The notes: generated by a model from the sequence alone, not told the origin. A stretch of 64,000 bases of DNA from IMGVR_UViG_3300042549_005931:205134-269133, one strand, 5' to 3'. Shown: positions 1 to 64,000, counted from the first letter of the stretch. Translations and numbers: made by a program.

Positions 1-2
1 GA

Positions 3-70
3 GGTGTCTCGTATAACTAATACAATCCCCTAATAGGGACTGATGTAAGATTAAGATTCTTACGACACCG
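3..70 (+). ncRNA. compact tRNA-like cloverleaf (non-canonical)
   Basis: Four helices: GGTGTC/GACACC, GTAT/ATAC, TCCC/GGGA (6-nt loop CTAATA), GTAAGA/TCTTAC (loop TTAAGAT); directly upstream of tRNA-Glu. Confidence 0.45.
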
Positions 71-91
71 AACGTGATTGGATTATTAACC

Positions 92-166
92 GCCCCTATC
101 GACAAGCGGTTAAGTCACGTCCCTTTCACGGATGAGTCACGGGTTCGATTCCCGTTGGGGGTACCA
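92..166 (+). tRNA. tRNA-Glu(TTC)
   Basis: Cloverleaf, anticodon loop CTTTCAC, GGTTCGATTCC T-arm, encoded CCA. Confidence 0.95.
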
Positions 167-177
167 AAAGTTTTATT

Positions 178-426
178 ATGTTAGAACAAATATTGGAGTA
201 CTTTGGGGAAGAAGAATTTCTTAAAGCGGACGGATTCGATGAAGCCGTTATTGGTGTTGAAGAAAGTTCGATGAGACTAATCTATTCAGTTACCAAATGT
301 CTTGAGATATTGGTTACCAATGAAGAGATGTCATTAGAAGAAGCTATTGAGTATTTTGACTTTAATGTTAGAAGTGCTTATGTAGGTGATAAAACACCCA
401 TTTGGTGTGAGGATGGTTTTATGTAA
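178..426 (+). CDS. hypothetical acidic phage protein
   Basis: 82-aa ORF with plausible start context. Confidence 0.7.
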   Translation: MLEQILEYFGEEEFLKADGFDEAVIGVEESSMRLIYSVTKCLEILVTNEEMSLEEAIEYFDFNVRSAYVGDKTPIWCEDGFM

Positions 427-427
427 T

Positions 428-616
428 ATGAAAAAAATAATATATCTACTAATTGTAATTTTTACATTATCCGGTTGTTTTACTTATGTAAGAGAAACTG
501 GTAGATTTTACCCACGTAATAGAAATTTACAACCAAACCATAGAATGGGTATTAACGGTTACCATTTAAGAAATCAATATTATTTTAGACATATTCAACC
601 ATTAAAAAAAAGATAA
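428..616 (+). CDS. putative lipoprotein
   Basis: Restarted at ATG428: MKKIIYLLIVIFTLSGC, lipobox-like. Confidence 0.6.
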   Translation: MKKIIYLLIVIFTLSGCFTYVRETGRFYPRNRNLQPNHRMGINGYHLRNQYYFRHIQPLKKR

Positions 617-658
617 AGGATTGATTTTCAACATTTTTATATTTATAATAAAAAAGAT

Positions 659-1006
659 ATGTTAGACTTAAAAGAACTTTTAATTATGCTAGGATTGGCG
701 GTTGGTGGACCATCACACAGTCAAGATATGACTTTTTATCGACAAAAATTATCTAATGAAATGGTTTTAGAACAAAAACTAAAAGAAGAAATTAAAGCCT
801 TAGAATATAGAAAACTTTGGGACGATGTAAATCAAAAAGAAAATGCAGATTTTGCAGTTAGGTGGTTTAAAGATAAAAAATCGGAAGATAAATTAGGTAG
901 TTCAAAAAAAGATTTAAATAACACAAGAAAAAAAATAAAAGTATTAAAAAATATCCTTGAAAAAGATTCATTAGATAAGGTAGTACCTCAAACTCAGGTA
1001 CTTTAA
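659..1006 (+). CDS. hypothetical protein, signal peptide plus coiled coil
   Basis: ORF; TATTTATA at 640-647 upstream. Confidence 0.65.
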   Translation: MLDLKELLIMLGLAVGGPSHSQDMTFYRQKLSNEMVLEQKLKEEIKALEYRKLWDDVNQKENADFAVRWFKDKKSEDKLGSSKKDLNNTRKKIKVLKNILEKDSLDKVVPQTQVL

Positions 1007-1045
1007 TTTATTTTCGGATATTTATATATTATAAAAACAAAAATT

Positions 1046-1468
1046 ATGAAAAAATTATTATTTATTTTCGCGTTAGTTCTTGGTTGTACTTTTAGTTCAA
1101 CTGCTCAAGAATTGTTTGGTTCCGCAACTAACAAAGGTATGGACGGATACTTAACTGGTGGTTACATCAAAAAAGGATGGGGTGCCTATGTTGGTTTTAG
1201 ATATGATGCTGACCCTATGGTTAGTACTAAAACAGGTAGCTTTGATAAAACTATGAAATTTGGTGTTATTCGTATGTTTGCGAGTGAGAAAATTATGATG
1301 GGTGTGGGAATCCAACCTGTCGATAATGTTAACAAACCAAATGTTTTTATTGGTTACGCACCATTAAAATCGGAAGGATTGAAGATATGGGTTATTGGTA
1401 ATTTAGTAGGTTCTAATTTTACACCAGGTCTTGGTTTAACTTATAAATTATCACAAATTAATTTTTAA
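1046..1468 (+). CDS. exported, outer-membrane beta-barrel-like protein
   Basis: Signal peptide, alternating amphipathic Gly/aromatic strands, C-terminal GLGLTY motif. Confidence 0.6.
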   Translation: MKKLLFIFALVLGCTFSSTAQELFGSATNKGMDGYLTGGYIKKGWGAYVGFRYDADPMVSTKTGSFDKTMKFGVIRMFASEKIMMGVGIQPVDNVNKPNVFIGYAPLKSEGLKIWVIGNLVGSNFTPGLGLTYKLSQINF

Positions 1469-1520
1469 AAATTTACTATTAAATAAAACTTTTGTATATT
1501 TGTATATACTTATTAGAAAA

Positions 1521-1625
1521 ATGAAGAATTTATTAACAACAATATCGCTTAGTTTGAACCCGTCATATAATGATAATGGGAGAGGCGTGCAGACGTTAAT
1601 AAGTTCGGACCAAATATTAGGATAG
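1521..1625 (+). CDS. putative leader peptide (34 aa) of an attenuator
   Basis: MKNLLTTISLSLNPSYNDNGRGVQTLISSDQILG*; lies between a TATATTTG promoter element (about 1495-1502) and a terminator. Confidence 0.5.
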   Translation: MKNLLTTISLSLNPSYNDNGRGVQTLISSDQILG

Positions 1626-1648
1626 TAAATAAAAAAACTAAAATAAAG

Positions 1649-1685
1649 AAACCCGAACGACTTAAAAAATTGTTCGGGTTTTTTG
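1649..1685 (+). terminator. intrinsic terminator / attenuator hairpin
   Basis: AAACCCGAAC...GTTCGGGTTT followed by a T-run. Confidence 0.8.
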
Positions 1686-1704
1686 TTTTAATGAAACTTT
1701 TACA

Positions 1705-1756
1705 TATATTTGTAAAACAGTTCATCACATAGGTGGTGAAAAATGTTCTTTGACAT
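1705..1756 (+). promoter_or_regulatory. Bacteroidota promoter plus boxB-like hairpin and boxA-like element leading the tRNA array
   Basis: TATATTTG 1705-1712; hairpin TTCATCAC/GTGGTGAA; TGTTCTTTGACA 1744-1755. Confidence 0.6.
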
Positions 1757-1769
1757 TGTGAGAAAAAAT

Positions 1770-1854
1770 GCTCGGGTGGTGTAATGGTAGCCACGAAGGA
1801 CTTAAAATCCTTTGGACAGAAATGTCCGTGCCGGTTCGAGTCCGGCCCCGAGTA
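1770..1854 (+). tRNA. tRNA-Leu(TAA)
   Basis: Cloverleaf with long variable arm, loop CTTAAAA. Confidence 0.95.
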
Positions 1855-1971
1855 CAAATGTAATGACTTAGAAATAAGTGACGGAACAGACGCTATGTAT
1901 GAAATGGAAACTTTCGAAACTCGTATAAAAGAGTGAATTAGACACAAACCGTACAGACATTACATTAAATT

Positions 1972-2045
1972 GGTTCCGTAGCTCAGCTGGATAGAGCAAC
2001 TCTCTTCTAAAGAGTAGGTCTTTGGTTCGAATCCAAACGGAATCA
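1972..2045 (+). tRNA. tRNA-Arg(TCT)
   Basis: Stem ACTCT/AGAGT, loop CTTCTAA. Confidence 0.93.
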
Positions 2046-2050
2046 CATAT

Positions 2051-2125
2051 AGAGTAATGGGCTAATTGGTAAGCCGCTACATTTGGGTTGTAGACATCAT
2101 GGGGGTTCGAGTCCCTCTTATTCTA
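2051..2125 (+). tRNA. tRNA-Pro(TGG)
   Basis: Stem CTACA/TGTAG, loop TTTGGGT. Confidence 0.9.
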
Positions 2126-2133
2126 CATTAAAT

Positions 2134-2218
2134 GGTTTCGTTGCCGTAGTGGCCGAACGGTCCAGACTGTTAATCTGGTGAGTAACATCCATCGTAGGTT
2201 CGAATCCTACCGAGACCG
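2134..2218 (+). tRNA. tRNA-Asn(GTT), extended variable region
   Basis: Stem CCAGA/TCTGG, loop CTGTTAA, 15-nt variable region. Confidence 0.9.
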
Positions 2219-2270
2219 CTTGACTTTTTCGAATATTTTATGTATTTATTGTTAACTAAAAAAATTAATA

Positions 2271-2810
2271 ATGGGTAAGTACTTCGAAAAAATTATAGAT
2301 TTAAGAAATCAAGGAAAAACATATAAGGAAATATGTGTTGAATTAAACTGTGCAATGTCAACAGTGTCATATCACTGTAAGTTAAATAAATTGGGTGGCC
2401 ACACTGATAGACTGACAGATGAAGATAAGGTAGAACTTCAAAAATTATACAATGAAGTTGGCAGTTTAAAAAAAGTGGCTAAATTAAAAGGTTATGCATT
2501 TCAAACTGTTCAAAAATATGTAACAATAAAAAATAGAACAAAAAAAGTTTCAAAATCCGAAGCGGTAATAGAATGGAGAAAAAGAACTAAGATAAAATTA
2601 GTTGAATATAAAGGTGGTAAATGTCAAATTTGTGATTACAATAAATCATTCAATGCATTACATTTCCATCATATTAACCCAAATGAAAAAGATTTTTCAA
2701 TATCAGGTAAATCATTATCATTTGACAAATTAAAAACTGAGGTTGATAAATGTATTTTAGTATGTTCAAATTGTCATTCTGAAATACATGAAGGTTTAAT
2801 AACATTATAA
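2271..2810 (+). CDS. free-standing HNH homing endonuclease with N-terminal HTH repeats
   Basis: CQICDY...LHFHHIN...CILVCSNCHSEIH; inserted between tRNA genes. Confidence 0.9.
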   Translation: MGKYFEKIIDLRNQGKTYKEICVELNCAMSTVSYHCKLNKLGGHTDRLTDEDKVELQKLYNEVGSLKKVAKLKGYAFQTVQKYVTIKNRTKKVSKSEAVIEWRKRTKIKLVEYKGGKCQICDYNKSFNALHFHHINPNEKDFSISGKSLSFDKLKTEVDKCILVCSNCHSEIHEGLITL

Positions 2811-2811
2811 C

Positions 2812-2887
2812 ACCCTTATGGACAAACGGCAAAGTCACTGGTTTTAGGCACCAGGTTTTATAGGTTCGAATCCTATTAGGGGTACCA
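2812..2887 (+). tRNA. tRNA with TAG (Leu) anticodon but short variable loop
   Basis: ACCCTTA/TAGGGGT acceptor stem, loop TTTAGGC, 5-nt variable loop, encoded CCA. Confidence 0.85.
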
Positions 2888-2904
2888 ACTAAATTTTTAA
2901 TATT

Positions 2905-3024
2905 ATGGCAGTTACATCAAAAAGAGTTGCAAAGAAAGCTAGTAAAGCTTTAAGTAGTAAAAAAACGAGTAAAACAACTAAGACTCTTGCAGGTAGTGCA
3001 TTGAGACAAAGAAGAAAAAAATAG
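2905..3024 (+). CDS. 39-aa highly basic peptide
   Basis: MAVTSKRVAKKASKALSSKKTSKTTKTLAGSALRQRRKK*; too short for the ORF track. Confidence 0.7.
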   Translation: MAVTSKRVAKKASKALSSKKTSKTTKTLAGSALRQRRKK

Positions 3025-3029
3025 TAATT

Positions 3030-3112
3030 GGGAGTGTTGAGCAACGGTTGCTTAGCAGACTGTAAATCTGTGGTCTACGACATTGGCGGTTCGAATCCGT
3101 CCACTCCCACCA
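3030..3112 (+). tRNA. tRNA-Tyr(GTA)
   Basis: Loop CTGTAAA, long variable arm, encoded CCA. Confidence 0.95.
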
Positions 3113-3125
3113 AAACAAAAAAACT

Positions 3126-3686
3126 ATGGAATTCATTTACAGAAGAGAAAACGTATTATCAAAAGAACAATGTGATGAGATAATACAAAAGTTTGAAGAG
3201 TCTGATTTTAAATTGGCAGGTATTACCGCATCAGGTGTTAACGAATCTATTAAAAAATCTACAGACCTTACATTTCATCATAATACTTTAGATGATGAAA
3301 AAATTAATAATCTTTGGGGTGATACTGTTCGTAAAATTGTTCGTGATTTAAATTATCACATGAACAAATACAAGGAGGAAAATGAATACTTGAAATTTTT
3401 TAAAATAGAGATGGATTCATTCAACATTCAAAAGTACGAACCAAATGGTGGATTTTATACTTGGCATTGTGAAACCATTCATTGTTTAGATAGAGTTACC
3501 GCTTGGATGATATATCTTAATGATGTTGATGATGGTGGTACTGAGTTTATGAAACAAAAACACACGGAGAAAGCTGAAGCGGGTAAGTTAATTATATGGC
3601 CAGCAGATTGGACACATGCACATCGAGGTCAGGTTAGCACTACCAAAACAAAATATATTTTAACAGGTTGGTTTAGTCAAAAGTAA
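3126..3686 (+). CDS. 2OG-Fe(II) oxygenase (prolyl-hydroxylase-like)
   Basis: YTWHCE...MIYLNDVDDGGTEF...WTHAHRG. Confidence 0.9.
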   Translation: MEFIYRRENVLSKEQCDEIIQKFEESDFKLAGITASGVNESIKKSTDLTFHHNTLDDEKINNLWGDTVRKIVRDLNYHMNKYKEENEYLKFFKIEMDSFNIQKYEPNGGFYTWHCETIHCLDRVTAWMIYLNDVDDGGTEFMKQKHTEKAEAGKLIIWPADWTHAHRGQVSTTKTKYILTGWFSQK

Positions 3687-3687
3687 T

Positions 3688-4254
3688 ATGGAATTCATTT
3701 ATAGAAAAGAAAATGCATTATCATTAGATTTATGTAATGATATAATTACTAAATTTAATGAATCTAATTTACCTGAACCGGGTGTAGTAGGAAAAGGTGT
3801 AGTTGAAGAAATAAAAAAATCGATAGATTTATCTTTCCATGCCGATTCATTAAACACTAAAGAATTACAAGATATATGGGGTCCACCATTGGGTGAAAGT
3901 ATTCCAATTATTAATTCATGTGTTCAAGAATATTGTGATAAATTTGAATATTTGAAAATGATGAGTTCATTTAAAATGGAAGCTTTTAATATTCAAAAGT
4001 ATGAACCGGGTGGTGGATTTTATACTTGGCATTGTGAAGCTACTTTAAAAATAAGACGTGTTGTTGTTTGGATGGTTTATTTAAACGATGTTGACGATGG
4101 AGGAACCGAATTTATACATCAAAACCATATCGAAAAAGCGGAAGCTGGTAAATTATTGTTGTGGCCGGTTGATTGGACACATGCACATAGAGGACAAATT
4201 AGTTATACCAAAACAAAATATATTTTAACAGGTTGGTATTCTATACCCCAATAA
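3688..4254 (+). CDS. 2OG-Fe(II) oxygenase, tandem paralog of 3126..3686
   Basis: Same motifs and near-identical C-terminal half. Confidence 0.9.
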   Translation: MEFIYRKENALSLDLCNDIITKFNESNLPEPGVVGKGVVEEIKKSIDLSFHADSLNTKELQDIWGPPLGESIPIINSCVQEYCDKFEYLKMMSSFKMEAFNIQKYEPGGGFYTWHCEATLKIRRVVVWMVYLNDVDDGGTEFIHQNHIEKAEAGKLLLWPVDWTHAHRGQISYTKTKYILTGWYSIPQ

Positions 4255-4301
4255 TCGTTGAAATATACGATAACAGATTTTATCGTTAGATTAAACGATA
4301 T

Positions 4302-4375
4302 GGACTTATAGCTCAGATGGTTAGAGCAGGTCGCTCATAACGACAAGGTCACAGGTTCGAGCCCTGTTTGGTCCA
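4302..4375 (+). tRNA. tRNA(CAT), probably Ile2 (lysidine type)
   Basis: Loop CTCATAA; body resembles bacterial Ile2 rather than initiator tRNA. Confidence 0.85.
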
Positions 4376-4455
4376 CAAAAAGTGTCTTGGTATGCTCTGA
4401 CGAAAGTCAACGACAAGGTCTCGGTAGGCAGAACGCGTCTGATTCTACCCAAAAC

Positions 4456-4529
4456 AGAAGATTAGCTCAGTTGGTTAGAGCATTTGGTTTACATCCAAAG
4501 GGTCATAGGTTCGAATCCTATATCTTCTA
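4456..4529 (+). tRNA. tRNA-Val(TAC)
   Basis: Stem TTTGG/CCAAA, loop TTTACAT. Confidence 0.95.
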
Positions 4530-4596
4530 CAGAAAACTGAGATAGGATATTATTGATATGGATACAATTCCTGATAATATTGCTACTCAGTTGATT

Positions 4597-4672
4597 GCGA
4601 AAGTAGCTCAGTTGGTAGAGCATTACCTTGCCAAGGTAAGGGTCGCGAGTTCGAATCTCGTTTTTCGCTCCA
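4597..4672 (+). tRNA. tRNA-Gly(GCC)
   Basis: Loop TTGCCAA, T73, encoded CCA. Confidence 0.95.
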
Positions 4673-4674
4673 TA

Positions 4675-4782
4675 AGGAGCTCCCGCTTTAAGGTGAAGGA
4701 CACGCGGGCGAATAACTTTCAGGGTAAGTTGTAAAAGAACTCGAAACCTTAAGTCTAGTGTGGGAGAGACTCCTACCCACAC
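4675..4782 (+). ncRNA. unassigned pseudoknotted structured RNA
   Basis: CCCGC/GCGGG, TTAAGG/CCTTAA, AACTT/AAGTT, GTGTGGG/CCCACAC, AGGAG/CTCCT. Confidence 0.5.
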
Positions 4783-4786
4783 ACAA

Positions 4787-4858
4787 GCGAATATAGCACA
4801 GCGGTTAGTGCTCTGGTCTTCCAAACCGGAAACGACAGTTCGAATCTGTCTATTCGCT
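4787..4858 (+). tRNA. tRNA-Gly(TCC)
   Basis: Loop CTTCCAA. Confidence 0.95.
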
Positions 4859-4867
4859 CTATTAATC

Positions 4868-4940
4868 GGGATTGAGGTCAAACGGTTAAGATGTCGCCCT
4901 GTCACGGCGCACGGAGCGGGTTCAACTCCCGTCAGTCCCG
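4868..4940 (+). tRNA. tRNA-Asp(GTC)
   Basis: Loop CTGTCAC. Confidence 0.93.
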
Positions 4941-4943
4941 CAT

Positions 4944-5014
4944 TCCTCTATGGTGTAACGGTAACACAACTGTTTTTGGTGCAGTTATTCATGGTTCGAA
5001 TCCATGTAGGGGGT
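4944..5014 (+). tRNA. tRNA-Gln(TTG)
   Basis: Stem ACTGT/GCAGT, loop TTTTGGT. Confidence 0.9.
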
Positions 5015-5017
5015 CAA

Positions 5018-5213
5018 TGAGTAAGAGATACTCAGCAGTCTTTAATCCAAGACTCATTTAAAAATGGATAGGATAATAGACTGGACATCCTTAAACGCCA
5101 GTCTCTTGGGAATAAAGCTGGAAAATCGTCCTTGCTCCCAGTAACGATTGACTTTTTAATGAGGGATGCCTCGCAGGTTTTTCAAACAGCTAAATAACCG
5201 AAATAACTACTCA
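5018..5213 (+). ncRNA. unassigned multi-pseudoknot RNA of about 195 nt
   Basis: Closing helix TGAGTA/TACTCA plus several hairpins whose loops have downstream complements. Confidence 0.55.
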
Positions 5214-5239
5214 CATATAATCTCAATGTGGGGAAACAA

Positions 5240-5321
5240 GGAGAGGTGGACAATGGTCGTTGAGCGGTCTTGAAAACCGTCGGGTGTAAAAGCTTTGCAG
5301 GTTCGAATCCTGTCCTCTCCG
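5240..5321 (+). tRNA. tRNA-Ser(TGA)
   Basis: Loop CTTGAAA, long variable arm. Confidence 0.92.
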
Positions 5322-5378
5322 CACCCTACAATCCCATGTCGGCTCGAGTGGGTGAGAGTATAGGTATCGGGCCCTTAT

Positions 5379-5467
5379 AGAGGGTTGGGTGAGTGGCTTA
5401 AACCAGCAGTTTGCTAAACTGCGGATGGGGTTAAACCTGTCCACCGGTTCGAATCCGGTATCCTCTA
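5379..5467 (+). tRNA. tRNA-Ser(GCT)
   Basis: Stem GCAGT/ACTGC, loop TTGCTAA, long variable arm. Confidence 0.92.
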
Positions 5468-5481
5468 CACTATTTATATGA

Positions 5482-5676
5482 ATGATATTACAACTTAATC
5501 CAACAATACCAATTATACGTGTAAGTGACGGAATGAAAGGTTACGCATTTATGGTTATCGATTATTCTCAAGAACATGATTTATATTTCACATGTGGAAT
5601 GGATGATGGTGAAATTTGGACATTAAATAACAAAGAAATTAGGTTACAAAATAACATTACGTTAAATAGAAATTAA
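5482..5676 (+). CDS. hypothetical protein
   Basis: 64-aa ORF; TATTTATA at 5471-5478. Confidence 0.7.
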   Translation: MILQLNPTIPIIRVSDGMKGYAFMVIDYSQEHDLYFTCGMDDGEIWTLNNKEIRLQNNITLNRN

Positions 5677-5679
5677 CAT

Positions 5680-5831
5680 TGTAGTGTGACGAAATTGGCA
5701 GACGTACCCTCCTGTCTCGGGGGTGTGGAACAAGAAATAGATTGATAATATTAGGGGGTAGACCACCAGCTTGCAAGCGTCATGTTATCAGTTGAATCTC
5801 CACTTGAGTGGTTCGAATCCCTCCACTACAG
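5680..5831 (+). ncRNA. tRNA-like RNA with a ~80-nt variable arm and abnormal anticodon loop
   Basis: TGTAGTG/CACTACA acceptor, Leu-type D arm, ACCCTC/GGGGGT around loop CTGTCTC, GGTTCGAATCC T-loop. Confidence 0.75.
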
Positions 5832-5833
5832 CT

Positions 5834-6679
5834 ATGAAAATATTATTTATTAACGATTTCCAAGGTGTTGATTATTTAAATGATACCATATTTCACGGTG
5901 GACGAAGTCTATTTGGTGAAAATTTTGTAGAATCAAATGATGCTTGGTACATGTATGATGATATAACACCACACACCAAAAGTTCATTATATGGTATGGG
6001 GTTTACTATTGCAGGTAAATTAAATAGGATATCTATCGACACCACTAATATTCTTGAAAAAATTAAAGATAGGTTTTTTGATTTAATAATTTATGGTTCA
6101 GTTCATAGAAATATTTCTTATTTTGATGAAGTAATCAAATCATATAAATCAAATGAAATTGTTTTTTTAGATGGTGAAGATGAAACATATTTTAATGAAA
6201 AAATAATTGGATATGGGGTTTATTTTAAAAGAGAATTAATCAAAGAAAGAGAATGTGTTTTACCAATAAGTTTTAGTATTCCAAAAGAATTGATTAATAT
6301 TAATACATGTAAAGAAAAAGTTTTAGCAATGCCTTCATCTTATGAAACGGGATATATTTTTAATAAAGAAAATGATTATTATGAAGAATATAAAAAATCA
6401 TATTTTGCATTAACAAAAAAGAAAGGCGGATGGGATTGTTTAAGACATTATGAAATATTAATGAATGGTTGTTTACCATTGTTTCATAATTTACACGAAT
6501 TACCCAAAAATATAATGATTCATTGGGATAAAAATTTGTTACAAGAATGCCTCAATCTATTTTGGGAATTCAGATTAGATGAACAAAAATACATAAATTT
6601 AAAATCTCGAGTTGTTGATAATCTCCATAATAATTTAACAACTGAAAGTATGGTTAATTATATATTATCAAAATTATGA
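5834..6679 (+). CDS. glycosyltransferase-like protein
   Basis: Restarted at ATG5834 (MKILFI); KKGGWDCLRHYEILMNGCLP motif typical of phage GT-B-like proteins. Confidence 0.65.
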   Translation: MKILFINDFQGVDYLNDTIFHGGRSLFGENFVESNDAWYMYDDITPHTKSSLYGMGFTIAGKLNRISIDTTNILEKIKDRFFDLIIYGSVHRNISYFDEVIKSYKSNEIVFLDGEDETYFNEKIIGYGVYFKRELIKERECVLPISFSIPKELININTCKEKVLAMPSSYETGYIFNKENDYYEEYKKSYFALTKKKGGWDCLRHYEILMNGCLPLFHNLHELPKNIMIHWDKNLLQECLNLFWEFRLDEQKYINLKSRVVDNLHNNLTTESMVNYILSKL

Positions 6680-6733
6680 TAGGACACTACAGCTAAACCA
6701 TTAAAATATTAATTGATAAAATGAAAAAATAAA

Positions 6734-7195
6734 ATGAAACAATTCAAAACCCTCCATGGTAAACCGATACCAGAGGTTGTAGAGTACATCAAGGATTACA
6801 TCTCAACAAGAGAGAATGTTCAAATTCTCATCGGTTCCGACTCACAATGTTATGCTAACACAAAGACCGTTTACGGTGTTGTTATTGCTCTTTACACTTC
6901 CGGTAAAGGTGCACATGTATTGTGTACACGTGAGACGGTTCCTATGGAGAGGAATATGAATCTTCGTTTAATGACTGAAGTTTGGAAGTCTATTGAACTT
7001 GCAGAATATCTTAGAGAAAACGGTATTCAAAAAGCCGACTTTATTGATATTGATTTAAACCCTGATAGAAAATACAAATCAAACAGTTCTTTAAGACAAG
7101 CAATTGGTTTTGTTGAGGGTATGGGTTATCAAGCAAGATGGAAACACGAAGGTGCAATTATAACATATGCCGCTAATCATTTAGTAAGATTATGA
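6734..7195 (+). CDS. RNase H-like YkuK/DUF458 family protein
   Basis: ILIGSDSQ...TEVWKSIELAEYL...IDIDLN motifs. Confidence 0.8.
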   Translation: MKQFKTLHGKPIPEVVEYIKDYISTRENVQILIGSDSQCYANTKTVYGVVIALYTSGKGAHVLCTRETVPMERNMNLRLMTEVWKSIELAEYLRENGIQKADFIDIDLNPDRKYKSNSSLRQAIGFVEGMGYQARWKHEGAIITYAANHLVRL

Positions 7196-7347
7196 GCAAG
7201 GATATGGACCGTCTTAGTGAAGACAATTACAAACAACGAAATGAATCTTATATTCAGAGACTTCGAGATGAACGTGAAGAGAAATTAAAGAAACGTTATG
7301 AAGAATTGAGAGGAACAAAACTGGAAGAAAAAAAAGAAGATAAATGA
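7192..7347 (+). CDS. small charged protein (51 aa)
   Basis: ATGA overlap with the previous stop; MSKDMDRLSEDNY... Confidence 0.55.
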   Translation: MSKDMDRLSEDNYKQRNESYIQRLRDEREEKLKKRYEELRGTKLEEKKEDK

Positions 7348-7394
7348 TTTCGTATTTTAAAATTTTTTATTTATATTTTTAAAAAATAAGAAAT

Positions 7395-7604
7395 ATGAAA
7401 TGTATCAAAAGTAAAGACGGTGAGATTCGTCGAGTGTCAGATGTAGATGCTGACAACAAAGTTAAAGTACATGGATGGAAGTTTGTACCGAAGTCTGAAT
7501 GGAAATTAAACGTAAGAGGTTCGGTAAATGTTAAACAAAACGCACCGAAAGAAAAGAAAGAAAAAGTAGTTAGTGAGTACAAAGAAAAAAAATCAAAAAA
7601 ATAA
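7395..7604 (+). CDS. small basic hypothetical protein
   Basis: 69-aa ORF. Confidence 0.6.
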   Translation: MKCIKSKDGEIRRVSDVDADNKVKVHGWKFVPKSEWKLNVRGSVNVKQNAPKEKKEKVVSEYKEKKSKK

Positions 7605-7636
7605 TTTAATATATTTTGTTTTTTAAATTTTTTTTC

Positions 7637-7692
7637 GTAAGTTTGTAAAAGAAATCACAACGGTGGTTTTTTAAAAGAGAAAGTTCTTTGAA
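7637..7692 (+). promoter_or_regulatory. Bacteroidota promoter plus boxB-like hairpin and boxA-like element
   Basis: TAAGTTTG 7637-7644; AAATCAC/GTGGTTT hairpin; AGTTCTTTGAA 7682-7692. Confidence 0.55.
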
Positions 7693-7699
7693 TTAAAGA

Positions 7700-8470
7700 T
7701 ATCGGCGGTCTATAGTCGTTAAATAAACTACGAAAGTAGGATAAAGTGAATCGAAAGTTATAAACGGTTTGCGGTTTCGGTAACGGAACTCGAGTAGACA
7801 AGCAAGACATCATCTGTCCTTAGTTCCGAGGGTAACACTGTAGGAAATGGATAGGTGACTTGGCAATCTGAGTTGTCAAGTTGAGGTGGGAACACTAATA
7901 AGAGTAACTTGTGGAACTTTACAAGAAATGGGACCTCCAATCTCACTATTGTGTTGTTCAATATCATGGGTACCTTAAAATCGAAAGGTATGGTGAAGTA
8001 CGAGTGGTGTCGTTATCATCCTTAATAAAACCCTACCAAGAGTTTTATTTTGAAGGTGTCCAAAAGTATGGAGGTTGGGAGACTTCAGAGAGTAGTTTAG
8101 TATTCTGTTGTTCAAAAGATAATGGAGCTGGCAGACGGGCCACTACTTTCAAGATTCGGAAACAAAAAACCCTTACAATGGTGTAAATCAAAAAAAAGGA
8201 AAAGTGCTCGTCAGTCGTTGGAAACAGGTGACTACATAGTCGTGAGATGTTCACGGCCATAGAAGACCCCAAGTCCGATATGATTTTTGAGAAAAGTTCT
8301 ATATAGTGCGGCGGTATTGTATAGAGAAGAGTAACGAGAGAGTATTCAACGACTTAAGGATTGGTTAATCTAATTGACCGTCACTGATTGGTACAGTTCA
8401 AAAGACTGTGGATAAGAGAAGAATCAATAATGTCTCTAAAGTCAATCACAAAATGGTGTAATCTCAGCCA
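7700..8470 (+). ncRNA. giant structured ncRNA, probably GOLLD (ROOL as alternative)
   Basis: ~770 nt without a credible ORF, many hairpins and GNRA loops, own promoter and terminator, next to a phage tRNA array; assigned from recall, needs Infernal. Confidence 0.65.
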
Positions 8471-8547
8471 AATTAAAAAGACATTTTTAGGTTTCTTGGA
8501 ACCATAATAATCCAAGTGGTGGAATTAACCTTAATCGGTTGGCCCTT

Positions 8548-8576
8548 AGGGATGGAGAAATCTATCCCTTTTTTTA
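8548..8576 (+). terminator. intrinsic terminator
   Basis: AGGGATGGA-GAAA-TCTATCCCT plus T-run. Confidence 0.85.
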
Positions 8577-8603
8577 TTCATTTATTTTATTTATATTTGT
8601 TTT

Positions 8604-9350
8604 ATGAGAATCGTTTGTATTTCTGACACCCATGACCTTCATCAAAAGATGACACATAAGTTACCGAAAGGTGATGTGTTAATCCATGCGGGTGATGTTA
8701 GTAATATTGGAGAACAACCCGATGTAACACGATTTATTCATTGGTTCATGAATATTGAAGGATATGATTCTAAAATATTTATTGCCGGTAATCACGACTT
8801 TGCATTTGAGAGAATTAATGAACCACACCATAAAGGTGATTTTGAATGGTTATCTAATTTAATCAATGAAGAAAATCTATCTCAATCTAATGTAACATAT
8901 TTGGAAGATAATTTCATTACCATTGAAAGTCCTGAATTCTCAAGACCAATTAAGATTTATGGTAGTCCTTGGCAACCTGAATTTTATAATTGGGCATTTA
9001 ACTTACCACGTGGTGGTGATGATATGTTTGAGAAATGGAATATGATACCCGATGATACAGATGTATTAATCACACACGGACCGGCAGAGAATGTTAGGGA
9101 CTTTGTTCCTAATGGTCAAATCGTTGGTTGTGGTATGTTAAGACATCGTATTGAAACAATTAGACCGGCATTACATGTATGTGGTCACATACATTACGCA
9201 TACGGTGTGTCTTTAGTTAATAGTATTATGTATGTGAATGCGGCAATATGTGATGAAAGATATTCACCATCAAATAAACCTATTGTCATTGACCTAAAAG
9301 AAGTTGATGGCGAGATTTTAGCTTACTTAGTAGAAGATGAATCCAATTAG
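8604..9350 (+). CDS. calcineurin-like metallophosphoesterase
   Basis: SDTH, HAGD, AGNHD, THGP and GHIH motifs. Confidence 0.92.
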   Translation: MRIVCISDTHDLHQKMTHKLPKGDVLIHAGDVSNIGEQPDVTRFIHWFMNIEGYDSKIFIAGNHDFAFERINEPHHKGDFEWLSNLINEENLSQSNVTYLEDNFITIESPEFSRPIKIYGSPWQPEFYNWAFNLPRGGDDMFEKWNMIPDDTDVLITHGPAENVRDFVPNGQIVGCGMLRHRIETIRPALHVCGHIHYAYGVSLVNSIMYVNAAICDERYSPSNKPIVIDLKEVDGEILAYLVEDESN

Positions 9351-10002
9351 TGTAGTTATCTCAACAAGAGAAATTGATAATGATTATTTGAAACATGTTA
9401 GTAAGGTGTTTTCACATCCTAAAACTGAAATCATTATTTACGAAAACCAAGGTGATTTTTCGTTACCTGAATTGTATAATAAGGGATTAAAGGATTCAAA
9501 AAATGAGGTTGTTGTGTTCATGCACGATGACCTCATCATTGAAACACCTAATTTAACCCCCAAAATCTTACGACTGTTCAACGATAATCCTGAGTATGGT
9601 ATAATCGGTGTTGCCGGTACTGATAATCTCCTGAGTGGAATGTGGTGGCAAGATAGAGAATCTATGCAAGGTCAAGTCGGTCATGAACATGAAGGAAGAA
9701 AACATACCAACAAATACTCCGGTACATTTGGTGAAAACTTAAAAGAAGTTGTTGTAATTGATGGTTTGTTTATGTGTATTCATAAGGAGAGAATTAAACA
9801 TAACTTCAACGAACAATTTGAAGGATTTCACTTCTACGATTTACCAATCTGTTTGGAGAATTATCTTGACGGAGTAAAAATTGGTGTAACAACCAAAATT
9901 AAATTAACACATAAGTCAATTGGTGTTACAAATAAAAAGTGGGAGAAAAATAAGTTGTTATTTGAAGCTCTATATGAGAAGAAATTACCAATTAAGATTT
10001 AA
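9337..10002 (+). CDS. GT2-like glycosyltransferase
   Basis: YNKG...VVVFMHDD...VVIDGLFM...FHFYDL. Confidence 0.8.
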   Translation: MNPISVVISTREIDNDYLKHVSKVFSHPKTEIIIYENQGDFSLPELYNKGLKDSKNEVVVFMHDDLIIETPNLTPKILRLFNDNPEYGIIGVAGTDNLLSGMWWQDRESMQGQVGHEHEGRKHTNKYSGTFGENLKEVVVIDGLFMCIHKERIKHNFNEQFEGFHFYDLPICLENYLDGVKIGVTTKIKLTHKSIGVTNKKWEKNKLLFEALYEKKLPIKI

Positions 10003-10037
10003 CCCTAATAATCAAATATTTATATATAAAAAACATT

Positions 10038-10289
10038 ATGAAAAAATTAATAGAATTTATTAAAAACCTTTTTGTTAAAGTTGATAAGATTGAACAAGAA
10101 GTAGAACAAATGGTTGAAAAAAGTAATGCTTCACCTGAAACTAAAGTTAAACTTAAAAAAGAGTTAAAGAAAATTGATGCGGTTGAAGAACAAGCTAAAG
10201 AAGCCGTTATTGACGCTGTCGAGAAAGTTGAAGTGGCAGTTGAGGTTGTAAAGAAAAAGAAACGTTATTACAGACCAAAGAAAAAATAA
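10038..10289 (+). CDS. hypothetical coiled-coil protein with basic tail
   Basis: 83-aa ORF; TATTTATA at 10017-10024. Confidence 0.7.
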   Translation: MKKLIEFIKNLFVKVDKIEQEVEQMVEKSNASPETKVKLKKELKKIDAVEEQAKEAVIDAVEKVEVAVEVVKKKKRYYRPKKK

Positions 10290-10335
10290 ATTGGTATAGT
10301 AAAATATTTTACATACATTTGTAAAACATTTACAT

Positions 10336-10737
10336 GGGGATGACCGGCATTTGACTGGCGTTTGTATTGTAAGTGGGCACGTAGTCAGACTTCATCTATG
10401 ACTTAAATAAACGGTGGAAACTTTTAGACGGCAACGTTTACAAAAACATGGAAATTGCGGGTATTCTTGCAACTTCTAACGTAGCAGTAGCCTAAGGCAA
10501 ACCTACAACGGGTCGACTGACATATAACCTAGGAACAGAAGTCTTCAAAGTGTGATACCACTCAGAGTGTCAAAGGTCTCGTTCAGAGTGCTACCTTAAG
10601 TGAACTCGACACAGTTATTGGTAACGATGTCAAAATAGGAACCAATTATTTGTCTATTGAGAACTAATAGAATAAACGTGTAGTCCATTTATTATTCGGC
10701 GGACAGGACCAGGGTTCGAATCCCTGCATCTCCACCA
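10336..10737 (+). ncRNA. ssrA: tmRNA; predicted tag (A)GNVYKNMEIAGILATSNVAVA
   Basis: GGGGATG/CATCTCC-ACCA with G3.U70 pair, T-arm GGTTCGAATCC, internal tag ORF 10430-10495. Confidence 0.93.
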
Positions 10738-10741
10738 AAAC

Positions 10742-10769
10742 AAAAACCCATCATTTGATGGGTTTTTTT
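10742..10769. terminator. bidirectional terminator
   Basis: AAAAACCCATC-ATTT-GATGGGTTTTTT. Confidence 0.85.
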
Positions 10770-10779
10770 ATATCTTTAT

Positions 10780-10895
10780 GTTCTCAGGTCCTATAACGAC
10801 CAAAAGGTCCGAAGACCCTTTTGTCGAGATTTAAGAACACCTCCTTTTCGTTTATAAAAGTTATCGTCTAACGGCGACCAAACCAATCAGACTCT
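10780..10895 (-). ncRNA. putative small structured RNA
   Basis: Minus strand has a cUUCGg hairpin and further stems, no ORF; sense TATTTATA motif at 10898-10905. Confidence 0.45.
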
Positions 10896-10913
10896 CTTAT
10901 AAATATCGCAAAA

Positions 10914-10944
10914 AAAAGAGTTAGACGATTTATCTAACTCTTTT
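10914..10944 (-). terminator. intrinsic terminator
   Basis: AAAAGAGTTAGA/TCTAACTCTTTT. Confidence 0.8.
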
Positions 10945-10960
10945 AATGAAAAAAATTCAA

Positions 10961-13105
10961 TTATCTTTTTTGCCAAACATAACGAGCACCCTTGTCTGTG
11001 GCAGTCACATTAGAAGGGTCATATTCCATTTTATCTAAATACCTATCAAGTTTTTGTTTTTCTGACGGTTCAAGTGCCGGACCATTATATGCTGTTCTAC
11101 CAAGTACACCTGTTGCATTAAACAAACCATTCTGAACTAATGAATTATAATATGCGGCATCTGTCATACCTTCAGATGCCGATGCTCCCGACGCTGATGT
11201 ATTTGCACTTGGTATTTTAGGAAGGTCAACCGATTTCATTTGAATTGGAGTTCTTAAGTATTTAACATCAGCACCACCCTCAGTTGAAGTTGCTGTTTGT
11301 GCAACACTACCTTGTTTACAATCTGCCATTACTTTATCATATATAGCTTTAGTAATACCATTTTTTACATCATGTCCCTTTTCAATTAATTTATTACGAG
11401 TATTAGGTCCAAATTTACCATCAGATGAAAGGCCTAAACATGCTTGAATCTGTGCGATTTTTTGGTCTTTACATCCGTATGTTAATGGAGTAGTTTCAAT
11501 ATTTACATTCGAACAATCATAATATGTTCTACGAGTGGTACTTCCACCACCTCCTGAGTTTCCGTCTCCACCACCTGGTTTTCTGTCTTTGTCCCATACA
11601 ATTTTTAAATCACTTTCTTCACTTTGTTCACCAATAATGTTTACTTTTCTTGGTGATTGTTGTTGGTTAGGGTTGGTTTGTGTGGGTGTTACTGGTACAA
11701 CTTTACCACTTTCAATTTGGTCAAGTAATGCAATTAATTTTTCCTTTAATCTTACCGAACCTGGTTGAGATGTATATATCATCTTTAATGTTGTACGTAA
11801 ACTTGTATTTAAAAAATGTCCAGATTTTTCATAATAATGTAAAAAATCTTGAACTTTAGGACTAGTTGAATACTTAACTAATAAATTATATGCCTTTTGT
11901 AAATCACTTTGACTTACCGGAAAATCTAAAAAGTCAATCATATAATTAACATCCCTATCAACCTCAACGTCAGATTGCTCCATTAAGTATCTTTCATTCA
12001 ATACTCTTTTCACGATTTGACTCAGACTTTCATTTACTTGAGTTTTACCCATGTTTTCGTTTGTTTGAGCTTTACCAGCGGTACATGTCCATGTACCCAT
12101 ATCTTTATTTTGAAGATTCATTATTCTACCATTAGGATAAAATCGTAATCCACTTGGATACTTTTCAGAAGCTGGTGTAGTTACACCAACTTGTCCCGAT
12201 TTTGTTGTTGAAAGTTGTGCTTGTTTATTTTTAAGCATTGATGTTAAACAAGGACCCCAATTTGTTGGGGAAGTGTCTTCTATTGGGTTTCCATTTTCAT
12301 CAACAAGTACTACCGCAGTATCGTCAGTTGATTGATAGAAATAATAAAGTGCCGCTGCCCCTAATCCCACAGCTGTAAGTGTTGATAACATCTTATTATT
12401 TACAACTACTTTTTTAACTCTACCAGGGAATTTCATTAACCCTTCTTTAGTAGTTTTAAAAATACCTTTTACTGTTTTAATTACCACATTATTACCAAGA
12501 CCCTTGGCAATATTTGCTCCAGTACCTGTTGTTACTTTTGCATCTTTAGCAAGTAGTTTTTGGACTTGATTAATACTAATCTTATCCATACCCGAAATTG
12601 TTTTCTGAGCGTTAGCCCATTTTGACTGCATTTTACTTGCATTTTGAAATTCCTTGGTTGCCAATGATATATCTTTACTTGTGGCATTAGCATCTTTTGA
12701 TACTTTATTAATGTTACTTTTAGCGGCCTTAACATCAGCGGAGGCTAAACCTTTAGTATTTGCTGCTGTTTCAGCTATCTGTCTTTCTATACCTTCTTGT
12801 ACACTGTCCACCAATTTTTGTGCTTCGTTTTTATTAACTTTAACCAAATCATCAAACGACATTTTATGTTTTACTCTACACGCTTCTTGTGTTAATTCCT
12901 TAAGTGATTGTGCATATTCAGGAGTTTTACGGAATGAAGCTGCGGTAAATTTCTTACCACTTTTAACAACGTCATTTAATGCTTTATTTATTGCAGCTTC
13001 GGCTGCTGCACCAATTGTACTCTTAAAATTTTTACCAAATATTGAACTTATAAATTTTTGGAGAGCTCCTTCATTTAATAGTACTGATGTTTTATTGTTT
13101 TCCAT
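10961..13105 (-). CDS. large putative virion protein (Ala/Lys-rich N-half, one TM segment, PG-binding-like patch)
   Basis: 714 aa; several L/I-x-E motifs; SSDGKFGPNT resembles a PG-binding motif. Confidence 0.6.
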   Translation of the reverse strand: MENNKTSVLLNEGALQKFISSIFGKNFKSTIGAAAEAAINKALNDVVKSGKKFTAASFRKTPEYAQSLKELTQEACRVKHKMSFDDLVKVNKNEAQKLVDSVQEGIERQIAETAANTKGLASADVKAAKSNINKVSKDANATSKDISLATKEFQNASKMQSKWANAQKTISGMDKISINQVQKLLAKDAKVTTGTGANIAKGLGNNVVIKTVKGIFKTTKEGLMKFPGRVKKVVVNNKMLSTLTAVGLGAAALYYFYQSTDDTAVVLVDENGNPIEDTSPTNWGPCLTSMLKNKQAQLSTTKSGQVGVTTPASEKYPSGLRFYPNGRIMNLQNKDMGTWTCTAGKAQTNENMGKTQVNESLSQIVKRVLNERYLMEQSDVEVDRDVNYMIDFLDFPVSQSDLQKAYNLLVKYSTSPKVQDFLHYYEKSGHFLNTSLRTTLKMIYTSQPGSVRLKEKLIALLDQIESGKVVPVTPTQTNPNQQQSPRKVNIIGEQSEESDLKIVWDKDRKPGGGDGNSGGGGSTTRRTYYDCSNVNIETTPLTYGCKDQKIAQIQACLGLSSDGKFGPNTRNKLIEKGHDVKNGITKAIYDKVMADCKQGSVAQTATSTEGGADVKYLRTPIQMKSVDLPKIPSANTSASGASASEGMTDAAYYNSLVQNGLFNATGVLGRTAYNGPALEPSEKQKLDRYLDKMEYDPSNVTATDKGARYVWQKR

Positions 13106-13123
13106 GTTTATATTTTTATTTTT

Positions 13124-14266
13124 TTATTTTATTCCTGCCATTTGTAGTATTAAGTCACCTTCCTCATCTGAAAATTTAGCCTTTCCTAAACCTGTCATCT
13201 TTTGTAATTTTTGGTCAAATGATGCAATTGCTGTACCTACTTTATTCCCCTTATCAACTGTACTTATTCCGTGTTCAACACCTTTACCCACACCATAAAC
13301 CGCAACACCTGTTGCGGTTGCTTTTGCACCTTCTTTAGAGAATAATTTACTTAAGAAAGCTGAAAATTTAGTTAATACATTATCAATAAATCCTAAAATT
13401 TTAGATATAACACCAGTCGAACTTTTTCCTAATTTTTTTGATAATGTGTTAGCTACACTTTTTAATTGACCCTTTAAAGATGGAATTTTTGTTGCCAATG
13501 ATTCAAGCATCTTTACCATTGTTGGGGCGGCTTTTTTTACACCTTTTTTAGCTATTGCTGGTACCGTTTTTCTAAATGCTAAAGCCGCACCACCCGTAAA
13601 AACACACCCAATTAAATCGGCGATTAAGAAGAAAAACGGCATTTGCATTCTTCCTGGGTCTTGTGGGTCATAATCTCCAGTACCAATTTCGTATATATCT
13701 AATAGTACAACCACAAACCACACAATTGCGTTTGTCTTTGCGGCTAATATTGAAACAATAACGTCAATTACAATACCAACACCCGTATAAAGTCCACGTC
13801 TTACCCACCTTAATGCCGGTAGAACACCCTGATTAAATACCGTTTTTGCAGTTTCTATTGCCGCAGAACCTAATGTGGAACCAATATTTTTAATCCCTGA
13901 GGTTATTGAATCCCAAATACCTTCCGAAATAACTCCTTTGTCGGCAATCCATTCGGAAACTAATTCTTTTTTCCATACGATTGATTCCACAATATTGTTA
14001 ATGTTAACTTTAACTTCCTCATTTAAAGTTTCCATTTTGGAAATTGATTCGTTAATTAGTTCATTAAAAATATATGTATGTTCCCAAATTGAACCAATTG
14101 TATTTCCGTCACCACCTGCAACAAATACATTGTCCATGATGATTACATATTTTTCATTTTCAGTCAATACAAAATCGAACACAAAGTCTTTTGATTTTTT
14201 GGGCTCATATAAAGACCTAATTCTATCTCTTTCAGATTCCGTAATTATCATTTTTTGACGTACCAT
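13124..14266 (-). CDS. putative virion/membrane protein with IITESE leader
   Basis: 380 aa with hydrophobic helices. Confidence 0.65.
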   Translation of the reverse strand: MVRQKMIITESERDRIRSLYEPKKSKDFVFDFVLTENEKYVIIMDNVFVAGGDGNTIGSIWEHTYIFNELINESISKMETLNEEVKVNINNIVESIVWKKELVSEWIADKGVISEGIWDSITSGIKNIGSTLGSAAIETAKTVFNQGVLPALRWVRRGLYTGVGIVIDVIVSILAAKTNAIVWFVVVLLDIYEIGTGDYDPQDPGRMQMPFFFLIADLIGCVFTGGAALAFRKTVPAIAKKGVKKAAPTMVKMLESLATKIPSLKGQLKSVANTLSKKLGKSSTGVISKILGFIDNVLTKFSAFLSKLFSKEGAKATATGVAVYGVGKGVEHGISTVDKGNKVGTAIASFDQKLQKMTGLGKAKFSDEEGDLILQMAGIK

Positions 14267-14267
14267 A

Positions 14268-14540
14268 TTATTTTAATTGATTTGCTTTACCTCTCTTTAA
14301 TGTGGAACCTACAATGTCAGACCATTTAGTCACACCAATTTGATTGGCAGGACCTCTTGTAAGACCACTTTCCCACTTACCAACTGATGGATAACCTTGA
14401 CCACCAGATTGAGTACTTGATGTGCCTGCACTTGGTGTAGAAGAAACAGGTTCAGCTTCCGATTGTTCATCAATTTCTTGATTTTGAACTTCGTTTGAAA
14501 GGATTAACTTTAACTGTTTTTCGGTTATGATATATTCCAT
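14268..14540 (-). CDS. small protein with IITEKQ leader
   Basis: Restarted at MEYIITEKQLKLILSNE. Confidence 0.7.
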   Translation of the reverse strand: MEYIITEKQLKLILSNEVQNQEIDEQSEAEPVSSTPSAGTSSTQSGGQGYPSVGKWESGLTRGPANQIGVTKWSDIVGSTLKRGKANQLK

Positions 14541-14613
14541 AGTTAATAAATATCGACAAATCTCTTTGTGGTTTATATAAAATATGTAATTTTGTAAAAA
14601 ATATAAACATAAC

Positions 14614-15189
14614 ATGAAAAAATTACTGTTATTTTCATCATTATTACTATCAGGATGTCAAGTATATGAGTTTCCAAACGAGACACCGAGGTTGACAGGA
14701 GGTAAATGGGTATTATCAAACTACGATATTGTTGTAATTAATTCAATATCTAATGTTACTGTTATTAAAAACGATACTGTTTGTATCAACGCATTTAATG
14801 GGCAGAGTTATGTTAGTGGAAATGTTTTGATGAAACAATTTTATAACCAAACGGCAAAAGACAGAAGATTTGTAATTGGTAAAACAACTTGGGAATTTGA
14901 CAGTAACAGTAATCACTTATATTGTGATTTTATGGATAAAAATGGTTCATTAATGCCTACACATAATCCATATTGGGTTAACATGTCAGGATATACAAGA
15001 AATATATCAATAAGTAATGTTGAAAATGGTGGTGTAACAAATTATACGTTTGAAACAAACACTGTTGGTGTAAACCCACCTAAAATATTAAAATTATTGA
15101 GTCCCGAAATTGTAACTGATTTATATGTTGATGGTGGTAAAAGAGATAAGGGTGTGACAGTTAGAATACTATTAACCTTTATGAGATAA
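14614..15189 (+). CDS. putative lipoprotein
   Basis: LLLSGC lipobox; TAATTTTG promoter element upstream. Confidence 0.7.
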   Translation: MKKLLLFSSLLLSGCQVYEFPNETPRLTGGKWVLSNYDIVVINSISNVTVIKNDTVCINAFNGQSYVSGNVLMKQFYNQTAKDRRFVIGKTTWEFDSNSNHLYCDFMDKNGSLMPTHNPYWVNMSGYTRNISISNVENGGVTNYTFETNTVGVNPPKILKLLSPEIVTDLYVDGGKRDKGVTVRILLTFMR

Positions 15190-15190
15190 A

Positions 15191-15562
15191 TTACTCATCA
15201 TATATAGTTTCATCTAACCTTGAAAACATCTTGATAAACTGACCCGCCTTAGCGTTTGCCTCGTCTTCAATCTCACCACCAATATCCGGTGGTTTTGGTC
15301 CATCTAAACGACCATCTTCAAATTGTTTGTGATGTACGAGTTCATGTGCAATACTTCTCATCACATCGACTAACGCACGATTCTTACCGTATACCTTAAC
15401 GACTTTGTTTTCTTGTCTGTAATCGTAATTTGCGGTGGTTTTAAGACCATCTCTTGTTGCCTTCACTAATATCTCCGGCATATTTTTAATGTCTAACTCC
15501 TTTTTAACGAATTTAACAAATTCACTTAACTTATTTTCTTTCTTCTCGTCTAAAAAACTCAT
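15191..15562 (-). CDS. HExxH metallopeptidase-like protein
   Basis: AHELVHHKQ...EDEANA; restarted at MSFLDE. Confidence 0.7.
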   Translation of the reverse strand: MSFLDEKKENKLSEFVKFVKKELDIKNMPEILVKATRDGLKTTANYDYRQENKVVKVYGKNRALVDVMRSIAHELVHHKQFEDGRLDGPKPPDIGGEIEDEANAKAGQFIKMFSRLDETIYDE

Positions 15563-15632
15563 ATTAATAAATATAGAAAAATATATAAAATGATTATACA
15601 AAAAAATAACTATATTATGTATAATTAACGAT

Positions 15633-15959
15633 ATGATAGATTGGTATACTATAGAGTACTTGTACCCTAAGGCATTTAAAGAATTTAGTAAGAAGATGTT
15701 CCCTAATGTTGGGGTATTGAGTATATCGTCATTGGAGTTTTATGATACAAAGAAATTATATCATTTCTTTGATAAGGAAGGTGTTTATATGACAATTGAA
15801 ATGTATAATCCAAAACAATGGGTATTTTCCATATCATTACATAGTGGTATCGTATTAGGTCCAAGACAAGAATCTAAAACTACAAGAGAAGAGACAGAAC
15901 TTGATGGTTTTATTGAATGTTTTAAAGTTTTAGATAACTTAATTAAAGATAAAAAGTAA
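15633..15959 (+). CDS. hypothetical protein
   Basis: 108-aa ORF. Confidence 0.7.
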   Translation: MIDWYTIEYLYPKAFKEFSKKMFPNVGVLSISSLEFYDTKKLYHFFDKEGVYMTIEMYNPKQWVFSISLHSGIVLGPRQESKTTREETELDGFIECFKVLDNLIKDKK

Positions 15960-15961
15960 TT

Positions 15962-16258
15962 ATGGATATGTCTATTAATTTCTTATTGCAAGCAACCAGA
16001 GTATTGAACTTTGGTCATTATGACGAGGTTGAACTATCAATGACGTATAATTATATTACTGCACTTGACAATGAGATACTAAATGATTATTTTAATACAT
16101 GTACAATACTATCATATGATAATGACCTCGAATTATATATTGAGATTGTTGAAACATTAATCTTAGTGTTTGAAGAAAGAGAAGAATATGAAAAATGTGC
16201 AAAACTAAAACGTAAAAAAGAAGAATCAATAAAAATAATCAATACAAACAAAATATAA
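15962..16258 (+). CDS. hypothetical protein with UVR-like C-terminal motif
   Basis: EEREEYEKCAKLK. Confidence 0.65.
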   Translation: MDMSINFLLQATRVLNFGHYDEVELSMTYNYITALDNEILNDYFNTCTILSYDNDLELYIEIVETLILVFEEREEYEKCAKLKRKKEESIKIINTNKI

Positions 16259-16259
16259 T

Positions 16260-16355
16260 ATGGGTACAATTTTTCCTTGGTTTTTTTCATTTGCATTTGT
16301 TATCACGGGTTGCATTGTTATAATGATTGTCGATTATATCACTAAAAAAAGATAA
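16260..16355 (+). CDS. 31-aa single-TM peptide
   Basis: MGTIFPWFFSFAFVITGCIVIMIVDYITKKR*. Confidence 0.45.
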   Translation: MGTIFPWFFSFAFVITGCIVIMIVDYITKKR

Positions 16356-16455
16356 AATATAACCAAGTTATTATTTTAAATTTCTATATATTATAGCAAT
16401 AATATAATAATCAATAAATAGTTTTATTATATTTATGTATATATAAAATATACAA

Positions 16456-17493
16456 ATGAAACAATCTAAAATATTGTTTATCTTAAAAATAAAACAAAAT
16501 TATGGTGTCACTAACGATTATAGTATAGGACTAAGCACGGGTCTTTACAATTCAGCTCAATTTATGAATGAAATGTTAATAGATGGTGGATTTGATTCTC
16601 AAATGGTAAGTGTTGTTGACAACAATGATATTGATAGAGAGGTAACATTACACAAACCAACCCACGTTATTATTGAGGCACTTTGGGTTGTCCCATCTAA
16701 ATTCGAAGTTCTTTGCAAATTACACCCAAATGTTAAATGGGTAATTCGTTTACATAGTGAAATACCATTTTTAGCTAACGAAGGAATGGCGATGGATTGG
16801 TTAGGTGAATATTCAAAATATGATAATGTAATAATATCATGTAACTCACCTCAAACCACTAAAGATATTGAATTTTTTATTCGAGCCAAAACGGGTATTG
16901 ATAAAAAAATTGTATTTTTACCAAATTTTTATCCACAAGAATATAAAACAAAATCATTTAATTATAAAAGTGATATAATCCATGTGGGATGTTTTGGTGC
17001 GGTTAGACCACTTAAGAATCATCTTATACAAGCGGTCGCGGCAATTAAATTTGCAGATGAATTAGGTAAAAAATTACATTTTCATATTAATTCGGATAGG
17101 ATTGAACAAAAAGGAGAACCAATATTAAATAACCTATTAGGTATGTTTAATCATTTAGAACATAAAGGACATCAATTGGTACACCATGAATGGAGTGTTA
17201 GAGAAGAATTTATTCAATTATGTTCCACAATGGATATAGGTATTCAAATATCCTTTAATGAAACTTTTAATATAGTAGGGGCTGATGTGATTTCACAGGG
17301 GGTTCCGTTAGTATCATCACCAGAAATACCTTGGGCTAATTCATTATTTACCGCAAGACAAACAAATACGGATGATATTGTAAATTCATTATTATGTACT
17401 TACAAATACCCTAAAATTAATGTGTTATTAAATCAAAGAGGTCTTAAACAATATACAAATAAAACAAAAAAAATATGGTTTAAGTTTTTTTAA
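16456..17493 (+). CDS. GT-B fold (GT4-like) glycosyltransferase
   Basis: GCFGAVRPLKNH...SFNETFNIVGAD. Confidence 0.75.
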   Translation: MKQSKILFILKIKQNYGVTNDYSIGLSTGLYNSAQFMNEMLIDGGFDSQMVSVVDNNDIDREVTLHKPTHVIIEALWVVPSKFEVLCKLHPNVKWVIRLHSEIPFLANEGMAMDWLGEYSKYDNVIISCNSPQTTKDIEFFIRAKTGIDKKIVFLPNFYPQEYKTKSFNYKSDIIHVGCFGAVRPLKNHLIQAVAAIKFADELGKKLHFHINSDRIEQKGEPILNNLLGMFNHLEHKGHQLVHHEWSVREEFIQLCSTMDIGIQISFNETFNIVGADVISQGVPLVSSPEIPWANSLFTARQTNTDDIVNSLLCTYKYPKINVLLNQRGLKQYTNKTKKIWFKFF

Positions 17494-17521
17494 CGATATT
17501 TATATAGGTAAATAATATAAT

Positions 17522-17662
17522 ATGGCATTATTAAAAATTTCTGACGAGGAACGAAATAGAATTTCGGAACAACATAAAAAACTTGAAAAACAAGTCCAAC
17601 AAAATAAAGACGAATTAAAAAAAGGTTTACAACCACCTGAAAATAAAAAAACCTCCAATTAG
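17522..17662 (+). CDS. 46-aa protein with ISDEERNRI leader-like N-terminus
   Basis: MALLKISDEERNRISEQHKK...; TATTTATA at 17497; bidirectional terminator at 17645-17672. Confidence 0.6.
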   Translation: MALLKISDEERNRISEQHKKLEKQVQQNKDELKKGLQPPENKKTSN

Positions 17663-17674
17663 GAGGTTTTTTTA

Positions 17675-20029
17675 TTAGTTTTCTCTACGTTCATCTCTAT
17701 TATAATGTTCAAAACGATTGTGTTCGGTTGGTGTTGCCAACAATATACCAAAATTCATTTTACCTTTAACGGTGTCTTGATACATTTGAGACATCCATGT
17801 TTGTTCATATGGATGTTGCCATTTGGTATCTAAAAACATTTTCTTATTACCTTCTCTTGAAACCACTTGTGGCCAATTACAATAGTAAATTTCACCGGTT
17901 GCGTATGGTAATTGTCTATGTGACTTTATATTTTTAAATTTCTGAAATGGGGCCAAGTTAACATCATCAGAATTTTTTATTGGTACTTCAGGGAATAATT
18001 CCGCTCTTACGTGTGCCGGAACATTATGCCAAGCCCATTGTTTTGTATTATCACCAAAAAACTCACTAAAATTCCATTTAAGAAAATCAAAGTTTTCCAT
18101 CCATATAATATTCATCATGATATTATAGAAGTCATTTATTTTTCTTCTAAATCCATTTCTACAAAACTCATCTTTACCCAAGTAAAAAAACATATCATCC
18201 TCAAAAAAGAAATGATAATCAAATTCATTTTCTTCAGCATGTTCAGCAATAAATTGTCTACCACCACATATACCTAAATTATCTTTTTTAATCTCAACAA
18301 ATCCATATTTCTCACATAATTCTTTATACTTTTCATCAGTTGATTTATCGATTGAATTATTTAATAGGAATTTTTTTGGTTGGGTTAAAAAGTTATTATC
18401 ATATATTTCAAATGAAGTGCATAATTTTTCAAATTGACTTGGAGAGTTATAAGTTAATACATATAAAGCTACATTATTCATGTTATGTTCATTAATTTTT
18501 ACGTTACCACCTGATTCAACCTTAGGTGTTAAGTTATCGGTTTTTAAATTTTCAAAAAACAAACCCAATAATCCATTATGTTCTATTTCAAAATATTGGA
18601 AATATTCCGGGTACTTGTATAGTAAAATAGTAAATAAACTTTCTTCAGTACCCATATATCCCATACCCAATGTTGTGGACATCAAATTATAATACAACTC
18701 ATTAACCTTTGGTATTAAATGTTTTGGACCACCAAATATGCCGCCTCTTGCAACTTTATCTACCTCACCGCCAGCATATTCACACATTGGAGAATATTCA
18801 AATCCATGTATTTCAACTTTACCATCATAAGGGAAAGATACAAAACTAAATTTGGAAAAATACTTGTCAATTTTTTTAATAACGTTATCATGTGAAAAAT
18901 AACCTTCATGCACGGTATTGGTTAATGCACCATCAATCCAAACTAAATGTGATGAATTAAATGGGTCCATAATCATCGCATCATTTAATAAAAACATTTT
19001 TGACATAACAATTGGATTGTACATATCTAACTTTGCTTGAGTGCTTTCAACTAACCAACCAACTTGATTATACCAATCTGGATTTGTTCTAATCTTTTGT
19101 ATTTTATCATACAATTCCCCGTTATTCTTAAACCAATCTAATTCTTTAACAATAATTAAAGTGTTATGTTCTGACCTACGTTCCTTAACAAAATCTTTAT
19201 ATTTTTCTTCGATGAAAATAATCATATTATCTTCAACTAACATAAGTTTCTTTAGATGGTTAAGATAGTGGTCGAATTTTCTACTCCAACCTTCAGTAAG
19301 TTCTTCTCTTTTAATATCCCATATTCCCGTCACAATTGTAGTACCGCCATAGTTAATCTCTTTTTTCGGTTCTTTCTGTGGATTTAAATTTTCAACAACA
19401 CCATTCTTTTTGTATACACCTAATTGTTCACATACTTCGATAACAGTATACTCGACACCTCTTTCTTTAAATGTATCCTCAATTGCAGCTCTAACACCAG
19501 GTAAATCAAATCGTTGATAATCATGAAAACAAATATAACCTCCGTCACTAACTCTATCAAAAATTTTATTTAAACTATCATAAATCGAATCGTAAAAGTC
19601 ACCATCTAAAAATGCAAATGATATTTTTTCTGGTAATTTATCTTCAGGAACATCTTTAAACCAATCCTTATGAATAATTGGTGTTGGTATGTTATTTTGT
19701 TCAAAATTTGAGATTAGAATTTCTTCAGTACTTTTTAATGTTCCCGCTTTCCATCCAGTGTTTTCTTCCCATTTTGATAACGGAGGTAAACCCTCAAAAG
19801 AATCATAAACATATAATTTTTTTTCTGATTCCATCTCAATTAATGTCTTCATCAAATACTTTGATGATTCCCCAACATAGCAACCAAATTCTGTAACGTC
19901 ACCCTCTATGTTCTCTTCAATTGATTTAATCAAAAAACTAACTAAATTTTTTATTTGGTCATCGTTTATTATTGATGAGTCAATTTTTTTATTTTCAAAT
20001 TTTAAAATATTATCTTTTTTACTAATCAT
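17675..20029 (-). CDS. fusion of TylF/NovP-type O-methyltransferase, HtrL/YibB-like domain and GT-like domain
   Basis: EFGCYVG...DSFEGLP...FLDGDFY...FHDY; TIVTGIWDI...MSKMFLL...WIDG; C-terminal FFEDD. Confidence 0.8.
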   Translation of the reverse strand: MISKKDNILKFENKKIDSSIINDDQIKNLVSFLIKSIEENIEGDVTEFGCYVGESSKYLMKTLIEMESEKKLYVYDSFEGLPPLSKWEENTGWKAGTLKSTEEILISNFEQNNIPTPIIHKDWFKDVPEDKLPEKISFAFLDGDFYDSIYDSLNKIFDRVSDGGYICFHDYQRFDLPGVRAAIEDTFKERGVEYTVIEVCEQLGVYKKNGVVENLNPQKEPKKEINYGGTTIVTGIWDIKREELTEGWSRKFDHYLNHLKKLMLVEDNMIIFIEEKYKDFVKERRSEHNTLIIVKELDWFKNNGELYDKIQKIRTNPDWYNQVGWLVESTQAKLDMYNPIVMSKMFLLNDAMIMDPFNSSHLVWIDGALTNTVHEGYFSHDNVIKKIDKYFSKFSFVSFPYDGKVEIHGFEYSPMCEYAGGEVDKVARGGIFGGPKHLIPKVNELYYNLMSTTLGMGYMGTEESLFTILLYKYPEYFQYFEIEHNGLLGLFFENLKTDNLTPKVESGGNVKINEHNMNNVALYVLTYNSPSQFEKLCTSFEIYDNNFLTQPKKFLLNNSIDKSTDEKYKELCEKYGFVEIKKDNLGICGGRQFIAEHAEENEFDYHFFFEDDMFFYLGKDEFCRNGFRRKINDFYNIMMNIIWMENFDFLKWNFSEFFGDNTKQWAWHNVPAHVRAELFPEVPIKNSDDVNLAPFQKFKNIKSHRQLPYATGEIYYCNWPQVVSREGNKKMFLDTKWQHPYEQTWMSQMYQDTVKGKMNFGILLATPTEHNRFEHYNRDERREN

Positions 20030-20778
20030 ATCTCATTTTTTAATAATTCTAAATCATACGGAACATTTGTCCCATTAATTTTTTGAAATGTCACTTCTTT
20101 ATTATCACTTTTGTATTCTTCCATAAATTTTAAATTTTCTTCAAGAAGATGTGACATTGTCCATCCTAATTTATGACAAAACCATCTACTCACATTCGCA
20201 TTTAATGGTTCTCTATCCATTATTATTAGTCTATCATATTGTCTTGAAATAAAATACATTAAATGTTCAAAACCTTCTGGATTTGGTATTGAATAGAGAT
20301 AATCAAAAAATTCAACACTGTGTAATTTCATATCTTCAAAAATATTATTTTTGTTTGTATTGGCAAAGAATATATCGGTAGACATATTAATTCTTTTGTA
20401 CCATATATTACCAGCATATGCACAATTTTGATTTTCAATATTCTTTAATATTTGAATTAATTTTTTTTCGTCCAATAACCAACTATCGATGGATAGTTTT
20501 ACCCATAAATTTACCCCGTTTGATTTTAGAAAATCATATCCACCTAATGTTAACTCACAATCTGCATCCGCATAATCACATCCACTTGGGTGTCTATCAT
20601 TACCTCTACCCCCATTAGGTTTATATTGACATCTAAAATCACATTCAAAATTTTCATCCGAACCATTATAACATAATGCAACATGTGGTTTTATTATTTC
20701 ATATGAATCTAATATTTTTTTTAGTTCAGGCCAATACTCCTCTCTATTATAACAAGTAATTATAAAATTAACATTCAT
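20026..20778 (-). CDS. hypothetical protein, GT-A-like
   Basis: 250-aa ORF inside the glycan cluster. Confidence 0.6.
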   Translation of the reverse strand: MNVNFIITCYNREEYWPELKKILDSYEIIKPHVALCYNGSDENFECDFRCQYKPNGGRGNDRHPSGCDYADADCELTLGGYDFLKSNGVNLWVKLSIDSWLLDEKKLIQILKNIENQNCAYAGNIWYKRINMSTDIFFANTNKNNIFEDMKLHSVEFFDYLYSIPNPEGFEHLMYFISRQYDRLIIMDREPLNANVSRWFCHKLGWTMSHLLEENLKFMEEYKSDNKEVTFQKINGTNVPYDLELLKNEI

Positions 20779-20781
20779 ACT

Positions 20782-22299
20782 CTACAAAGGATTATTTTTA
20801 ATATATTCTTCTCCATTTATTTCCGGTGTGGATTTACTTCCTCCCTGATATCTTCTTGATGCGTCGGTATGACCAACATATGGACCCTCACCTAAATTAC
20901 CATATAAAAAAGTACCCCAATCATCTTTGATGTCATCCCACTTATTTTCCGATATAATTTTTCTATATGTCGGTATCATTGTCTCCTCAACATTATGTTG
21001 ACCTTGATGTATTTTACCTACACCACCATTATCGATATATAATTCAAACCACTCTTTCATTTTAGATAATCGAAACATTGCCGGATTGTTAGACCATCTA
21101 CAAACCGTAATTAAATCAACCTCACTAACTCTATTTTCTAAATCAAAAGGTGTTACGTTATTATCAATATCTGTGGCAATATCAAACCCTCGCATGACAT
21201 TATCATCTTTAGAAAACCAAACCGCATTTATAAAGTTGTGGTTATTAAACGCATCAATTAAAGATAAAAAATCAATGTTGTCCTTTTTAAGGAAAACCCA
21301 ATCATGCTCTAAAAATATAAAATATGGTGTACGTATTTTTTTCACCATACTATCTAAACTATTAATTAATCCACCAAATCCGGTTGAAAGTGTTATATTA
21401 AATTCACTAATATAATCTCTGAAATATGCATTTAATCTAACCTGTTCAAGTCTAACATCAAACCCACTCGTCTCATCATAATGGATTAAAATTTTACATT
21501 TTTTTAATTCATTAGGTAAACTATGGAATAAATATTTTAAGTAAAACATATAATTTTCAACAAAGTGACCTGTAATAACAATTGTAACTTCTTTTTCTAT
21601 TTTATTTTCCATAAAGTTTTCTTTGTAATTATCAAATAAAAATCTATGATAATTTCCTTGAATCCATGTACTATAATCAACGGGACCTCTTGGTTGAAGA
21701 GTTGAAACAAATCCACTTGCATGGTTAATTAGTAATGGTAAAGTTGTTAATGTTTTAAATCCGTAATTATTTAACAGGGGAAGATAATCGTCTATTGCAA
21801 TGTAATCTCTTTTGTAATTGGAATTATCCAATAAAAATTGATAAGCTCTTTTCTTAATCAAATATGCCCACGCTCCCGTACTTTTATCAACCACACCTAA
21901 ATTTTCGGTAATTGGTACTATAAATGATTTAGGATTACACCCAAATAAAAGTACATCCCATTCTACATTTTCTAAATCACTTTTAACCTTTTCTATAGAG
22001 TCTTTAAAAAATGTTTTTTCTGTTTTTATTGGGAGATAACATTCATCTTCAATATTAATATCATCCTCAACAACAAATATAATTTCTAAATCTTCATCTA
22101 ATGATTGTTTGAATATACCTAAATGACTTTTGGTGCAAGAAAATTGTATCATTTCATCAGTCAATGCATCAAATCTTTCTAACCCCTCTATTTGATATTT
22201 TAAAATTAAATTTTCTATGTGTTCTTTTCTGTCAACAGATGACGATAGATTAATATAAAATCCCTTATCGGCAAAAGTATTACCTAATATACTAAACAT
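20782..22299 (-). CDS. GT25-like glycosyltransferase fused to a second GT-A-like domain
   Basis: YINLSSSVDRK...CTKSH...VVEDD; FLEHDW. Confidence 0.78.
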   Translation of the reverse strand: MFSILGNTFADKGFYINLSSSVDRKEHIENLILKYQIEGLERFDALTDEMIQFSCTKSHLGIFKQSLDEDLEIIFVVEDDINIEDECYLPIKTEKTFFKDSIEKVKSDLENVEWDVLLFGCNPKSFIVPITENLGVVDKSTGAWAYLIKKRAYQFLLDNSNYKRDYIAIDDYLPLLNNYGFKTLTTLPLLINHASGFVSTLQPRGPVDYSTWIQGNYHRFLFDNYKENFMENKIEKEVTIVITGHFVENYMFYLKYLFHSLPNELKKCKILIHYDETSGFDVRLEQVRLNAYFRDYISEFNITLSTGFGGLINSLDSMVKKIRTPYFIFLEHDWVFLKKDNIDFLSLIDAFNNHNFINAVWFSKDDNVMRGFDIATDIDNNVTPFDLENRVSEVDLITVCRWSNNPAMFRLSKMKEWFELYIDNGGVGKIHQGQHNVEETMIPTYRKIISENKWDDIKDDWGTFLYGNLGEGPYVGHTDASRRYQGGSKSTPEINGEEYIKNNPL

Positions 22300-22960
22300 A
22301 CTTTAATAGTTCTTTTTTAATTATTAATTTATTTCCCTCCTCATATTGAACTTCGGCAATGTCGTCAATTAAAACTACCTCATCCATATTGTTAATCCGT
22401 TCAATTAAATCAGAAAACCCTCTAACTTTATCATTGTTTATATGTAGATTTATATCCTCAAATAAAATTAAATCAGGGATAATGTTGTTATCAAAAGCCT
22501 GTAGAATAATTTCACTATCCATTCCCTCACAATCAATTTTTAAAAAATTAATTTTATCAATTTCATATTTTTCAATGAGGTCTTTAAATGTTATTTTAGT
22601 TACAGGTATTTTATCGGTATATTCACTTTCTTCTCTAAAAAAAGAACATAACCCTCTTGAATCATCATTTTTTGGTGTTATTAAAAAATCCTCACCTTTT
22701 TCAATGTGTATCGCCGAATTTTCGTACTTAAAATTGTTATTCGGGTAATGTTGTTGATAATTACTCACGAGCAAATCAAATCTCTCTTTAACAGGTTCAA
22801 CAAATAAACTTGACCAATTTATGTTTAATAAATTAGATAGGAAAACCTCATCTACAAAGATACCATCATTTGCACCTATTGAAACGAATGTGAAATTTTC
22901 GTTATCACTAATGTTACTTAATATTTTTTTTAATTTTATCATATTAATATCTATCTTCAA
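22292..22960 (-). CDS. FkbM-family methyltransferase
   Basis: IGANDG...FVEP...LKIDCEGMD. Confidence 0.85.
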   Translation of the reverse strand: MKIDINMIKLKKILSNISDNENFTFVSIGANDGIFVDEVFLSNLLNINWSSLFVEPVKERFDLLVSNYQQHYPNNNFKYENSAIHIEKGEDFLITPKNDDSRGLCSFFREESEYTDKIPVTKITFKDLIEKYEIDKINFLKIDCEGMDSEIILQAFDNNIIPDLILFEDINLHINNDKVRGFSDLIERINNMDEVVLIDDIAEVQYEEGNKLIIKKELLKYV

Positions 22961-23696
22961 ATACGTGATGAGTCACAAAAAGTGTATCAGTATGTATTAA
23001 TTTATAATCCGACATCGGTATTACAAACGATAAGTTTGATAGATATCCGGTTTTATATCCGTAAGGTTTTTCATAACCATAGTTGGCAATGAAATCCCAT
23101 TTATTGAAAAAGTTTAATAAGCTTTCTTTATCTTTTCCAAAAAATAATTGATTTGTTCCATCCAAAGTGTCGTAGTCATCACCAAATTTTAAATTTAAAT
23201 CATCAATATATTGTTGGTGGTAATAAAATAATTCTTGATTTGGATGTCTGTGTTTATAAACAAATCGTGCGGAAGACGTTTTAACGGTATTTGGTTCGTA
23301 TAAACTCATTAAATGATTCATAACTACTTCTTTTGAAAAACCGTCTTTTATTTTAGTGTCACATTCTAAAAAATATAAACCTAAATAACCATCTTCGGCA
23401 GCCTTTCTAAGAATAAACCGTCTCAAATTCCACGGATATCTAGCCGGATATAAACCCGCCGGGTCTTCAGGTAACGGCTCATTAATTTTTGAATTTTCAT
23501 TATCTTTTCTTAAATCTTCAATATCAAAAACTTTTATTAGTGGATGATTTTCATATTCACTAAATTCTTTTTTTAGATTTGTTGAGATATAAAATGGTAT
23601 ATCCAAACCCAATTCTAAAAATCTTTTAATATTATAATCCTTTACTCTCTTGACGTAATTAGGATAATTGGCCTCAGTTAAAAAACAAATATTCAT
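22944..23696 (-). CDS. hypothetical protein, GT-like
   Basis: 250-aa ORF in the glycan cluster. Confidence 0.6.
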   Translation of the reverse strand: MNICFLTEANYPNYVKRVKDYNIKRFLELGLDIPFYISTNLKKEFSEYENHPLIKVFDIEDLRKDNENSKINEPLPEDPAGLYPARYPWNLRRFILRKAAEDGYLGLYFLECDTKIKDGFSKEVVMNHLMSLYEPNTVKTSSARFVYKHRHPNQELFYYHQQYIDDLNLKFGDDYDTLDGTNQLFFGKDKESLLNFFNKWDFIANYGYEKPYGYKTGYLSNLSFVIPMSDYKLIHTDTLFVTHHVFEDRY

Positions 23697-23697
23697 A

Positions 23698-24951
23698 TTA
23701 TAAAACCCCCGTTAATCTTTCTCCCCACCCATGTTTTTCAGAATGTGCCCAAACGACCCATTTATGTGGTTTTTTAACTGTATCAAAACTTCTCCAAACC
23801 TTACAATAACCATCCGGGTCGTTTTTCATCATTCTAATTTCATTAACATCGGCATCCTTTCTGTAAATCTCAACCCCATCCTCATCTTCAAATGCGACGG
23901 CCCAAAATGTATAATCATCATGTGGTACTTGACTATAATTAATATCGATACAATGTTTGAATATTTGTGAGAATGATTTTTGATACTCATCAAAATCTTC
24001 AATTACAGGATTCGGTGCCAAATTATTTTCTAACGTATATTGTTGTACACCACGTTTTTTAAACGATAAACCCGAATACGCTTCATATTCCGCCAATGTT
24101 CTTTTTGTACCAAAGTCATATACACCAAAATCAACATCTTTAACTTCACCGTCCATCTCAAATAATTTACGATTACGTTTATGACAATTATTATTTCTTG
24201 TTACCCAAACAGGGTCATCGTCCCATTGTTTCTTTCTACCTTTTCTTGTGTATTCATGCCAAACAAGTACTTTATGTGGGTGAAATAAATCATACCCATT
24301 AGTAAAAGCTCTAACAGCAATTGAAATTTCTTCACCATGAAAATAATACTCAGGGTCGTGAGGCACCTCAACGGTAAACTGACCTAATGTAAAACAAAAG
24401 TGTGCGGAATAGAATCTTGCCGGTACGGGTTCCGTTCTTTCTTGATAATCATCAATAGTTGCAGGAATAAAAAATACCGCACCTTCTGGAATAAATCTAT
24501 CAAAATTCATTTTCCAAGGTTGTAAAACTCTACCCGATGGGTCGTTGTCAGGGTCAAATGACGAAACATAACCGGTTAATAAAGGTTTCTCATGACCTTT
24601 CTTTTGGAGTTGTTTAATCATACCAATTGCCTCAACATCCCAATCTTGAATAAATCTATGATGTGAATCTAATTGAAGTGTGTATTCTTCACCGTCATAT
24701 TGTTGTTGTAATTGATTTCTCGCCCAACAAGCACCTTGACTATCTTTATAATCGATATCAATAATTTTGAATCTTTTATCTTTTTTAAACTCATCAAGAT
24801 TGTCCCACTCATCTTCAGGTGAATGTTGCCAAGCAATTGAAAAAACCAATTTTTTAGGGTTTTTTGCCTTTTCAATACAATCTTTAATAGTTGGAATTAA
24901 TTGAGGGTCTCTATAAGAGGCTATTTGAATAAATATTTTTCCGTTTCCCAT
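23698..24951 (-). CDS. GT60/Gnt1-like (Skp1 hydroxyproline GlcNAc-transferase family) glycosyltransferase
   Basis: IASYRDP...GACWAR...LQLDSHHRF...SAHFCF...HGEEI. Confidence 0.82.
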   Translation of the reverse strand: MGNGKIFIQIASYRDPQLIPTIKDCIEKAKNPKKLVFSIAWQHSPEDEWDNLDEFKKDKRFKIIDIDYKDSQGACWARNQLQQQYDGEEYTLQLDSHHRFIQDWDVEAIGMIKQLQKKGHEKPLLTGYVSSFDPDNDPSGRVLQPWKMNFDRFIPEGAVFFIPATIDDYQERTEPVPARFYSAHFCFTLGQFTVEVPHDPEYYFHGEEISIAVRAFTNGYDLFHPHKVLVWHEYTRKGRKKQWDDDPVWVTRNNNCHKRNRKLFEMDGEVKDVDFGVYDFGTKRTLAEYEAYSGLSFKKRGVQQYTLENNLAPNPVIEDFDEYQKSFSQIFKHCIDINYSQVPHDDYTFWAVAFEDEDGVEIYRKDADVNEIRMMKNDPDGYCKVWRSFDTVKKPHKWVVWAHSEKHGWGERLTGVL

Positions 24952-25062
24952 GTAATGTTTTTTTTATAATGTAGGTAAAAAAATTCATTTAATAAACCTA
25001 ATGATATTTTTTTTAATAAAAATATTGTAGTATATTTGGTCGTTAAACTAAACAATAAAGGT

Positions 25063-26136
25063 ATGTCAAAACAACTTTTCGATTTCGATGATATTCTAAT
25101 TCAACCGGCAGATGTGACCCGAATTGAAAGCCGTAGTGAAATTAATGCACGTTACCGTGATTATTTACCACTCATGACCGCACCAATGGATACTGTTGTT
25201 AGTGAAGAGAACAAACGTCTATTTGATGATTTAGGTATTAGGGTTGTGTTACCAAGAATAAGTAACCCGAACGATAACTACGTTTCAAGTAGTGAATTCC
25301 TATCATATAGTTTAACTGACTTTGAAAGAATATTCTTGGATAGAACACCGGAACGTAAGTACCGCAAAATGTGTGCACTAATTGATGTGGCTAATGGCCA
25401 TATGGAAAATGTATATGAGTTTGCCAAATCCGCAAAGATAAAATACGAAGATGACTTGATATTAATGGTTGGTAACGTAGCCAATCCGGATACATATTAT
25501 AGATTCGCATCAATTAATGTTGATTATGTGAGAATTGGAATTGGTAATGGTGCGGGTTGTTTAACCACACAACAGACCGGCATTGGTTACCCTATGGCAT
25601 CGTTGATTGAAGAATGTGGTAATATACAAACAAAAAAATTTTACATGGGTAATTGTAATCCATATGAAACAAAAATTGTTGCTGATGGTGGATTCCAAAA
25701 ATACTCTGACGTTATCAAAGCTTTAGCCTTAGGTGCTGATTATGTTATGTTGGGGTCTATATTCAATAAAGCTTTGGAAAGTGCGGGAGAGACACAAAAA
25801 ATGATTCATCACCAAATGGGTGGGTGGGAAACTATTGACCAATATAGTGATGGAGCCAAACAAATGTTAGAATCTGATATTCGTCTTAAAAAAGTGTTTA
25901 GAGGCATGAGTACCAAAGAAGTCCAACGTGATTGGGGTAAAGAGAAGTTAACAACATCAGAAGGTGTGGTTAGAGAACATAGAGTAGAATATACTTTAAG
26001 TCAATGGGTGGAGAACTTTGAAGATTATCTTAAATCGGCAATGAGTTATACCAATAAAAAAACCTTACCGGAGTTTATCGGTAAGGTTAAATATAACTTT
26101 ATTACTATGAATAGTTTAAAAAGATTCAGTAAGTAA
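25063..26136 (+). CDS. GMP reductase / IMP dehydrogenase family protein
   Basis: TAPMDTV, IDVANGH, RIGIGNGAGCLT, ADGG, ADYVMLGS, FRGMS. Confidence 0.88.
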   Translation: MSKQLFDFDDILIQPADVTRIESRSEINARYRDYLPLMTAPMDTVVSEENKRLFDDLGIRVVLPRISNPNDNYVSSSEFLSYSLTDFERIFLDRTPERKYRKMCALIDVANGHMENVYEFAKSAKIKYEDDLILMVGNVANPDTYYRFASINVDYVRIGIGNGAGCLTTQQTGIGYPMASLIEECGNIQTKKFYMGNCNPYETKIVADGGFQKYSDVIKALALGADYVMLGSIFNKALESAGETQKMIHHQMGGWETIDQYSDGAKQMLESDIRLKKVFRGMSTKEVQRDWGKEKLTTSEGVVREHRVEYTLSQWVENFEDYLKSAMSYTNKKTLPEFIGKVKYNFITMNSLKRFSK

Positions 26137-26373
26137 TTAGATGTCGAAATCTTTTTCTTCTTGAGCAGATAATTCACCATCTCTTTTCATACCCTCTTTA
26201 ATATATGTTCTAATTAATTTAGATACTTCCATACCTTTGTGTTCTGCAACCTTTTCGATTTCATTGAAATAAGCAGGTACCACTCTAAAGGTTACCATCT
26301 TAATTAATTGCTTATGTTTTGGTTGGTCTGAATGTCCGATAGGGGACGAATCATTTGATTTTTTAGATGCCAT
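26137..26373 (-). CDS. ribbon-helix-helix-like DNA-binding protein
   Basis: MVTFRV...IEKVAEHKGMEVSKLIRTYI. Confidence 0.65.
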   Translation of the reverse strand: MASKKSNDSSPIGHSDQPKHKQLIKMVTFRVVPAYFNEIEKVAEHKGMEVSKLIRTYIKEGMKRDGELSAQEEKDFDI

Positions 26374-26445
26374 TGTATTACATTTTATATATAAATATTT
26401 GATAAAGTCTTAATTATTCACTATATTAGTAAAAAAAACAAAAAT

Positions 26446-26796
26446 ATGTCAGAAGAAGCAAAAAGTACAACAAAACAGTGTGAGGAATTGTATCCTGAAA
26501 CAACATCCGAATTTAAAAAAATCTTAAAAGAACAATATGATTTGTTCTGTAGAAAACAATTAAATTACGGACCCGATAATATTTCAGTAGGAACTCGTTG
26601 TGAGAAACCTGAAGAAATTAAATTGTCTCAAACGGGTTTGTGGTTCCGTATGAATGACAAAATACAGAGACTTAAGCAATTGGTATTATTAGGTCACGAT
26701 GATACTGTTGGTGAAAGTATTCAAGATAGTTATCAAGATTTATCGGTCTACGGCATTATTGCTCAGATTGTAAGTCGTGGTAAATGGGGAAAATAA
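26446..26796 (+). CDS. DUF1599 / nucleotide-modification-associated domain protein
   Basis: KQLNYG...FRMNDKIQRL...DSYQDLSVYGII. Confidence 0.75.
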   Translation: MSEEAKSTTKQCEELYPETTSEFKKILKEQYDLFCRKQLNYGPDNISVGTRCEKPEEIKLSQTGLWFRMNDKIQRLKQLVLLGHDDTVGESIQDSYQDLSVYGIIAQIVSRGKWGK

Positions 26797-26842
26797 TCCC
26801 CATTTATTTTTTGATGACTATTTATTGAAAACGAAAAAAAAA

Positions 26843-27196
26843 ATGAAAGTGAACATAAATCAACAATCCTTTGTGGCATTTTTAGAAAATGTTACGGAGA
26901 CTATAGTTTCAAACGTTAATGTTGAAAACTATTTTTCATTACCCCAAGATAAAAAGATGAATGTTCTTTATGTAGTTTTTAAATTAATGAAAAATTCATT
27001 AAAAGTAAGAACAAAATTTAGTGACGAAGACTTAAAAGATTTTGTTAACGTTCTTATGAAAAGTAACGTAAACTCAGAAAATTATGAATTTGCTGCAATT
27101 CTAAAAGACATTAGTAACAATTTTGATTCAATCAATGAGGTTACTAAACCGGTTAAAAGACAAACAAGAACAATTAAGACCGGTCCTAAGGAGTAA
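26843..27196 (+). CDS. hypothetical protein
   Basis: Restarted at MKVNIN. Confidence 0.65.
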   Translation: MKVNINQQSFVAFLENVTETIVSNVNVENYFSLPQDKKMNVLYVVFKLMKNSLKVRTKFSDEDLKDFVNVLMKSNVNSENYEFAAILKDISNNFDSINEVTKPVKRQTRTIKTGPKE

Positions 27197-27434
27197 TATC
27201 CTCAAATTCAACATCTTTAATTTCTCGTAAAAACAAATAAACCCCACCATATTGTGGGGTTTTTAATAATATATCACATAACCACAAATCTTTAAGATAC
27301 CTTGCGTAATCTTCTTCAATACGGTCAATCCTTATTCTCTTAAACCCTAAGTAGAGTTTACCGTTATATGGGAATAATTTATTGGTTAAAGTAGTTGTCA
27401 TCAAATAGTCGAAACATGAGATATGTAATCCCAA
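27186..27434 (-). CDS. hypothetical protein
   Basis: ORF; true start may be 27401. Confidence 0.55.
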   Translation of the reverse strand: MGLHISCFDYLMTTTLTNKLFPYNGKLYLGFKRIRIDRIEEDYARYLKDLWLCDILLKTPQYGGVYLFLREIKDVEFEDITP

Positions 27435-27473
27435 TTAACAATATAACAGAAATTACTACAATAATAAACATTA

Positions 27474-28103
27474 TTACTTAAATGTAAAACCTGTTAATTT
27501 TTCTATTTGTGACACCGGTACTTCGTTATTTTCAAACCCATCTGGATTTGATAAATCATTGTTAAATAAGTACGCATGCCATTTTCCAGCAACCTGAACT
27601 ACTTTCCAACATTGTGTGGGAACCGATACCAACCCAATTTTCTTTGCTTCACCAACTGAACCACTCCATACTCTCACTTTTGCACTAATTAATGCCCAAT
27701 TTCTGGTTGCGGTTTCTAATGATTTCCAATCTCCAGCATTTAATCTATGTGTTTGTGCAACCATATTTGAGAAATAAAAACATTCATCTTGTACCGCTTG
27801 GGTTTGGCAAAGGTTGTCAGCTGCCGGCATTACATGTCCTCTATCGTATCCACTTTTTACATAGTAAACTGCAATATTAGTTTCATCTACCAATTGTGGG
27901 TCGGGCTTAAAGTTATCCTTTCTTTTTAATGGAGTTGGACAACCTACCATCGCTTTTGTTGTTTCCCATTGTACCAACACTGGATATCTTTTTGATTTAC
28001 TGAAGTGTGTTGTGTAATTTGTGTGTTTTAAGACAACGATGTCTTGAGCAATTATACTAAAAGGTAATATACCAATTAGTAAAAGTAACATTAGTTTTTT
28101 CAT
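27474..28103 (-). CDS. secreted DNA/RNA non-specific endonuclease
   Basis: Signal peptide; DRGHVMPAAD...FSNMVAQ...LNAGDWKSLE. Confidence 0.9.
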   Translation of the reverse strand: MKKLMLLLLIGILPFSIIAQDIVVLKHTNYTTHFSKSKRYPVLVQWETTKAMVGCPTPLKRKDNFKPDPQLVDETNIAVYYVKSGYDRGHVMPAADNLCQTQAVQDECFYFSNMVAQTHRLNAGDWKSLETATRNWALISAKVRVWSGSVGEAKKIGLVSVPTQCWKVVQVAGKWHAYLFNNDLSNPDGFENNEVPVSQIEKLTGFTFK

Positions 28104-28127
28104 AGTTTGTTTTGTTTAAAATTGTGT

Positions 28128-28937
28128 TTATAAATTTATACCCACTCCGATAATGCCATTTCTTCGTATTGGGTCATAGTCTAGTTTAATGGTGGCATAT
28201 TTGAAATCGTGTATTATACCAAATTTCATTGTCATAAAGTCCGAATTATATTTTGGGAATGTGATGTATCCAATTCTATCTTTTCCTTGAAATCTCACTT
28301 CCTCATTTCCTAAACCCAAAGATATGTGCATTCCGTTTCTACCATATCGTTTACCGATACCTGCGTAGAATACTTTGTTAGATACCCAATCCTCAACTAA
28401 TGGGAAATCAACAATATCTAAATTACCAAATGGAAAATATGACGATGAATTTTTTTGCGTTGATTGTTGATATTCCAATAATACATAGTTTACATGTCCT
28501 ATTGCCAACCAACCACCAATCTGATTACCTTTTGATGTTTGTACACCAAATGCCCAACGCATTGGTTTAACACTTATAGTGTCTCTCTTACCATCTTTGT
28601 AGATACGAACTTGACCTCTTTGTCTATATCCAAAGTCATCATAGAAATAATATGGATACATGTTGTAATATCCAAATCCATTAAACCATGGATACACACC
28701 ACCCACCCAAACTTGTCTGTTACGGTAATATGGGGTATTTGGATATTCTCTATATTGTGGTGTACTTCTCCATCTACTCACACCTTCATTACGATTTGGT
28801 TGTGAGTATTCTCTATTTGATGGTACGTTTACGCTACTCCTTTGTTGTGGTGCAGTTGTTGCACCACTTCTCCAAGAGGATACTTGTCCTAATAACAATG
28901 TTGGTAATAACAAAAATAATAATATTAATTGTTTCAT
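28128..28937 (-). CDS. exported outer-membrane beta-barrel-like protein
   Basis: Signal peptide, disordered N-terminus, amphipathic strands, terminal GVGINL. Confidence 0.6.
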   Translation of the reverse strand: MKQLILLFLLLPTLLLGQVSSWRSGATTAPQQRSSVNVPSNREYSQPNRNEGVSRWRSTPQYREYPNTPYYRNRQVWVGGVYPWFNGFGYYNMYPYYFYDDFGYRQRGQVRIYKDGKRDTISVKPMRWAFGVQTSKGNQIGGWLAIGHVNYVLLEYQQSTQKNSSSYFPFGNLDIVDFPLVEDWVSNKVFYAGIGKRYGRNGMHISLGLGNEEVRFQGKDRIGYITFPKYNSDFMTMKFGIIHDFKYATIKLDYDPIRRNGIIGVGINL

Positions 28938-28985
28938 AGTTATAATTATTTTACAACTATAAATATCAATTAAACAATTATCTTA

Positions 28986-29753
28986 TTACGCACCCACCGC
29001 TTTACTGAATCCATTAGGACAAGTTTTAGTACATACCAAAGATGCAACAACCGGTGCAACTGCCGCTCCGATTGCAATACCAACTCCCGCAGGTGTTGCC
29101 CATAAAGCTGCCGAATCTAAACTGTAGTAAATACAATTTGATATTACATTTTTTAATAGTTGAGAATCAACACTTCCACCAACACCGGGTATTTCTAAAA
29201 ATGCGTTCGCCACTATTGAACCCATTGCGGTTGCTACCGTTGATTTGACAGCAATATCGGCAGTATAAAGAACCGGTGTTGCCATTAACGACAATGTGGT
29301 TGAAGTTGCAGCTCCCGCAGGTTGTGCGGGTGTGAATGCTGCAACACAACCCATAGAAATTGCCGCAGTTATTCCAATTGTACAAGCATTTGCATCTGCC
29401 CATTTATATGCTGACACCGCACCCGCTGCAACTATTTCAACGCCTGCCACAATTTGTTGTTCAGCTTGTTTGGATAATTGAATAAATTCGCTTTGAGTTA
29501 CATCAAATCCCACCTTTGCAAATTCCTCAGTACTACTTGCAATGGTACAAGCCACGCTTTCTACTCTATGCGCACTATCGGTGGCAAATGTTGCTGAATA
29601 ATTGTATGCATCTACTACACCACCTATTGCAACGTTTATACCATCTCCTATTGGTTTAATAACTGCATCATTAATTGGTTGAATTACGTTATCATTAATT
29701 GTATTTCCCAAATCTACAAATGCGTTTTCAATTGCTTTTCCTGCTCCGCCCAT
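28986..29753 (-). CDS. Ala/Gly-rich hypothetical membrane or virion protein
   Basis: 255-aa ORF. Confidence 0.65.
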   Translation of the reverse strand: MGGAGKAIENAFVDLGNTINDNVIQPINDAVIKPIGDGINVAIGGVVDAYNYSATFATDSAHRVESVACTIASSTEEFAKVGFDVTQSEFIQLSKQAEQQIVAGVEIVAAGAVSAYKWADANACTIGITAAISMGCVAAFTPAQPAGAATSTTLSLMATPVLYTADIAVKSTVATAMGSIVANAFLEIPGVGGSVDSQLLKNVISNCIYYSLDSAALWATPAGVGIAIGAAVAPVVASLVCTKTCPNGFSKAVGA

Positions 29754-29780
29754 AATTTTTGTTTTTTTTAGTTCAATAGT

Positions 29781-30089
29781 TTATTTTATTTCCATTTTCA
29801 TTAAGTATAGTTCATCATTTTCAAAAAAATCTTTGAATCCAAACATTTTTGCTAATTTCTTTGCTTTTAGATTACCTTTTACAGGTGCTCCATATATTTC
29901 AGTATATCCCTCATCCTTAAAGTTTTGAAGAATACTATTATAAATATTTAACATTCTTTTAAAAAAAGAATATGACCATACCTCCTCATTAAAACTTACA
30001 TGTATTGCAATTTTTGTTCTATTAAAAAGATAATCACACTCCACCAATACTTCTTCATCTTCATATAGTGTAACCCGTATCGATGTCAT
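29781..30089 (-). CDS. hypothetical protein, possibly GNAT-like
   Basis: GNLKAKKLAKMFGF resembles GNAT motif B. Confidence 0.5.
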   Translation of the reverse strand: MTSIRVTLYEDEEVLVECDYLFNRTKIAIHVSFNEEVWSYSFFKRMLNIYNSILQNFKDEGYTEIYGAPVKGNLKAKKLAKMFGFKDFFENDELYLMKMEIK

Positions 30090-30092
30090 ACA

Positions 30093-30659
30093 TTATTTTA
30101 TAAGATGATTTTTGGTTATATAATTAAAAATATCTAAAGACGTTTCTTGGTTAACATTAAAATCTATAAAATCTATGTTATTACTTACCAGCTTATGTTT
30201 TATTTCCTCGTCAATTTGTTTTGATTCGTTTAAGTCTTGGAACCTACCATTTTGGTCATAGGTTTCATCGTTTCTATTGAGGAATATGTTTAGACTATTG
30301 TACTTCTTAAATAAGCTTAAAATGAAAGTATCATATGTTTCATCATAGAACGTTGCAGGATACTCCGGCGTATCATTATATCTTTCCTTATATACCAAAC
30401 CTAATATGATTGGTGAATCAACAATTATATAATCAACTTTTCCATACAACCTACTAATGTTCCTATGTTGATTGGCCGTAATATAAAATTGGTCTTTAAT
30501 TGCTGAGAAGTTTTCCTCCCAAGCAACAATCTTAGGAAACTCAAATGTTAGTTCAACATCCATGTGATGTTTTTTCATTTCGGTAAATAAACCCGATGAT
30601 TGTGTGGACTTTCCGATGCCTGGACCGCCAAAGAAATTAATTATTAAGCTCATATCCAA
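30093..30659 (-). CDS. P-loop NTPase/kinase (AAA_28/NadR-like)
   Basis: GGPGIGKST Walker A; IIVDSP Walker B. Confidence 0.8.
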   Translation of the reverse strand: MDMSLIINFFGGPGIGKSTQSSGLFTEMKKHHMDVELTFEFPKIVAWEENFSAIKDQFYITANQHRNISRLYGKVDYIIVDSPIILGLVYKERYNDTPEYPATFYDETYDTFILSLFKKYNSLNIFLNRNDETYDQNGRFQDLNESKQIDEEIKHKLVSNNIDFIDFNVNQETSLDIFNYITKNHLIK

Positions 30660-30718
30660 ATATATATTTTTTTTGTGTAAATAACAATATATTTATTTAT
30701 TTAAAGGTATTTATTACT

Positions 30719-31024
30719 ATGGAAAACATGTACACCGTATTATTAACCGCAGTCACAGTATTAGGCTCTGCCGGGGCTTGGAGGTTCTACGAAAGAAGAG
30801 CATTACACAAAGAAAGAGATGAAGATTTTATTCGTCATGACTGTAAAGATAGAATTTCTAAGTTAGAAGGATTATTAGAATCGGCATCAAAAGAGAAAGA
30901 TGAATTACGTACAATGGTTTTAACGTTAACCAGAGAAGTTGCGGCATTAAGTGTTAAAGTTGAATATCTAACCAAAGAAAACGAAGTATTACATAAAACA
31001 ACAACAAGAACCAAAAAAGTTTAA
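30719..31024 (+). CDS. TM plus coiled-coil protein (holin-like)
   Basis: N-terminal TM segment followed by heptads. Confidence 0.55.
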   Translation: MENMYTVLLTAVTVLGSAGAWRFYERRALHKERDEDFIRHDCKDRISKLEGLLESASKEKDELRTMVLTLTREVAALSVKVEYLTKENEVLHKTTTRTKKV

Positions 31025-31590
31025 CAACTTTTGGTTAACAAATCGAATATAGTTATAATATCTTCCAAACACAAATAATTATAACATTCGGAATATCCTG
31101 AGAAGGATTCTAAAACGGGTCTGTATTTTTTTACAGACCTTTTTTTATTTAACGTATCTTTAATATCTGATTCAAGTTTTTCAGCATTTGGTGTATCAAT
31201 CCTTCTCAATATAGATTCAACCACATATCCATCATAACCATATGCTTTACTGAATCTCCTCATAATAAAACGTTTTGATGTGATACCAACTTTGACAAAT
31301 GTTTTACCGGTACTCTCTTCTTTAATTAATACAAGATAAAGTGATTTGGGTAACTTAGATATTTTCTTTTTCTTATCTTGTGATTTTTTTACCAACTTTA
31401 AATTAACATAATCTTTGGCCTTATCCAATGTTTTAAATTCTTTTACATCACGATATGGATTTGCAACAACTTTCTTAAAACGTTCAATAAAGATTGTCTT
31501 ACCACTATCTACTTGATATTTCACACCCTTCAATGTTTTAATCTCATAGATTGAATAATATCCAATGTTTAATAATAGTTTTTGTGACAT
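31021..31590 (-). CDS. GIY-YIG/T5orf172-like nuclease domain protein
   Basis: LYLV...VKVGITS...RRF...AEKLE. Confidence 0.65.
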   Translation of the reverse strand: MSQKLLLNIGYYSIYEIKTLKGVKYQVDSGKTIFIERFKKVVANPYRDVKEFKTLDKAKDYVNLKLVKKSQDKKKKISKLPKSLYLVLIKEESTGKTFVKVGITSKRFIMRRFSKAYGYDGYVVESILRRIDTPNAEKLESDIKDTLNKKRSVKKYRPVLESFSGYSECYNYLCLEDIITIFDLLTKSC

Positions 31591-31666
31591 AATAATAGAT
31601 ATAGTATAATCAATAAATCCTTGATTTTGTAGATAAAAAAAGATATTTATTTAATATTTATGTATT

Positions 31667-33403
31667 ATGGATATTAAAAAAATCATTCGTCAATTTTTAT
31701 TAGAACAAGAGGGTGAAGAGGCGGCACCACAACAACCACAGTTAACAAGACAACAAAGAGAATCATATGACCGTTTAGCTGCAAAATGGAAACAAGAAAA
31801 TCCTGAATTAAGTGATGATGAGGCAATGAAAATTTTCGTTGAGTTTAGAAAGGCATTATCCTTAATAAAAGATGAAACTCAGCCAGAAGTAAAATCATTT
31901 TTATTTCGAGGTAATGGTAAGTACACCATTAACGACTTAAGAACACCAAACAAAGTAAGTCTTCAAGACCTATTAGATTTTTTACTTGAATTAACAAGAT
32001 TCCGTATTAAACTTGGTGGTGGTGTAGACGAAAGAGCCAATTTAGAAAGACAAAGAATTGACAACATTTTTAATGAAAAAGTTGATAGAGGAGGTACAGG
32101 TTCCATCACACCAAAAAAGATTGAAGAATCTAAAAAAATGTGGGAAGGTCAACAAAATCTTGTAATTGATGAGGGTAACTTTAGAGTATACGAAATTAAT
32201 ACACAACAAGACGCTCAAAGATTTGGATACTATTATCAAGAAAAACTTAGAGAATTAGTTACTTACAATGTTGATAACCAAGTTGGTTCACTTATTGACA
32301 TATATAGGTCAAAGGATGATTACGCAAATCAACCTAGAACAAGATACTCGGTAACACCTTGGTGTGTTTTTAGTAGAGGTGAAGACCAAAAAGTGAGTTA
32401 CAAAAATCAAATGATTGTAAATCCAATTCGTAACATGTATACCAGTTATCGAAATGGTGCATTTTTCTATGTAGCAATTGATGAATCGAAAGATTTATTT
32501 GCACCGGGTGGCGAATATTACATTAGTACAATAATGGCAAGAAGTGATGGTGGTTTTAAAATCGCTTCAATGTATAATGGTGAATATAACGTATCACAAC
32601 AAGAGTTATTAAAAATTTATCCAAAATTACAAGGTCATTTTGATTCGTTTAATTATAAACCATTTGACCGTAACGCTGAGACTGACGAAAATGTCCCACA
32701 AAGCATAACTGACATCGTCAATGAAAATGAAGGTTCACCTAATGCTTTTTGGATGCAAACAATTGACACTAAAAGAGCATTTATTGAAGCTGGTGGATTT
32801 TTGAAAAATCCAAAATCGTGGGAAGCTATGAATAATGATTTGAGAAAAGAATATATAGACTCACTTCAAGACCACGATGCAAGACAAAAGATTGGTTCGG
32901 AAGAATTTATGAAGGCAATTTTCAAATCGGGTACCGCACTTAAACAAAGATTAGATAACAAATTGAAAGCCCTTGGTTTTTCAGGCATTGGTTATTTGGT
33001 TGACGACTTTATGAAAATTAATTACGGACCAGATTTTTATGGTAAGAAAAATAGTTTGATTAGAATATACAAAAACATTCATACTAAGTTGTATGGTATC
33101 TATGATGTTAATGAGGGTACTTGGTTAAATAGAGATGGAGTTGAGTATGAAGCCGAATTTACATTACGGTCATTACCAAAATCTGAAGATGTGTTTGATG
33201 ATGAAAATGATAAAATTTATACTGTAAATGAATTTGTTTCACCAAACGCTAAGTTCTATACATTAACTGACTTGGATGATAATGATTATAAAGTATATAT
33301 ACTATCTGAAAAGAAATATCGTGAATTAAAAGAAAAATTGGGTGATGACATTACACAACCTGATTTTGATACTGATACCGATATTGGTGAACAACACATA
33401 TAA
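31667..33403 (+). CDS. large hypothetical protein with LLEQ leader; partly paralogous to 38399..39352
   Basis: 578 aa; shared WC...MYTSYR...FY block. Confidence 0.7.
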   Translation: MDIKKIIRQFLLEQEGEEAAPQQPQLTRQQRESYDRLAAKWKQENPELSDDEAMKIFVEFRKALSLIKDETQPEVKSFLFRGNGKYTINDLRTPNKVSLQDLLDFLLELTRFRIKLGGGVDERANLERQRIDNIFNEKVDRGGTGSITPKKIEESKKMWEGQQNLVIDEGNFRVYEINTQQDAQRFGYYYQEKLRELVTYNVDNQVGSLIDIYRSKDDYANQPRTRYSVTPWCVFSRGEDQKVSYKNQMIVNPIRNMYTSYRNGAFFYVAIDESKDLFAPGGEYYISTIMARSDGGFKIASMYNGEYNVSQQELLKIYPKLQGHFDSFNYKPFDRNAETDENVPQSITDIVNENEGSPNAFWMQTIDTKRAFIEAGGFLKNPKSWEAMNNDLRKEYIDSLQDHDARQKIGSEEFMKAIFKSGTALKQRLDNKLKALGFSGIGYLVDDFMKINYGPDFYGKKNSLIRIYKNIHTKLYGIYDVNEGTWLNRDGVEYEAEFTLRSLPKSEDVFDDENDKIYTVNEFVSPNAKFYTLTDLDDNDYKVYILSEKKYRELKEKLGDDITQPDFDTDTDIGEQHI

Positions 33404-33429
33404 AAAAAAGGGACATTAAGTCCCTTTTT

Positions 33430-34272
33430 TTATGCTAACAATTTATAATATTCTTTAAAGTGTTTTATACGGTCAGCCAATCCAATTGTACCTCCGTTAA
33501 CTCTTTTAGTAATCTTTGTCACAACTGCATCAGAAGAACCTTCATCTGCCATCTTATGTAACCCATTCTTAGAGAAGAACCAAGCTGCGGATAATAATGC
33601 ATAACTTGATGCAACCTTGTCAGGATTTGAACATATATCTTCATTAATTGATTTACCAAATGATGTATAGTTTTCTTTACCGGTCAATTGAATATATCCA
33701 CGACCTCTAAATTTATATCCCTCTTGTGTTGGTTCGGGACCATTACCCATTCTACCACCATAAACCTTAGAAGCTATCTTCACAGGATTTCTAGCGTAAG
33801 GTGTTGCCGCAGCCTCAGTTGGAAAATATTTCTTAAACGTTCCAGTTAACCCCTTAGCTGAATAATTTAAGTTTTCTTGTGTAGCTCTAAAACCTCCCGA
33901 TTCGTGTCCACATTGTGCCAAGAAATGTGCTAATCTTAATGGTGTGTTAATTGCAAATTTAGCAGCAGTGTCAGGTATCTGTGCGATAACTGCATCAGGT
34001 ATATGACCACGTAACTTCTCAAGTTTTAGACCACCAGCAGATGCCACTGGTGCCGGTTCTGTAATTAGTGTTGGTGCGGATACCGTACTCTCACTAAACA
34101 TTTTACCCCATGTACCATCACCAACAATACCATCAGCAGTCAATCCATGTTTAGATTGCCATTCTCTAACGGCTGCGTCAGTCTTTGGTCCAAACTTTCC
34201 TATTGGGTCTACTCCCAATTTTTGTTGGAGTTTCTTTACATCTTCTCCTTCGGAACCTAATTTTAATAACAT
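33430..34272 (-). CDS. endolysin, PG-binding domain plus GH19
   Basis: GKFGPKT/DGIVGDGT repeats; HFLAQCGHESGGF; RGRGYIQLTG. Confidence 0.92.
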   Translation of the reverse strand: MLLKLGSEGEDVKKLQQKLGVDPIGKFGPKTDAAVREWQSKHGLTADGIVGDGTWGKMFSESTVSAPTLITEPAPVASAGGLKLEKLRGHIPDAVIAQIPDTAAKFAINTPLRLAHFLAQCGHESGGFRATQENLNYSAKGLTGTFKKYFPTEAAATPYARNPVKIASKVYGGRMGNGPEPTQEGYKFRGRGYIQLTGKENYTSFGKSINEDICSNPDKVASSYALLSAAWFFSKNGLHKMADEGSSDAVVTKITKRVNGGTIGLADRIKHFKEYYKLLA

Positions 34273-34422
34273 ATTTGTGTTTGTTTTATAGTTTATTATA
34301 TACTATAAATACTTGGAAAAAGGATTACTTTCGTTAGTCAAAGTTTTAAATGATAATAACACATTTTAAAATCTTTTTGATGATTTGTAGGATATTTATA
34401 AATTCATACCTATTTTTGTGAT

Positions 34423-34884
34423 ATGAAGAAAACAATTTTTGCATCCGCGATTGTTCTTTTTTCATTCGTATCTTTTGGTAACACATTAGATTCTTTATCG
34501 AAAAAAGACACCATTAAGAGTAAAATTGGTGAAATCAACAAGAATACCTTGTACAATCAGATTGTCGAAGCGGGTATTCAATTTCCTCAAATCGTTCTGG
34601 CTCAAGCTCTTTTAGAATCAGGACATTTTAAATCCAAACTGTTTAAGTATAATAACAATTTGTTTGGTATGCGTTTGCCCAAAGCAAGAAAGACCACAGC
34701 TATTGGAAAGAAACGTCATTACGCCGTTTATAAAGATTGGATAGGTTCAGTCGAAGATTATAAACATTGGCAAAATAAAATCCCAAATAAACACAAGAGT
34801 TCTAAGAAGGCTTACTTGAGGTACTTAAGTCGTTATTACTCGAAATCGGGAAATTATAGTAAAAAATTGAAAAAAATTATCTAA
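34423..34884 (+). CDS. exported glucosaminidase (GH73-like)
   Basis: Signal peptide; LAQALLESG...NNLFGM. Confidence 0.85.
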   Translation: MKKTIFASAIVLFSFVSFGNTLDSLSKKDTIKSKIGEINKNTLYNQIVEAGIQFPQIVLAQALLESGHFKSKLFKYNNNLFGMRLPKARKTTAIGKKRHYAVYKDWIGSVEDYKHWQNKIPNKHKSSKKAYLRYLSRYYSKSGNYSKKLKKII

Positions 34885-34916
34885 TAAAAAACCCCTCATT
34901 TTGTGAGGGGTTTTTT

Positions 34917-35351
34917 TTATAAGAATCTTTTAAAATTTGCTTTTATTTTTTGAACAGATTCGTTCATCATTTCATTCTCTTCTTCCTCATCTTCTTCTTC
35001 TTCCTTCTCATCTTCTTTTTCTTCGTCACCCATCACAGGAACTTCATTTTCTTCTTCCTCCTCATCCTCTTCTTCTTCCTCATCTTCTTTCTCTTCACTC
35101 TTACCACTTAAGATAGTACTTTTTGCTAAACTAAAAATCCCTTCAATATAGTCTGGGTCTTTGCAGTTATCAGGGAATAATTCACAATATAAATCGGCAA
35201 TCTTTTCGATTGACTCGTGAGTAGATTCTTCTTTCTCTTCTTCTTCGTTAGCTTCTTTAGCAAAACCAAATCCTGCTTGTTGCTCTTGAATATTCTTTGA
35301 TTTAATAATTCTTTTTAATTGTTCTTCGGTAATTTTGATTTTATTTGCCAT
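34917..35351 (-). CDS. acidic low-complexity protein with ITEEQ leader (scaffold/core-like)
   Basis: Poly-E/D tract; C-terminal MNESVQKIKANFKRFL. Confidence 0.7.
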   Translation of the reverse strand: MANKIKITEEQLKRIIKSKNIQEQQAGFGFAKEANEEEEKEESTHESIEKIADLYCELFPDNCKDPDYIEGIFSLAKSTILSGKSEEKEDEEEEEDEEEEENEVPVMGDEEKEDEKEEEEDEEEENEMMNESVQKIKANFKRFL

Positions 35352-35472
35352 TTTGATTTTATTATATAAATATATGGATTTTAATAAAAAAGGGATAAGA
35401 GTAGCGAATTCTTATCCCGACACCTGAGGCCATTACTAACCCGGTCCTAAGTTGGGTCTTCAAACCCAATTA

Positions 35473-35832
35473 TCATTCGTCACCACGCCATCTTCCTGGT
35501 GCGTTTTGGTATATATCTGACATCATGTTAACATAATTTTTTTCAACCTCATCTCTATTTGTAACACTTGCAATTAGTTTTGGAATCATATTGGAAATGT
35601 TTTCAATCGATAATTTAATACTTTCAATATATTCCTTTTCTGCCGGTGTGTATTTGCCATCTCCAAATAACATGGTTGACGTAGCATCGGCAATATGACC
35701 ATTTACCTTCTCAAGAAAAAAATTGCCTCTATATAAATTATATATTAGTTGGTTATCCTTATCGGATAAATCTTCATTAACTAATGAGGTAGTTATTCTT
35801 TTTAATTGTTCTTCACTTATTTTGACTTTCAT
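35473..35832 (-). CDS. leader-bearing hypothetical protein
   Basis: MKVKISEEQLKRITTSLVNED. Confidence 0.75.
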   Translation of the reverse strand: MKVKISEEQLKRITTSLVNEDLSDKDNQLIYNLYRGNFFLEKVNGHIADATSTMLFGDGKYTPAEKEYIESIKLSIENISNMIPKLIASVTNRDEVEKNYVNMMSDIYQNAPGRWRGDE

Positions 35833-35835
35833 ATC

Positions 35836-36465
35836 TTATAACTTAGGTTTTATCATATTATAAATTAATTCACTAATATCTTCAGGGTCAGTGATTCCCG
35901 CTTTCTGTACTTTACCTTTTAACATGTTAAGATACCCCTCAAACATTTTATCGGTATAATTGTCATAACCACCTGTATCTCTAACATTTTGGTCTGCCGG
36001 TATAACACCCATTGATTGTAGTTGTCTACATTTTCTCAATGCAAATTGGTCAGCAACATTCTCAATATATCTTAAAAATCCAACGGCACCATCTGTTTCC
36101 AATTCACCTGTATACATATCATATATCAATTCCTTACTATATTTGTTGTATTGGTGTTGATGCGCAATCTCATGAAAAATAACAAACATCAAATCAGCCA
36201 ACGCATTTGGATTTGGTTTTAATCCATCTTCTAAAAGTCCACTTGATATTACAACTCTATTGTGTAACGATAAACCATTTGCCATTGACATTGGTTCGAA
36301 ACCAATATTCTGACATCCTGATTTTTCAATATTTGATTTAATAGTATTCCTATGTTCATCAAGTTCAGGGAATTTATTAACTATTTGGTCAATAAATAAA
36401 TCCATACCACCAGTTTCCTCGTTGAGTAATTTAAAATATTGACTTTCAGTTAAAATGATATTCAT
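35836..36465 (-). CDS. leader-bearing HExxH metallopeptidase-like protein
   Basis: MNIILTESQ...LLNEE; FHEIAHQHQ...ENVADQFA. Confidence 0.75.
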   Translation of the reverse strand: MNIILTESQYFKLLNEETGGMDLFIDQIVNKFPELDEHRNTIKSNIEKSGCQNIGFEPMSMANGLSLHNRVVISSGLLEDGLKPNPNALADLMFVIFHEIAHQHQYNKYSKELIYDMYTGELETDGAVGFLRYIENVADQFALRKCRQLQSMGVIPADQNVRDTGGYDNYTDKMFEGYLNMLKGKVQKAGITDPEDISELIYNMIKPKL

Positions 36466-36884
36466 TACTTATGTTTTATAATTAATTCTCCCAAAACTTC
36501 TAAACGACCCACTTCTTTTTGGAATGTAGTTTGGTCCATCTCTAATGAAATACTTTTTAATGTTTCTTTAAATTCTTTTTTTGCATCATCAACATCAAAC
36601 TTACCTTCTTTCGCTTTTTTATAATATGGAAATTTCACTTTAAAGTGATGATAGGTTAACATTGCCGGACCACCTTTTCTTTTTGAATTCTCAGCAATCT
36701 TTTCGGCCCCACCTAATCTTTTCTCCGCAAACTCATCAAATACTCTTGGTGAATTGTTTCTACCACATTTATGACAAAGATACGGTTTTTTACCACCTTC
36801 AGATTTTTTCCAAGACCAACCACATTGACATTCAATATTGTCAACTTTCTCTTCAAATAATAAGTCAATTAATTTAATTCCCAT
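36465..36884 (-). CDS. hypothetical protein with Zn-ribbon
   Basis: CQCG...CHKCG; MGIKLIDLLFEE N-terminus. Confidence 0.7.
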   Translation of the reverse strand: MGIKLIDLLFEEKVDNIECQCGWSWKKSEGGKKPYLCHKCGRNNSPRVFDEFAEKRLGGAEKIAENSKRKGGPAMLTYHHFKVKFPYYKKAKEGKFDVDDAKKEFKETLKSISLEMDQTTFQKEVGRLEVLGELIIKHK

Positions 36885-37390
36885 TATACTTCAGAATCTT
36901 CGTTAAACATTAAATCATACCAAGACATCGGTAATACAACAGATATTTTAGTTTTTTTATCGTTGACATCGACTCTAATAAGATTATTCATACTATCACG
37001 ATATTCCATACCACCAAATATACGTAACACCTCATTATAAATTTCTTCAGTAAAATCTAAACGAATAGCAAACAAATCATTGGAAGTTTCTGGTTTAATC
37101 AATTTATATCCTTGAGCTTCACCTAATTCTCTTAATTCTCTTGCCATTACCTCATCATCACCTTCACCACCCTCAATAAATGATTGTCTTTCAGGTTCTC
37201 TAAATGATTCAGGTATATCAGTTTCACCACCACTTTTTAAGTAGTCAATTTCATCTTGAGCCATACCCTCTAACCCAACTTCATTATATTTGTCAAGTAT
37301 TAAATCGTATATATGTGAATCAAAATCCTCATTGATTAATGATGAAATTCTTTTCAATTGTTCTTCTGTTAATATAATTTTCTTTCCCAT
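36884..37390 (-). CDS. leader-bearing acidic protein
   Basis: Restarted at MGKKIILTEEQLKRISSLINED. Confidence 0.75.
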   Translation of the reverse strand: MGKKIILTEEQLKRISSLINEDFDSHIYDLILDKYNEVGLEGMAQDEIDYLKSGGETDIPESFREPERQSFIEGGEGDDEVMARELRELGEAQGYKLIKPETSNDLFAIRLDFTEEIYNEVLRIFGGMEYRDSMNNLIRVDVNDKKTKISVVLPMSWYDLMFNEDSEV

Positions 37391-37406
37391 GTATATAAAT
37401 ACTATT

Positions 37407-38390
37407 TTATTTTGAATCTTCAGCAAATTTTGCTCTTGCACGAATAAGTCCTTGTTCTGCCGGTGTAAATTTGTTTAATGGATAATACCAATAAAATGCA
37501 TATGCAAATTCCGGGTCATAATTTTTACACATATAAAAGACTTTATCACGATGAAATTCAGCTAGCTGTTTTTTTGACATTTGAGATAATACTGTTATTA
37601 CGTTATCCGCTCTAAGTTTTTTAATATAAACTCCCGGATAAATATTTTTAGGTCCTTCTTTCACCAATTTTATTATTAATTCAGTCACCAAATTAAAACC
37701 TTTACCCGAAGATTCAGGAAAATTGTCGGCATATTCAATAATCGCCTCAACTTCAACACTATTTAAGTTAGAACCTTTAGCGTCAACAATTTTATTGGCA
37801 ATTATTATGGTATATTTAAATAGACCACAATAATGTAACAACGCGGTTACCGCATCATCATATGTTTCATTATGTGGATTATTTTTTAAATAATTTTCAG
37901 TATAATATCTAATTAAATAAAATCTTTTTTCATGAATATCTAACGTATCTTCTTGCCACGAGGTGACGTTTTCTCTCATAGAGTATAATACCGCTCTCAA
38001 AATATCGGTTTTCATATTGGGGCCCAATACGTCAATTATTTTTTTACCGGTACTCACCACATCCTGTGAATTAGAAATCATTAACTCAATTAATGAAACA
38101 TCACCATTTAACTTTTCACCTTTATATTTTATGAAGTTATCAATTACAGCGTCACCATGTTTTTTTAAAAGGAATAAATAAACATCTTGATAAAATGACT
38201 GAAAATTTTCATATAGTTTAGGAATTAATTCTTCGGGTAATAATTTTAGTTCATAATATTCTAAATTACCAACAAGCACTCGTTTTCTTAAATAAGTTTT
38301 TAAAATATTTGGCGAAAGTCTTTCTACCTGATACCGAGTTAATCTTACACCACTATCCGCATATTGTCTTAATAAATCCTTATTATCCAT
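37407..38390 (-). CDS. helical-repeat hypothetical protein
   Basis: 327-aa ORF. Confidence 0.7.
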   Translation of the reverse strand: MDNKDLLRQYADSGVRLTRYQVERLSPNILKTYLRKRVLVGNLEYYELKLLPEELIPKLYENFQSFYQDVYLFLLKKHGDAVIDNFIKYKGEKLNGDVSLIELMISNSQDVVSTGKKIIDVLGPNMKTDILRAVLYSMRENVTSWQEDTLDIHEKRFYLIRYYTENYLKNNPHNETYDDAVTALLHYCGLFKYTIIIANKIVDAKGSNLNSVEVEAIIEYADNFPESSGKGFNLVTELIIKLVKEGPKNIYPGVYIKKLRADNVITVLSQMSKKQLAEFHRDKVFYMCKNYDPEFAYAFYWYYPLNKFTPAEQGLIRARAKFAEDSK

Positions 38391-38398
38391 TTTAGAGA

Positions 38399-39352
38399 TT
38401 ATTTACCCAATAAATAATCAAATTGTTCATCGGTTAATATGTGACCACGCCCAATATATTTTGATTTATAATCATATGGTAATTTAATAAACCATTCCAA
38501 ATCTGTGTTACGAAAACCTAATAATTGTTGTTCACGTTCCTCTTCAGGTGTTTTTGGTCTATTCTGCAACAACTCATCAACAGGTACTCCCATTGATTTC
38601 AAATATTGAACATATCCATTTGCATCGTTTCCATATTCCGAAATATTACCTGTGTGATTATCGGCATCTGTTAATAATGGACCTCTTTGTGTGTGGTCAA
38701 ATACTACAATATGTAATGGGTCACTTAAATCAACCGAACCATCCTCATTTGTTTTCATCTTATTTTTGTCTACAATAAAATAAAATGTTGAAGTTTGATT
38801 ATCTCTATAAGATTGATACATACTATTTCCTGGTTGACCAATACAGAAACTATATCTTTTACCCGTCAATCCACCTTGTGTATATTTTATACATCTACCA
38901 ACATCAACACCATCATAAATGTCAATGTTGTTACCTGACCACATTGTTTTATCCATGGCCTCAATGTCCTCATCATCCATAGAATATGAACTTGATTTTG
39001 GTTTTTCAGCATATTTGTTTTTTTCTCCGTGGATAAATTCTGAGAATGCAATAAAATTATCATATGTATTGTTACCAACCATTAAACGACCTTTAGAAAC
39101 TTGAGCCGGCATAATTCTTTTTTTGGTAACCAATTCGTCATAATCATTCATCACATCAACAATATTACCAAGGTCTTTATAACCACCAGCATATAATACC
39201 GCCATCAACGGGATGTTCTTTTGATTTTGAGATTGGTCATTTGCCGCAAAATAACTAATTATTTTTTCAGGTGATTCTACATTGGACTTCTTAAGATAAG
39301 CCAAACCTGTGGCTTCAGTGGCTCTTGATTCAAATAAATCTATTAATTTCAT
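38399..39352 (-). CDS. hypothetical protein, partly paralogous to 31667..33403
   Basis: MKLIDLFES; SFCIG...MYQSYRD...FYF. Confidence 0.7.
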   Translation of the reverse strand: MKLIDLFESRATEATGLAYLKKSNVESPEKIISYFAANDQSQNQKNIPLMAVLYAGGYKDLGNIVDVMNDYDELVTKKRIMPAQVSKGRLMVGNNTYDNFIAFSEFIHGEKNKYAEKPKSSSYSMDDEDIEAMDKTMWSGNNIDIYDGVDVGRCIKYTQGGLTGKRYSFCIGQPGNSMYQSYRDNQTSTFYFIVDKNKMKTNEDGSVDLSDPLHIVVFDHTQRGPLLTDADNHTGNISEYGNDANGYVQYLKSMGVPVDELLQNRPKTPEEEREQQLLGFRNTDLEWFIKLPYDYKSKYIGRGHILTDEQFDYLLGK

Positions 39353-39364
39353 ACTATATAAATA

Positions 39365-40051
39365 TTACACATCGAAACATTTTACGTTTCCTTCTTTATC
39401 TAATCCAAATTGTTCAAAACTTCTATCAAAATATTCAAACCTCCCCATAGTACCCTCAACACCAAGAACACAATCACGTAGATTAATGAAAAAATCCGAA
39501 ATTGATGGGTCGTACTCATTTAATTTATCAACAACCTCCCCATATTTCTTTTCATTTTTTGAACCATCAATCAAACCAAATATACCTCTTGAAAAACCAA
39601 TCTCCTCGATGGCGTTTTGTAATTTAATACACTCTTGTTTGAAACCCTTCGTATCTAATCTATCCATAATGGCAACACCAAGGTTACTATAATATAAATT
39701 TTTATATGGTTTTACTTTATGAATTGAAACATAAAGGTTAGGATATTTGTCAAAGAATTCTTTTTCTTTAACTAAATCCTCGTAACCCCATAATTTAAAA
39801 ACCAAATCAGGATTGGTGTGTGATAAATAAACTTCACGTTCCCTACCTTTACCTAATATTTTTTTTTCTCTAGTTCTAACCTCATCAAGGTCCCTTACTT
39901 CCTTATCATATTCTTTAAAACGTAAAGGATTGGACATCATTGCAGATTTAGGGAACAAACGTTTCTTTCTTGTGTTTGCAAGTGTACGACCCCTCTCGTC
40001 TAATTCAGATTCTATATGTTTAATTTGGGATTCGGTTAGTATAACTTTCAT
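39365..40051 (-). CDS. leader-bearing protein-kinase-like fold protein
   Basis: LGKGREREVY...VFKL...IMDRL...QFG...CFD. Confidence 0.6.
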   Translation of the reverse strand: MKVILTESQIKHIESELDERGRTLANTRKKRLFPKSAMMSNPLRFKEYDKEVRDLDEVRTREKKILGKGREREVYLSHTNPDLVFKLWGYEDLVKEKEFFDKYPNLYVSIHKVKPYKNLYYSNLGVAIMDRLDTKGFKQECIKLQNAIEEIGFSRGIFGLIDGSKNEKKYGEVVDKLNEYDPSISDFFINLRDCVLGVEGTMGRFEYFDRSFEQFGLDKEGNVKCFDV

Positions 40052-40062
40052 ATTATTAAATA

Positions 40063-40800
40063 CTACTTATTCACCCATTTATCGATTGCACTCATATAAT
40101 TCTCACCCATATGGTCCTTAATAGTTTCACCAGAAAATAATGATTTAATATAATCCCAATAATACCCTAATGTATTCTCACCCTTCTTAACATTACCATC
40201 ACTATCAAGTCTCAATTGGAAATTAACATGTTGAAATCCAATGTATGGTGTATGTGTAACCAAATCATTATTATGAACAACACGGATACTTTCTATATCA
40301 CTCTTATCAAAGTTTTGTTTGAATACCTTGTTACCCACACGTGGACTACCAATTGTACAACACTCCACATGAAATCCGTAAAATCTGTCCTTAATACTAT
40401 AAGCCATCAATGTTGCAACCGCGCCACCCAAACTATGTCCACATACAACCACACTATCAACTGTGCTCATCCCCTCATTAGCTTCCCTAATTGCAGAATA
40501 AACATCTTCAGCCACCGGTTCCCAACAAGACTTAAATCCAATGTGAACCTTCTCACCCTCCTTGATAAATGGTACTTTCTGAATAGAACCATCATTCTGA
40601 AAATCTTTCTTCGATTCACTTCCTCTGAATACAACATATATTCTTCTATTCTTTATCGCAACAAACCCCTGTGTGTCCGATGGCTTGTGCTCAATCCATT
40701 TTACCAAACCTAACTTATGGTTTTCCCAATCAATGGATTCCCGTGTCTGATATGCAAGAACAGCAAGTCTCGCATTGTATTGTATTTCTTTGTTTGTCAT
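40063..40800 (-). CDS. lipase, class 3
   Basis: VFRGS, VHIGF, GHSLGG, GSPRVGN, DLVT. Confidence 0.92.
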   Translation of the reverse strand: MTNKEIQYNARLAVLAYQTRESIDWENHKLGLVKWIEHKPSDTQGFVAIKNRRIYVVFRGSESKKDFQNDGSIQKVPFIKEGEKVHIGFKSCWEPVAEDVYSAIREANEGMSTVDSVVVCGHSLGGAVATLMAYSIKDRFYGFHVECCTIGSPRVGNKVFKQNFDKSDIESIRVVHNNDLVTHTPYIGFQHVNFQLRLDSDGNVKKGENTLGYYWDYIKSLFSGETIKDHMGENYMSAIDKWVNK

Positions 40801-41069
40801 TTTCTTTCAATTAAATCTTCAACAAATTTATCGCGTTGTTCTCTTAGATATTTTTCTCTATCCAATAAACGTTGTCTCTCATCTTCAGTTAACTTTAATA
40901 CCAAAGCTTCTTTCTCATCAATCATCTTTTTATACTCCTCAAGTTGTGATTTAAAATTCACATTCTGATAGTACAATATCCCAACCAATAATATAATGGT
41001 AAATGATTGTTCTTTTAACTTATTAAAAAATGTATCGGTGATAGTACCACCTTTGTTTTCTGTACTCAT
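40797..41069 (-). CDS. TM plus coiled-coil protein (holin-like)
   Basis: FTIILLVGILYY TM segment. Confidence 0.55.
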   Translation of the reverse strand: MSTENKGGTITDTFFNKLKEQSFTIILLVGILYYQNVNFKSQLEEYKKMIDEKEALVLKLTEDERQRLLDREKYLREQRDKFVEDLIERK

Positions 41070-41075
41070 ATTAAA

Positions 41076-41678
41076 TTATTCCTCCAATTTTAATTCCAAA
41101 ATATTAATTTGTTTTTTAATTTTTTCTTTTTCTTCTTTATAATCGGCAAGATATATTTTATAATAATCCCAAACATATTTATCATTAGGGTCCAATAATC
41201 CCTTTTCAGTTAACTCAATAGTTCTATTCAAACTATTTAACTTATCCGTTAGTTCTTTTAATTTAATTTTTAATTTAAGTTTATCCATCCCAATTTTACG
41301 TTGCTTTTTTCTTTCTCTCTCTTCTCTTTTGGCAATTTCTTCTTCTTCATCTTCTTTTTCTACAGTATTTAAATCAACACCATATTCGTTATATTTTTTT
41401 GGTCCATTATTATATGGTAATGGTTCAATACCATAAGAACTACCTCCCCCAAACATATAATTGTCATATTCATCACCATCCAATTTAAAATCAATTTCGT
41501 GACCATATTTAACCAACTCCATGTACAATTTTGGATTTTTTTCTCTTATTTCATCCATATTATCATAATGAGCGGCATCATTCATTAAAGTCACGATATA
41601 ATCATCGTCTGTTAATTGTGGGGTTGAAATCTCTGATATTACGTATTTAATTTGTGTTTCACTTAATATTATTTTCAT
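41076..41678 (-). CDS. leader-bearing hypothetical protein
   Basis: MKIILSETQIKYVISEI. Confidence 0.72.
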   Translation of the reverse strand: MKIILSETQIKYVISEISTPQLTDDDYIVTLMNDAAHYDNMDEIREKNPKLYMELVKYGHEIDFKLDGDEYDNYMFGGGSSYGIEPLPYNNGPKKYNEYGVDLNTVEKEDEEEEIAKREERERKKQRKIGMDKLKLKIKLKELTDKLNSLNRTIELTEKGLLDPNDKYVWDYYKIYLADYKEEKEKIKKQINILELKLEE

Positions 41679-41691
41679 AATATATAAATAC

Positions 41692-42267
41692 CTATATTTT
41701 CACATTAAAGTTTATCACACATCGAACATTCTCAGTAGGTCCACTACTCGAATGATACCGGTTACCATTAAACACCAATACCCTACCCTTCTTTGGTGTA
41801 ACCGTTTGAATTACATTTAGTTCACCGGTCCTATCACCCAATACCTTATCGAAAATATACGTATCACCATCCGAATCATTTACGTAGTATAATACAACCA
41901 AATGTTCATATGACACATCAATATGTGGATTGTCAAATTCCTTTCTTTTGTTTAATGGGAATTGTATAAAAGACCTACCATTACAGATATCCTTTAATGT
42001 GAAATTAAAATTATTACATACAAGTTCCGGTATCACCCTTGTCTGTGATAAAAGATAGTCATTAACATATGGTGGATTATCTTGTTTGATGTAACAACCA
42101 ATTCCCGGTGTAACATCTTTAATTCCTAATCTCTTTATTTCGTCAGGTGATAATGCAATGTCTTGAAAGAATATCCAAGGCAATGGTGATGATAAAAATA
42201 GTTGTTCCATTTTATCTTGAACGTCCAATGGAATCACATCGTCCAATATATAAATTTCATTTATCAT
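41692..42267 (-). CDS. 2OG-Fe(II) oxygenase
   Basis: PHID...LYYVNDSDGDT...VFNGNRYHSS; restarted at MINEIY. Confidence 0.85.
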   Translation of the reverse strand: MINEIYILDDVIPLDVQDKMEQLFLSSPLPWIFFQDIALSPDEIKRLGIKDVTPGIGCYIKQDNPPYVNDYLLSQTRVIPELVCNNFNFTLKDICNGRSFIQFPLNKRKEFDNPHIDVSYEHLVVLYYVNDSDGDTYIFDKVLGDRTGELNVIQTVTPKKGRVLVFNGNRYHSSSGPTENVRCVINFNVKI

Positions 42268-42333
42268 AAAGAACAATATAAATAAAAAACCCCAAGTTTC
42301 CAAGGGGTTATTTTATTATACAATAATTAATTG

Positions 42334-42969
42334 TTACTTGTTCCTATTCTTTAAATACAAATTAGTATGATATTCCATATGACTATTCAATAATTTAATA
42401 TCATTTTCTACATCAGAATAAAATTTCTCCTCATCTCGTAATTCTATGGCCATTGAAGTAGGTGTAAAATTAGTGTATGGTTTAAATTTATAAAATATTC
42501 TCGTCAATGTCTTAAACGTACTTATTACATTTAACCATTTTAATAATTCCAATTTTACTTTTTCCCATAATTCAAATTCTATGCTCTTCAGTGCAAATTC
42601 TTTTTTTATCTCACCATCATCATCTCTACGAATACGTTCAACATTCCAAAATATTTGTAATGTTAACATACACATTTCAATATCTTCAAATTTACTGTAC
42701 CCTTTTTTTGTGGTAAATATTGGGATATCAAAAACCATTGTTACATAACCTGGATACATACTCCCTTTTTCCTCATTTTTTCCCAAAAATTGTATGTTTT
42801 TAACAAATTCTCCGTCTGAATTAGGTTCAATATCATTATCTTGGTTTATCTCAGGTTCAACATTATTATCAACTTCAGGTTCCTCATCATCAAACCAACC
42901 GGAATTTTGTTCGTTTAAACCCATAATTTTTTTTATATGGGATAGCTCTTCGTTTAAATTAGTTTTCAT
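42334..42969 (-). CDS. leader-bearing hypothetical protein
   Basis: MKTNLNEELSHIKKIMGLNEQ. Confidence 0.75.
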   Translation of the reverse strand: MKTNLNEELSHIKKIMGLNEQNSGWFDDEEPEVDNNVEPEINQDNDIEPNSDGEFVKNIQFLGKNEEKGSMYPGYVTMVFDIPIFTTKKGYSKFEDIEMCMLTLQIFWNVERIRRDDDGEIKKEFALKSIEFELWEKVKLELLKWLNVISTFKTLTRIFYKFKPYTNFTPTSMAIELRDEEKFYSDVENDIKLLNSHMEYHTNLYLKNRNK

Positions 42970-43061
42970 ATGTTTAATAAATATACCGGAACCGGTATAT
43001 GTGCATAAAAAACCCCCTTGTTTCCAAGGGGTTCGTTATTTTAATTTAATGGGATTGTTTG

Positions 43062-43595
43062 TTAGCGTTCGGCACCCATTACATCCCCTTTAATTTTTTG
43101 ACCTTCAATATCGGCAATAACTTTACCATCAACCTTAATGTTGAAGTATAACATCTTTGCAACATTGTTGATATTCTGTGTTAAATAACCCTGTGGTTTA
43201 TTCCCAACGATTGCGTTATTGGTCAATCTTGCACCCAACGTGGTTTGTATCTTTGATATGATTGGACCATTTATTTTAACAATGTTTGGGTCAATAAATG
43301 TGATGGTCATTGCCATAGCACCAACCGCAGGGTTCACCTCAGATTGTGTGAAAGTAATGGTTGATGTTAATTTATTTTCTAACGTATAACTTAGTTGATT
43401 ATCATTATCAACCACGTAATCATATGTAAGTTTCATATAGTTAGCAAAACCTTTCCACGAATCTATTTTCATTGTTGGTTGTGCAACTGCTGTGGTTTTT
43501 GCCGGTACATTAAACTTATTACTTACCGCTTGCTCATTAATCATTCCATCAATGACCTTCTTAATTTGTTCTTCTGTGAATATATATTTTTTCAT
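43062..43595 (-). CDS. leader-bearing protein, paralog of 45818..46339
   Basis: Restarted at MKKYIFTEEQ; shared DPNI.K...IQT.L...G..P.GYL.Q block. Confidence 0.75.
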   Translation of the reverse strand: MKKYIFTEEQIKKVIDGMINEQAVSNKFNVPAKTTAVAQPTMKIDSWKGFANYMKLTYDYVVDNDNQLSYTLENKLTSTITFTQSEVNPAVGAMAMTITFIDPNIVKINGPIISKIQTTLGARLTNNAIVGNKPQGYLTQNINNVAKMLYFNIKVDGKVIADIEGQKIKGDVMGAER

Positions 43596-43936
43596 TATGC
43601 GTACATGTCGTTTGTAATAGAGTAATATAATTTTTCCCAATCTCTAACAGTTATACTATCATTAGGATTTACAAATTGTTTGATTGTTTCTTTCAATACC
43701 TCAACCATTTTTTCTGGTGTCACATTCGAATCTTCAGTATGACCACCATCTAAATGTTCCACAATAAACAATAATTGTTCTTGTAGATTAATACCATTTG
43801 ATTTAGTTTCACTTTCCATATCAGATGAATAATCTTCGAAAGATTGTTCATTCAATCCTTTCTTATATCCATGTGACTGATGTTGTTTAAGGATTTGTTC
43901 CCTTTCAGATTCTGTTAAATTAAAATTCTTATACAT
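43595..43936 (-). CDS. leader-bearing hypothetical protein
   Basis: MYKNFNLTESEREQILKQH...GLNEQ. Confidence 0.75.
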   Translation of the reverse strand: MYKNFNLTESEREQILKQHQSHGYKKGLNEQSFEDYSSDMESETKSNGINLQEQLLFIVEHLDGGHTEDSNVTPEKMVEVLKETIKQFVNPNDSITVRDWEKLYYSITNDMYA

Positions 43937-44019
43937 AATAAATTGTTTTCTATATAAATACCCTATAAGCATAAAAAAACCCCACCATATGGTGGGGTTT
44001 TTATCTTAAATTAAAATCT

Positions 44020-44805
44020 TTAATCGAGTGTACCGTTTTCTCTCCTTAATTCAAAGTCTTTTAATCGAGCATTTAATTTTTTTCTCTCACTGTCACGGTA
44101 GTCATCAAATGAAGCATATTTGGCATCATATGGTTCCTCTAAATTCGGGTCTCTTCTACTTTGTCTAACCTCCTTCTCAAAAGATGCCGCATTTGGTGAT
44201 TTTCTATACTTACCATATACATCATTATTGATGTGGTCTTCATATTTTTGAATGTCTTCAATTCTTCCATTCCAATCATACCATTCATTTGGTCCAAACT
44301 CCACAGCGATTCTACCGTTATAACTATTTTGAAATTTGTTGGTCATTGCAACTTTTTCTTCGTCGGTTAATTGTTTAGGTGAGTCTATTTTAATTTTAGT
44401 TAACCAAATCATACCCATACCCTCATTTAATGATTTTTTAAATCTATTAAGTATTTTTTGGATTGATTCTTGAAGTGGCTCAAGTTCCGCCGGTTCAGGT
44501 TTAGTCACCTCTTCGTCATGTTTAATTTCTGGAGGTAAAAATTTTGTAGTAGTTACATAAGGGATTGTCTTTTCATTTGGTGATTTTATTTTATTTTTAG
44601 GATTCGCAGCATTAAACTTTTGCATGTATTGTGCGGGTGTAATTTTACCTTTTCTTTTTAAATCCCATAAATTTGAGTTGTAATCGTTCAAATCACTTAA
44701 TCTTTTGGATTCCTCGGGTGAAATTGCGTTTACTTGTTGTTCTGACACAATCCCACGTATCAATTCAACCAATTTCGATTCTGTTAGTCTAACTATTTTT
44801 TTCAT
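44020..44805 (-). CDS. leader-bearing hypothetical protein
   Basis: MKKIVRLTESKLVELIRGIVSEQ; internal LQESIQK...LNEG. Confidence 0.75.
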   Translation of the reverse strand: MKKIVRLTESKLVELIRGIVSEQQVNAISPEESKRLSDLNDYNSNLWDLKRKGKITPAQYMQKFNAANPKNKIKSPNEKTIPYVTTTKFLPPEIKHDEEVTKPEPAELEPLQESIQKILNRFKKSLNEGMGMIWLTKIKIDSPKQLTDEEKVAMTNKFQNSYNGRIAVEFGPNEWYDWNGRIEDIQKYEDHINNDVYGKYRKSPNAASFEKEVRQSRRDPNLEEPYDAKYASFDDYRDSERKKLNARLKDFELRRENGTLD

Positions 44806-44869
44806 TTTAAAAGTTTTTTATTATAAATATATTATATCATATAAAAATCCCGGTTCCGGCGTACGAGTT

Positions 44870-45805
44870 TTATTTTAATATGTCTGGAACATATACCCAA
44901 GCATTCTGTTTATACGTGCCGTACTTCTTAAGCGCGGATGTTGTTCTGTGCCAACCCTCCTGAAGTTCATACTTACCATCTTTTGTTTGAATAACAATAA
45001 TTGGTTCGGGAGATACCCCAACCTTTTCCAATTGGGATTGTTGGGTGTTATGTCTCTCCTCATCTTTTGGTATGTCGGTTCTAACAAAACCACCCATCTT
45101 CTTTATTAAATCCTTTTTGTTATTATCTGTGAATATATCTATGGAAACATCTAATATCCGGTATTCCCACTGTCCCTTACCATGACCCTCCACAAAACTT
45201 TCCACAAAGGACTTAATTAATCTTCTATGTAAATCAGCACTACCTTGGTCATATTTCTTTGTCTCGTAATTGGGAAGATATTCTTTGCTGTTCTTGTATA
45301 ACCAATCCCTTAACACATACTCAGGCCAATCTTGTCCTGTAAGTTCTTTTGTTTTGGTTCTAACATAGTTCATCCACGAATTCCTAATCTCAGTGACAAT
45401 ACCCACATTCTCCTCTAACTTTAATTTCTTCTTATACTTAACATCCTTCTCCGGTATTATAATAACCTTGGCATTCTTAACACCCATCTGTTTAAGTGCC
45501 GTATACCTATGATGTCCATCAATTATCTCATACCCACCCTTTACCTTATGTACCAACATCGGCATTACCTTCTTATGTTTCTTATAATACTTGATTATAC
45601 CATCAACCTTATCCTGATACTCCTTCTCCTGTTCATCACTCTTTGGTTGATTGAATTTTAATTTACTCAAGGGTACACTAACCTTATCAGTCTTCTCAAG
45701 GTCACCCTTAGCCCAATTGAACTTAGCCCCCTCACCCTTTTGAATATGAGCCCATATCCTTTCACGTAAACTACCAACTTGAGATTCTGTAAGAATAATA
45801 TTCAT
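44870..45805 (-). CDS. leader-bearing protein with two ParB/Srx-like domains
   Basis: MPMLV...YEIIDGHHRY and EPIIV...YELQEGWHR. Confidence 0.75.
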   Translation of the reverse strand: MNIILTESQVGSLRERIWAHIQKGEGAKFNWAKGDLEKTDKVSVPLSKLKFNQPKSDEQEKEYQDKVDGIIKYYKKHKKVMPMLVHKVKGGYEIIDGHHRYTALKQMGVKNAKVIIIPEKDVKYKKKLKLEENVGIVTEIRNSWMNYVRTKTKELTGQDWPEYVLRDWLYKNSKEYLPNYETKKYDQGSADLHRRLIKSFVESFVEGHGKGQWEYRILDVSIDIFTDNNKKDLIKKMGGFVRTDIPKDEERHNTQQSQLEKVGVSPEPIIVIQTKDGKYELQEGWHRTTSALKKYGTYKQNAWVYVPDILK

Positions 45806-45817
45806 AATGTATTTGTT

Positions 45818-46339
45818 TTAATTTTTTCTTGTTGATTGAAATGTATTATAATCACCGTAATCCCTAATATTATCATCCGGTGTATTTGCAATGGTATAAC
45901 CATTAATCTTAATCACATTGAATAATATATTGGCAACCTTATCAATGGTTTGTATTAAATAACCCTCAGGACTATTTCCCATAATGGTATTATCAACCAA
46001 CTTGGTTTTTAATAAAGTCTGAATCGTAGATATACTTGCACTATTCGTTTTGATTATATTAGGGTCATTGATTTTTATCTCCATTGATATTCTACCGGTG
46101 TTCATATCAATTGGTGTCCAAGCAATAACCATGGTAACCAATTTTTCAAAGTCATATGTTAATCTGTTTTCATTCTCTATGGTATATCCATATGTTGATT
46201 CCAAGTGATTACTTAAGTTATCCCAATTATGTTGTGTTGCCGGACTAATTACACGTTTAACTGTCTGTTCATTTAATGGTTCCTTATATCCCATAACCTC
46301 GCGGATACGTAAAACCTCTTCGTTGATATTCTTTTTCAT
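45818..46339 (-). CDS. leader-bearing protein, paralog of 43062..43595
   Basis: MKKNINEEVLRIREVMG...LNEQ. Confidence 0.75.
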   Translation of the reverse strand: MKKNINEEVLRIREVMGYKEPLNEQTVKRVISPATQHNWDNLSNHLESTYGYTIENENRLTYDFEKLVTMVIAWTPIDMNTGRISMEIKINDPNIIKTNSASISTIQTLLKTKLVDNTIMGNSPEGYLIQTIDKVANILFNVIKINGYTIANTPDDNIRDYGDYNTFQSTRKN

Positions 46340-46345
46340 ATTGTA

Positions 46346-46720
46346 TTACGGTCTTGATGGAAATATACCTTCCACACATATTATATAATTTAATCCCAAA
46401 TATTGCGAGTCAAGTATTGCACATGGCATTTGATTAGCATAAGTTAATGTGGGTACAATCGATTCGGTACCACCGGACTCACCCAATGTAACCGTTTGTG
46501 TACCTGACGCGTTTACACCGGTACCCTTTACAAATTTACTACATAAGTTCGGTAATTGAAAATTGTTATTCTGTATATCACCACCATATGTATTTCCCAA
46601 TATTGCATATAATGCTTCATGTTCATTTATTGCTAATGTCTGTCCTTGACATAACATATAACCTTGCGGTGCAAAGTTTCCAGCAAATAATTTTATTACT
46701 CCTATTAGTTCGTCATTCAT
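46346..46720 (-). CDS. phage tail collar domain protein
   Basis: IGVIKLFAGNFAPQGYMLCQGQ...LYAILGNTYGG...LPNL. Confidence 0.88.
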   Translation of the reverse strand: MNDELIGVIKLFAGNFAPQGYMLCQGQTLAINEHEALYAILGNTYGGDIQNNNFQLPNLCSKFVKGTGVNASGTQTVTLGESGGTESIVPTLTYANQMPCAILDSQYLGLNYIICVEGIFPSRP

Positions 46721-46785
46721 AATATATTTCTTTTACAATAAATATTGGTACAATAAAAAAACCCACCTAATGGTGGGTTTTTATG

Positions 46786-47721
46786 TTATTTAAGAAAGAA
46801 CTGATATCTATCCATTAACTTTTCCTTACTCGGAGCGAGCAAGTTACCATTTTTCTTCTTCTTAATCGTATCATAATTAATGAAACAATCAAAACCATAT
46901 AAAATGGCCGATACAAGTGGTTTGGCATTTGCGTAACTCAATGAGGTCCAAATAAGTGACAATTCCTCATAAAGAACATTAAATACATAATGAACCCCAT
47001 CCATCTCAACATCATTGTTAACCGTGGTATATCCATTACGATACATCTTAATTAATTGATGAACCATTGGGTTATTAATACCATATTTTTTGGTAATTAA
47101 TAACAAGGTAACCAAGACAGCTCCCGACATACGTTTAAACGTATCCAAGTTTTGTGAATCAATGAATTGTAACTCATCCCAAAAATAATCCAACAACAAC
47201 TCAAAATCCACCTTCTGTAATAAGACACCATTCTCATTGTGAGCATAATATCCGGCAAACTCCAATGCTATCTTGTATTTCCCCTGTCTGAAAATCTTGC
47301 TGACCGGTTCAAACTCTCTCTCACGATGAAGACCGGTAATCTTCTCATTGGACTTCTCGGCCGATACCTGATTGTCAATACTACCATATAATCTCTTGGT
47401 CTCCCCCTCATCATCACACTCATATATGGTGATGTCCATCGGAAACGGTGGAATTAAATCCGGTCGTCTTTTATACACCTCTGTACGTGTATTACCATCC
47501 AACAAGAACATATCACCAACTTTATACTTCCCAAAATTTTTCACCGCAAGACCCACCTTAAACTCTGATTGAGTTGGTGTATATGACTCCTCCAAAATTT
47601 TTGTTACCTTAGGTACACGAGGAAGAACATCACGATTACGATTGTATGGTTTAATCGAACTAACCTTGTCAAATGACCACTCTGTTTTAGTTGTTTTGTA
47701 CTTTTTGAAATTCGGTTTCAT
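46786..47721 (-). CDS. hypothetical protein, possible ParB-like N-terminus
   Basis: FLLDGNTR motif. Confidence 0.6.
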   Translation of the reverse strand: MKPNFKKYKTTKTEWSFDKVSSIKPYNRNRDVLPRVPKVTKILEESYTPTQSEFKVGLAVKNFGKYKVGDMFLLDGNTRTEVYKRRPDLIPPFPMDITIYECDDEGETKRLYGSIDNQVSAEKSNEKITGLHREREFEPVSKIFRQGKYKIALEFAGYYAHNENGVLLQKVDFELLLDYFWDELQFIDSQNLDTFKRMSGAVLVTLLLITKKYGINNPMVHQLIKMYRNGYTTVNNDVEMDGVHYVFNVLYEELSLIWTSLSYANAKPLVSAILYGFDCFINYDTIKKKKNGNLLAPSKEKLMDRYQFFLK

Positions 47722-47722
47722 A

Positions 47723-48643
47723 TTATTTTTCTTTTATTAGTTGAACGTTAAATTTTGTTTTTTCATTAATCATACGAATTGTTAATAAAGTATCACGTAG
47801 TGAAAACTTTGGATTGAAGTAGTACCCGTTACCAATGTACTCATGACACGGCTTCATCTCCTTACCCAATTGTGACCTCCATATTATACCCTCCAATTTT
47901 TTAGGACCAATCTCCTTAACCAACCGAAACATACTATCCTTGTTATTCTTACCCTTAATGTGTTTCCCCCTATATACGAAAGATACTGTGGACGCTTTTT
48001 CACGTTGAGTCTTAATGTCCACCACAATTGGTTGCTCAATAACAGATACCGGTACTTCAATCACCTTATTACAAGACTCAATAAATTTCAATACATGCTT
48101 ATATGATGTACCCTCCAATAAATTGTGTTCTTTAAAGTAGAAATTAACATCTTCCTGTTTAATACTCACAGACATACCAACCTTATCATTGTTCATGTTG
48201 GATAACTTCGTACCATTTTGATAACTCAACTTTAATGATTGATTATTTGTAATAACATCCTTATTCACACAATAATACTTGGCCTTAAAGTTATCATTCG
48301 AATTAACAAAACATAAAATGAAATAATCAAATTTTTGCCACCCACGAATGTTACGAATACTGTAAGTACCCTGTTTACTGATAAATGAAATCTTTAACTC
48401 CGAGTATTTGGTTTTACCAATACGACAATCACCTAACTCTAATGCCGGTGATACCTCTACCATTCCATTATCGGAATCGTAACAAACCTTCTTCGGGAAT
48501 AATGACCCGTAAACGTTGGGTGTACATTTATATGATAAACCACAGATGAATTCATCCATCGGTAAATCATAATCAGACCCATCAACGTTGTTTGAAATGG
48601 ACTTACGTTCCTTCGCCATCTCAATGTAATGTTTTCTTTTCAT
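47723..48643 (-). CDS. hypothetical protein
   Basis: 306-aa ORF. Confidence 0.65.
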   Translation of the reverse strand: MKRKHYIEMAKERKSISNNVDGSDYDLPMDEFICGLSYKCTPNVYGSLFPKKVCYDSDNGMVEVSPALELGDCRIGKTKYSELKISFISKQGTYSIRNIRGWQKFDYFILCFVNSNDNFKAKYYCVNKDVITNNQSLKLSYQNGTKLSNMNNDKVGMSVSIKQEDVNFYFKEHNLLEGTSYKHVLKFIESCNKVIEVPVSVIEQPIVVDIKTQREKASTVSFVYRGKHIKGKNNKDSMFRLVKEIGPKKLEGIIWRSQLGKEMKPCHEYIGNGYYFNPKFSLRDTLLTIRMINEKTKFNVQLIKEK

Positions 48644-48834
48644 ATATTATTTTTTTTTGATGTCACAAAGATATACGGTTAATTTTTTCCCTCCAAACAA
48701 ATTGGTAAAAAAAATATTCGATTTTCTAAAAAAAAATTATTCGTGGAGGGGAAATATAATATACACAATTATTATATAATGTTCTATTGAGATGTATTGG
48801 ACGTTTATTAACTTTTTAAAGGTTCCTAATTTTT

Positions 48835-49035
48835 TTAAAATTTTCCGGAAATTTTTTTTTCCGATATGGGGGTATATTGGATATTACCGGATTTTTTCCG
48901 GAAAAATTTTCATCGAGGTATTGTCCCCCCTATATAGACCCCCCAAAAAACACTATATAAGGGGGGATACGGGGAGGGGGGTCCCCCCCACATAGGGTGT
49001 AGGGGGTATGTCACCCCGGTAACGTTCCCCCACAG
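48835..49035. other. G/C-homopolymer palindromic element at the strand switch (candidate terminus/pac/origin)
   Basis: TTTTCCGGAAA palindromes; CCCCCCTATATAG/CTATATAAGGGGGG inverted repeat; G-tracts. Confidence 0.55.
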
Positions 49036-49139
49036 TTTAGGGCGTCCTATTCTTCAGACTCTGTAAAAAAATATTACCTTACCTATTGTATATTAAATTG
49101 TAATCAGTTATATTTGTGTGTACCAAATGTAATAATGAA

Positions 49140-49247
49140 ATGAGAAATCAAAAAAAGAGAGATATCTCTCACGACCTTTCCCTCGATGTTATCGGTGTAA
49201 CTATCTTGGGTATGATTGTATGTATGTTCTTATCCTTAATCCTTTAA
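49140..49247 (+). CDS. 35-aa TM peptide
   Basis: MRNQKKRDISHDLSLDVIGVTILGMIVCMFLSLIL*. Confidence 0.55.
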   Translation: MRNQKKRDISHDLSLDVIGVTILGMIVCMFLSLIL

Positions 49248-49251
49248 TGTT

Positions 49252-49440
49252 ATGATGAATAGTTTAAAAAAATCTTTGTTGTTTGGTGGGGTAATCATAT
49301 CCTTTATTGGAATTTTATATCACGTTATCCAAATGATATCAACGAATGAGTTTGTTCATTTTGTATGTTTCTTTTTATGGATGGTTATTAGTGGTGGTCT
49401 TGTCCTATGGTTTGGTCACGAAGAAAATAAGTATTCTTAG
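49252..49440 (+). CDS. small 2-TM protein
   Basis: Two hydrophobic segments. Confidence 0.65.
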   Translation: MMNSLKKSLLFGGVIISFIGILYHVIQMISTNEFVHFVCFFLWMVISGGLVLWFGHEENKYS

Positions 49441-49480
49441 TTCGATTTTTTGTGTTTAATTTTTGTTGTTAGCGATTTTT

Positions 49481-49515
49481 AAAAATCCCTCGGTCTTATA
49501 GGTCGGGGGATTTTT
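49481..49515 (+). terminator. intrinsic terminator (near-copy at 51049-51081)
   Basis: AAAAATCCCTCG-GTCTTATAGGT-CGGGGGATTTTT. Confidence 0.75.
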
Positions 49516-49928
49516 GTTTAAGGAGAATTCTCTACAAGGTTGTAAAGGTGAAAAACTTACCGGGACAATATACCCCGGTAACATATTTTCAGGAACCTGT
49601 TGGTGAGGTCATCGGAACCTTCCGATAGTGTAACGGGAACCTTCCGTAAATTACTCAACCTGGTAATGTTTATCACCCGGACGACCGGTTAATAATTTCT
49701 CAAAAAAAATGTAACCTGGTAATGTTTTCGTGAAGAGAAAAAGTTTTTTCTGTTTTCATTTTTCAACCTGGTAATGTTTTTAAACAAAAGGGGACGTCTG
49801 GTTTTTTTCTTATTTAGAATGAATATAAATTTCATGGGGGTATTGTGTATTCAAGATAAAATCGTTATATTTGTTCACGGTTTTAAAGTAAACCTCAACA
49901 TCGGAAATGGTTCCGAGTTGTCACTCTA

Positions 49929-50237
49929 ATGTTTAATGTTATGGTCTATACCAAAGAAATTATCCAAGAGAAGTTGTCATCAGACATTCGTTGGATTGAG
50001 AGAGGTGTTCTTGTTTTGTTCGGTCGTCAAACCGAGGATGAGAAATCTTCACAAGTTACCAAGTGGGAAAATGGTCGTGGGTTCAATAGTTCAGATAGTC
50101 GTTATCTGACTTATGTTTCAAAGTACCTAATGGGTGGTCGTCATCTATCGGGTAGACATCTTGAAAAGGTGTCCTTGAAGTTACCAAAGTATTGGAAACA
50201 GATTCAAGAAGAAATTCAATTAAAGGGGGGTAGTTAA
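49929..50237 (+). CDS. early phage protein (RQTEDE...NGRGFN motif)
   Basis: 102-aa ORF; no Ala. Confidence 0.75.
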   Translation: MFNVMVYTKEIIQEKLSSDIRWIERGVLVLFGRQTEDEKSSQVTKWENGRGFNSSDSRYLTYVSKYLMGGRHLSGRHLEKVSLKLPKYWKQIQEEIQLKGGS

Positions 50238-50711
50238 CCCCTCTTTTTTTGTGTCTGAAGTGAAAACTTTACCGGGATGATAACTTATATGGTTTAAGGA
50301 ATTATCGTGTCTTAAATCAAAGATTCATCCTGGTAAAGTTTGTCTGGTTCTCATCTGGTTTTTTTTCTGTGTGTTTGGTAATGTATCCTGGTAAACTTTT
50401 GTTTATTTTCCGGTCCGGATGTAACCTTACATCTATTGGTAATACAACCTGGTAAAGTTTATGGGACGAGAAAAAAAATATCATAATATTCTTGTTTTAT
50501 ATACCGGTTTGCCCTACCTTTGTATTGTACCAAATGAGATAATGAAATGAAATAGTCGAAACACAAACTGACAAATAAAAAATAAAAGAAGGAGATGAGG
50601 TTGTTAAAGTTTACCGGGTTGAAAAAGCTTCACCGGTCAGGAACCCTCATAACTTTACCAGGATAAATCCGTCTAAGAAGAAAACAATCACACATTAAAT
50701 TTATAAAACGT

Positions 50712-51023
50712 ATGTATATTACCTTAACTAATTCAAAGTCAAAAAGAAAAACTATTATCAATTGGGGACAAGTTCATTCTTGTTATGAGTTGTTGGATAG
50801 AGAAACGAGAAGTAGAGTAACTAAGATTAACTTTAGTAAAGATAGTTACATCATTGTATCGGAGAAGTTGGAGGACATCCACAAACTATTAACGAAATTA
50901 AACTTTGGTTTATCCCAAGATGTTGAGTGGGATAGTGAACCGAATTTCGATGAGGTTATCGAAGATGAGTATAACACGAACCGTAGAGGAAATTACCGGG
51001 AACGTGATTACAATAGATTTTAG
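50712..51023 (+). CDS. early hypothetical protein (possible FlbD-like small beta domain)
   Basis: YITLT...IIN...TKINF...YIIVSE; no Ala. Confidence 0.6.
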   Translation: MYITLTNSKSKRKTIINWGQVHSCYELLDRETRSRVTKINFSKDSYIIVSEKLEDIHKLLTKLNFGLSQDVEWDSEPNFDEVIEDEYNTNRRGNYRERDYNRF

Positions 51024-51255
51024 ATTGTCAAAAGAGTAGTGTAGATTAAAAACCCTCAATCTTATAGGTTGGGGGTTTTTTGTCGCCTTTAGAAAAAAGG
51101 TGTATTACACTATGGGGGTATTGTATTACACATAAGGGTCGTATTACGTATCCCGGTAAAATAAGGTACCAGGTCCTGACGGTCATGGTCTTGAAAATAA
51201 ATTTATTATGGAGTGTTGTATATTAAGAGAATAGTGTTATATTTGTGAGAACAAA

Positions 51256-51585
51256 ATGATAAATGATATGAGAACTTTTTCAAGAACTTACTACACAGAG
51301 AAACTGAACATTACGATTAGAATAAAAAGAGATGAATTATGTTCGATGGGTTGTCGATTGACAATAAAAGATAGAATGAAAAGAGATTATTGGGGTATGG
51401 ATAGAATTGTTTATTCACAATTTTACAACGATAAGAAGATGTTTACAAAATATCGGAGACAAATGATTGAAACAAAAGTACCGGGAAAGGTGGTTAATGA
51501 AATCATTGACGATATTAAGATGAACCTTAGGTTTGAAAAAGTTGTGGTGTATCAACCAATCGAAACAAAAATGTTTTGGGATTAA
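51256..51585 (+). CDS. early hypothetical protein
   Basis: 109-aa ORF; no Ala. Confidence 0.7.
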   Translation: MINDMRTFSRTYYTEKLNITIRIKRDELCSMGCRLTIKDRMKRDYWGMDRIVYSQFYNDKKMFTKYRRQMIETKVPGKVVNEIIDDIKMNLRFEKVVVYQPIETKMFWD

Positions 51586-51741
51586 TTACCGGGATTTTAT
51601 CCCGTATGAGGTTATCCCGGTAAATTAATGAACCGGGTCCTGACCCGGTCATGGTTGTTATTTAGAATCATTATAAATTTCATTGGGGTATTGTATATTA
51701 AATTAAAAGAGTTATATTTGTATCAATTAAATGATAATGAT

Positions 51742-52551
51742 ATGAAACTAAATGACAAATCCTTAATTAATGTATTGGACAGTAAAGGGTTCAAAGAACA
51801 CCATTTATCGTGGACACAAAAAAATGTTGAGTATTTTTTTACTCACTATGATAAGTTCATGGAAAAATATGGTGATGATAATATTTTTGAGAATTTTTCT
51901 TGTAAAGAGTATTTTTATTCACAAAAAGTTACAAGAAGATTAATTTTTTCAAAAAAGTCTTTGAGTAATTTGGATAACTACCAAGTACCAAAAGAAATAA
52001 GAGTGGAAGTATTAAGAACATTACCTAATCGAGTGGACTTGATACAATTAAATAATGATGAAGTAGTAAAGTATGTAAAAACCGATAAAATGGTTTGTGT
52101 TACTTTTAATATCGAAGATAACCATACTAATGAAATCAAAACGTTTTTCTTTTCAATCAATTTAGAAACGGGTTATGTTTCGTATGATAATTACGATTAT
52201 CAAACTAATAGAGAGATTGAGTTTAATGAAATGAAAGAAAAGTATTACAACAAGTTTATGGTTGTGGTTACTTATTTGGAATTAACCCCCGTTACTTATT
52301 CAATCATTGAGGGTCAAAGAAGTTACGGAACAAAGAAAGAAGATAAGGTAAAGAACGAAACAAATAAACGTTTCATTATGGTAAAAACTAATTGGAACGT
52401 GGAAACAATTAGTCTATTCGATATTCATGTTCGAGGTCATTGGAGATTACAACCTCACGGAGTAGGTCGTTCACAATACAAGTACATCTACATTCAACCT
52501 TTTGAAAAAGGTATTACAAGAAGATTATCACAAAGAGAGTTGGTTTCGTAA
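51742..52551 (+). CDS. early protein with C-terminal VRGHWR motif
   Basis: Restarted at MKLNDK; 269 aa; no Ala. Confidence 0.75.
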   Translation: MKLNDKSLINVLDSKGFKEHHLSWTQKNVEYFFTHYDKFMEKYGDDNIFENFSCKEYFYSQKVTRRLIFSKKSLSNLDNYQVPKEIRVEVLRTLPNRVDLIQLNNDEVVKYVKTDKMVCVTFNIEDNHTNEIKTFFFSINLETGYVSYDNYDYQTNREIEFNEMKEKYYNKFMVVVTYLELTPVTYSIIEGQRSYGTKKEDKVKNETNKRFIMVKTNWNVETISLFDIHVRGHWRLQPHGVGRSQYKYIYIQPFEKGITRRLSQRELVS

Positions 52552-52736
52552 CCAACTTTTTTTTTGTCCTGAGATGGAACAATTTACCGGGATGTTCTAA
52601 AAGTATTACGTCCCGGTAAACTAATTACCTGAGACTCATCTCAAGTTGGTCAAAAAAAAATTAAATTATTTTTTCATATTGTGTTGTATATTAATTTATT
52701 ATGACTTATATTTGTTCACACAAAACAAATAATGAA

Positions 52737-52940
52737 ATGGAAAAAGTTAATGTAGTCCAAACAAGGTACAAGAATCTCACTAATGGTATGAGAGGTACGT
52801 TCAAATTATCCGATGGTACACAAACCAAATTCGAGGTATTCGACAATGGGGAAGTGAAACAAACGGGTACAACCGAAGCTAATCTGTCGGTAACATTCCC
52901 ACACTTAATTGAGTTAGTTCACTTTTTCACCAACCAATAA
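52737..52940 (+). CDS. early hypothetical protein
   Basis: Restarted at MEKVNV. Confidence 0.65.
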   Translation: MEKVNVVQTRYKNLTNGMRGTFKLSDGTQTKFEVFDNGEVKQTGTTEANLSVTFPHLIELVHFFTNQ

Positions 52941-53033
52941 AAATGAAAAGTTTACCGGGGTGGTTAATAGAATTCATAGAATTCCTATTACTCTTATGTG
53001 TATTTATATCTTATTCAGTTAAACTTATCTATA

Positions 53034-53222
53034 ATGGAAAAGACACAACTAATCGGTAAGAGAATCCGAATCAATCACATGGACGACATGTTACCCGTAC
53101 CTGATGGGACAGAAGGGATAATTACCGGGATTGACGACATCGGACAAATACAAGTGAAATGGGATAATGGAAGTACCTTATCCGTAATAGATGATATTGA
53201 TGACTACGAAATCTTAAACTAA
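53034..53222 (+). CDS. DUF4314-like protein
   Basis: GTEGIITGIDDIGQIQVKWDNGSTL. Confidence 0.8.
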   Translation: MEKTQLIGKRIRINHMDDMLPVPDGTEGIITGIDDIGQIQVKWDNGSTLSVIDDIDDYEILN

Positions 53223-53395
53223 TGAACGAACAATTTGTAAAATACATAATGGATATGTTAGAAACTTATCCACAACATAGAAACGATATTCGAGATTTGT
53301 TCAGACTTTGTAAGGACGAAATTAGGGAGGGTGGTTCCCCACAACACGAAATGGACTTATGTCGTAATGACATTGAGGAGTTGGTGAAGGGTTAG
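53222..53395 (+). CDS. 57-aa early protein
   Basis: TAATG overlap; MNEQFVKYIM...ELVKG*. Confidence 0.65.
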   Translation: MNEQFVKYIMDMLETYPQHRNDIRDLFRLCKDEIREGGSPQHEMDLCRNDIEELVKG

Positions 53396-53558
53396 AAAGT
53401 TTACCGGGATAAAGTCTGTATTACTTGTCCCTATCGTATTACATCCTGGTAATATTTTTCCCATCTCCTCGATGAGTGGAGTAAAAAAAATATATCATAT
53501 AATACTTGTTAATATTATAATTGTTTTATAATTTTACTAAACAAAAAATGATATTATA

Positions 53559-54056
53559 ATGAAAAAAAATCAATTAAAAGGTATTTTTACTGAATTAAAT
53601 GAAACTATCACACGTAAGAGTGCATTTAATTCTTTTATTGAAACGGAGAACATTTCAACCGATGTTACTTTGGAAATGTCAAGAATTGGTCTCATTCGTA
53701 AAAATGCATATAAACAATTACAAGAATTAAAAACTGATTATATCAATCTGATTAACGACAAGAAGGTTAAAGAATTGTTTGAGAAGTTTGAGAAGTTAGA
53801 AACTGCAATTGTCCAACATAGAAGTATATTAGCGACAGAAGTTAAATTGGGTTTAATAAATCAAAAGAGAGGTAGAAGTGAAACAAGTTACGTAATTGCT
53901 CGAGCACCCTTCTATCACCCAAACAAAGTGAAATCAGAAATTTCTGTGTATTTAGGTAAGACCGAAATTTTAGGTAATGATTTGGTAAAGTTATCCAATG
54001 ACAATGAGTTTATGAAGAGAGCTGAATTAGAATTGGTTTCATCAATGTTGCGTTAA
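53559..54056 (+). CDS. hypothetical protein, compositional outlier
   Basis: 165 aa with 7 Ala, unlike its neighbours. Confidence 0.7.
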   Translation: MKKNQLKGIFTELNETITRKSAFNSFIETENISTDVTLEMSRIGLIRKNAYKQLQELKTDYINLINDKKVKELFEKFEKLETAIVQHRSILATEVKLGLINQKRGRSETSYVIARAPFYHPNKVKSEISVYLGKTEILGNDLVKLSNDNEFMKRAELELVSSMLR

Positions 54057-54271
54057 AGATATTGACAATAAAACTTTACCGGGACAACGTCCCAATATAG
54101 TTACATCCTGGTAAAGTATTTGGTGTCGTTACATCAGTCGGTTCTTCCTTATTTAGAATGATTATAAATTTCATTAAAGTATAAAAATATTTTAGGTTAT
54201 ATTAGTATAAGTCGTATTAAATGACGACCTTTGTTAAGTCGATAATGACACAGAACCTTAAAAGTTTTAAA

Positions 54272-54829
54272 ATGGAAACTTTAATGAATGAGAATGGTGT
54301 AATCACCAAAAATGATTTGGTCTTAATTACTAAGACACAAATGTTAGGTCTGTTTTTGGGAGTAACAAAACCCGAAATGATTAACTTGATAACGGAAACC
54401 AATGTAAAAACCAACAAAACGGGTAACCCCTATTACAAACAACTTGTGAAGAAGTCGAAGTGTAACTATTTGTTATGTTCGGATTATACTACAAGGGTAA
54501 ATAATAACCGAGTTAAAGAGGGTAAAGAAACGGATTTTGTTTCAGAAAAGTCAAGTGGTAAATTTCATATTTCCCCTTGTGTATTGATGGATGAAAAAAC
54601 ACAAACAAAACACTACCTAATGGTGGAGAGGTTTGTGGAGGTTAAACCAAAGGTTCAGTATTTTTTTAATGAAGAACCGATTGAGTTTGATATGTTCAAA
54701 CAATTCTTATCACCAATTAGTGAAAACAAATCACAAGGGTTGGATAGGAAAGTAATTGTAAATACTCCTTTGTTCGATTCGATTGTAGGATTCACTTTCA
54801 GAGGTCGTAAGTATAGTGTAATTGAGTAG
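54272..54829 (+). CDS. early hypothetical protein
   Basis: Restarted at METLMNE; no Ala. Confidence 0.72.
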   Translation: METLMNENGVITKNDLVLITKTQMLGLFLGVTKPEMINLITETNVKTNKTGNPYYKQLVKKSKCNYLLCSDYTTRVNNNRVKEGKETDFVSEKSSGKFHISPCVLMDEKTQTKHYLMVERFVEVKPKVQYFFNEEPIEFDMFKQFLSPISENKSQGLDRKVIVNTPLFDSIVGFTFRGRKYSVIE

Positions 54830-54856
54830 TTCGTTTTTTTCATAGTTTGGTGGTTA

Positions 54857-54888
54857 AAAGGGTAGGACAATGTTCTACCTTTTTTTTT
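54857..54888 (+). terminator. shared cassette terminator (near-copies at 56174, 57253, 60884)
   Basis: AAAAGGGTAGGACAATGTTCTACCTTTTTTTT. Confidence 0.8.
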
Positions 54889-55090
54889 GTCTGATGTTCT
54901 GAGATGGTAAAAGTTTACCGGGATAAGTTAAGTATTACACGGGGGACGAAGAAGACTGGAAAACTTTACCAGGATGGATTTGTCCCGGTAAATTTCCTAC
55001 CTGTCGTTACTGTGTCAGGATTTGTCAAAAAAAATTAAATCTTTTTTGGTATAAGTGTTGGAATTGTAATACCTATTTTGTAATTTAGAT

Positions 55091-55450
55091 ATGTCAAATA
55101 AAAACAATGATATGAATACGAAAACCGTTTACAATGTAATGAGAGGAATTGAACCTTTCACACAAAGAGAATTTGATGTTCACCAAACATTAAAAGTTCT
55201 AACCCACAACAAACTTATTTGGATAACGTGGGGAGTCAATCTTCGAAGTATCTGTGGACTTGAACGTAAGTGTCTTGTCTTCAAACCCAACGGACAATAT
55301 TTTAAAGACTTTGTCTGTGTAACTCTTGGATGGGATGATGTTTACCAGGTTCATTTTATGAACGACAAGTACAAAGTCGTTAAGTCAATTGAAGGTGTGT
55401 ACTTTGATATGTTGGTGGATGTGATTGACGGATACATTGAAACTCGATAA
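55091..55450 (+). CDS. early hypothetical protein
   Basis: 119-aa ORF; no Ala. Confidence 0.72.
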   Translation: MSNKNNDMNTKTVYNVMRGIEPFTQREFDVHQTLKVLTHNKLIWITWGVNLRSICGLERKCLVFKPNGQYFKDFVCVTLGWDDVYQVHFMNDKYKVVKSIEGVYFDMLVDVIDGYIETR

Positions 55451-55571
55451 TTTACCGGGAGGAGAAATCCTCCCGTTAACAAGAGCTACGGTACCAAACT
55501 TTACCGGGATAAAAATAAGTTTTGTAAAATGAAATTAATGTTATATCTTTGTAACCCAAACAAATGACACA

Positions 55572-56153
55572 ATGAATATTAGAGAAGAAAGAATTGACAA
55601 TTACATTTTGAGATTATTTTATGATGAGAGTCCGACGAATCCTCGAGAGGACTACAATCTTACCAGGATGGTGTGTTTCCACAAGAGATACGACTTGGGG
55701 GATAGTCACGACTACAAACACGATGACTACGATAGTTGGGATGAGATGGAGAAGAACATTACCAGGATGGAGAACCCTATTGTTATCAAACCCTTGTATA
55801 TGTACGAACATGGTGGAGTTACTATTAAGACAAGTCCGTTTGGTGATAGATGGGATAGTGGTCAAATTGGTTTTGTCTTTATCCGTAAGGATGATGTACG
55901 GAATGAATTCTCAATCAAGAGATGTGGTCAGAACATGGTGGAGAGATGTGATGTATTACTTGAAGGGGAGGTTGACGTGTATGACAAGTACCTACAAGGA
56001 CAAGTATATGGGTATGAGATAGGTAAAATAAATGAAGATGGTCAGGAAGAAGGTTTAGAAAGATGTGGAGATTATCTTGATGAAGACCAATGTGTTCACG
56101 ATGGAATGGTATCATTGAATTGGTTTAAAGAAAATGAGAAAGTATTGGTTTAG
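55572..56153 (+). CDS. early acidic protein (LYMYEHGG...RWDSGQIG motif)
   Basis: 193-aa ORF; no Ala. Confidence 0.75.
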   Translation: MNIREERIDNYILRLFYDESPTNPREDYNLTRMVCFHKRYDLGDSHDYKHDDYDSWDEMEKNITRMENPIVIKPLYMYEHGGVTIKTSPFGDRWDSGQIGFVFIRKDDVRNEFSIKRCGQNMVERCDVLLEGEVDVYDKYLQGQVYGYEIGKINEDGQEEGLERCGDYLDEDQCVHDGMVSLNWFKENEKVLV

Positions 56154-56398
56154 GTTTTCCTTATTATTGTTTAAAAGGGTAGGACGATGTTCTACCTTTT
56201 TTTTTGTATTACACTTGAGGAGTCTGAAGTCAGGACCTGAACCAAAAGTTTACCGGGATGAGATGTATTACCCCGGTAAAGTTATGAGTCGGAGAAAAAT
56301 TATTTGGTCTTCCAAAAAATAATTAAATTAATTTTTGACAAGTAGTAGGATATTAACTTACTATCAGTTATATTTGTGAACATTTAAACAATAATGAT

Positions 56399-56644
56399 AT
56401 GTCAGTACAACAAAAAGAAATGATTGAAAAGTGGGACAAGGTTTCACAAGATGTTTTGAAAGGTAGAACTATTGTAGAAGTTCGTTACCTTAACGATGAG
56501 GAAATGGAAATGATGGGTTGGTATAATAGACCAATTTGTTTTTTCTTGGACAATGGTGTTAGTTGTATCCTATCATCTGATGATGAGGGGAACGATGGTG
56601 GAGTTTTATTCTACGGAGAAAATGGAGTGTTACCAACCCTTTAA
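56399..56644 (+). CDS. early hypothetical protein
   Basis: 81-aa ORF; no Ala. Confidence 0.72.
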   Translation: MSVQQKEMIEKWDKVSQDVLKGRTIVEVRYLNDEEMEMMGWYNRPICFFLDNGVSCILSSDDEGNDGGVLFYGENGVLPTL

Positions 56645-56655
56645 ACAATAATGTT

Positions 56656-56871
56656 ATGTTAATTACAAGAACAAGTCAGATTTCAAGAACCGATTTTACA
56701 ATGGAGTTGGATATTACCTACGACCAATTGGATAGGATTAATAATCGTTACGAGACCAAAGAACTCATTCAGAACATTGTACCAAACTTGTCGAAGGAGG
56801 AACGGGAGTTTTTAATTACCGGGATAACCCCAAAAGAATGGAATGAATTGTTTAACCCAATTGATGTGTAA
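56656..56871 (+). CDS. early hypothetical protein
   Basis: 71-aa ORF; no Ala. Confidence 0.72.
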   Translation: MLITRTSQISRTDFTMELDITYDQLDRINNRYETKELIQNIVPNLSKEEREFLITGITPKEWNELFNPIDV

Positions 56872-56872
56872 A

Positions 56873-57013
56873 ATGGAAGTTAAAATCGAAGACCTTATCA
56901 AATTACTTGAAGAACAAGTTAGTAAGGGAGTAACCAAAGTACAACTTAATGGTACTTTAATGTCCGAAGAGGATGGTAACTTAATTATTTTGTCCACCGA
57001 AAAACAAATGTAA
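56873..57013 (+). CDS. 46-aa early protein
   Basis: MEVKIEDLIKLLEEQ...; fills the gap in the operon. Confidence 0.65.
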   Translation: MEVKIEDLIKLLEEQVSKGVTKVQLNGTLMSEEDGNLIILSTEKQM

Positions 57014-57014
57014 A

Positions 57015-57230
57015 ATGAAAGTAGTATCAGTCCGTATTACAGAACAACCAAAAGACTTGTTCGACCCACTACCAAGAGTATTCGTAACAACCGAAGATGG
57101 TGTGGAACATTTCCTTTACCAATATTACCCCGATGAGATTAGTTTCACGGAGAGTGAGTTGATGGGATTAACATTAGAAGAGTGTGGTAGATTATATACC
57201 GAGAAAGATATTAGATATTTGAGGTCGTAG
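57015..57230 (+). CDS. early hypothetical protein
   Basis: 71-aa ORF; no Ala. Confidence 0.72.
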   Translation: MKVVSVRITEQPKDLFDPLPRVFVTTEDGVEHFLYQYYPDEISFTESELMGLTLEECGRLYTEKDIRYLRS

Positions 57231-57540
57231 TGGTTTTTTTGTTTGTGGTTATAAAAGGGTGGGACAATGTTCCACCTTTTTTTATGGACTGAAGTCAGGA
57301 ATCTTCTGAGATGGAAAAGTTTACCGGGATGGTGGAGTGTATTACGTCCTGGTAATGTTTGTCTGGCGCAGCTCTGGTCCATCAGGTTATTTATCCCGGT
57401 AAACTTATGAGTCACAGAAAAATTCTTGGATGTTCCAAAAAAAATAATTGTTTTTTTTTCATATAACATTTGTAATTGTAATATTAATTGACTAATTTAG
57501 TGTTGTAGATAATGGTATCTACATTAACCCCTTTAATGTT

Positions 57541-57876
57541 ATGAGTACAATGGTAGTAAATCAAGAAGTCGAGTTTTCAATGGATGATATTGATAACGAG
57601 GTGTATTTTGAAATCACGGGTAAAATGGTTTTCAACGAGATTTTGGTTCAAGAAATTTTTGATGTGATTGTGGAATCGGATTGGTTCGTTCAAGGTAACA
57701 AGACCGAAGGTCTATTGTCAATCGGTCAGAGATTGAAAAATGGTATCGAGGTTAATCTCGATTGGAAGTCAATCACAATGGGTGAGGATTGGGATTCGGA
57801 TGAAACGGAAGAACACGAAAAGGATTTTATCCTATCGTGGGATGAGGATAATAAGATTGTCCTTACACCAAGGTAA
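57541..57876 (+). CDS. early acidic protein
   Basis: 111-aa ORF; no Ala. Confidence 0.72.
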   Translation: MSTMVVNQEVEFSMDDIDNEVYFEITGKMVFNEILVQEIFDVIVESDWFVQGNKTEGLLSIGQRLKNGIEVNLDWKSITMGEDWDSDETEEHEKDFILSWDEDNKIVLTPR

Positions 57877-58079
57877 TACGAAGGGAGAACGAAAGTTCTC
57901 CTTTTTTTTGTCCCTGATGGTAAAAGTTTACCGGGATACCCTGGTAAAGTTTTCTACCCGTCACTGTCGACAGGTGATAAAAATTAATTAATTTTTTTTG
58001 TTACAAGGTGTTGTTTATATCGAAAATTAAACTATCTTTGTGTGTGGATAATGGTGTCCACAATAATCCAATAAACAAA

Positions 58080-58988
58080 ATGGAAACACAACTCGTTTTA
58101 AATGACCGTATTACACAATTATTAGACCAAACCAACCTGAATTGGAAGGTGAAAGAATCACCTATCTATACTAAGGTAGATGACAATGAGATTTTAGTAT
58201 CAGATAAAAAAGTATTACTTCGTGAAGACACACACGAGATTTTAGGTTTACACTCTGATGGATATGTACCGTTCCAAAATTATGAGATGTTAGAATTACT
58301 TGATAAGGTTTCTCAACAAACGGGTTTACCAATTCATAGAGGTGGTTTGTTTGGTAACGGTAAGAAGGTGTATATCCAACTTCAATCACACGAGTTCAGA
58401 ATTCAGAATGTTGGTGGAGTTTGGGACACTATCTCAGGATATGTTACCGGGATAAACTCATTCGATGGTTCCACTTCATTATCATTTGGTCCTAGTACCA
58501 AAACAATCTCATGTCAAAATACTTTCTTTGGAGCTTATAAGGAAATGGGTACAAAGATTCGTCACACAAAAAACATGGGGGTAAAGATTGACGAGGTGTG
58601 TAGACGAATTGAAGGTGTGTTGGTAGAGGAGAGAAACAACTTCGAAAATATCAAGAAGATGTCTGAAAGTCCTTTTGAGATGAACACATTAGATTCTGTA
58701 ATACGAACTATGTTTGACCTTGACCGTAATGTGGATTTAAAAGATACTGATAAATTATCGGGGGTAACTCGTAATAAATTATCTCGATTCTATATCGACC
58801 TTAACGGTGAACTTCGTGAGAAGGGTAACAATGTTTGGGGATTGATGTCGGGTGTAACAAAATATACTACTCACTCTGTGATTAAGGGTGATAACTCCGA
58901 GAAAAAGATGTTTGGTAGTACGGGTAATCGTGAGAGAAAGATTTTCTCCGACCTTGTAAACTATACCAACCACTTGGAACTCGTTTAA
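58080..58988 (+). CDS. DUF932/DUF945-family protein
   Basis: LNWKV...LLREDT..ILG...YVPFQN...GKKVY...NSFDGS...TISCQNT; 1 Ala in 302 aa. Confidence 0.8.
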   Translation: METQLVLNDRITQLLDQTNLNWKVKESPIYTKVDDNEILVSDKKVLLREDTHEILGLHSDGYVPFQNYEMLELLDKVSQQTGLPIHRGGLFGNGKKVYIQLQSHEFRIQNVGGVWDTISGYVTGINSFDGSTSLSFGPSTKTISCQNTFFGAYKEMGTKIRHTKNMGVKIDEVCRRIEGVLVEERNNFENIKKMSESPFEMNTLDSVIRTMFDLDRNVDLKDTDKLSGVTRNKLSRFYIDLNGELREKGNNVWGLMSGVTKYTTHSVIKGDNSEKKMFGSTGNRERKIFSDLVNYTNHLELV

Positions 58989-58992
58989 GATT

Positions 58993-59160
58993 TGTTGTCG
59001 ATAGGTGAAAACCTAAATTAACTCACCGATGTCTTGGTGAGAGAAGAATAAGGATAAGTATTACAGGGTGTCCCTACCGACAATGTTGGACTTAAAATAT
59101 TCACCCCGTATTACCGAGTGTGGGAGGTTTTGTAAAATCATTAACCCACATCCTTATTAA
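58993..59160 (+). ncRNA. putative pseudoknotted RNA downstream of the DUF932 gene
   Basis: TTGTCG/CGACAA, TAGGT-GAAA-ACCTA, AATAAGGAT/ATCCTTATT, TGTGGG/CCCACA; terminator at 59168-59198. Confidence 0.5.
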
Positions 59161-59415
59161 AGACACTAAAACCCTCTACCCAACGGAGGGTTTTTTTATT
59201 GCCCTCAGGAACCTGAAGACAGGACCTGGGTGAAAAGTTTACCGGGATATCCTGGTAATGTTTCCACCATGCGCTGGAGCTGCGCTGTAATCGTCCCGGT
59301 AAAGTATTGGAGCTGCGCTGTACTGTGTTAATTAAAAAAATTATTTAACAAAGTAGTATGATATTAACTTAATAGTGTTATCTTTGTAAATCGTTTCACA
59401 TAAACAATAAATGAT

Positions 59416-59751
59416 ATGAAAAGTGGTAACATTGTGGATTTAAGTAACCTCGATACACGGGATTTAATCGAGGAGTTACAGAACAGGGGGTATATGACCG
59501 GTTTGTTATTTTGTAGGGAGGATGTAGACCTTCAACTTGAAAGTTTAAATGATGGGTATCGTGGTCTAAACCTTACCTTGACTGATGAGGAAAAGGACGA
59601 AATCCTTGAAGGAGACTTACCTATTGATTGGACTTGTGAAAGAATCAATGAGAGTATCTATGATGGTGTCTTTAATTTTTTCAGTGAGGAGATTAATAAG
59701 TGGGAGGAAAAAGATTTGGGTGAGAAGATGAGAAACGGATTTGGAAACTAA
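59416..59751 (+). CDS. early acidic protein
   Basis: 111-aa ORF; no Ala. Confidence 0.72.
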   Translation: MKSGNIVDLSNLDTRDLIEELQNRGYMTGLLFCREDVDLQLESLNDGYRGLNLTLTDEEKDEILEGDLPIDWTCERINESIYDGVFNFFSEEINKWEEKDLGEKMRNGFGN

Positions 59752-60031
59752 TAAATTACCAGGATATATGGAAACATTTCAATTTTACAAAGACGAAAAG
59801 ATGACGATTTGGTATCGTGGTAAGTTCGAGGTCGAAGCTAACTCGGAGGAGGAAGCTATCGAGATGGTTAAGGAACTTGAAAAGACAAATAAGTTAGATA
59901 ACTACGATGTTTATTGGGAAATTTTGGATGACACTATGGAAGGGTTAACGGTGGGAGATAATGGTGGTTATTCCACAGAAGAAATATACACAGGTAGTGG
60001 AGACATAATTTGGGCCAATGGAAAGGAATAG
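59741..60031 (+). CDS. early acidic protein
   Basis: FEVEANSEEEAIE motif. Confidence 0.72.
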   Translation: METNKLPGYMETFQFYKDEKMTIWYRGKFEVEANSEEEAIEMVKELEKTNKLDNYDVYWEILDDTMEGLTVGDNGGYSTEEIYTGSGDIIWANGKE

Positions 60032-60242
60032 TGTAATCAAGAAACTCAGGGACGGTGAACCATTGGAACTTTACCGGGATGGATTGTTCATTACTCTCCA
60101 ACTAAACAAACGACATAAAAGAATTTGTTGGGAACGATGGGTATCTGTTAACAAAACCTCTTGGATGAATTGGAATTTATTCTTATCTTTACGGGACGTA
60201 ATACAAATCTATAATGATTATGAAAAAAGAAAAACTGATTAA
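60018..60242 (+). CDS. early hypothetical protein
   Basis: Overlapping operon ORF. Confidence 0.65.
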   Translation: MERNSVIKKLRDGEPLELYRDGLFITLQLNKRHKRICWERWVSVNKTSWMNWNLFLSLRDVIQIYNDYEKRKTD

Positions 60243-60543
60243 GAAAATCCAACAGGTGTTGGATGACTTGGACACTCGTAGTATTAATGTACATGAGTTA
60301 GACACGGAATCATCGATTAACATTGGTGATTTGGCCAACGGTGATATAACGGAATGTGTAGAAACACTTCGTTACGATGATGTATCCACCATAGTTTACC
60401 ACAACGGTAACGAGATAGAGTGGAGTGATAAAGATTACCGGGACTTACCTCTCAATACATTAGAGGAAATCCTTGAAGCTTTACAATACTATAAAATAGG
60501 TTTTGACAAAACATTAGACGTAATACGAGATGAAAACTATTAA
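60220..60543 (+). CDS. early acidic protein
   Basis: Overlapping operon ORF, restarted at MKKEKL. Confidence 0.68.
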   Translation: MKKEKLIKKIQQVLDDLDTRSINVHELDTESSINIGDLANGDITECVETLRYDDVSTIVYHNGNEIEWSDKDYRDLPLNTLEEILEALQYYKIGFDKTLDVIRDENY

Positions 60544-60823
60544 AACGATTGACCAAATTATTTCAGAGAGTGTAGAAGAGCACGTACTAACTTGTATTGA
60601 CCGGGTTAATAAGGGATTTAAAGTTGTAGAGGTTGAGGTTCCATTAGAATATTCATCCAAAGTGTTTACCTTACTAAACGATGAGATTAGTTATGGTGTT
60701 AGAATGTATGGGTGGAAGTTCGGAGTTTTCTCACAGGGAGAGTTCGAAGGTAAGATGGCTCAAACTATTTTAAAAGAAAACAATAGAGTGTTTAAAAGAT
60801 ATTTTTTAAAATACACTTTATAA
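60530..60823 (+). CDS. early hypothetical protein
   Basis: Overlapping operon ORF. Confidence 0.68.
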   Translation: MKTIKTIDQIISESVEEHVLTCIDRVNKGFKVVEVEVPLEYSSKVFTLLNDEISYGVRMYGWKFGVFSQGEFEGKMAQTILKENNRVFKRYFLKYTL

Positions 60824-61090
60824 TTTGTAAGATGTTACTTATATTTTGATTACAAATTATTTGTGTTCATATTTTGTGTTTGGGAAAAGGGTTGGCAGAA
60901 ATGTCAACCTTTTTTTGTGCTCGTGTATTACCTGTGCACTGTACCTGCACAGCAGTGAAGTTTACCGGGACAACCTGGTAATGTATTACCTGCAGCAACT
61001 GCAGAGCCTTCAGGTAAAAAAAGTTATTAAATAATGTTTGTTATATTGAAAACTATTTTGTAATTTTAATCCATCAAATAAACAAATGAT

Positions 61091-61858
61091 ATGGAATTTA
61101 AAAACTTAACACAAACAAAAAAGGATTTAGGACTTAACTATTTAGGTTCGGTTAGTAAAACCACCAAACATATTAAGTCAATTGAGTACAACGAATTGGT
61201 TTACACTATCTACTTGTCACCTGCAGACAGTAGTGGGTATGAGGTGTGTCCATTACGAAACGACGAATGTACCGACCTTTGCCTTAATGAGTCCGGTATG
61301 AACCGAATGAGTATGAATGACGAATTGATTAATAGAAGTCGTATCAAAAAAACTAAATTGTTTTTTGAGAACCGTGAATACTTTGTCAAGTGGATGGTAT
61401 ACGAAATCGAATCCACCAAACTAAAAGCTGAAAAACTTGGTATGAGTTTTAGTGTACGTATCAATAATACTTCAGACATTAATCCTTTATCATTTTATCT
61501 TGAAGTTAACGGAAAAAAATTAAATGTATTGGATTTATTCCCCGATGTACAATTTTACGATTATACAAAAGTTCCCAACCGAATGAAGTTAATGATGTTA
61601 TATCCTAATTACGATTTGACATTTTCTTATGACGGTTATAATAAAGATACTTGTCTACAGATGTTAGAAAATAATGTTAGGGTGGCCGTTGTGTTTGATA
61701 AGTTACCGGGAGAATTATGGGGGTACAAAGTTATCGATGGTGACTTGTATGACATGAGATATCGAGATGAGAAAAATGTAATTGTCGGACTGAAGTTCAA
61801 ACGAGTTCGAAAGAAACTACATAAGGATTATAAGTTCGTAATACAAAACCCACAATGA
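61091..61858 (+). CDS. GP88-like protein (Cys-motif, radical-SAM-like)
   Basis: EVCP...CTDLCL...VRINNTSD...QFYDYTK...YDLTFS...IDGD...VGLKFK. Confidence 0.78.
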   Translation: MEFKNLTQTKKDLGLNYLGSVSKTTKHIKSIEYNELVYTIYLSPADSSGYEVCPLRNDECTDLCLNESGMNRMSMNDELINRSRIKKTKLFFENREYFVKWMVYEIESTKLKAEKLGMSFSVRINNTSDINPLSFYLEVNGKKLNVLDLFPDVQFYDYTKVPNRMKLMMLYPNYDLTFSYDGYNKDTCLQMLENNVRVAVVFDKLPGELWGYKVIDGDLYDMRYRDEKNVIVGLKFKRVRKKLHKDYKFVIQNPQ

Positions 61859-62108
61859 TGTGGGTTTTTTTATGCACTCAGGAATCTGAAGGCAGGACCT
61901 GGATGAAAAGTTTACCGGGATATCCTGGTAAAGTTCCATTTGGGAAACACAGCAGCGCAAAACCATCCCGGTAAAGTTTCCCTGGCAACAACAGCAGCGC
62001 TGACTTCAGAAAAAAAATTAAAATATTTTTTACCTATGTGTTGTGATTTAGTAAAAATGTATTATCTTTGTACAAGTAATAAGTCAAACAATTTAAACTT
62101 TTAATGTT

Positions 62109-62657
62109 ATGGGATTAGATATGTATCTATCGAAAAAGACCTATGTTAAACAATGGTCACACGACAAACCCGAAGAACAATTCGAGGTGTCTGTTAAACG
62201 AGGTGGTAAACCTTTCAAGAAAATCGAATCAAGTCGGGTTTCTTATGTTACGGAAGAATTGATGTATTGGAGAAAAGCCAATCAGATTCATGGATGGTTT
62301 GTACACAACACACAGGAAATTGTGGAGGAAGTCAAATACTATGTAACCAAAGAAGATTTGGATAACTTACTTGATGTTTGTAAACAAGTATTGGATGTTA
62401 TGAGTAAGTCCAAGATGAAGACAGTCCAAGTTCGTAGTGGTTGGAGTGGTGGTGAGGAAACTTATTCCGATGTTGAAACTTACGATTGTGAGGATGAGAT
62501 TAGAGAATTACTCCCACCAACAGAAGGATTCTTCTATGGTTCTTACGAGATTGATGAGTGGTATAAACAAGCCATCGAGGAAACTGTGGAGTTCTTGGAA
62601 AAAGAATTACCAAAGTCCGATGAACACGATGACTTCGAGTATTACGCGAGTTGGTAA
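62109..62657 (+). CDS. conserved phage protein (MGLDMY...YWRKANQIHGWF motif)
   Basis: 182-aa ORF with a recognisable phage motif. Confidence 0.75.
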   Translation: MGLDMYLSKKTYVKQWSHDKPEEQFEVSVKRGGKPFKKIESSRVSYVTEELMYWRKANQIHGWFVHNTQEIVEEVKYYVTKEDLDNLLDVCKQVLDVMSKSKMKTVQVRSGWSGGEETYSDVETYDCEDEIRELLPPTEGFFYGSYEIDEWYKQAIEETVEFLEKELPKSDEHDDFEYYASW

Positions 62658-62719
62658 TATAAAAAAATAATCGGGATATCGTTTGGAATAATGGTATCCC
62701 TTTTATAATTTTGTAAACG

Positions 62720-62968
62720 ATGAAAGATTTATTCAATAATTCAAGACCAGTTCAGATTGAAATCGGTGAATGGTGGTTCAACGGGAGATTCATCCAAAAA
62801 CAGGTGCATCCGTTGCTTAGTCCTTATGTATCCTTTAATGATAATGAGGATGGTTATATGGTTCAAACTCACACAACCTTTAAGGAAGCAACTAAGTATT
62901 GTTTGGATAATCCTTGTAATACCCCACAACACCAACCAAAAGATTTTATAAGTTCATTTAAAAACTAA
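62720..62968 (+). CDS. hypothetical protein
   Basis: 82-aa ORF; TAATTTTG upstream. Confidence 0.65.
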   Translation: MKDLFNNSRPVQIEIGEWWFNGRFIQKQVHPLLSPYVSFNDNEDGYMVQTHTTFKEATKYCLDNPCNTPQHQPKDFISSFKN

Positions 62969-62974
62969 TATCAT

Positions 62975-63682
62975 ATGCCCAATTGGTGTAGTAACTATAT
63001 TACGATTTCGGGAGAGGAATCTAATATGAAACCCTTATACGATTTTTTTCGTGAAGGTGAAGAAATAGTCGAAACGTATTACAAACAATTCAGAGAATTC
63101 CGTGAGAACTTTCCTGATGAGGACGCGTTTAACTCAATAGGTATGAAAGAGGTATTCGTTATGTCTACCCTTGTACCTGAGGATGAGGAATTTGAAAAGA
63201 TTAAAGAGAGTGGTCAATATCTGTTATCACCTTACACAGAATTTTGGGGTTGTAAGTGGGACATCCATATTCACGACGGACTAATCACTGAGTGTACTCC
63301 AACAAAGATTCAATTATCACCAATAACCGCTTGGTCACCACCTGAACCATTCTGTAAAAGATTGTCAAAGAAGTATGGTGTTGATGTGGAGATTAGTTTT
63401 TTCGAGGGTGGAGCTAACTTCGCTGGTCGTAGTCGTTTTTCAAACGGAAAAGAAATCGAGAGTGTAATGTATACCTATCGTGAAGGGATGTATTACTTGG
63501 AAACTGAAATTTTTTGGGGGGAGACCTATAGTGATTTAGAATGGATGTTCTGTGAAAATCCAAATATCACATTCGACGAAGTGTTAGGACAGATGTACCC
63601 TTTCGTTAAAGATGAGAATGATATAAAAGAATTAAACGAACTCTATCATAATTTTAAAGTAGATGAAACAACAGGAGAATAA
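62975..63682 (+). CDS. YubB/DUF1281-like ferredoxin-fold protein
   Basis: MPNWCSN...WGCKWD...TAWSPP...FFEGG..FAG. Confidence 0.78.
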   Translation: MPNWCSNYITISGEESNMKPLYDFFREGEEIVETYYKQFREFRENFPDEDAFNSIGMKEVFVMSTLVPEDEEFEKIKESGQYLLSPYTEFWGCKWDIHIHDGLITECTPTKIQLSPITAWSPPEPFCKRLSKKYGVDVEISFFEGGANFAGRSRFSNGKEIESVMYTYREGMYYLETEIFWGETYSDLEWMFCENPNITFDEVLGQMYPFVKDENDIKELNELYHNFKVDETTGE

Positions 63683-63938
63683 ATTGAGAGTAAAGTATAG
63701 TAACTTTCAAACCAATATGAATTTCAACGAGTGGGCACAAACCTTTAAGGTGTCCACTCTTGTCCCTGAACAATTTGATAGATGGGACAGCAAGTTAGAT
63801 AAGTGTAATGAGAGTGAAAAACGAATGATGATTACTTCCATGTATGAGAACGATATCACCATCCCAATCAGTACAAGAATTTTAAGTAGTATAAAACAAT
63901 TAATAAATAAAGAAAGATGTCAAGAGAAAACAGATTAA
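63663..63938 (+). CDS. hypothetical protein
   Basis: Overlapping ORF. Confidence 0.6.
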   Translation: MKQQENKLRVKYSNFQTNMNFNEWAQTFKVSTLVPEQFDRWDSKLDKCNESEKRMMITSMYENDITIPISTRILSSIKQLINKERCQEKTD

Positions 63939-64000
63939 CAGGTGGAGTATTTACCGGGATTGTAGGTACCTCCGAAAAAATTAGTTCATACGATAAGTTT

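What the first reader, a model, noticed from the sequence alone, without database searches (positions are those of the whole stretch)
57365..62000. GpC reappears as concentrated clusters inside spacers next to the repeat motif
Seen: GGCGCAGC (57365), GGAGCTGCGCTG twice (about 59277 and 59309; reverse complement matches GCGCAGCTC), CTGCACAGCAG and CTGCAGCAACTGCAGAGC (60945-61007), and ACAGCAGCGC twice (61949, 61991). Surrounding genes stay GpC-poor, and there are no such clusters in the first 8 kb of the early region. Inference: a second binding-site class, deliberate decoy or modification sites, or staged checkpoints for DNA entry.
Basis: partly seen in the sequence, partly recalled or inferred. 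Interest (0 to 1): 0.62.

Follow-up and report, generated by a model that had tools for sequence, protein, structure and literature searches.

The report
Conserved GC boxes in phage early-gene spacers
In a freshwater jumbo phage whose early-gene block has lost almost every GpC dinucleotide (and so almost every alanine), the few dense GpC clusters are a conserved second motif ("GC box") sitting at a fixed place upstream of early promoters in untranscribed spacers, which suggests they are kept for a function that is still unknown.

Summary
Every quoted word is at its stated coordinate. In window 57,231-64,000, 29 of 55 GpC lie in 597 nt of terminator-to-promoter gaps (P about 1e-16). Gap GpC O/E is about 1, against 0.16 in the flanking genes. 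The left 8.6 kb has none of these clusters.

The clusters are not new arrivals. They are the surviving "GC boxes" of a repeated spacer unit: terminator, pre-box, inverted TTTACCGGGA/TCCYGGTAAA arms, GC box(es), A-tract, Bacteroidota-type promoter.

Related lake phages have the same unit. This includes lineages with different arm sequences. Their box words are related (GAGCTGCGCTGT, ACAGCAGCGC, cores GCWGC and GCGC). The proximal box sits 55-80 nt upstream of the -7 promoter motif in all of them.

A close relative (88% nt identity) keeps 7-9 GpC in three of the four spacers, although the box sequence is reshuffled.

My best reading (about 0.45) is a second recognition element of an upstream promoter/spacer unit. 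It would be kept where the GpC purge is weaker and lost where it is strongest. No binding has been shown.

Rivals are neutral relics in untranscribed DNA, nicking or recombination sites, decoy or modification sites, and entry checkpoints.

The bigger surprise is the context: a 15-kb early module with 0.65% alanine.

The parts
48644..64000 (+). Early-gene module: 31 small + strand ORFs, most behind their own Bacteroidota-type promoter and terminator. It is GpC-purged and nearly alanine-free, and it runs off the contig end.
   Evidence: 3,766 aa with 26 Ala. Ala is 0.65% here against 4.16% in the rest of the genome. Relatives show the module continues about 3 kb further.
57253..57286 (+). Terminator hairpin plus T-run that precedes the 57.3-kb spacer unit.
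   Evidence: Read. It is paralogous to 60886-60919 (family D10).
57320..57403 (.). Arms TTTACCGGGA (57320), TCCTGGTAA (57347) and TCCCGGTAAA (57394), with GC box GGCGCAGCTC (57365-57374) between the 2nd and 3rd arm.
   Evidence: This inner arm plus box is absent in the close relative L132. A population variant carries a different GC box here (table 5c).
59168..59200 (+). Terminator after the DUF932 gene and its 170-nt 3' region.
   Evidence: 10-pair stem plus T-run. An RNA-library contig covers 58959-59132.
59205..59232 (.). Pre-box CTCAGGAACCTGAAGACAGGACCTGG, part of a 74-nt unit shared with 61862-61935 at 89% identity.
   Evidence: family D4.
59238..59303 (.). Tight inverted arms (59238-59259) and a third arm (59294-59303).
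59271..59289 (.). GC box 1, GCGCTGGAGCTGCGCTGTA (5 GpC, 2 GCGC).
   Evidence: L132 keeps GGAGCTGCGCTGT exactly.
59309..59322 (.). GC box 2, GGAGCTGCGCTGTA, 62-67 nt upstream of the -7 motif at 59379-59386.
60886..60916 (+). Terminator before the 60.9-kb spacer unit (one GpC in its loop).
   Evidence: D10, D16.
60934..60955 (.). GC box upstream of the arms (GTGCACTGTACCTGCACAGCAG).
   Evidence: It is homologous to the gtattaccc-GTGCCGCAGC pre-arm box of L126/L123. An ACAGCA insertion variant occurs at 60948.
60961..60982 (.). Tight inverted arms TTTACCGGGAcaaCCTGGTAA.
60990..61008 (.). GC box CTGCAGCAACTGCAGAGCC.
   Evidence: In three other lake runs 61000 T>A and 61005 A>C give CAACAGCAGCGCC, the canonical ACAGCAGCGC box. 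L132 has ACGCAGCAGCGCC here.
61091..61858 (+). GP88-family gene (PF17338) flanked by two box-bearing spacers. It is a cassette that is absent from relatives L123-L126.
61911..61975 (.). Tight inverted arms (61911-61932) and a third arm (61966-61975).
61941..61958 (.). GC box with ACAGCAGCGC.
   Evidence: D18: 18-nt direct repeat, 42-nt spacing. L132 has AACAGCAGCGT.
61983..62009 (.). Proximal GC box (TGGCAACAACAGCAGCGCTGACTTCAG) abutting the A-tract at 62010, 64-69 nt upstream of the -7 motif at 62063-62070.
   Evidence: L132 has AACAGCTGCGCTGACTTCAG.

Best explanation
The GpC clusters are 'GC boxes', a second conserved element of a repeated intergenic unit. The unit reads: terminator, pre-box, inverted TTTACCGGGA/TCCYGGTAAA arms, one to several arm-plus-box repeats, A-tract, Bacteroidota-type promoter. 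The box cores are GCWGC and GCGC, with typical words GAGCTGCGCTGT and ACAGCAGCGC.

I infer that the boxes are recognition sequences in double-stranded, untranscribed DNA for a factor acting on or just upstream of the early promoters. That factor could be an activator, a repressor, or an insulating or architectural protein, from phage or host.

They are useful but dispensable. Where selection against GpC is extreme (the left 8.6 kb of this module, and the relative L137) they were lost or replaced by GpC-free sequence. Where the purge is weaker (right of about 57 kb) they are kept at full density, while the neighbouring genes still lose GpC.

What is shown: the clustering, the homology to boxes in relatives, the fixed position relative to promoters, and retention despite sequence turnover. 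What is inferred: that a protein binds them, and that this affects early transcription.
For: (1) Position. All box GpC lie between a terminator T-run and the A-tract/promoter of the next gene.

(2) Conservation across relatives. Syntenic modules in relatives have the same unit. Group B (L123-L127, DUF932 87-91% aa identity) has GTTGACCGGGG/CCCCGGTSAAC arms followed by GCACGCAGC-type boxes in tandem units of 46-48 bp. L128 has TTTACTGGG arms and L145 has GTACTGGAA arms (GP88 60% aa identity), and both carry GCGC/GCWGC boxes. In L145 these include GAGCTGCGCAGT, GGCTGCGCTGT and GAGCTGCACAGT.

(3) Fixed phase. In lineages A-D the proximal box GpC pile up 55-80 nt upstream of the TAnnTTTG motif, just beyond the A-tract. 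A second peak follows about 46 nt further.

(4) Retention under turnover. The close relative L132 has 7, 7 and 9 GpC in the three main spacers, against 9, 9 and 9 here. The boxes are the least alignable part of those spacers, while terminators, arms and promoters align well. Population variants restore the canonical ACAGCAGCGCC word at 60999-61008.

(5) Differential purge. Relative to unpurged group B, coding GpC density is down about 6-fold in the right zone, but spacer density only about 1.7-fold. In six other partly purged relatives (L134, L135, L136, L139, L145, L146), spacer O/E is 0.75-1.0 against 0.27-0.47 in genes. That is the reverse of what is expected if non-coding GpC were free to be purged.

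(6) GCGC. It is strongly avoided genome-wide: 24 sites in 254 kb against 67 expected. Yet 6 sites sit in these boxes. GCGC is roughly 9-fold denser in spacers than in genes across lineages A-D.
Against: No protein, binding or transcriptional effect has been shown.

The boxes are dispensable. Nine or more promoters in the left zone, and the 57.9-kb spacer, have arms and A-tracts but no GpC. L132 lacks the 57.3-kb box altogether.

Box sequence is poorly conserved. The 62-65% group shows no GCWGC enrichment. Arm-to-box spacing varies from 9 to 20 nt.

The fixed box-to-promoter spacing could be inherited from block duplication of the whole promoter cassette rather than maintained by selection.

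The + strand bias of GCAGC in group B spacers (32 to 7) is also seen in genes (19 to 4), so it is not a property of the boxes.

In L128 the box-bearing spacers coincide with unpurged genes. That fits a regional history as well as it fits a function.
Confidence: 0.45

Rival explanations
1. Neutral relics. The pressure against GpC acts on transcripts, for example through an RNase or another RNA-level agent that recognises GC. GpC would then be tolerated only in the short stretches that are not transcribed, between terminator and promoter. The boxes would be inherited GC-rich filler with no function of their own.
For: All box GpC lie strictly in terminator-to-promoter gaps. The 170-nt 3' region before the 59.17-kb terminator has none. 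Gap O/E is about 1, which is what neutrality predicts. In most partly purged relatives, spacers are 2-fold or more less depleted than genes. RNA-library contigs cover genes and the DUF932 3' region but not the boxes, although coverage is very sparse. Box sequences turn over fast.
Against: The left-zone gaps are equally behind good terminators, yet they have 2 GpC against 42 expected. That points to selection on DNA or on position, not only on RNA. Related box words recur in lineages whose arms have diverged. The box keeps a fixed phase with the promoter. GCGC is avoided genome-wide but concentrated in the boxes.
Confidence: 0.25
2. Sites of a DNA enzyme. The boxes, with their GCGC/GCWGC palindromic cores, would be targets of a phage nicking, homing or recombination activity. 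This could resemble the site-specific single-strand nicks of T5 (reported at GCGC; from memory). It could also promote exchange of gene cassettes between the repeated spacers.
For: Short palindromes are frequent in the boxes: CAGCGCTG, CTGCAG twice, GCGC...GCGC, and in relatives GCGCATGCGC and GTCAGCGCTGAC. GCGC is otherwise avoided in the genome. Cassette gain and loss happens exactly at these spacers. GP88 is present here and in L128 but absent in L123-L126, and L127 has an 818-aa gene inserted after DUF932. Units are duplicated, deleted or permuted between this window and L132.
Against: No candidate nuclease or recombinase was tied to the module. Homologous recombination between the long, highly similar arms, terminators and promoters would explain cassette exchange without the boxes. 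No read-end data are available (table 6, contigs only).
Confidence: 0.12
3. Modification or decoy sites. The boxes would be deliberately kept targets of the same GpC-directed agent that drives the purge, whether a host nuclease or a modification enzyme. Placed in harmless untranscribed DNA, they would soak it up or be modified.
For: This is the only place in the module where the avoided dinucleotide is dense. Twenty percent of all GCGC sites in the genome lie here.
Against: A cut in a spacer is as lethal as one in a gene, so a nuclease decoy makes little sense. No C5-methyltransferase, TGT/DpdA or QueC genes are present in the 269 kb, though the genome is only 81% complete. The most strongly purged zone does without the boxes.
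Confidence: 0.07
4. Staged checkpoints for DNA entry. The arm-plus-box units would pause or ratchet genome internalisation between successive promoter-terminator units, in analogy to the T5 first-step-transfer stop signal or the transcription-driven entry of T7.
For: The purge is graded along the module and relaxes near the DUF932-GP88 interval in several lineages. That fits an order-of-entry or order-of-expression gradient. Early-injected regions are known to decide restriction sensitivity (PMC12455610).
Against: The units occur at nearly every spacer, including the box-free left zone. Termini and entry polarity are unknown, and in relatives' contigs the module is internal. Nothing links the boxes rather than the arms to entry.
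Confidence: 0.05
5. Selfish GC clusters. These would be short mobile GC-rich palindromic elements that insert into AT-rich spacers, like the GC clusters of yeast mitochondrial DNA.
For: They are GC-rich islands in AT-rich spacers. Copy number varies between close relatives, and similar words appear in different spacers.
Against: The boxes have a fixed phase with arms and promoter. They have no defined ends or target duplications. They are confined to one module.
Confidence: 0.04

Closest known systems
PeSL (promoter-early stem-loop) repeats of T4-type phages (from memory: Arbiol et al. 2010)
   Same: Repeated intergenic units made of an early promoter and a stem-loop/terminator bracket small early genes of unknown function. 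Gene cassettes come and go between them. Both features are seen here.
   Different: Here the unit also carries long inverted arms in one to five copies and GC boxes. The promoters are of the Bacteroidota TTG/TAnnTTTG type, and the whole module is GpC-purged.
Restriction-site avoidance in the first-injected genome region (T5 first-step-transfer DNA, T7, Autographiviridae; PMC12455610)
   Same: An early module with anti-defence-like genes (DUF932, GP88, DUF1281_C) is far more depleted of a short word than the rest of the genome.
   Different: A whole dinucleotide is avoided rather than a defined site, to the point of removing alanine. The clusters in this finding are the opposite of avoidance. 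Entry order is not known here.
Upstream promoter elements: UP-element A-tracts with adjacent activator or repressor sites
   Same: The proximal box abuts an A-tract and sits at a constant 55-80 nt from the -7 motif.
   Different: No factor is known. Many promoters of the same module work without a GpC-containing box. Units are tandemly iterated with a 46-48 bp period.
T5 injection-stop region and GCGC-associated nicks (from memory: Heusterspreute 1987; Nichols and Donelson 1977)
   Same: Clusters of repeats and palindromes occur in an early region. GCGC is the salient word.
   Different: Nicks, termini and two-step transfer are all untested here. The units are spread over 15 kb, not concentrated at one boundary.
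GC clusters of yeast mitochondrial intergenic spacers
   Same: Short GC-rich, partly palindromic islands in AT-rich non-coding DNA, with variable copy number.
   Different: The boxes are phased with the arms and promoters, and there is no sign of transposition.

Membership tests
Conserved cis-element (binding-site class) of the spacer unit | Recurs at homologous positions in related genomes | tested here: met
   Boxes are present in the corresponding spacers of L132, L123-L127, L128 and L145. The exception is the 57.3-kb box, which is deleted in L132.
Conserved cis-element (binding-site class) of the spacer unit | A definable sequence consensus | tested here: inconclusive
   The words GAGCTGCGCTGT, ACAGCAGCGC and CGCAGC are shared by lineages A, B, D and part of C. 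However, the boxes are the most variable part of the spacers, and group C shows no GCWGC enrichment.
Conserved cis-element (binding-site class) of the spacer unit | Fixed geometry relative to the promoter | tested here: met
   GpC peaks 55-80 nt upstream of TAnnTTTG in lineages A-D. Block duplication could also produce this pattern.
Conserved cis-element (binding-site class) of the spacer unit | A protein that binds it | not testable with these tools
   No binder was identified. The module proteins are almost all of unknown function.
First-injected, restriction-proof region (T5 FST / T7 type) | Stronger depletion of target words than in the rest of the genome | tested here: met
   GpC O/E is 0.04-0.35 here against about 0.6 elsewhere. 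This applies to the module, not to the boxes.
First-injected, restriction-proof region (T5 FST / T7 type) | Location at the genome end that enters first | not testable with these tools
   The contig is truncated on the right. The module is internal in relatives' contigs. Only contigs, not reads, were available.
Known structured RNA families (Rfam) | Match to a covariance model | tested here: not met
   Only one sub-threshold hit (15.8 bits against a gathering score of 88), at 49481-49515.
Intrinsic terminators | GC-rich hairpin followed by a T-run | tested here: not met
   The boxes themselves are not called. The true terminators lie upstream of them. Two tight arm hairpins (57927-57948, 61911-61932) score as terminator-like.
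Phage single-subunit RNA polymerase promoters | A T7-type RNA polymerase gene in the genome | tested here: inconclusive
   PF00940 was not found, but the control search rang nowhere and the genome is 81% complete. Two sigma-70-family genes are present. Arm-to-box spacing varies from 9 to 20 nt, which is unlike a -35/-10 pair.
Modification target sites | A cognate cytosine or guanine modification enzyme encoded by the phage | tested here: not met
   No PF00145, PF01702 or PF06508 was found. Only a Dam-like and an N6/N4 methyltransferase are present. The genome is incomplete.
Chi-like polar sites | Strand-specific orientation in spacers | tested here: not met
   In the window and L132, GCAGC and GCTGC are 6 to 6. 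The bias in group B is shared by coding DNA.

The most novel reading that the evidence does not exclude
The boxes are deliberately retained targets of the same unknown agent that has driven GpC, and with it alanine, out of the early genes. One example would be a GCGC/GCWGC-directed nicking, modifying or sensing activity that is allowed to act only in untranscribed spacers. There it would gate early promoter use, DNA entry or cassette recombination. Under this reading the clusters are the functional counterpart of the purge, not an exception to it.
Probability: 0.1. Interest if true: 0.85.

Novelty: new variant of a known kind. Interest (0 to 1): 0.55.

Why it matters
Repeated promoter/terminator units around small early genes are known from other large phages. 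A second, GpC-rich element held at a fixed place upstream of early promoters has not been described as far as I could find. Here it survives inside a block where selection has removed nearly every other GpC and nearly every alanine.

The boxes also give a handle on the much larger puzzle of what drives that purge. Whether they are tolerated because they are untranscribed, or kept because they are needed, separates an RNA-level cause from a DNA-level cause. Either answer would be informative about phage-host conflict in freshwater Bacteroidota.

Tried and rejected
- **Megablast against the phage collection**: window 57,000-62,400 gave no hit.
- **DNA pattern scans of IMG/VR**: the arm pair returned only single chance or coding matches. 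The exact 23-mer returned nothing.
- **Protein-seeded scan of IMG/VR with DUF932**: nothing found. Relatives came instead from the protein word search and the metagenome scan.
- **Recent import of the right zone from unpurged relatives**: rejected. Nucleotide identity to L123/L126 is 70-83% all along the module, with no younger block.
- **A specific NGCN context for the purge**: rejected. All ten contexts are 4-12-fold depleted in the module.
- **GCAGC strand polarity as a box property**: rejected. Genes show the same bias.
- **Boxes as hairpins or palindromes in general**: no consistent inverted repeat was found upstream of the A-tracts.
- **G.U-wobble argument for a + strand RNA hairpin of the arms**: dropped, because L132 has the wobble on the other strand at 57.9 kb.
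- **Arms plus box as a -35/-10 pair**: rejected because the spacing is variable.
- **Rfam**: nothing.
- **PHROGs and Pfam**: no function for the module proteins beyond DUF932, GP88 and DUF1281_C.
- **Literature searches**: nothing on GpC-free or alanine-free phage early regions.
- **Read laying**: only contigs were available, so ends, nicks, strand and transcript limits could not be read.

Full report
**What the window is.** The window is the last 64 kb of a 269,133-bp IMG/VR virus contig. The contig is linear and CheckV puts it at 81% complete. The best holders are lake-water metagenomes. Genes in window 48.7-64 kb are small, all on the + strand, and mostly separated by a hairpin-plus-T-run terminator and a promoter of the TTG...TAnnTTTG type. 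From published work on Bacteroides and Flavobacterium promoters (my own knowledge), this points to a Bacteroidota host. The phage has two sigma-70-family genes and no detectable T7-type polymerase. Recognisable families in the module are DUF932, GP88 and DUF1281_C.

**The background against which the finding stands.**
- GpC has an odds ratio of about 0.6 over the whole genome. In the terminal module it falls to 0.04-0.35.
- The 31 ORFs of 48,644-64,000 encode 3,766 residues with only 26 alanines. Eighteen of the first 20 ORFs have no GpC at all, in any frame.
- Alanine is 0.65% in the module against 4.16% in the rest of the genome.
- All NGCN contexts are depleted 4-12-fold, so the dinucleotide is the target, not one restriction site and not alanine as such.
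- I found no description of such a region in the literature library.

**Checking the observation.**
- The module holds 70 GpC: 36 in 4.1 kb of spacers and 34 in 11.3 kb of genes.
- Right of 57,231 there are 55 GpC. Of these, 29 lie in 597 nt of terminator-to-promoter gaps (binomial P 9e-17).
- The three main gaps have GpC at the level their base composition predicts (9/8.2, 8/6.3, 9/8.4). The genes around them are at O/E 0.16.
- Left of 57,231 the equivalent gaps have 2 GpC against 42 expected.
- The clusters are built from a few related words. GAGCTGCGCTGT, allowing two mismatches, occurs three times in 269 kb, and two of those are the 59.28/59.31-kb boxes.
- AGCWGCGC, GCGCAGC and CAGCGCTG occur nowhere else in the genome.
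- GCGC is itself strongly avoided: 24 sites in 254 kb where a Markov model expects 67. Six more sites sit in these boxes.

**Anatomy.** Each spacer is a copy of one composite unit:
- a terminator;
- a CTGAAG/CAGGACCTGG-type pre-box;
- a first arm, AAAGTTTACCGGGA;
- one or more inverted arms, TCC(C/T)GGTAAAGT, each followed by a short linker and a box;
- an A-tract;
- the promoter.

The arm motif gives 42 hits at up to one mismatch against 4.7 expected. Genome-wide it is confined to this module. The GpC of the finding are the boxes of this unit, so they are not inserted at random near the repeat.

**Relatives.** DUF932 homologues led to syntenic modules at 87-91% amino-acid identity (L123-L127) and at 61-63% (L128, L129). 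GP88 led to a close relative, L132 (98% aa, 88% nt over 4.8 kb), and to further lineages (L133-L146, L165).
- All of these carry the same unit, but with lineage-specific arms: GTTGACCGGGG/CCCCGGTSAAC in L123-L127, TTTACTGGG/CCCAGTAA in L128, and GTACTGGAA/TTCCAGTA in L145.
- All have GpC-rich boxes between arms, and between the last arm and the A-tract.
- In L123-L127 the arm-plus-box unit repeats up to five times with a 46-48 bp period. The box core there is (GCAC/GCCC)GCAGC.
- L145 has GAGCTGCGCAGT, GGCTGCGCTGT and GAGCTGCACAGT. These are the same word family as in the window, although its GP88 is only 60% identical.
- GCGC is about nine-fold denser in spacers than in genes when one representative per lineage is counted.
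- In every lineage the proximal box GpC fall 55-80 nt upstream of the -7 motif, immediately beyond the A-tract. A second peak lies about 46 nt further out, and there is almost nothing in between.

**Are they kept or merely left over?**
- In L132 the three main spacers carry 7, 7 and 9 GpC, against 9, 9 and 9 here. Terminators, arms and promoters align almost perfectly there. The boxes are rearranged or replaced by other members of the word family.
- Contigs from three other lake samples change 61000 T>A and 61005 A>C. This turns the window's CAACTGCAGAGCC into CAACAGCAGCGCC, the same word as the 61.95-kb and 61.99-kb boxes.
- Sequence turnover with retention of GpC-rich words is what arrays of binding sites do. 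It is hard to reconcile with free decay under a pressure strong enough to remove alanine from proteins.
- Relative to the unpurged group B, gene GpC density in the right zone has dropped about six-fold, but spacer density only about 1.7-fold.
- Six other partly purged relatives show the same asymmetry: spacer O/E 0.75-1.0 against gene O/E 0.27-0.47.

Several facts argue that the boxes are not indispensable:
- The 57.3-kb box is deleted in L132.
- The left zone of this genome and the relative L137 do without GpC in their spacers.
- In L128 the box-bearing spacers coincide with unpurged genes.

**History of the purge.**
- Group B modules are not GpC-depleted at the DNA level (O/E 0.75-0.9). Their proteins are nevertheless alanine-poor (2.7-3.3%), and their DUF932 has 2-6 Ala in about 300 residues.
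- More distant GP88 neighbourhoods are normal, at 5.5% Ala.
- I infer that the purge is old in this phage group, has relaxed in some lineages, and is most extreme in this genome.
- In several lineages it is strongest at the left of the module and relaxes around the DUF932-GP88 interval. That is where the window's clusters begin.
- Identity to L123/L126 is uniformly 70-83%, so the right zone is not a recent import.

**Mechanism.**
- *Best reading (0.45).* The boxes are a second recognition element of an upstream promoter/spacer unit in untranscribed duplex DNA. They would be bound together with, or next to, whatever reads the arms. They give a benefit large enough to be kept where the cost of GpC is moderate, and they are given up where it is extreme.
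- *Main rival (0.25).* The cost of GpC is paid at the RNA level, so untranscribed gaps are simply exempt. The exact confinement of GpC to the gaps fits this. The GpC-free gaps of the left zone do not, unless those gaps are transcribed.
- *Lesser rivals.* These are targets of a nicking or recombination activity (palindromic GCGC/GCWGC cores, cassette turnover at these spacers), decoy or modification sites, entry checkpoints, and selfish GC clusters.
- *What is missing.* No C5-methyltransferase, DpdA/TGT or QueC gene was found. A Dam-like and an N6/N4 methyltransferase and a thymidylate-synthase-family gene are present. Rfam gave nothing. The public runs are held only as contigs, so transcript limits, nicks, ends and modification could not be read. 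RNA-library contigs lie on genes and on the DUF932 3' region only. The contig lacks the right end of the module, and the relatives' right flank is not elsewhere in it.

**Comparison with known systems.**
- The unit works most like the promoter-plus-stem-loop repeats that bracket early genes of T4-type phages. It shares their cassette turnover: GP88 is present here and in L128 but absent in L123-L126, and an 818-aa gene is inserted in L127.
- The purged module fits the idea that the first-expressed or first-injected region must itself be proof against host nucleases (PMC12455610; T5 and T7 from memory).
- The GC boxes have no described counterpart that I could find.
- I rate the finding a new variant of a known kind, with moderate interest in itself. 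Its context, the GpC- and alanine-free early module, is the more remarkable feature and deserves its own follow-up.

Noticed in passing
window 48,644-59,415 (and more weakly to 64,000): The early module is almost free of GpC in all reading frames, so its proteins are almost free of alanine: 26 Ala in 3,766 aa, or 0.65% against 4.16% elsewhere. Relatives range from equally purged (L128, L137) to DNA-level relaxed but still Ala-poor (L123-L127). I found no description of this in the paper library.
   Followed up: partly
window 53559-54056 (+): One 165-aa ORF inside the purged zone has 8 GpC and 7 Ala, while its neighbours have none. It has no Pfam or PHROG match. It may be a recent acquisition, or a protein that cannot do without alanine.
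   Followed up: no
whole contig G000 (1-253,700) versus window boxes: GCGC is strongly avoided genome-wide: 24 sites against 67 expected by a Markov model. CGCG and CCWGG are also low (O/E 0.55). CCWGG and CCGG are abundant in the module only because of the arms.
   Followed up: partly
window 57504-57523 and 58043-58062: Operator-like palindromes TGTAGATAATGGTATCTACA and TGTGGATAATGGTGTCCACA lie just downstream of the -7 promoter motif of two genes. The second contains a perfect DnaA-box-like TGTGGATAA.
   Followed up: no
window 49,130-49,180 and 50,515-50,570: Two promoters are followed by a paralogous leader (accaaatg.ataatgaaatga...) with only a 2-3 codon ORF. It may be a small RNA or a leader peptide.
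   Followed up: no
window 61091-61858; L123/L126 12.6-12.9 kb; L127 5410-7866: There are gene-cassette differences exactly at the repeated spacers. GP88 is present here, in L132 and in L128, but absent in L123-L126. L127 has an 818-aa gene inserted after DUF932.
   Followed up: partly
window 58443, 60066-60079, 60430-60443, 61702: Copies of the arm motif ((G/A)TTACCGGGA) also occur inside coding sequences of four genes.
   Followed up: no
L123 16710-17485, L126 16870-17701, L128 18884-19773 (beyond the window's end): In relatives the module ends in a non-coding region of about 800 nt, dense in GTATTAC, GTATGACA and CTTCATCCCGTAT repeats. L126 then has an IS605-type TnpB gene. This region is missing from the truncated contig of the window.
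   Followed up: no
G000:C1:1907-3055 (-) and 4600-5136 (-): A thymidylate-synthase-family ORF (393 aa open frame) lies next to an N6/N4 DNA methyltransferase match that has two in-frame stops. A Dam-like methyltransferase is at 71377-72117.
   Followed up: no
L123 1593-1898 and 3636-4382: Relatives' modules encode a protein resembling the C-terminal domain of the RNA polymerase alpha subunit (PF03118) and a weak ParB_N protein. No counterpart was seen in the window by nucleotide comparison. Either could be relevant to reading the A-tract or arm elements.
   Followed up: no
window 47723-48643 (-): The first minus-strand gene left of the module is also partly depleted (8 GpC against 24 expected; 4 Ala in 306 aa). 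The purge therefore starts slightly outside the + strand transcription units.
   Followed up: partly
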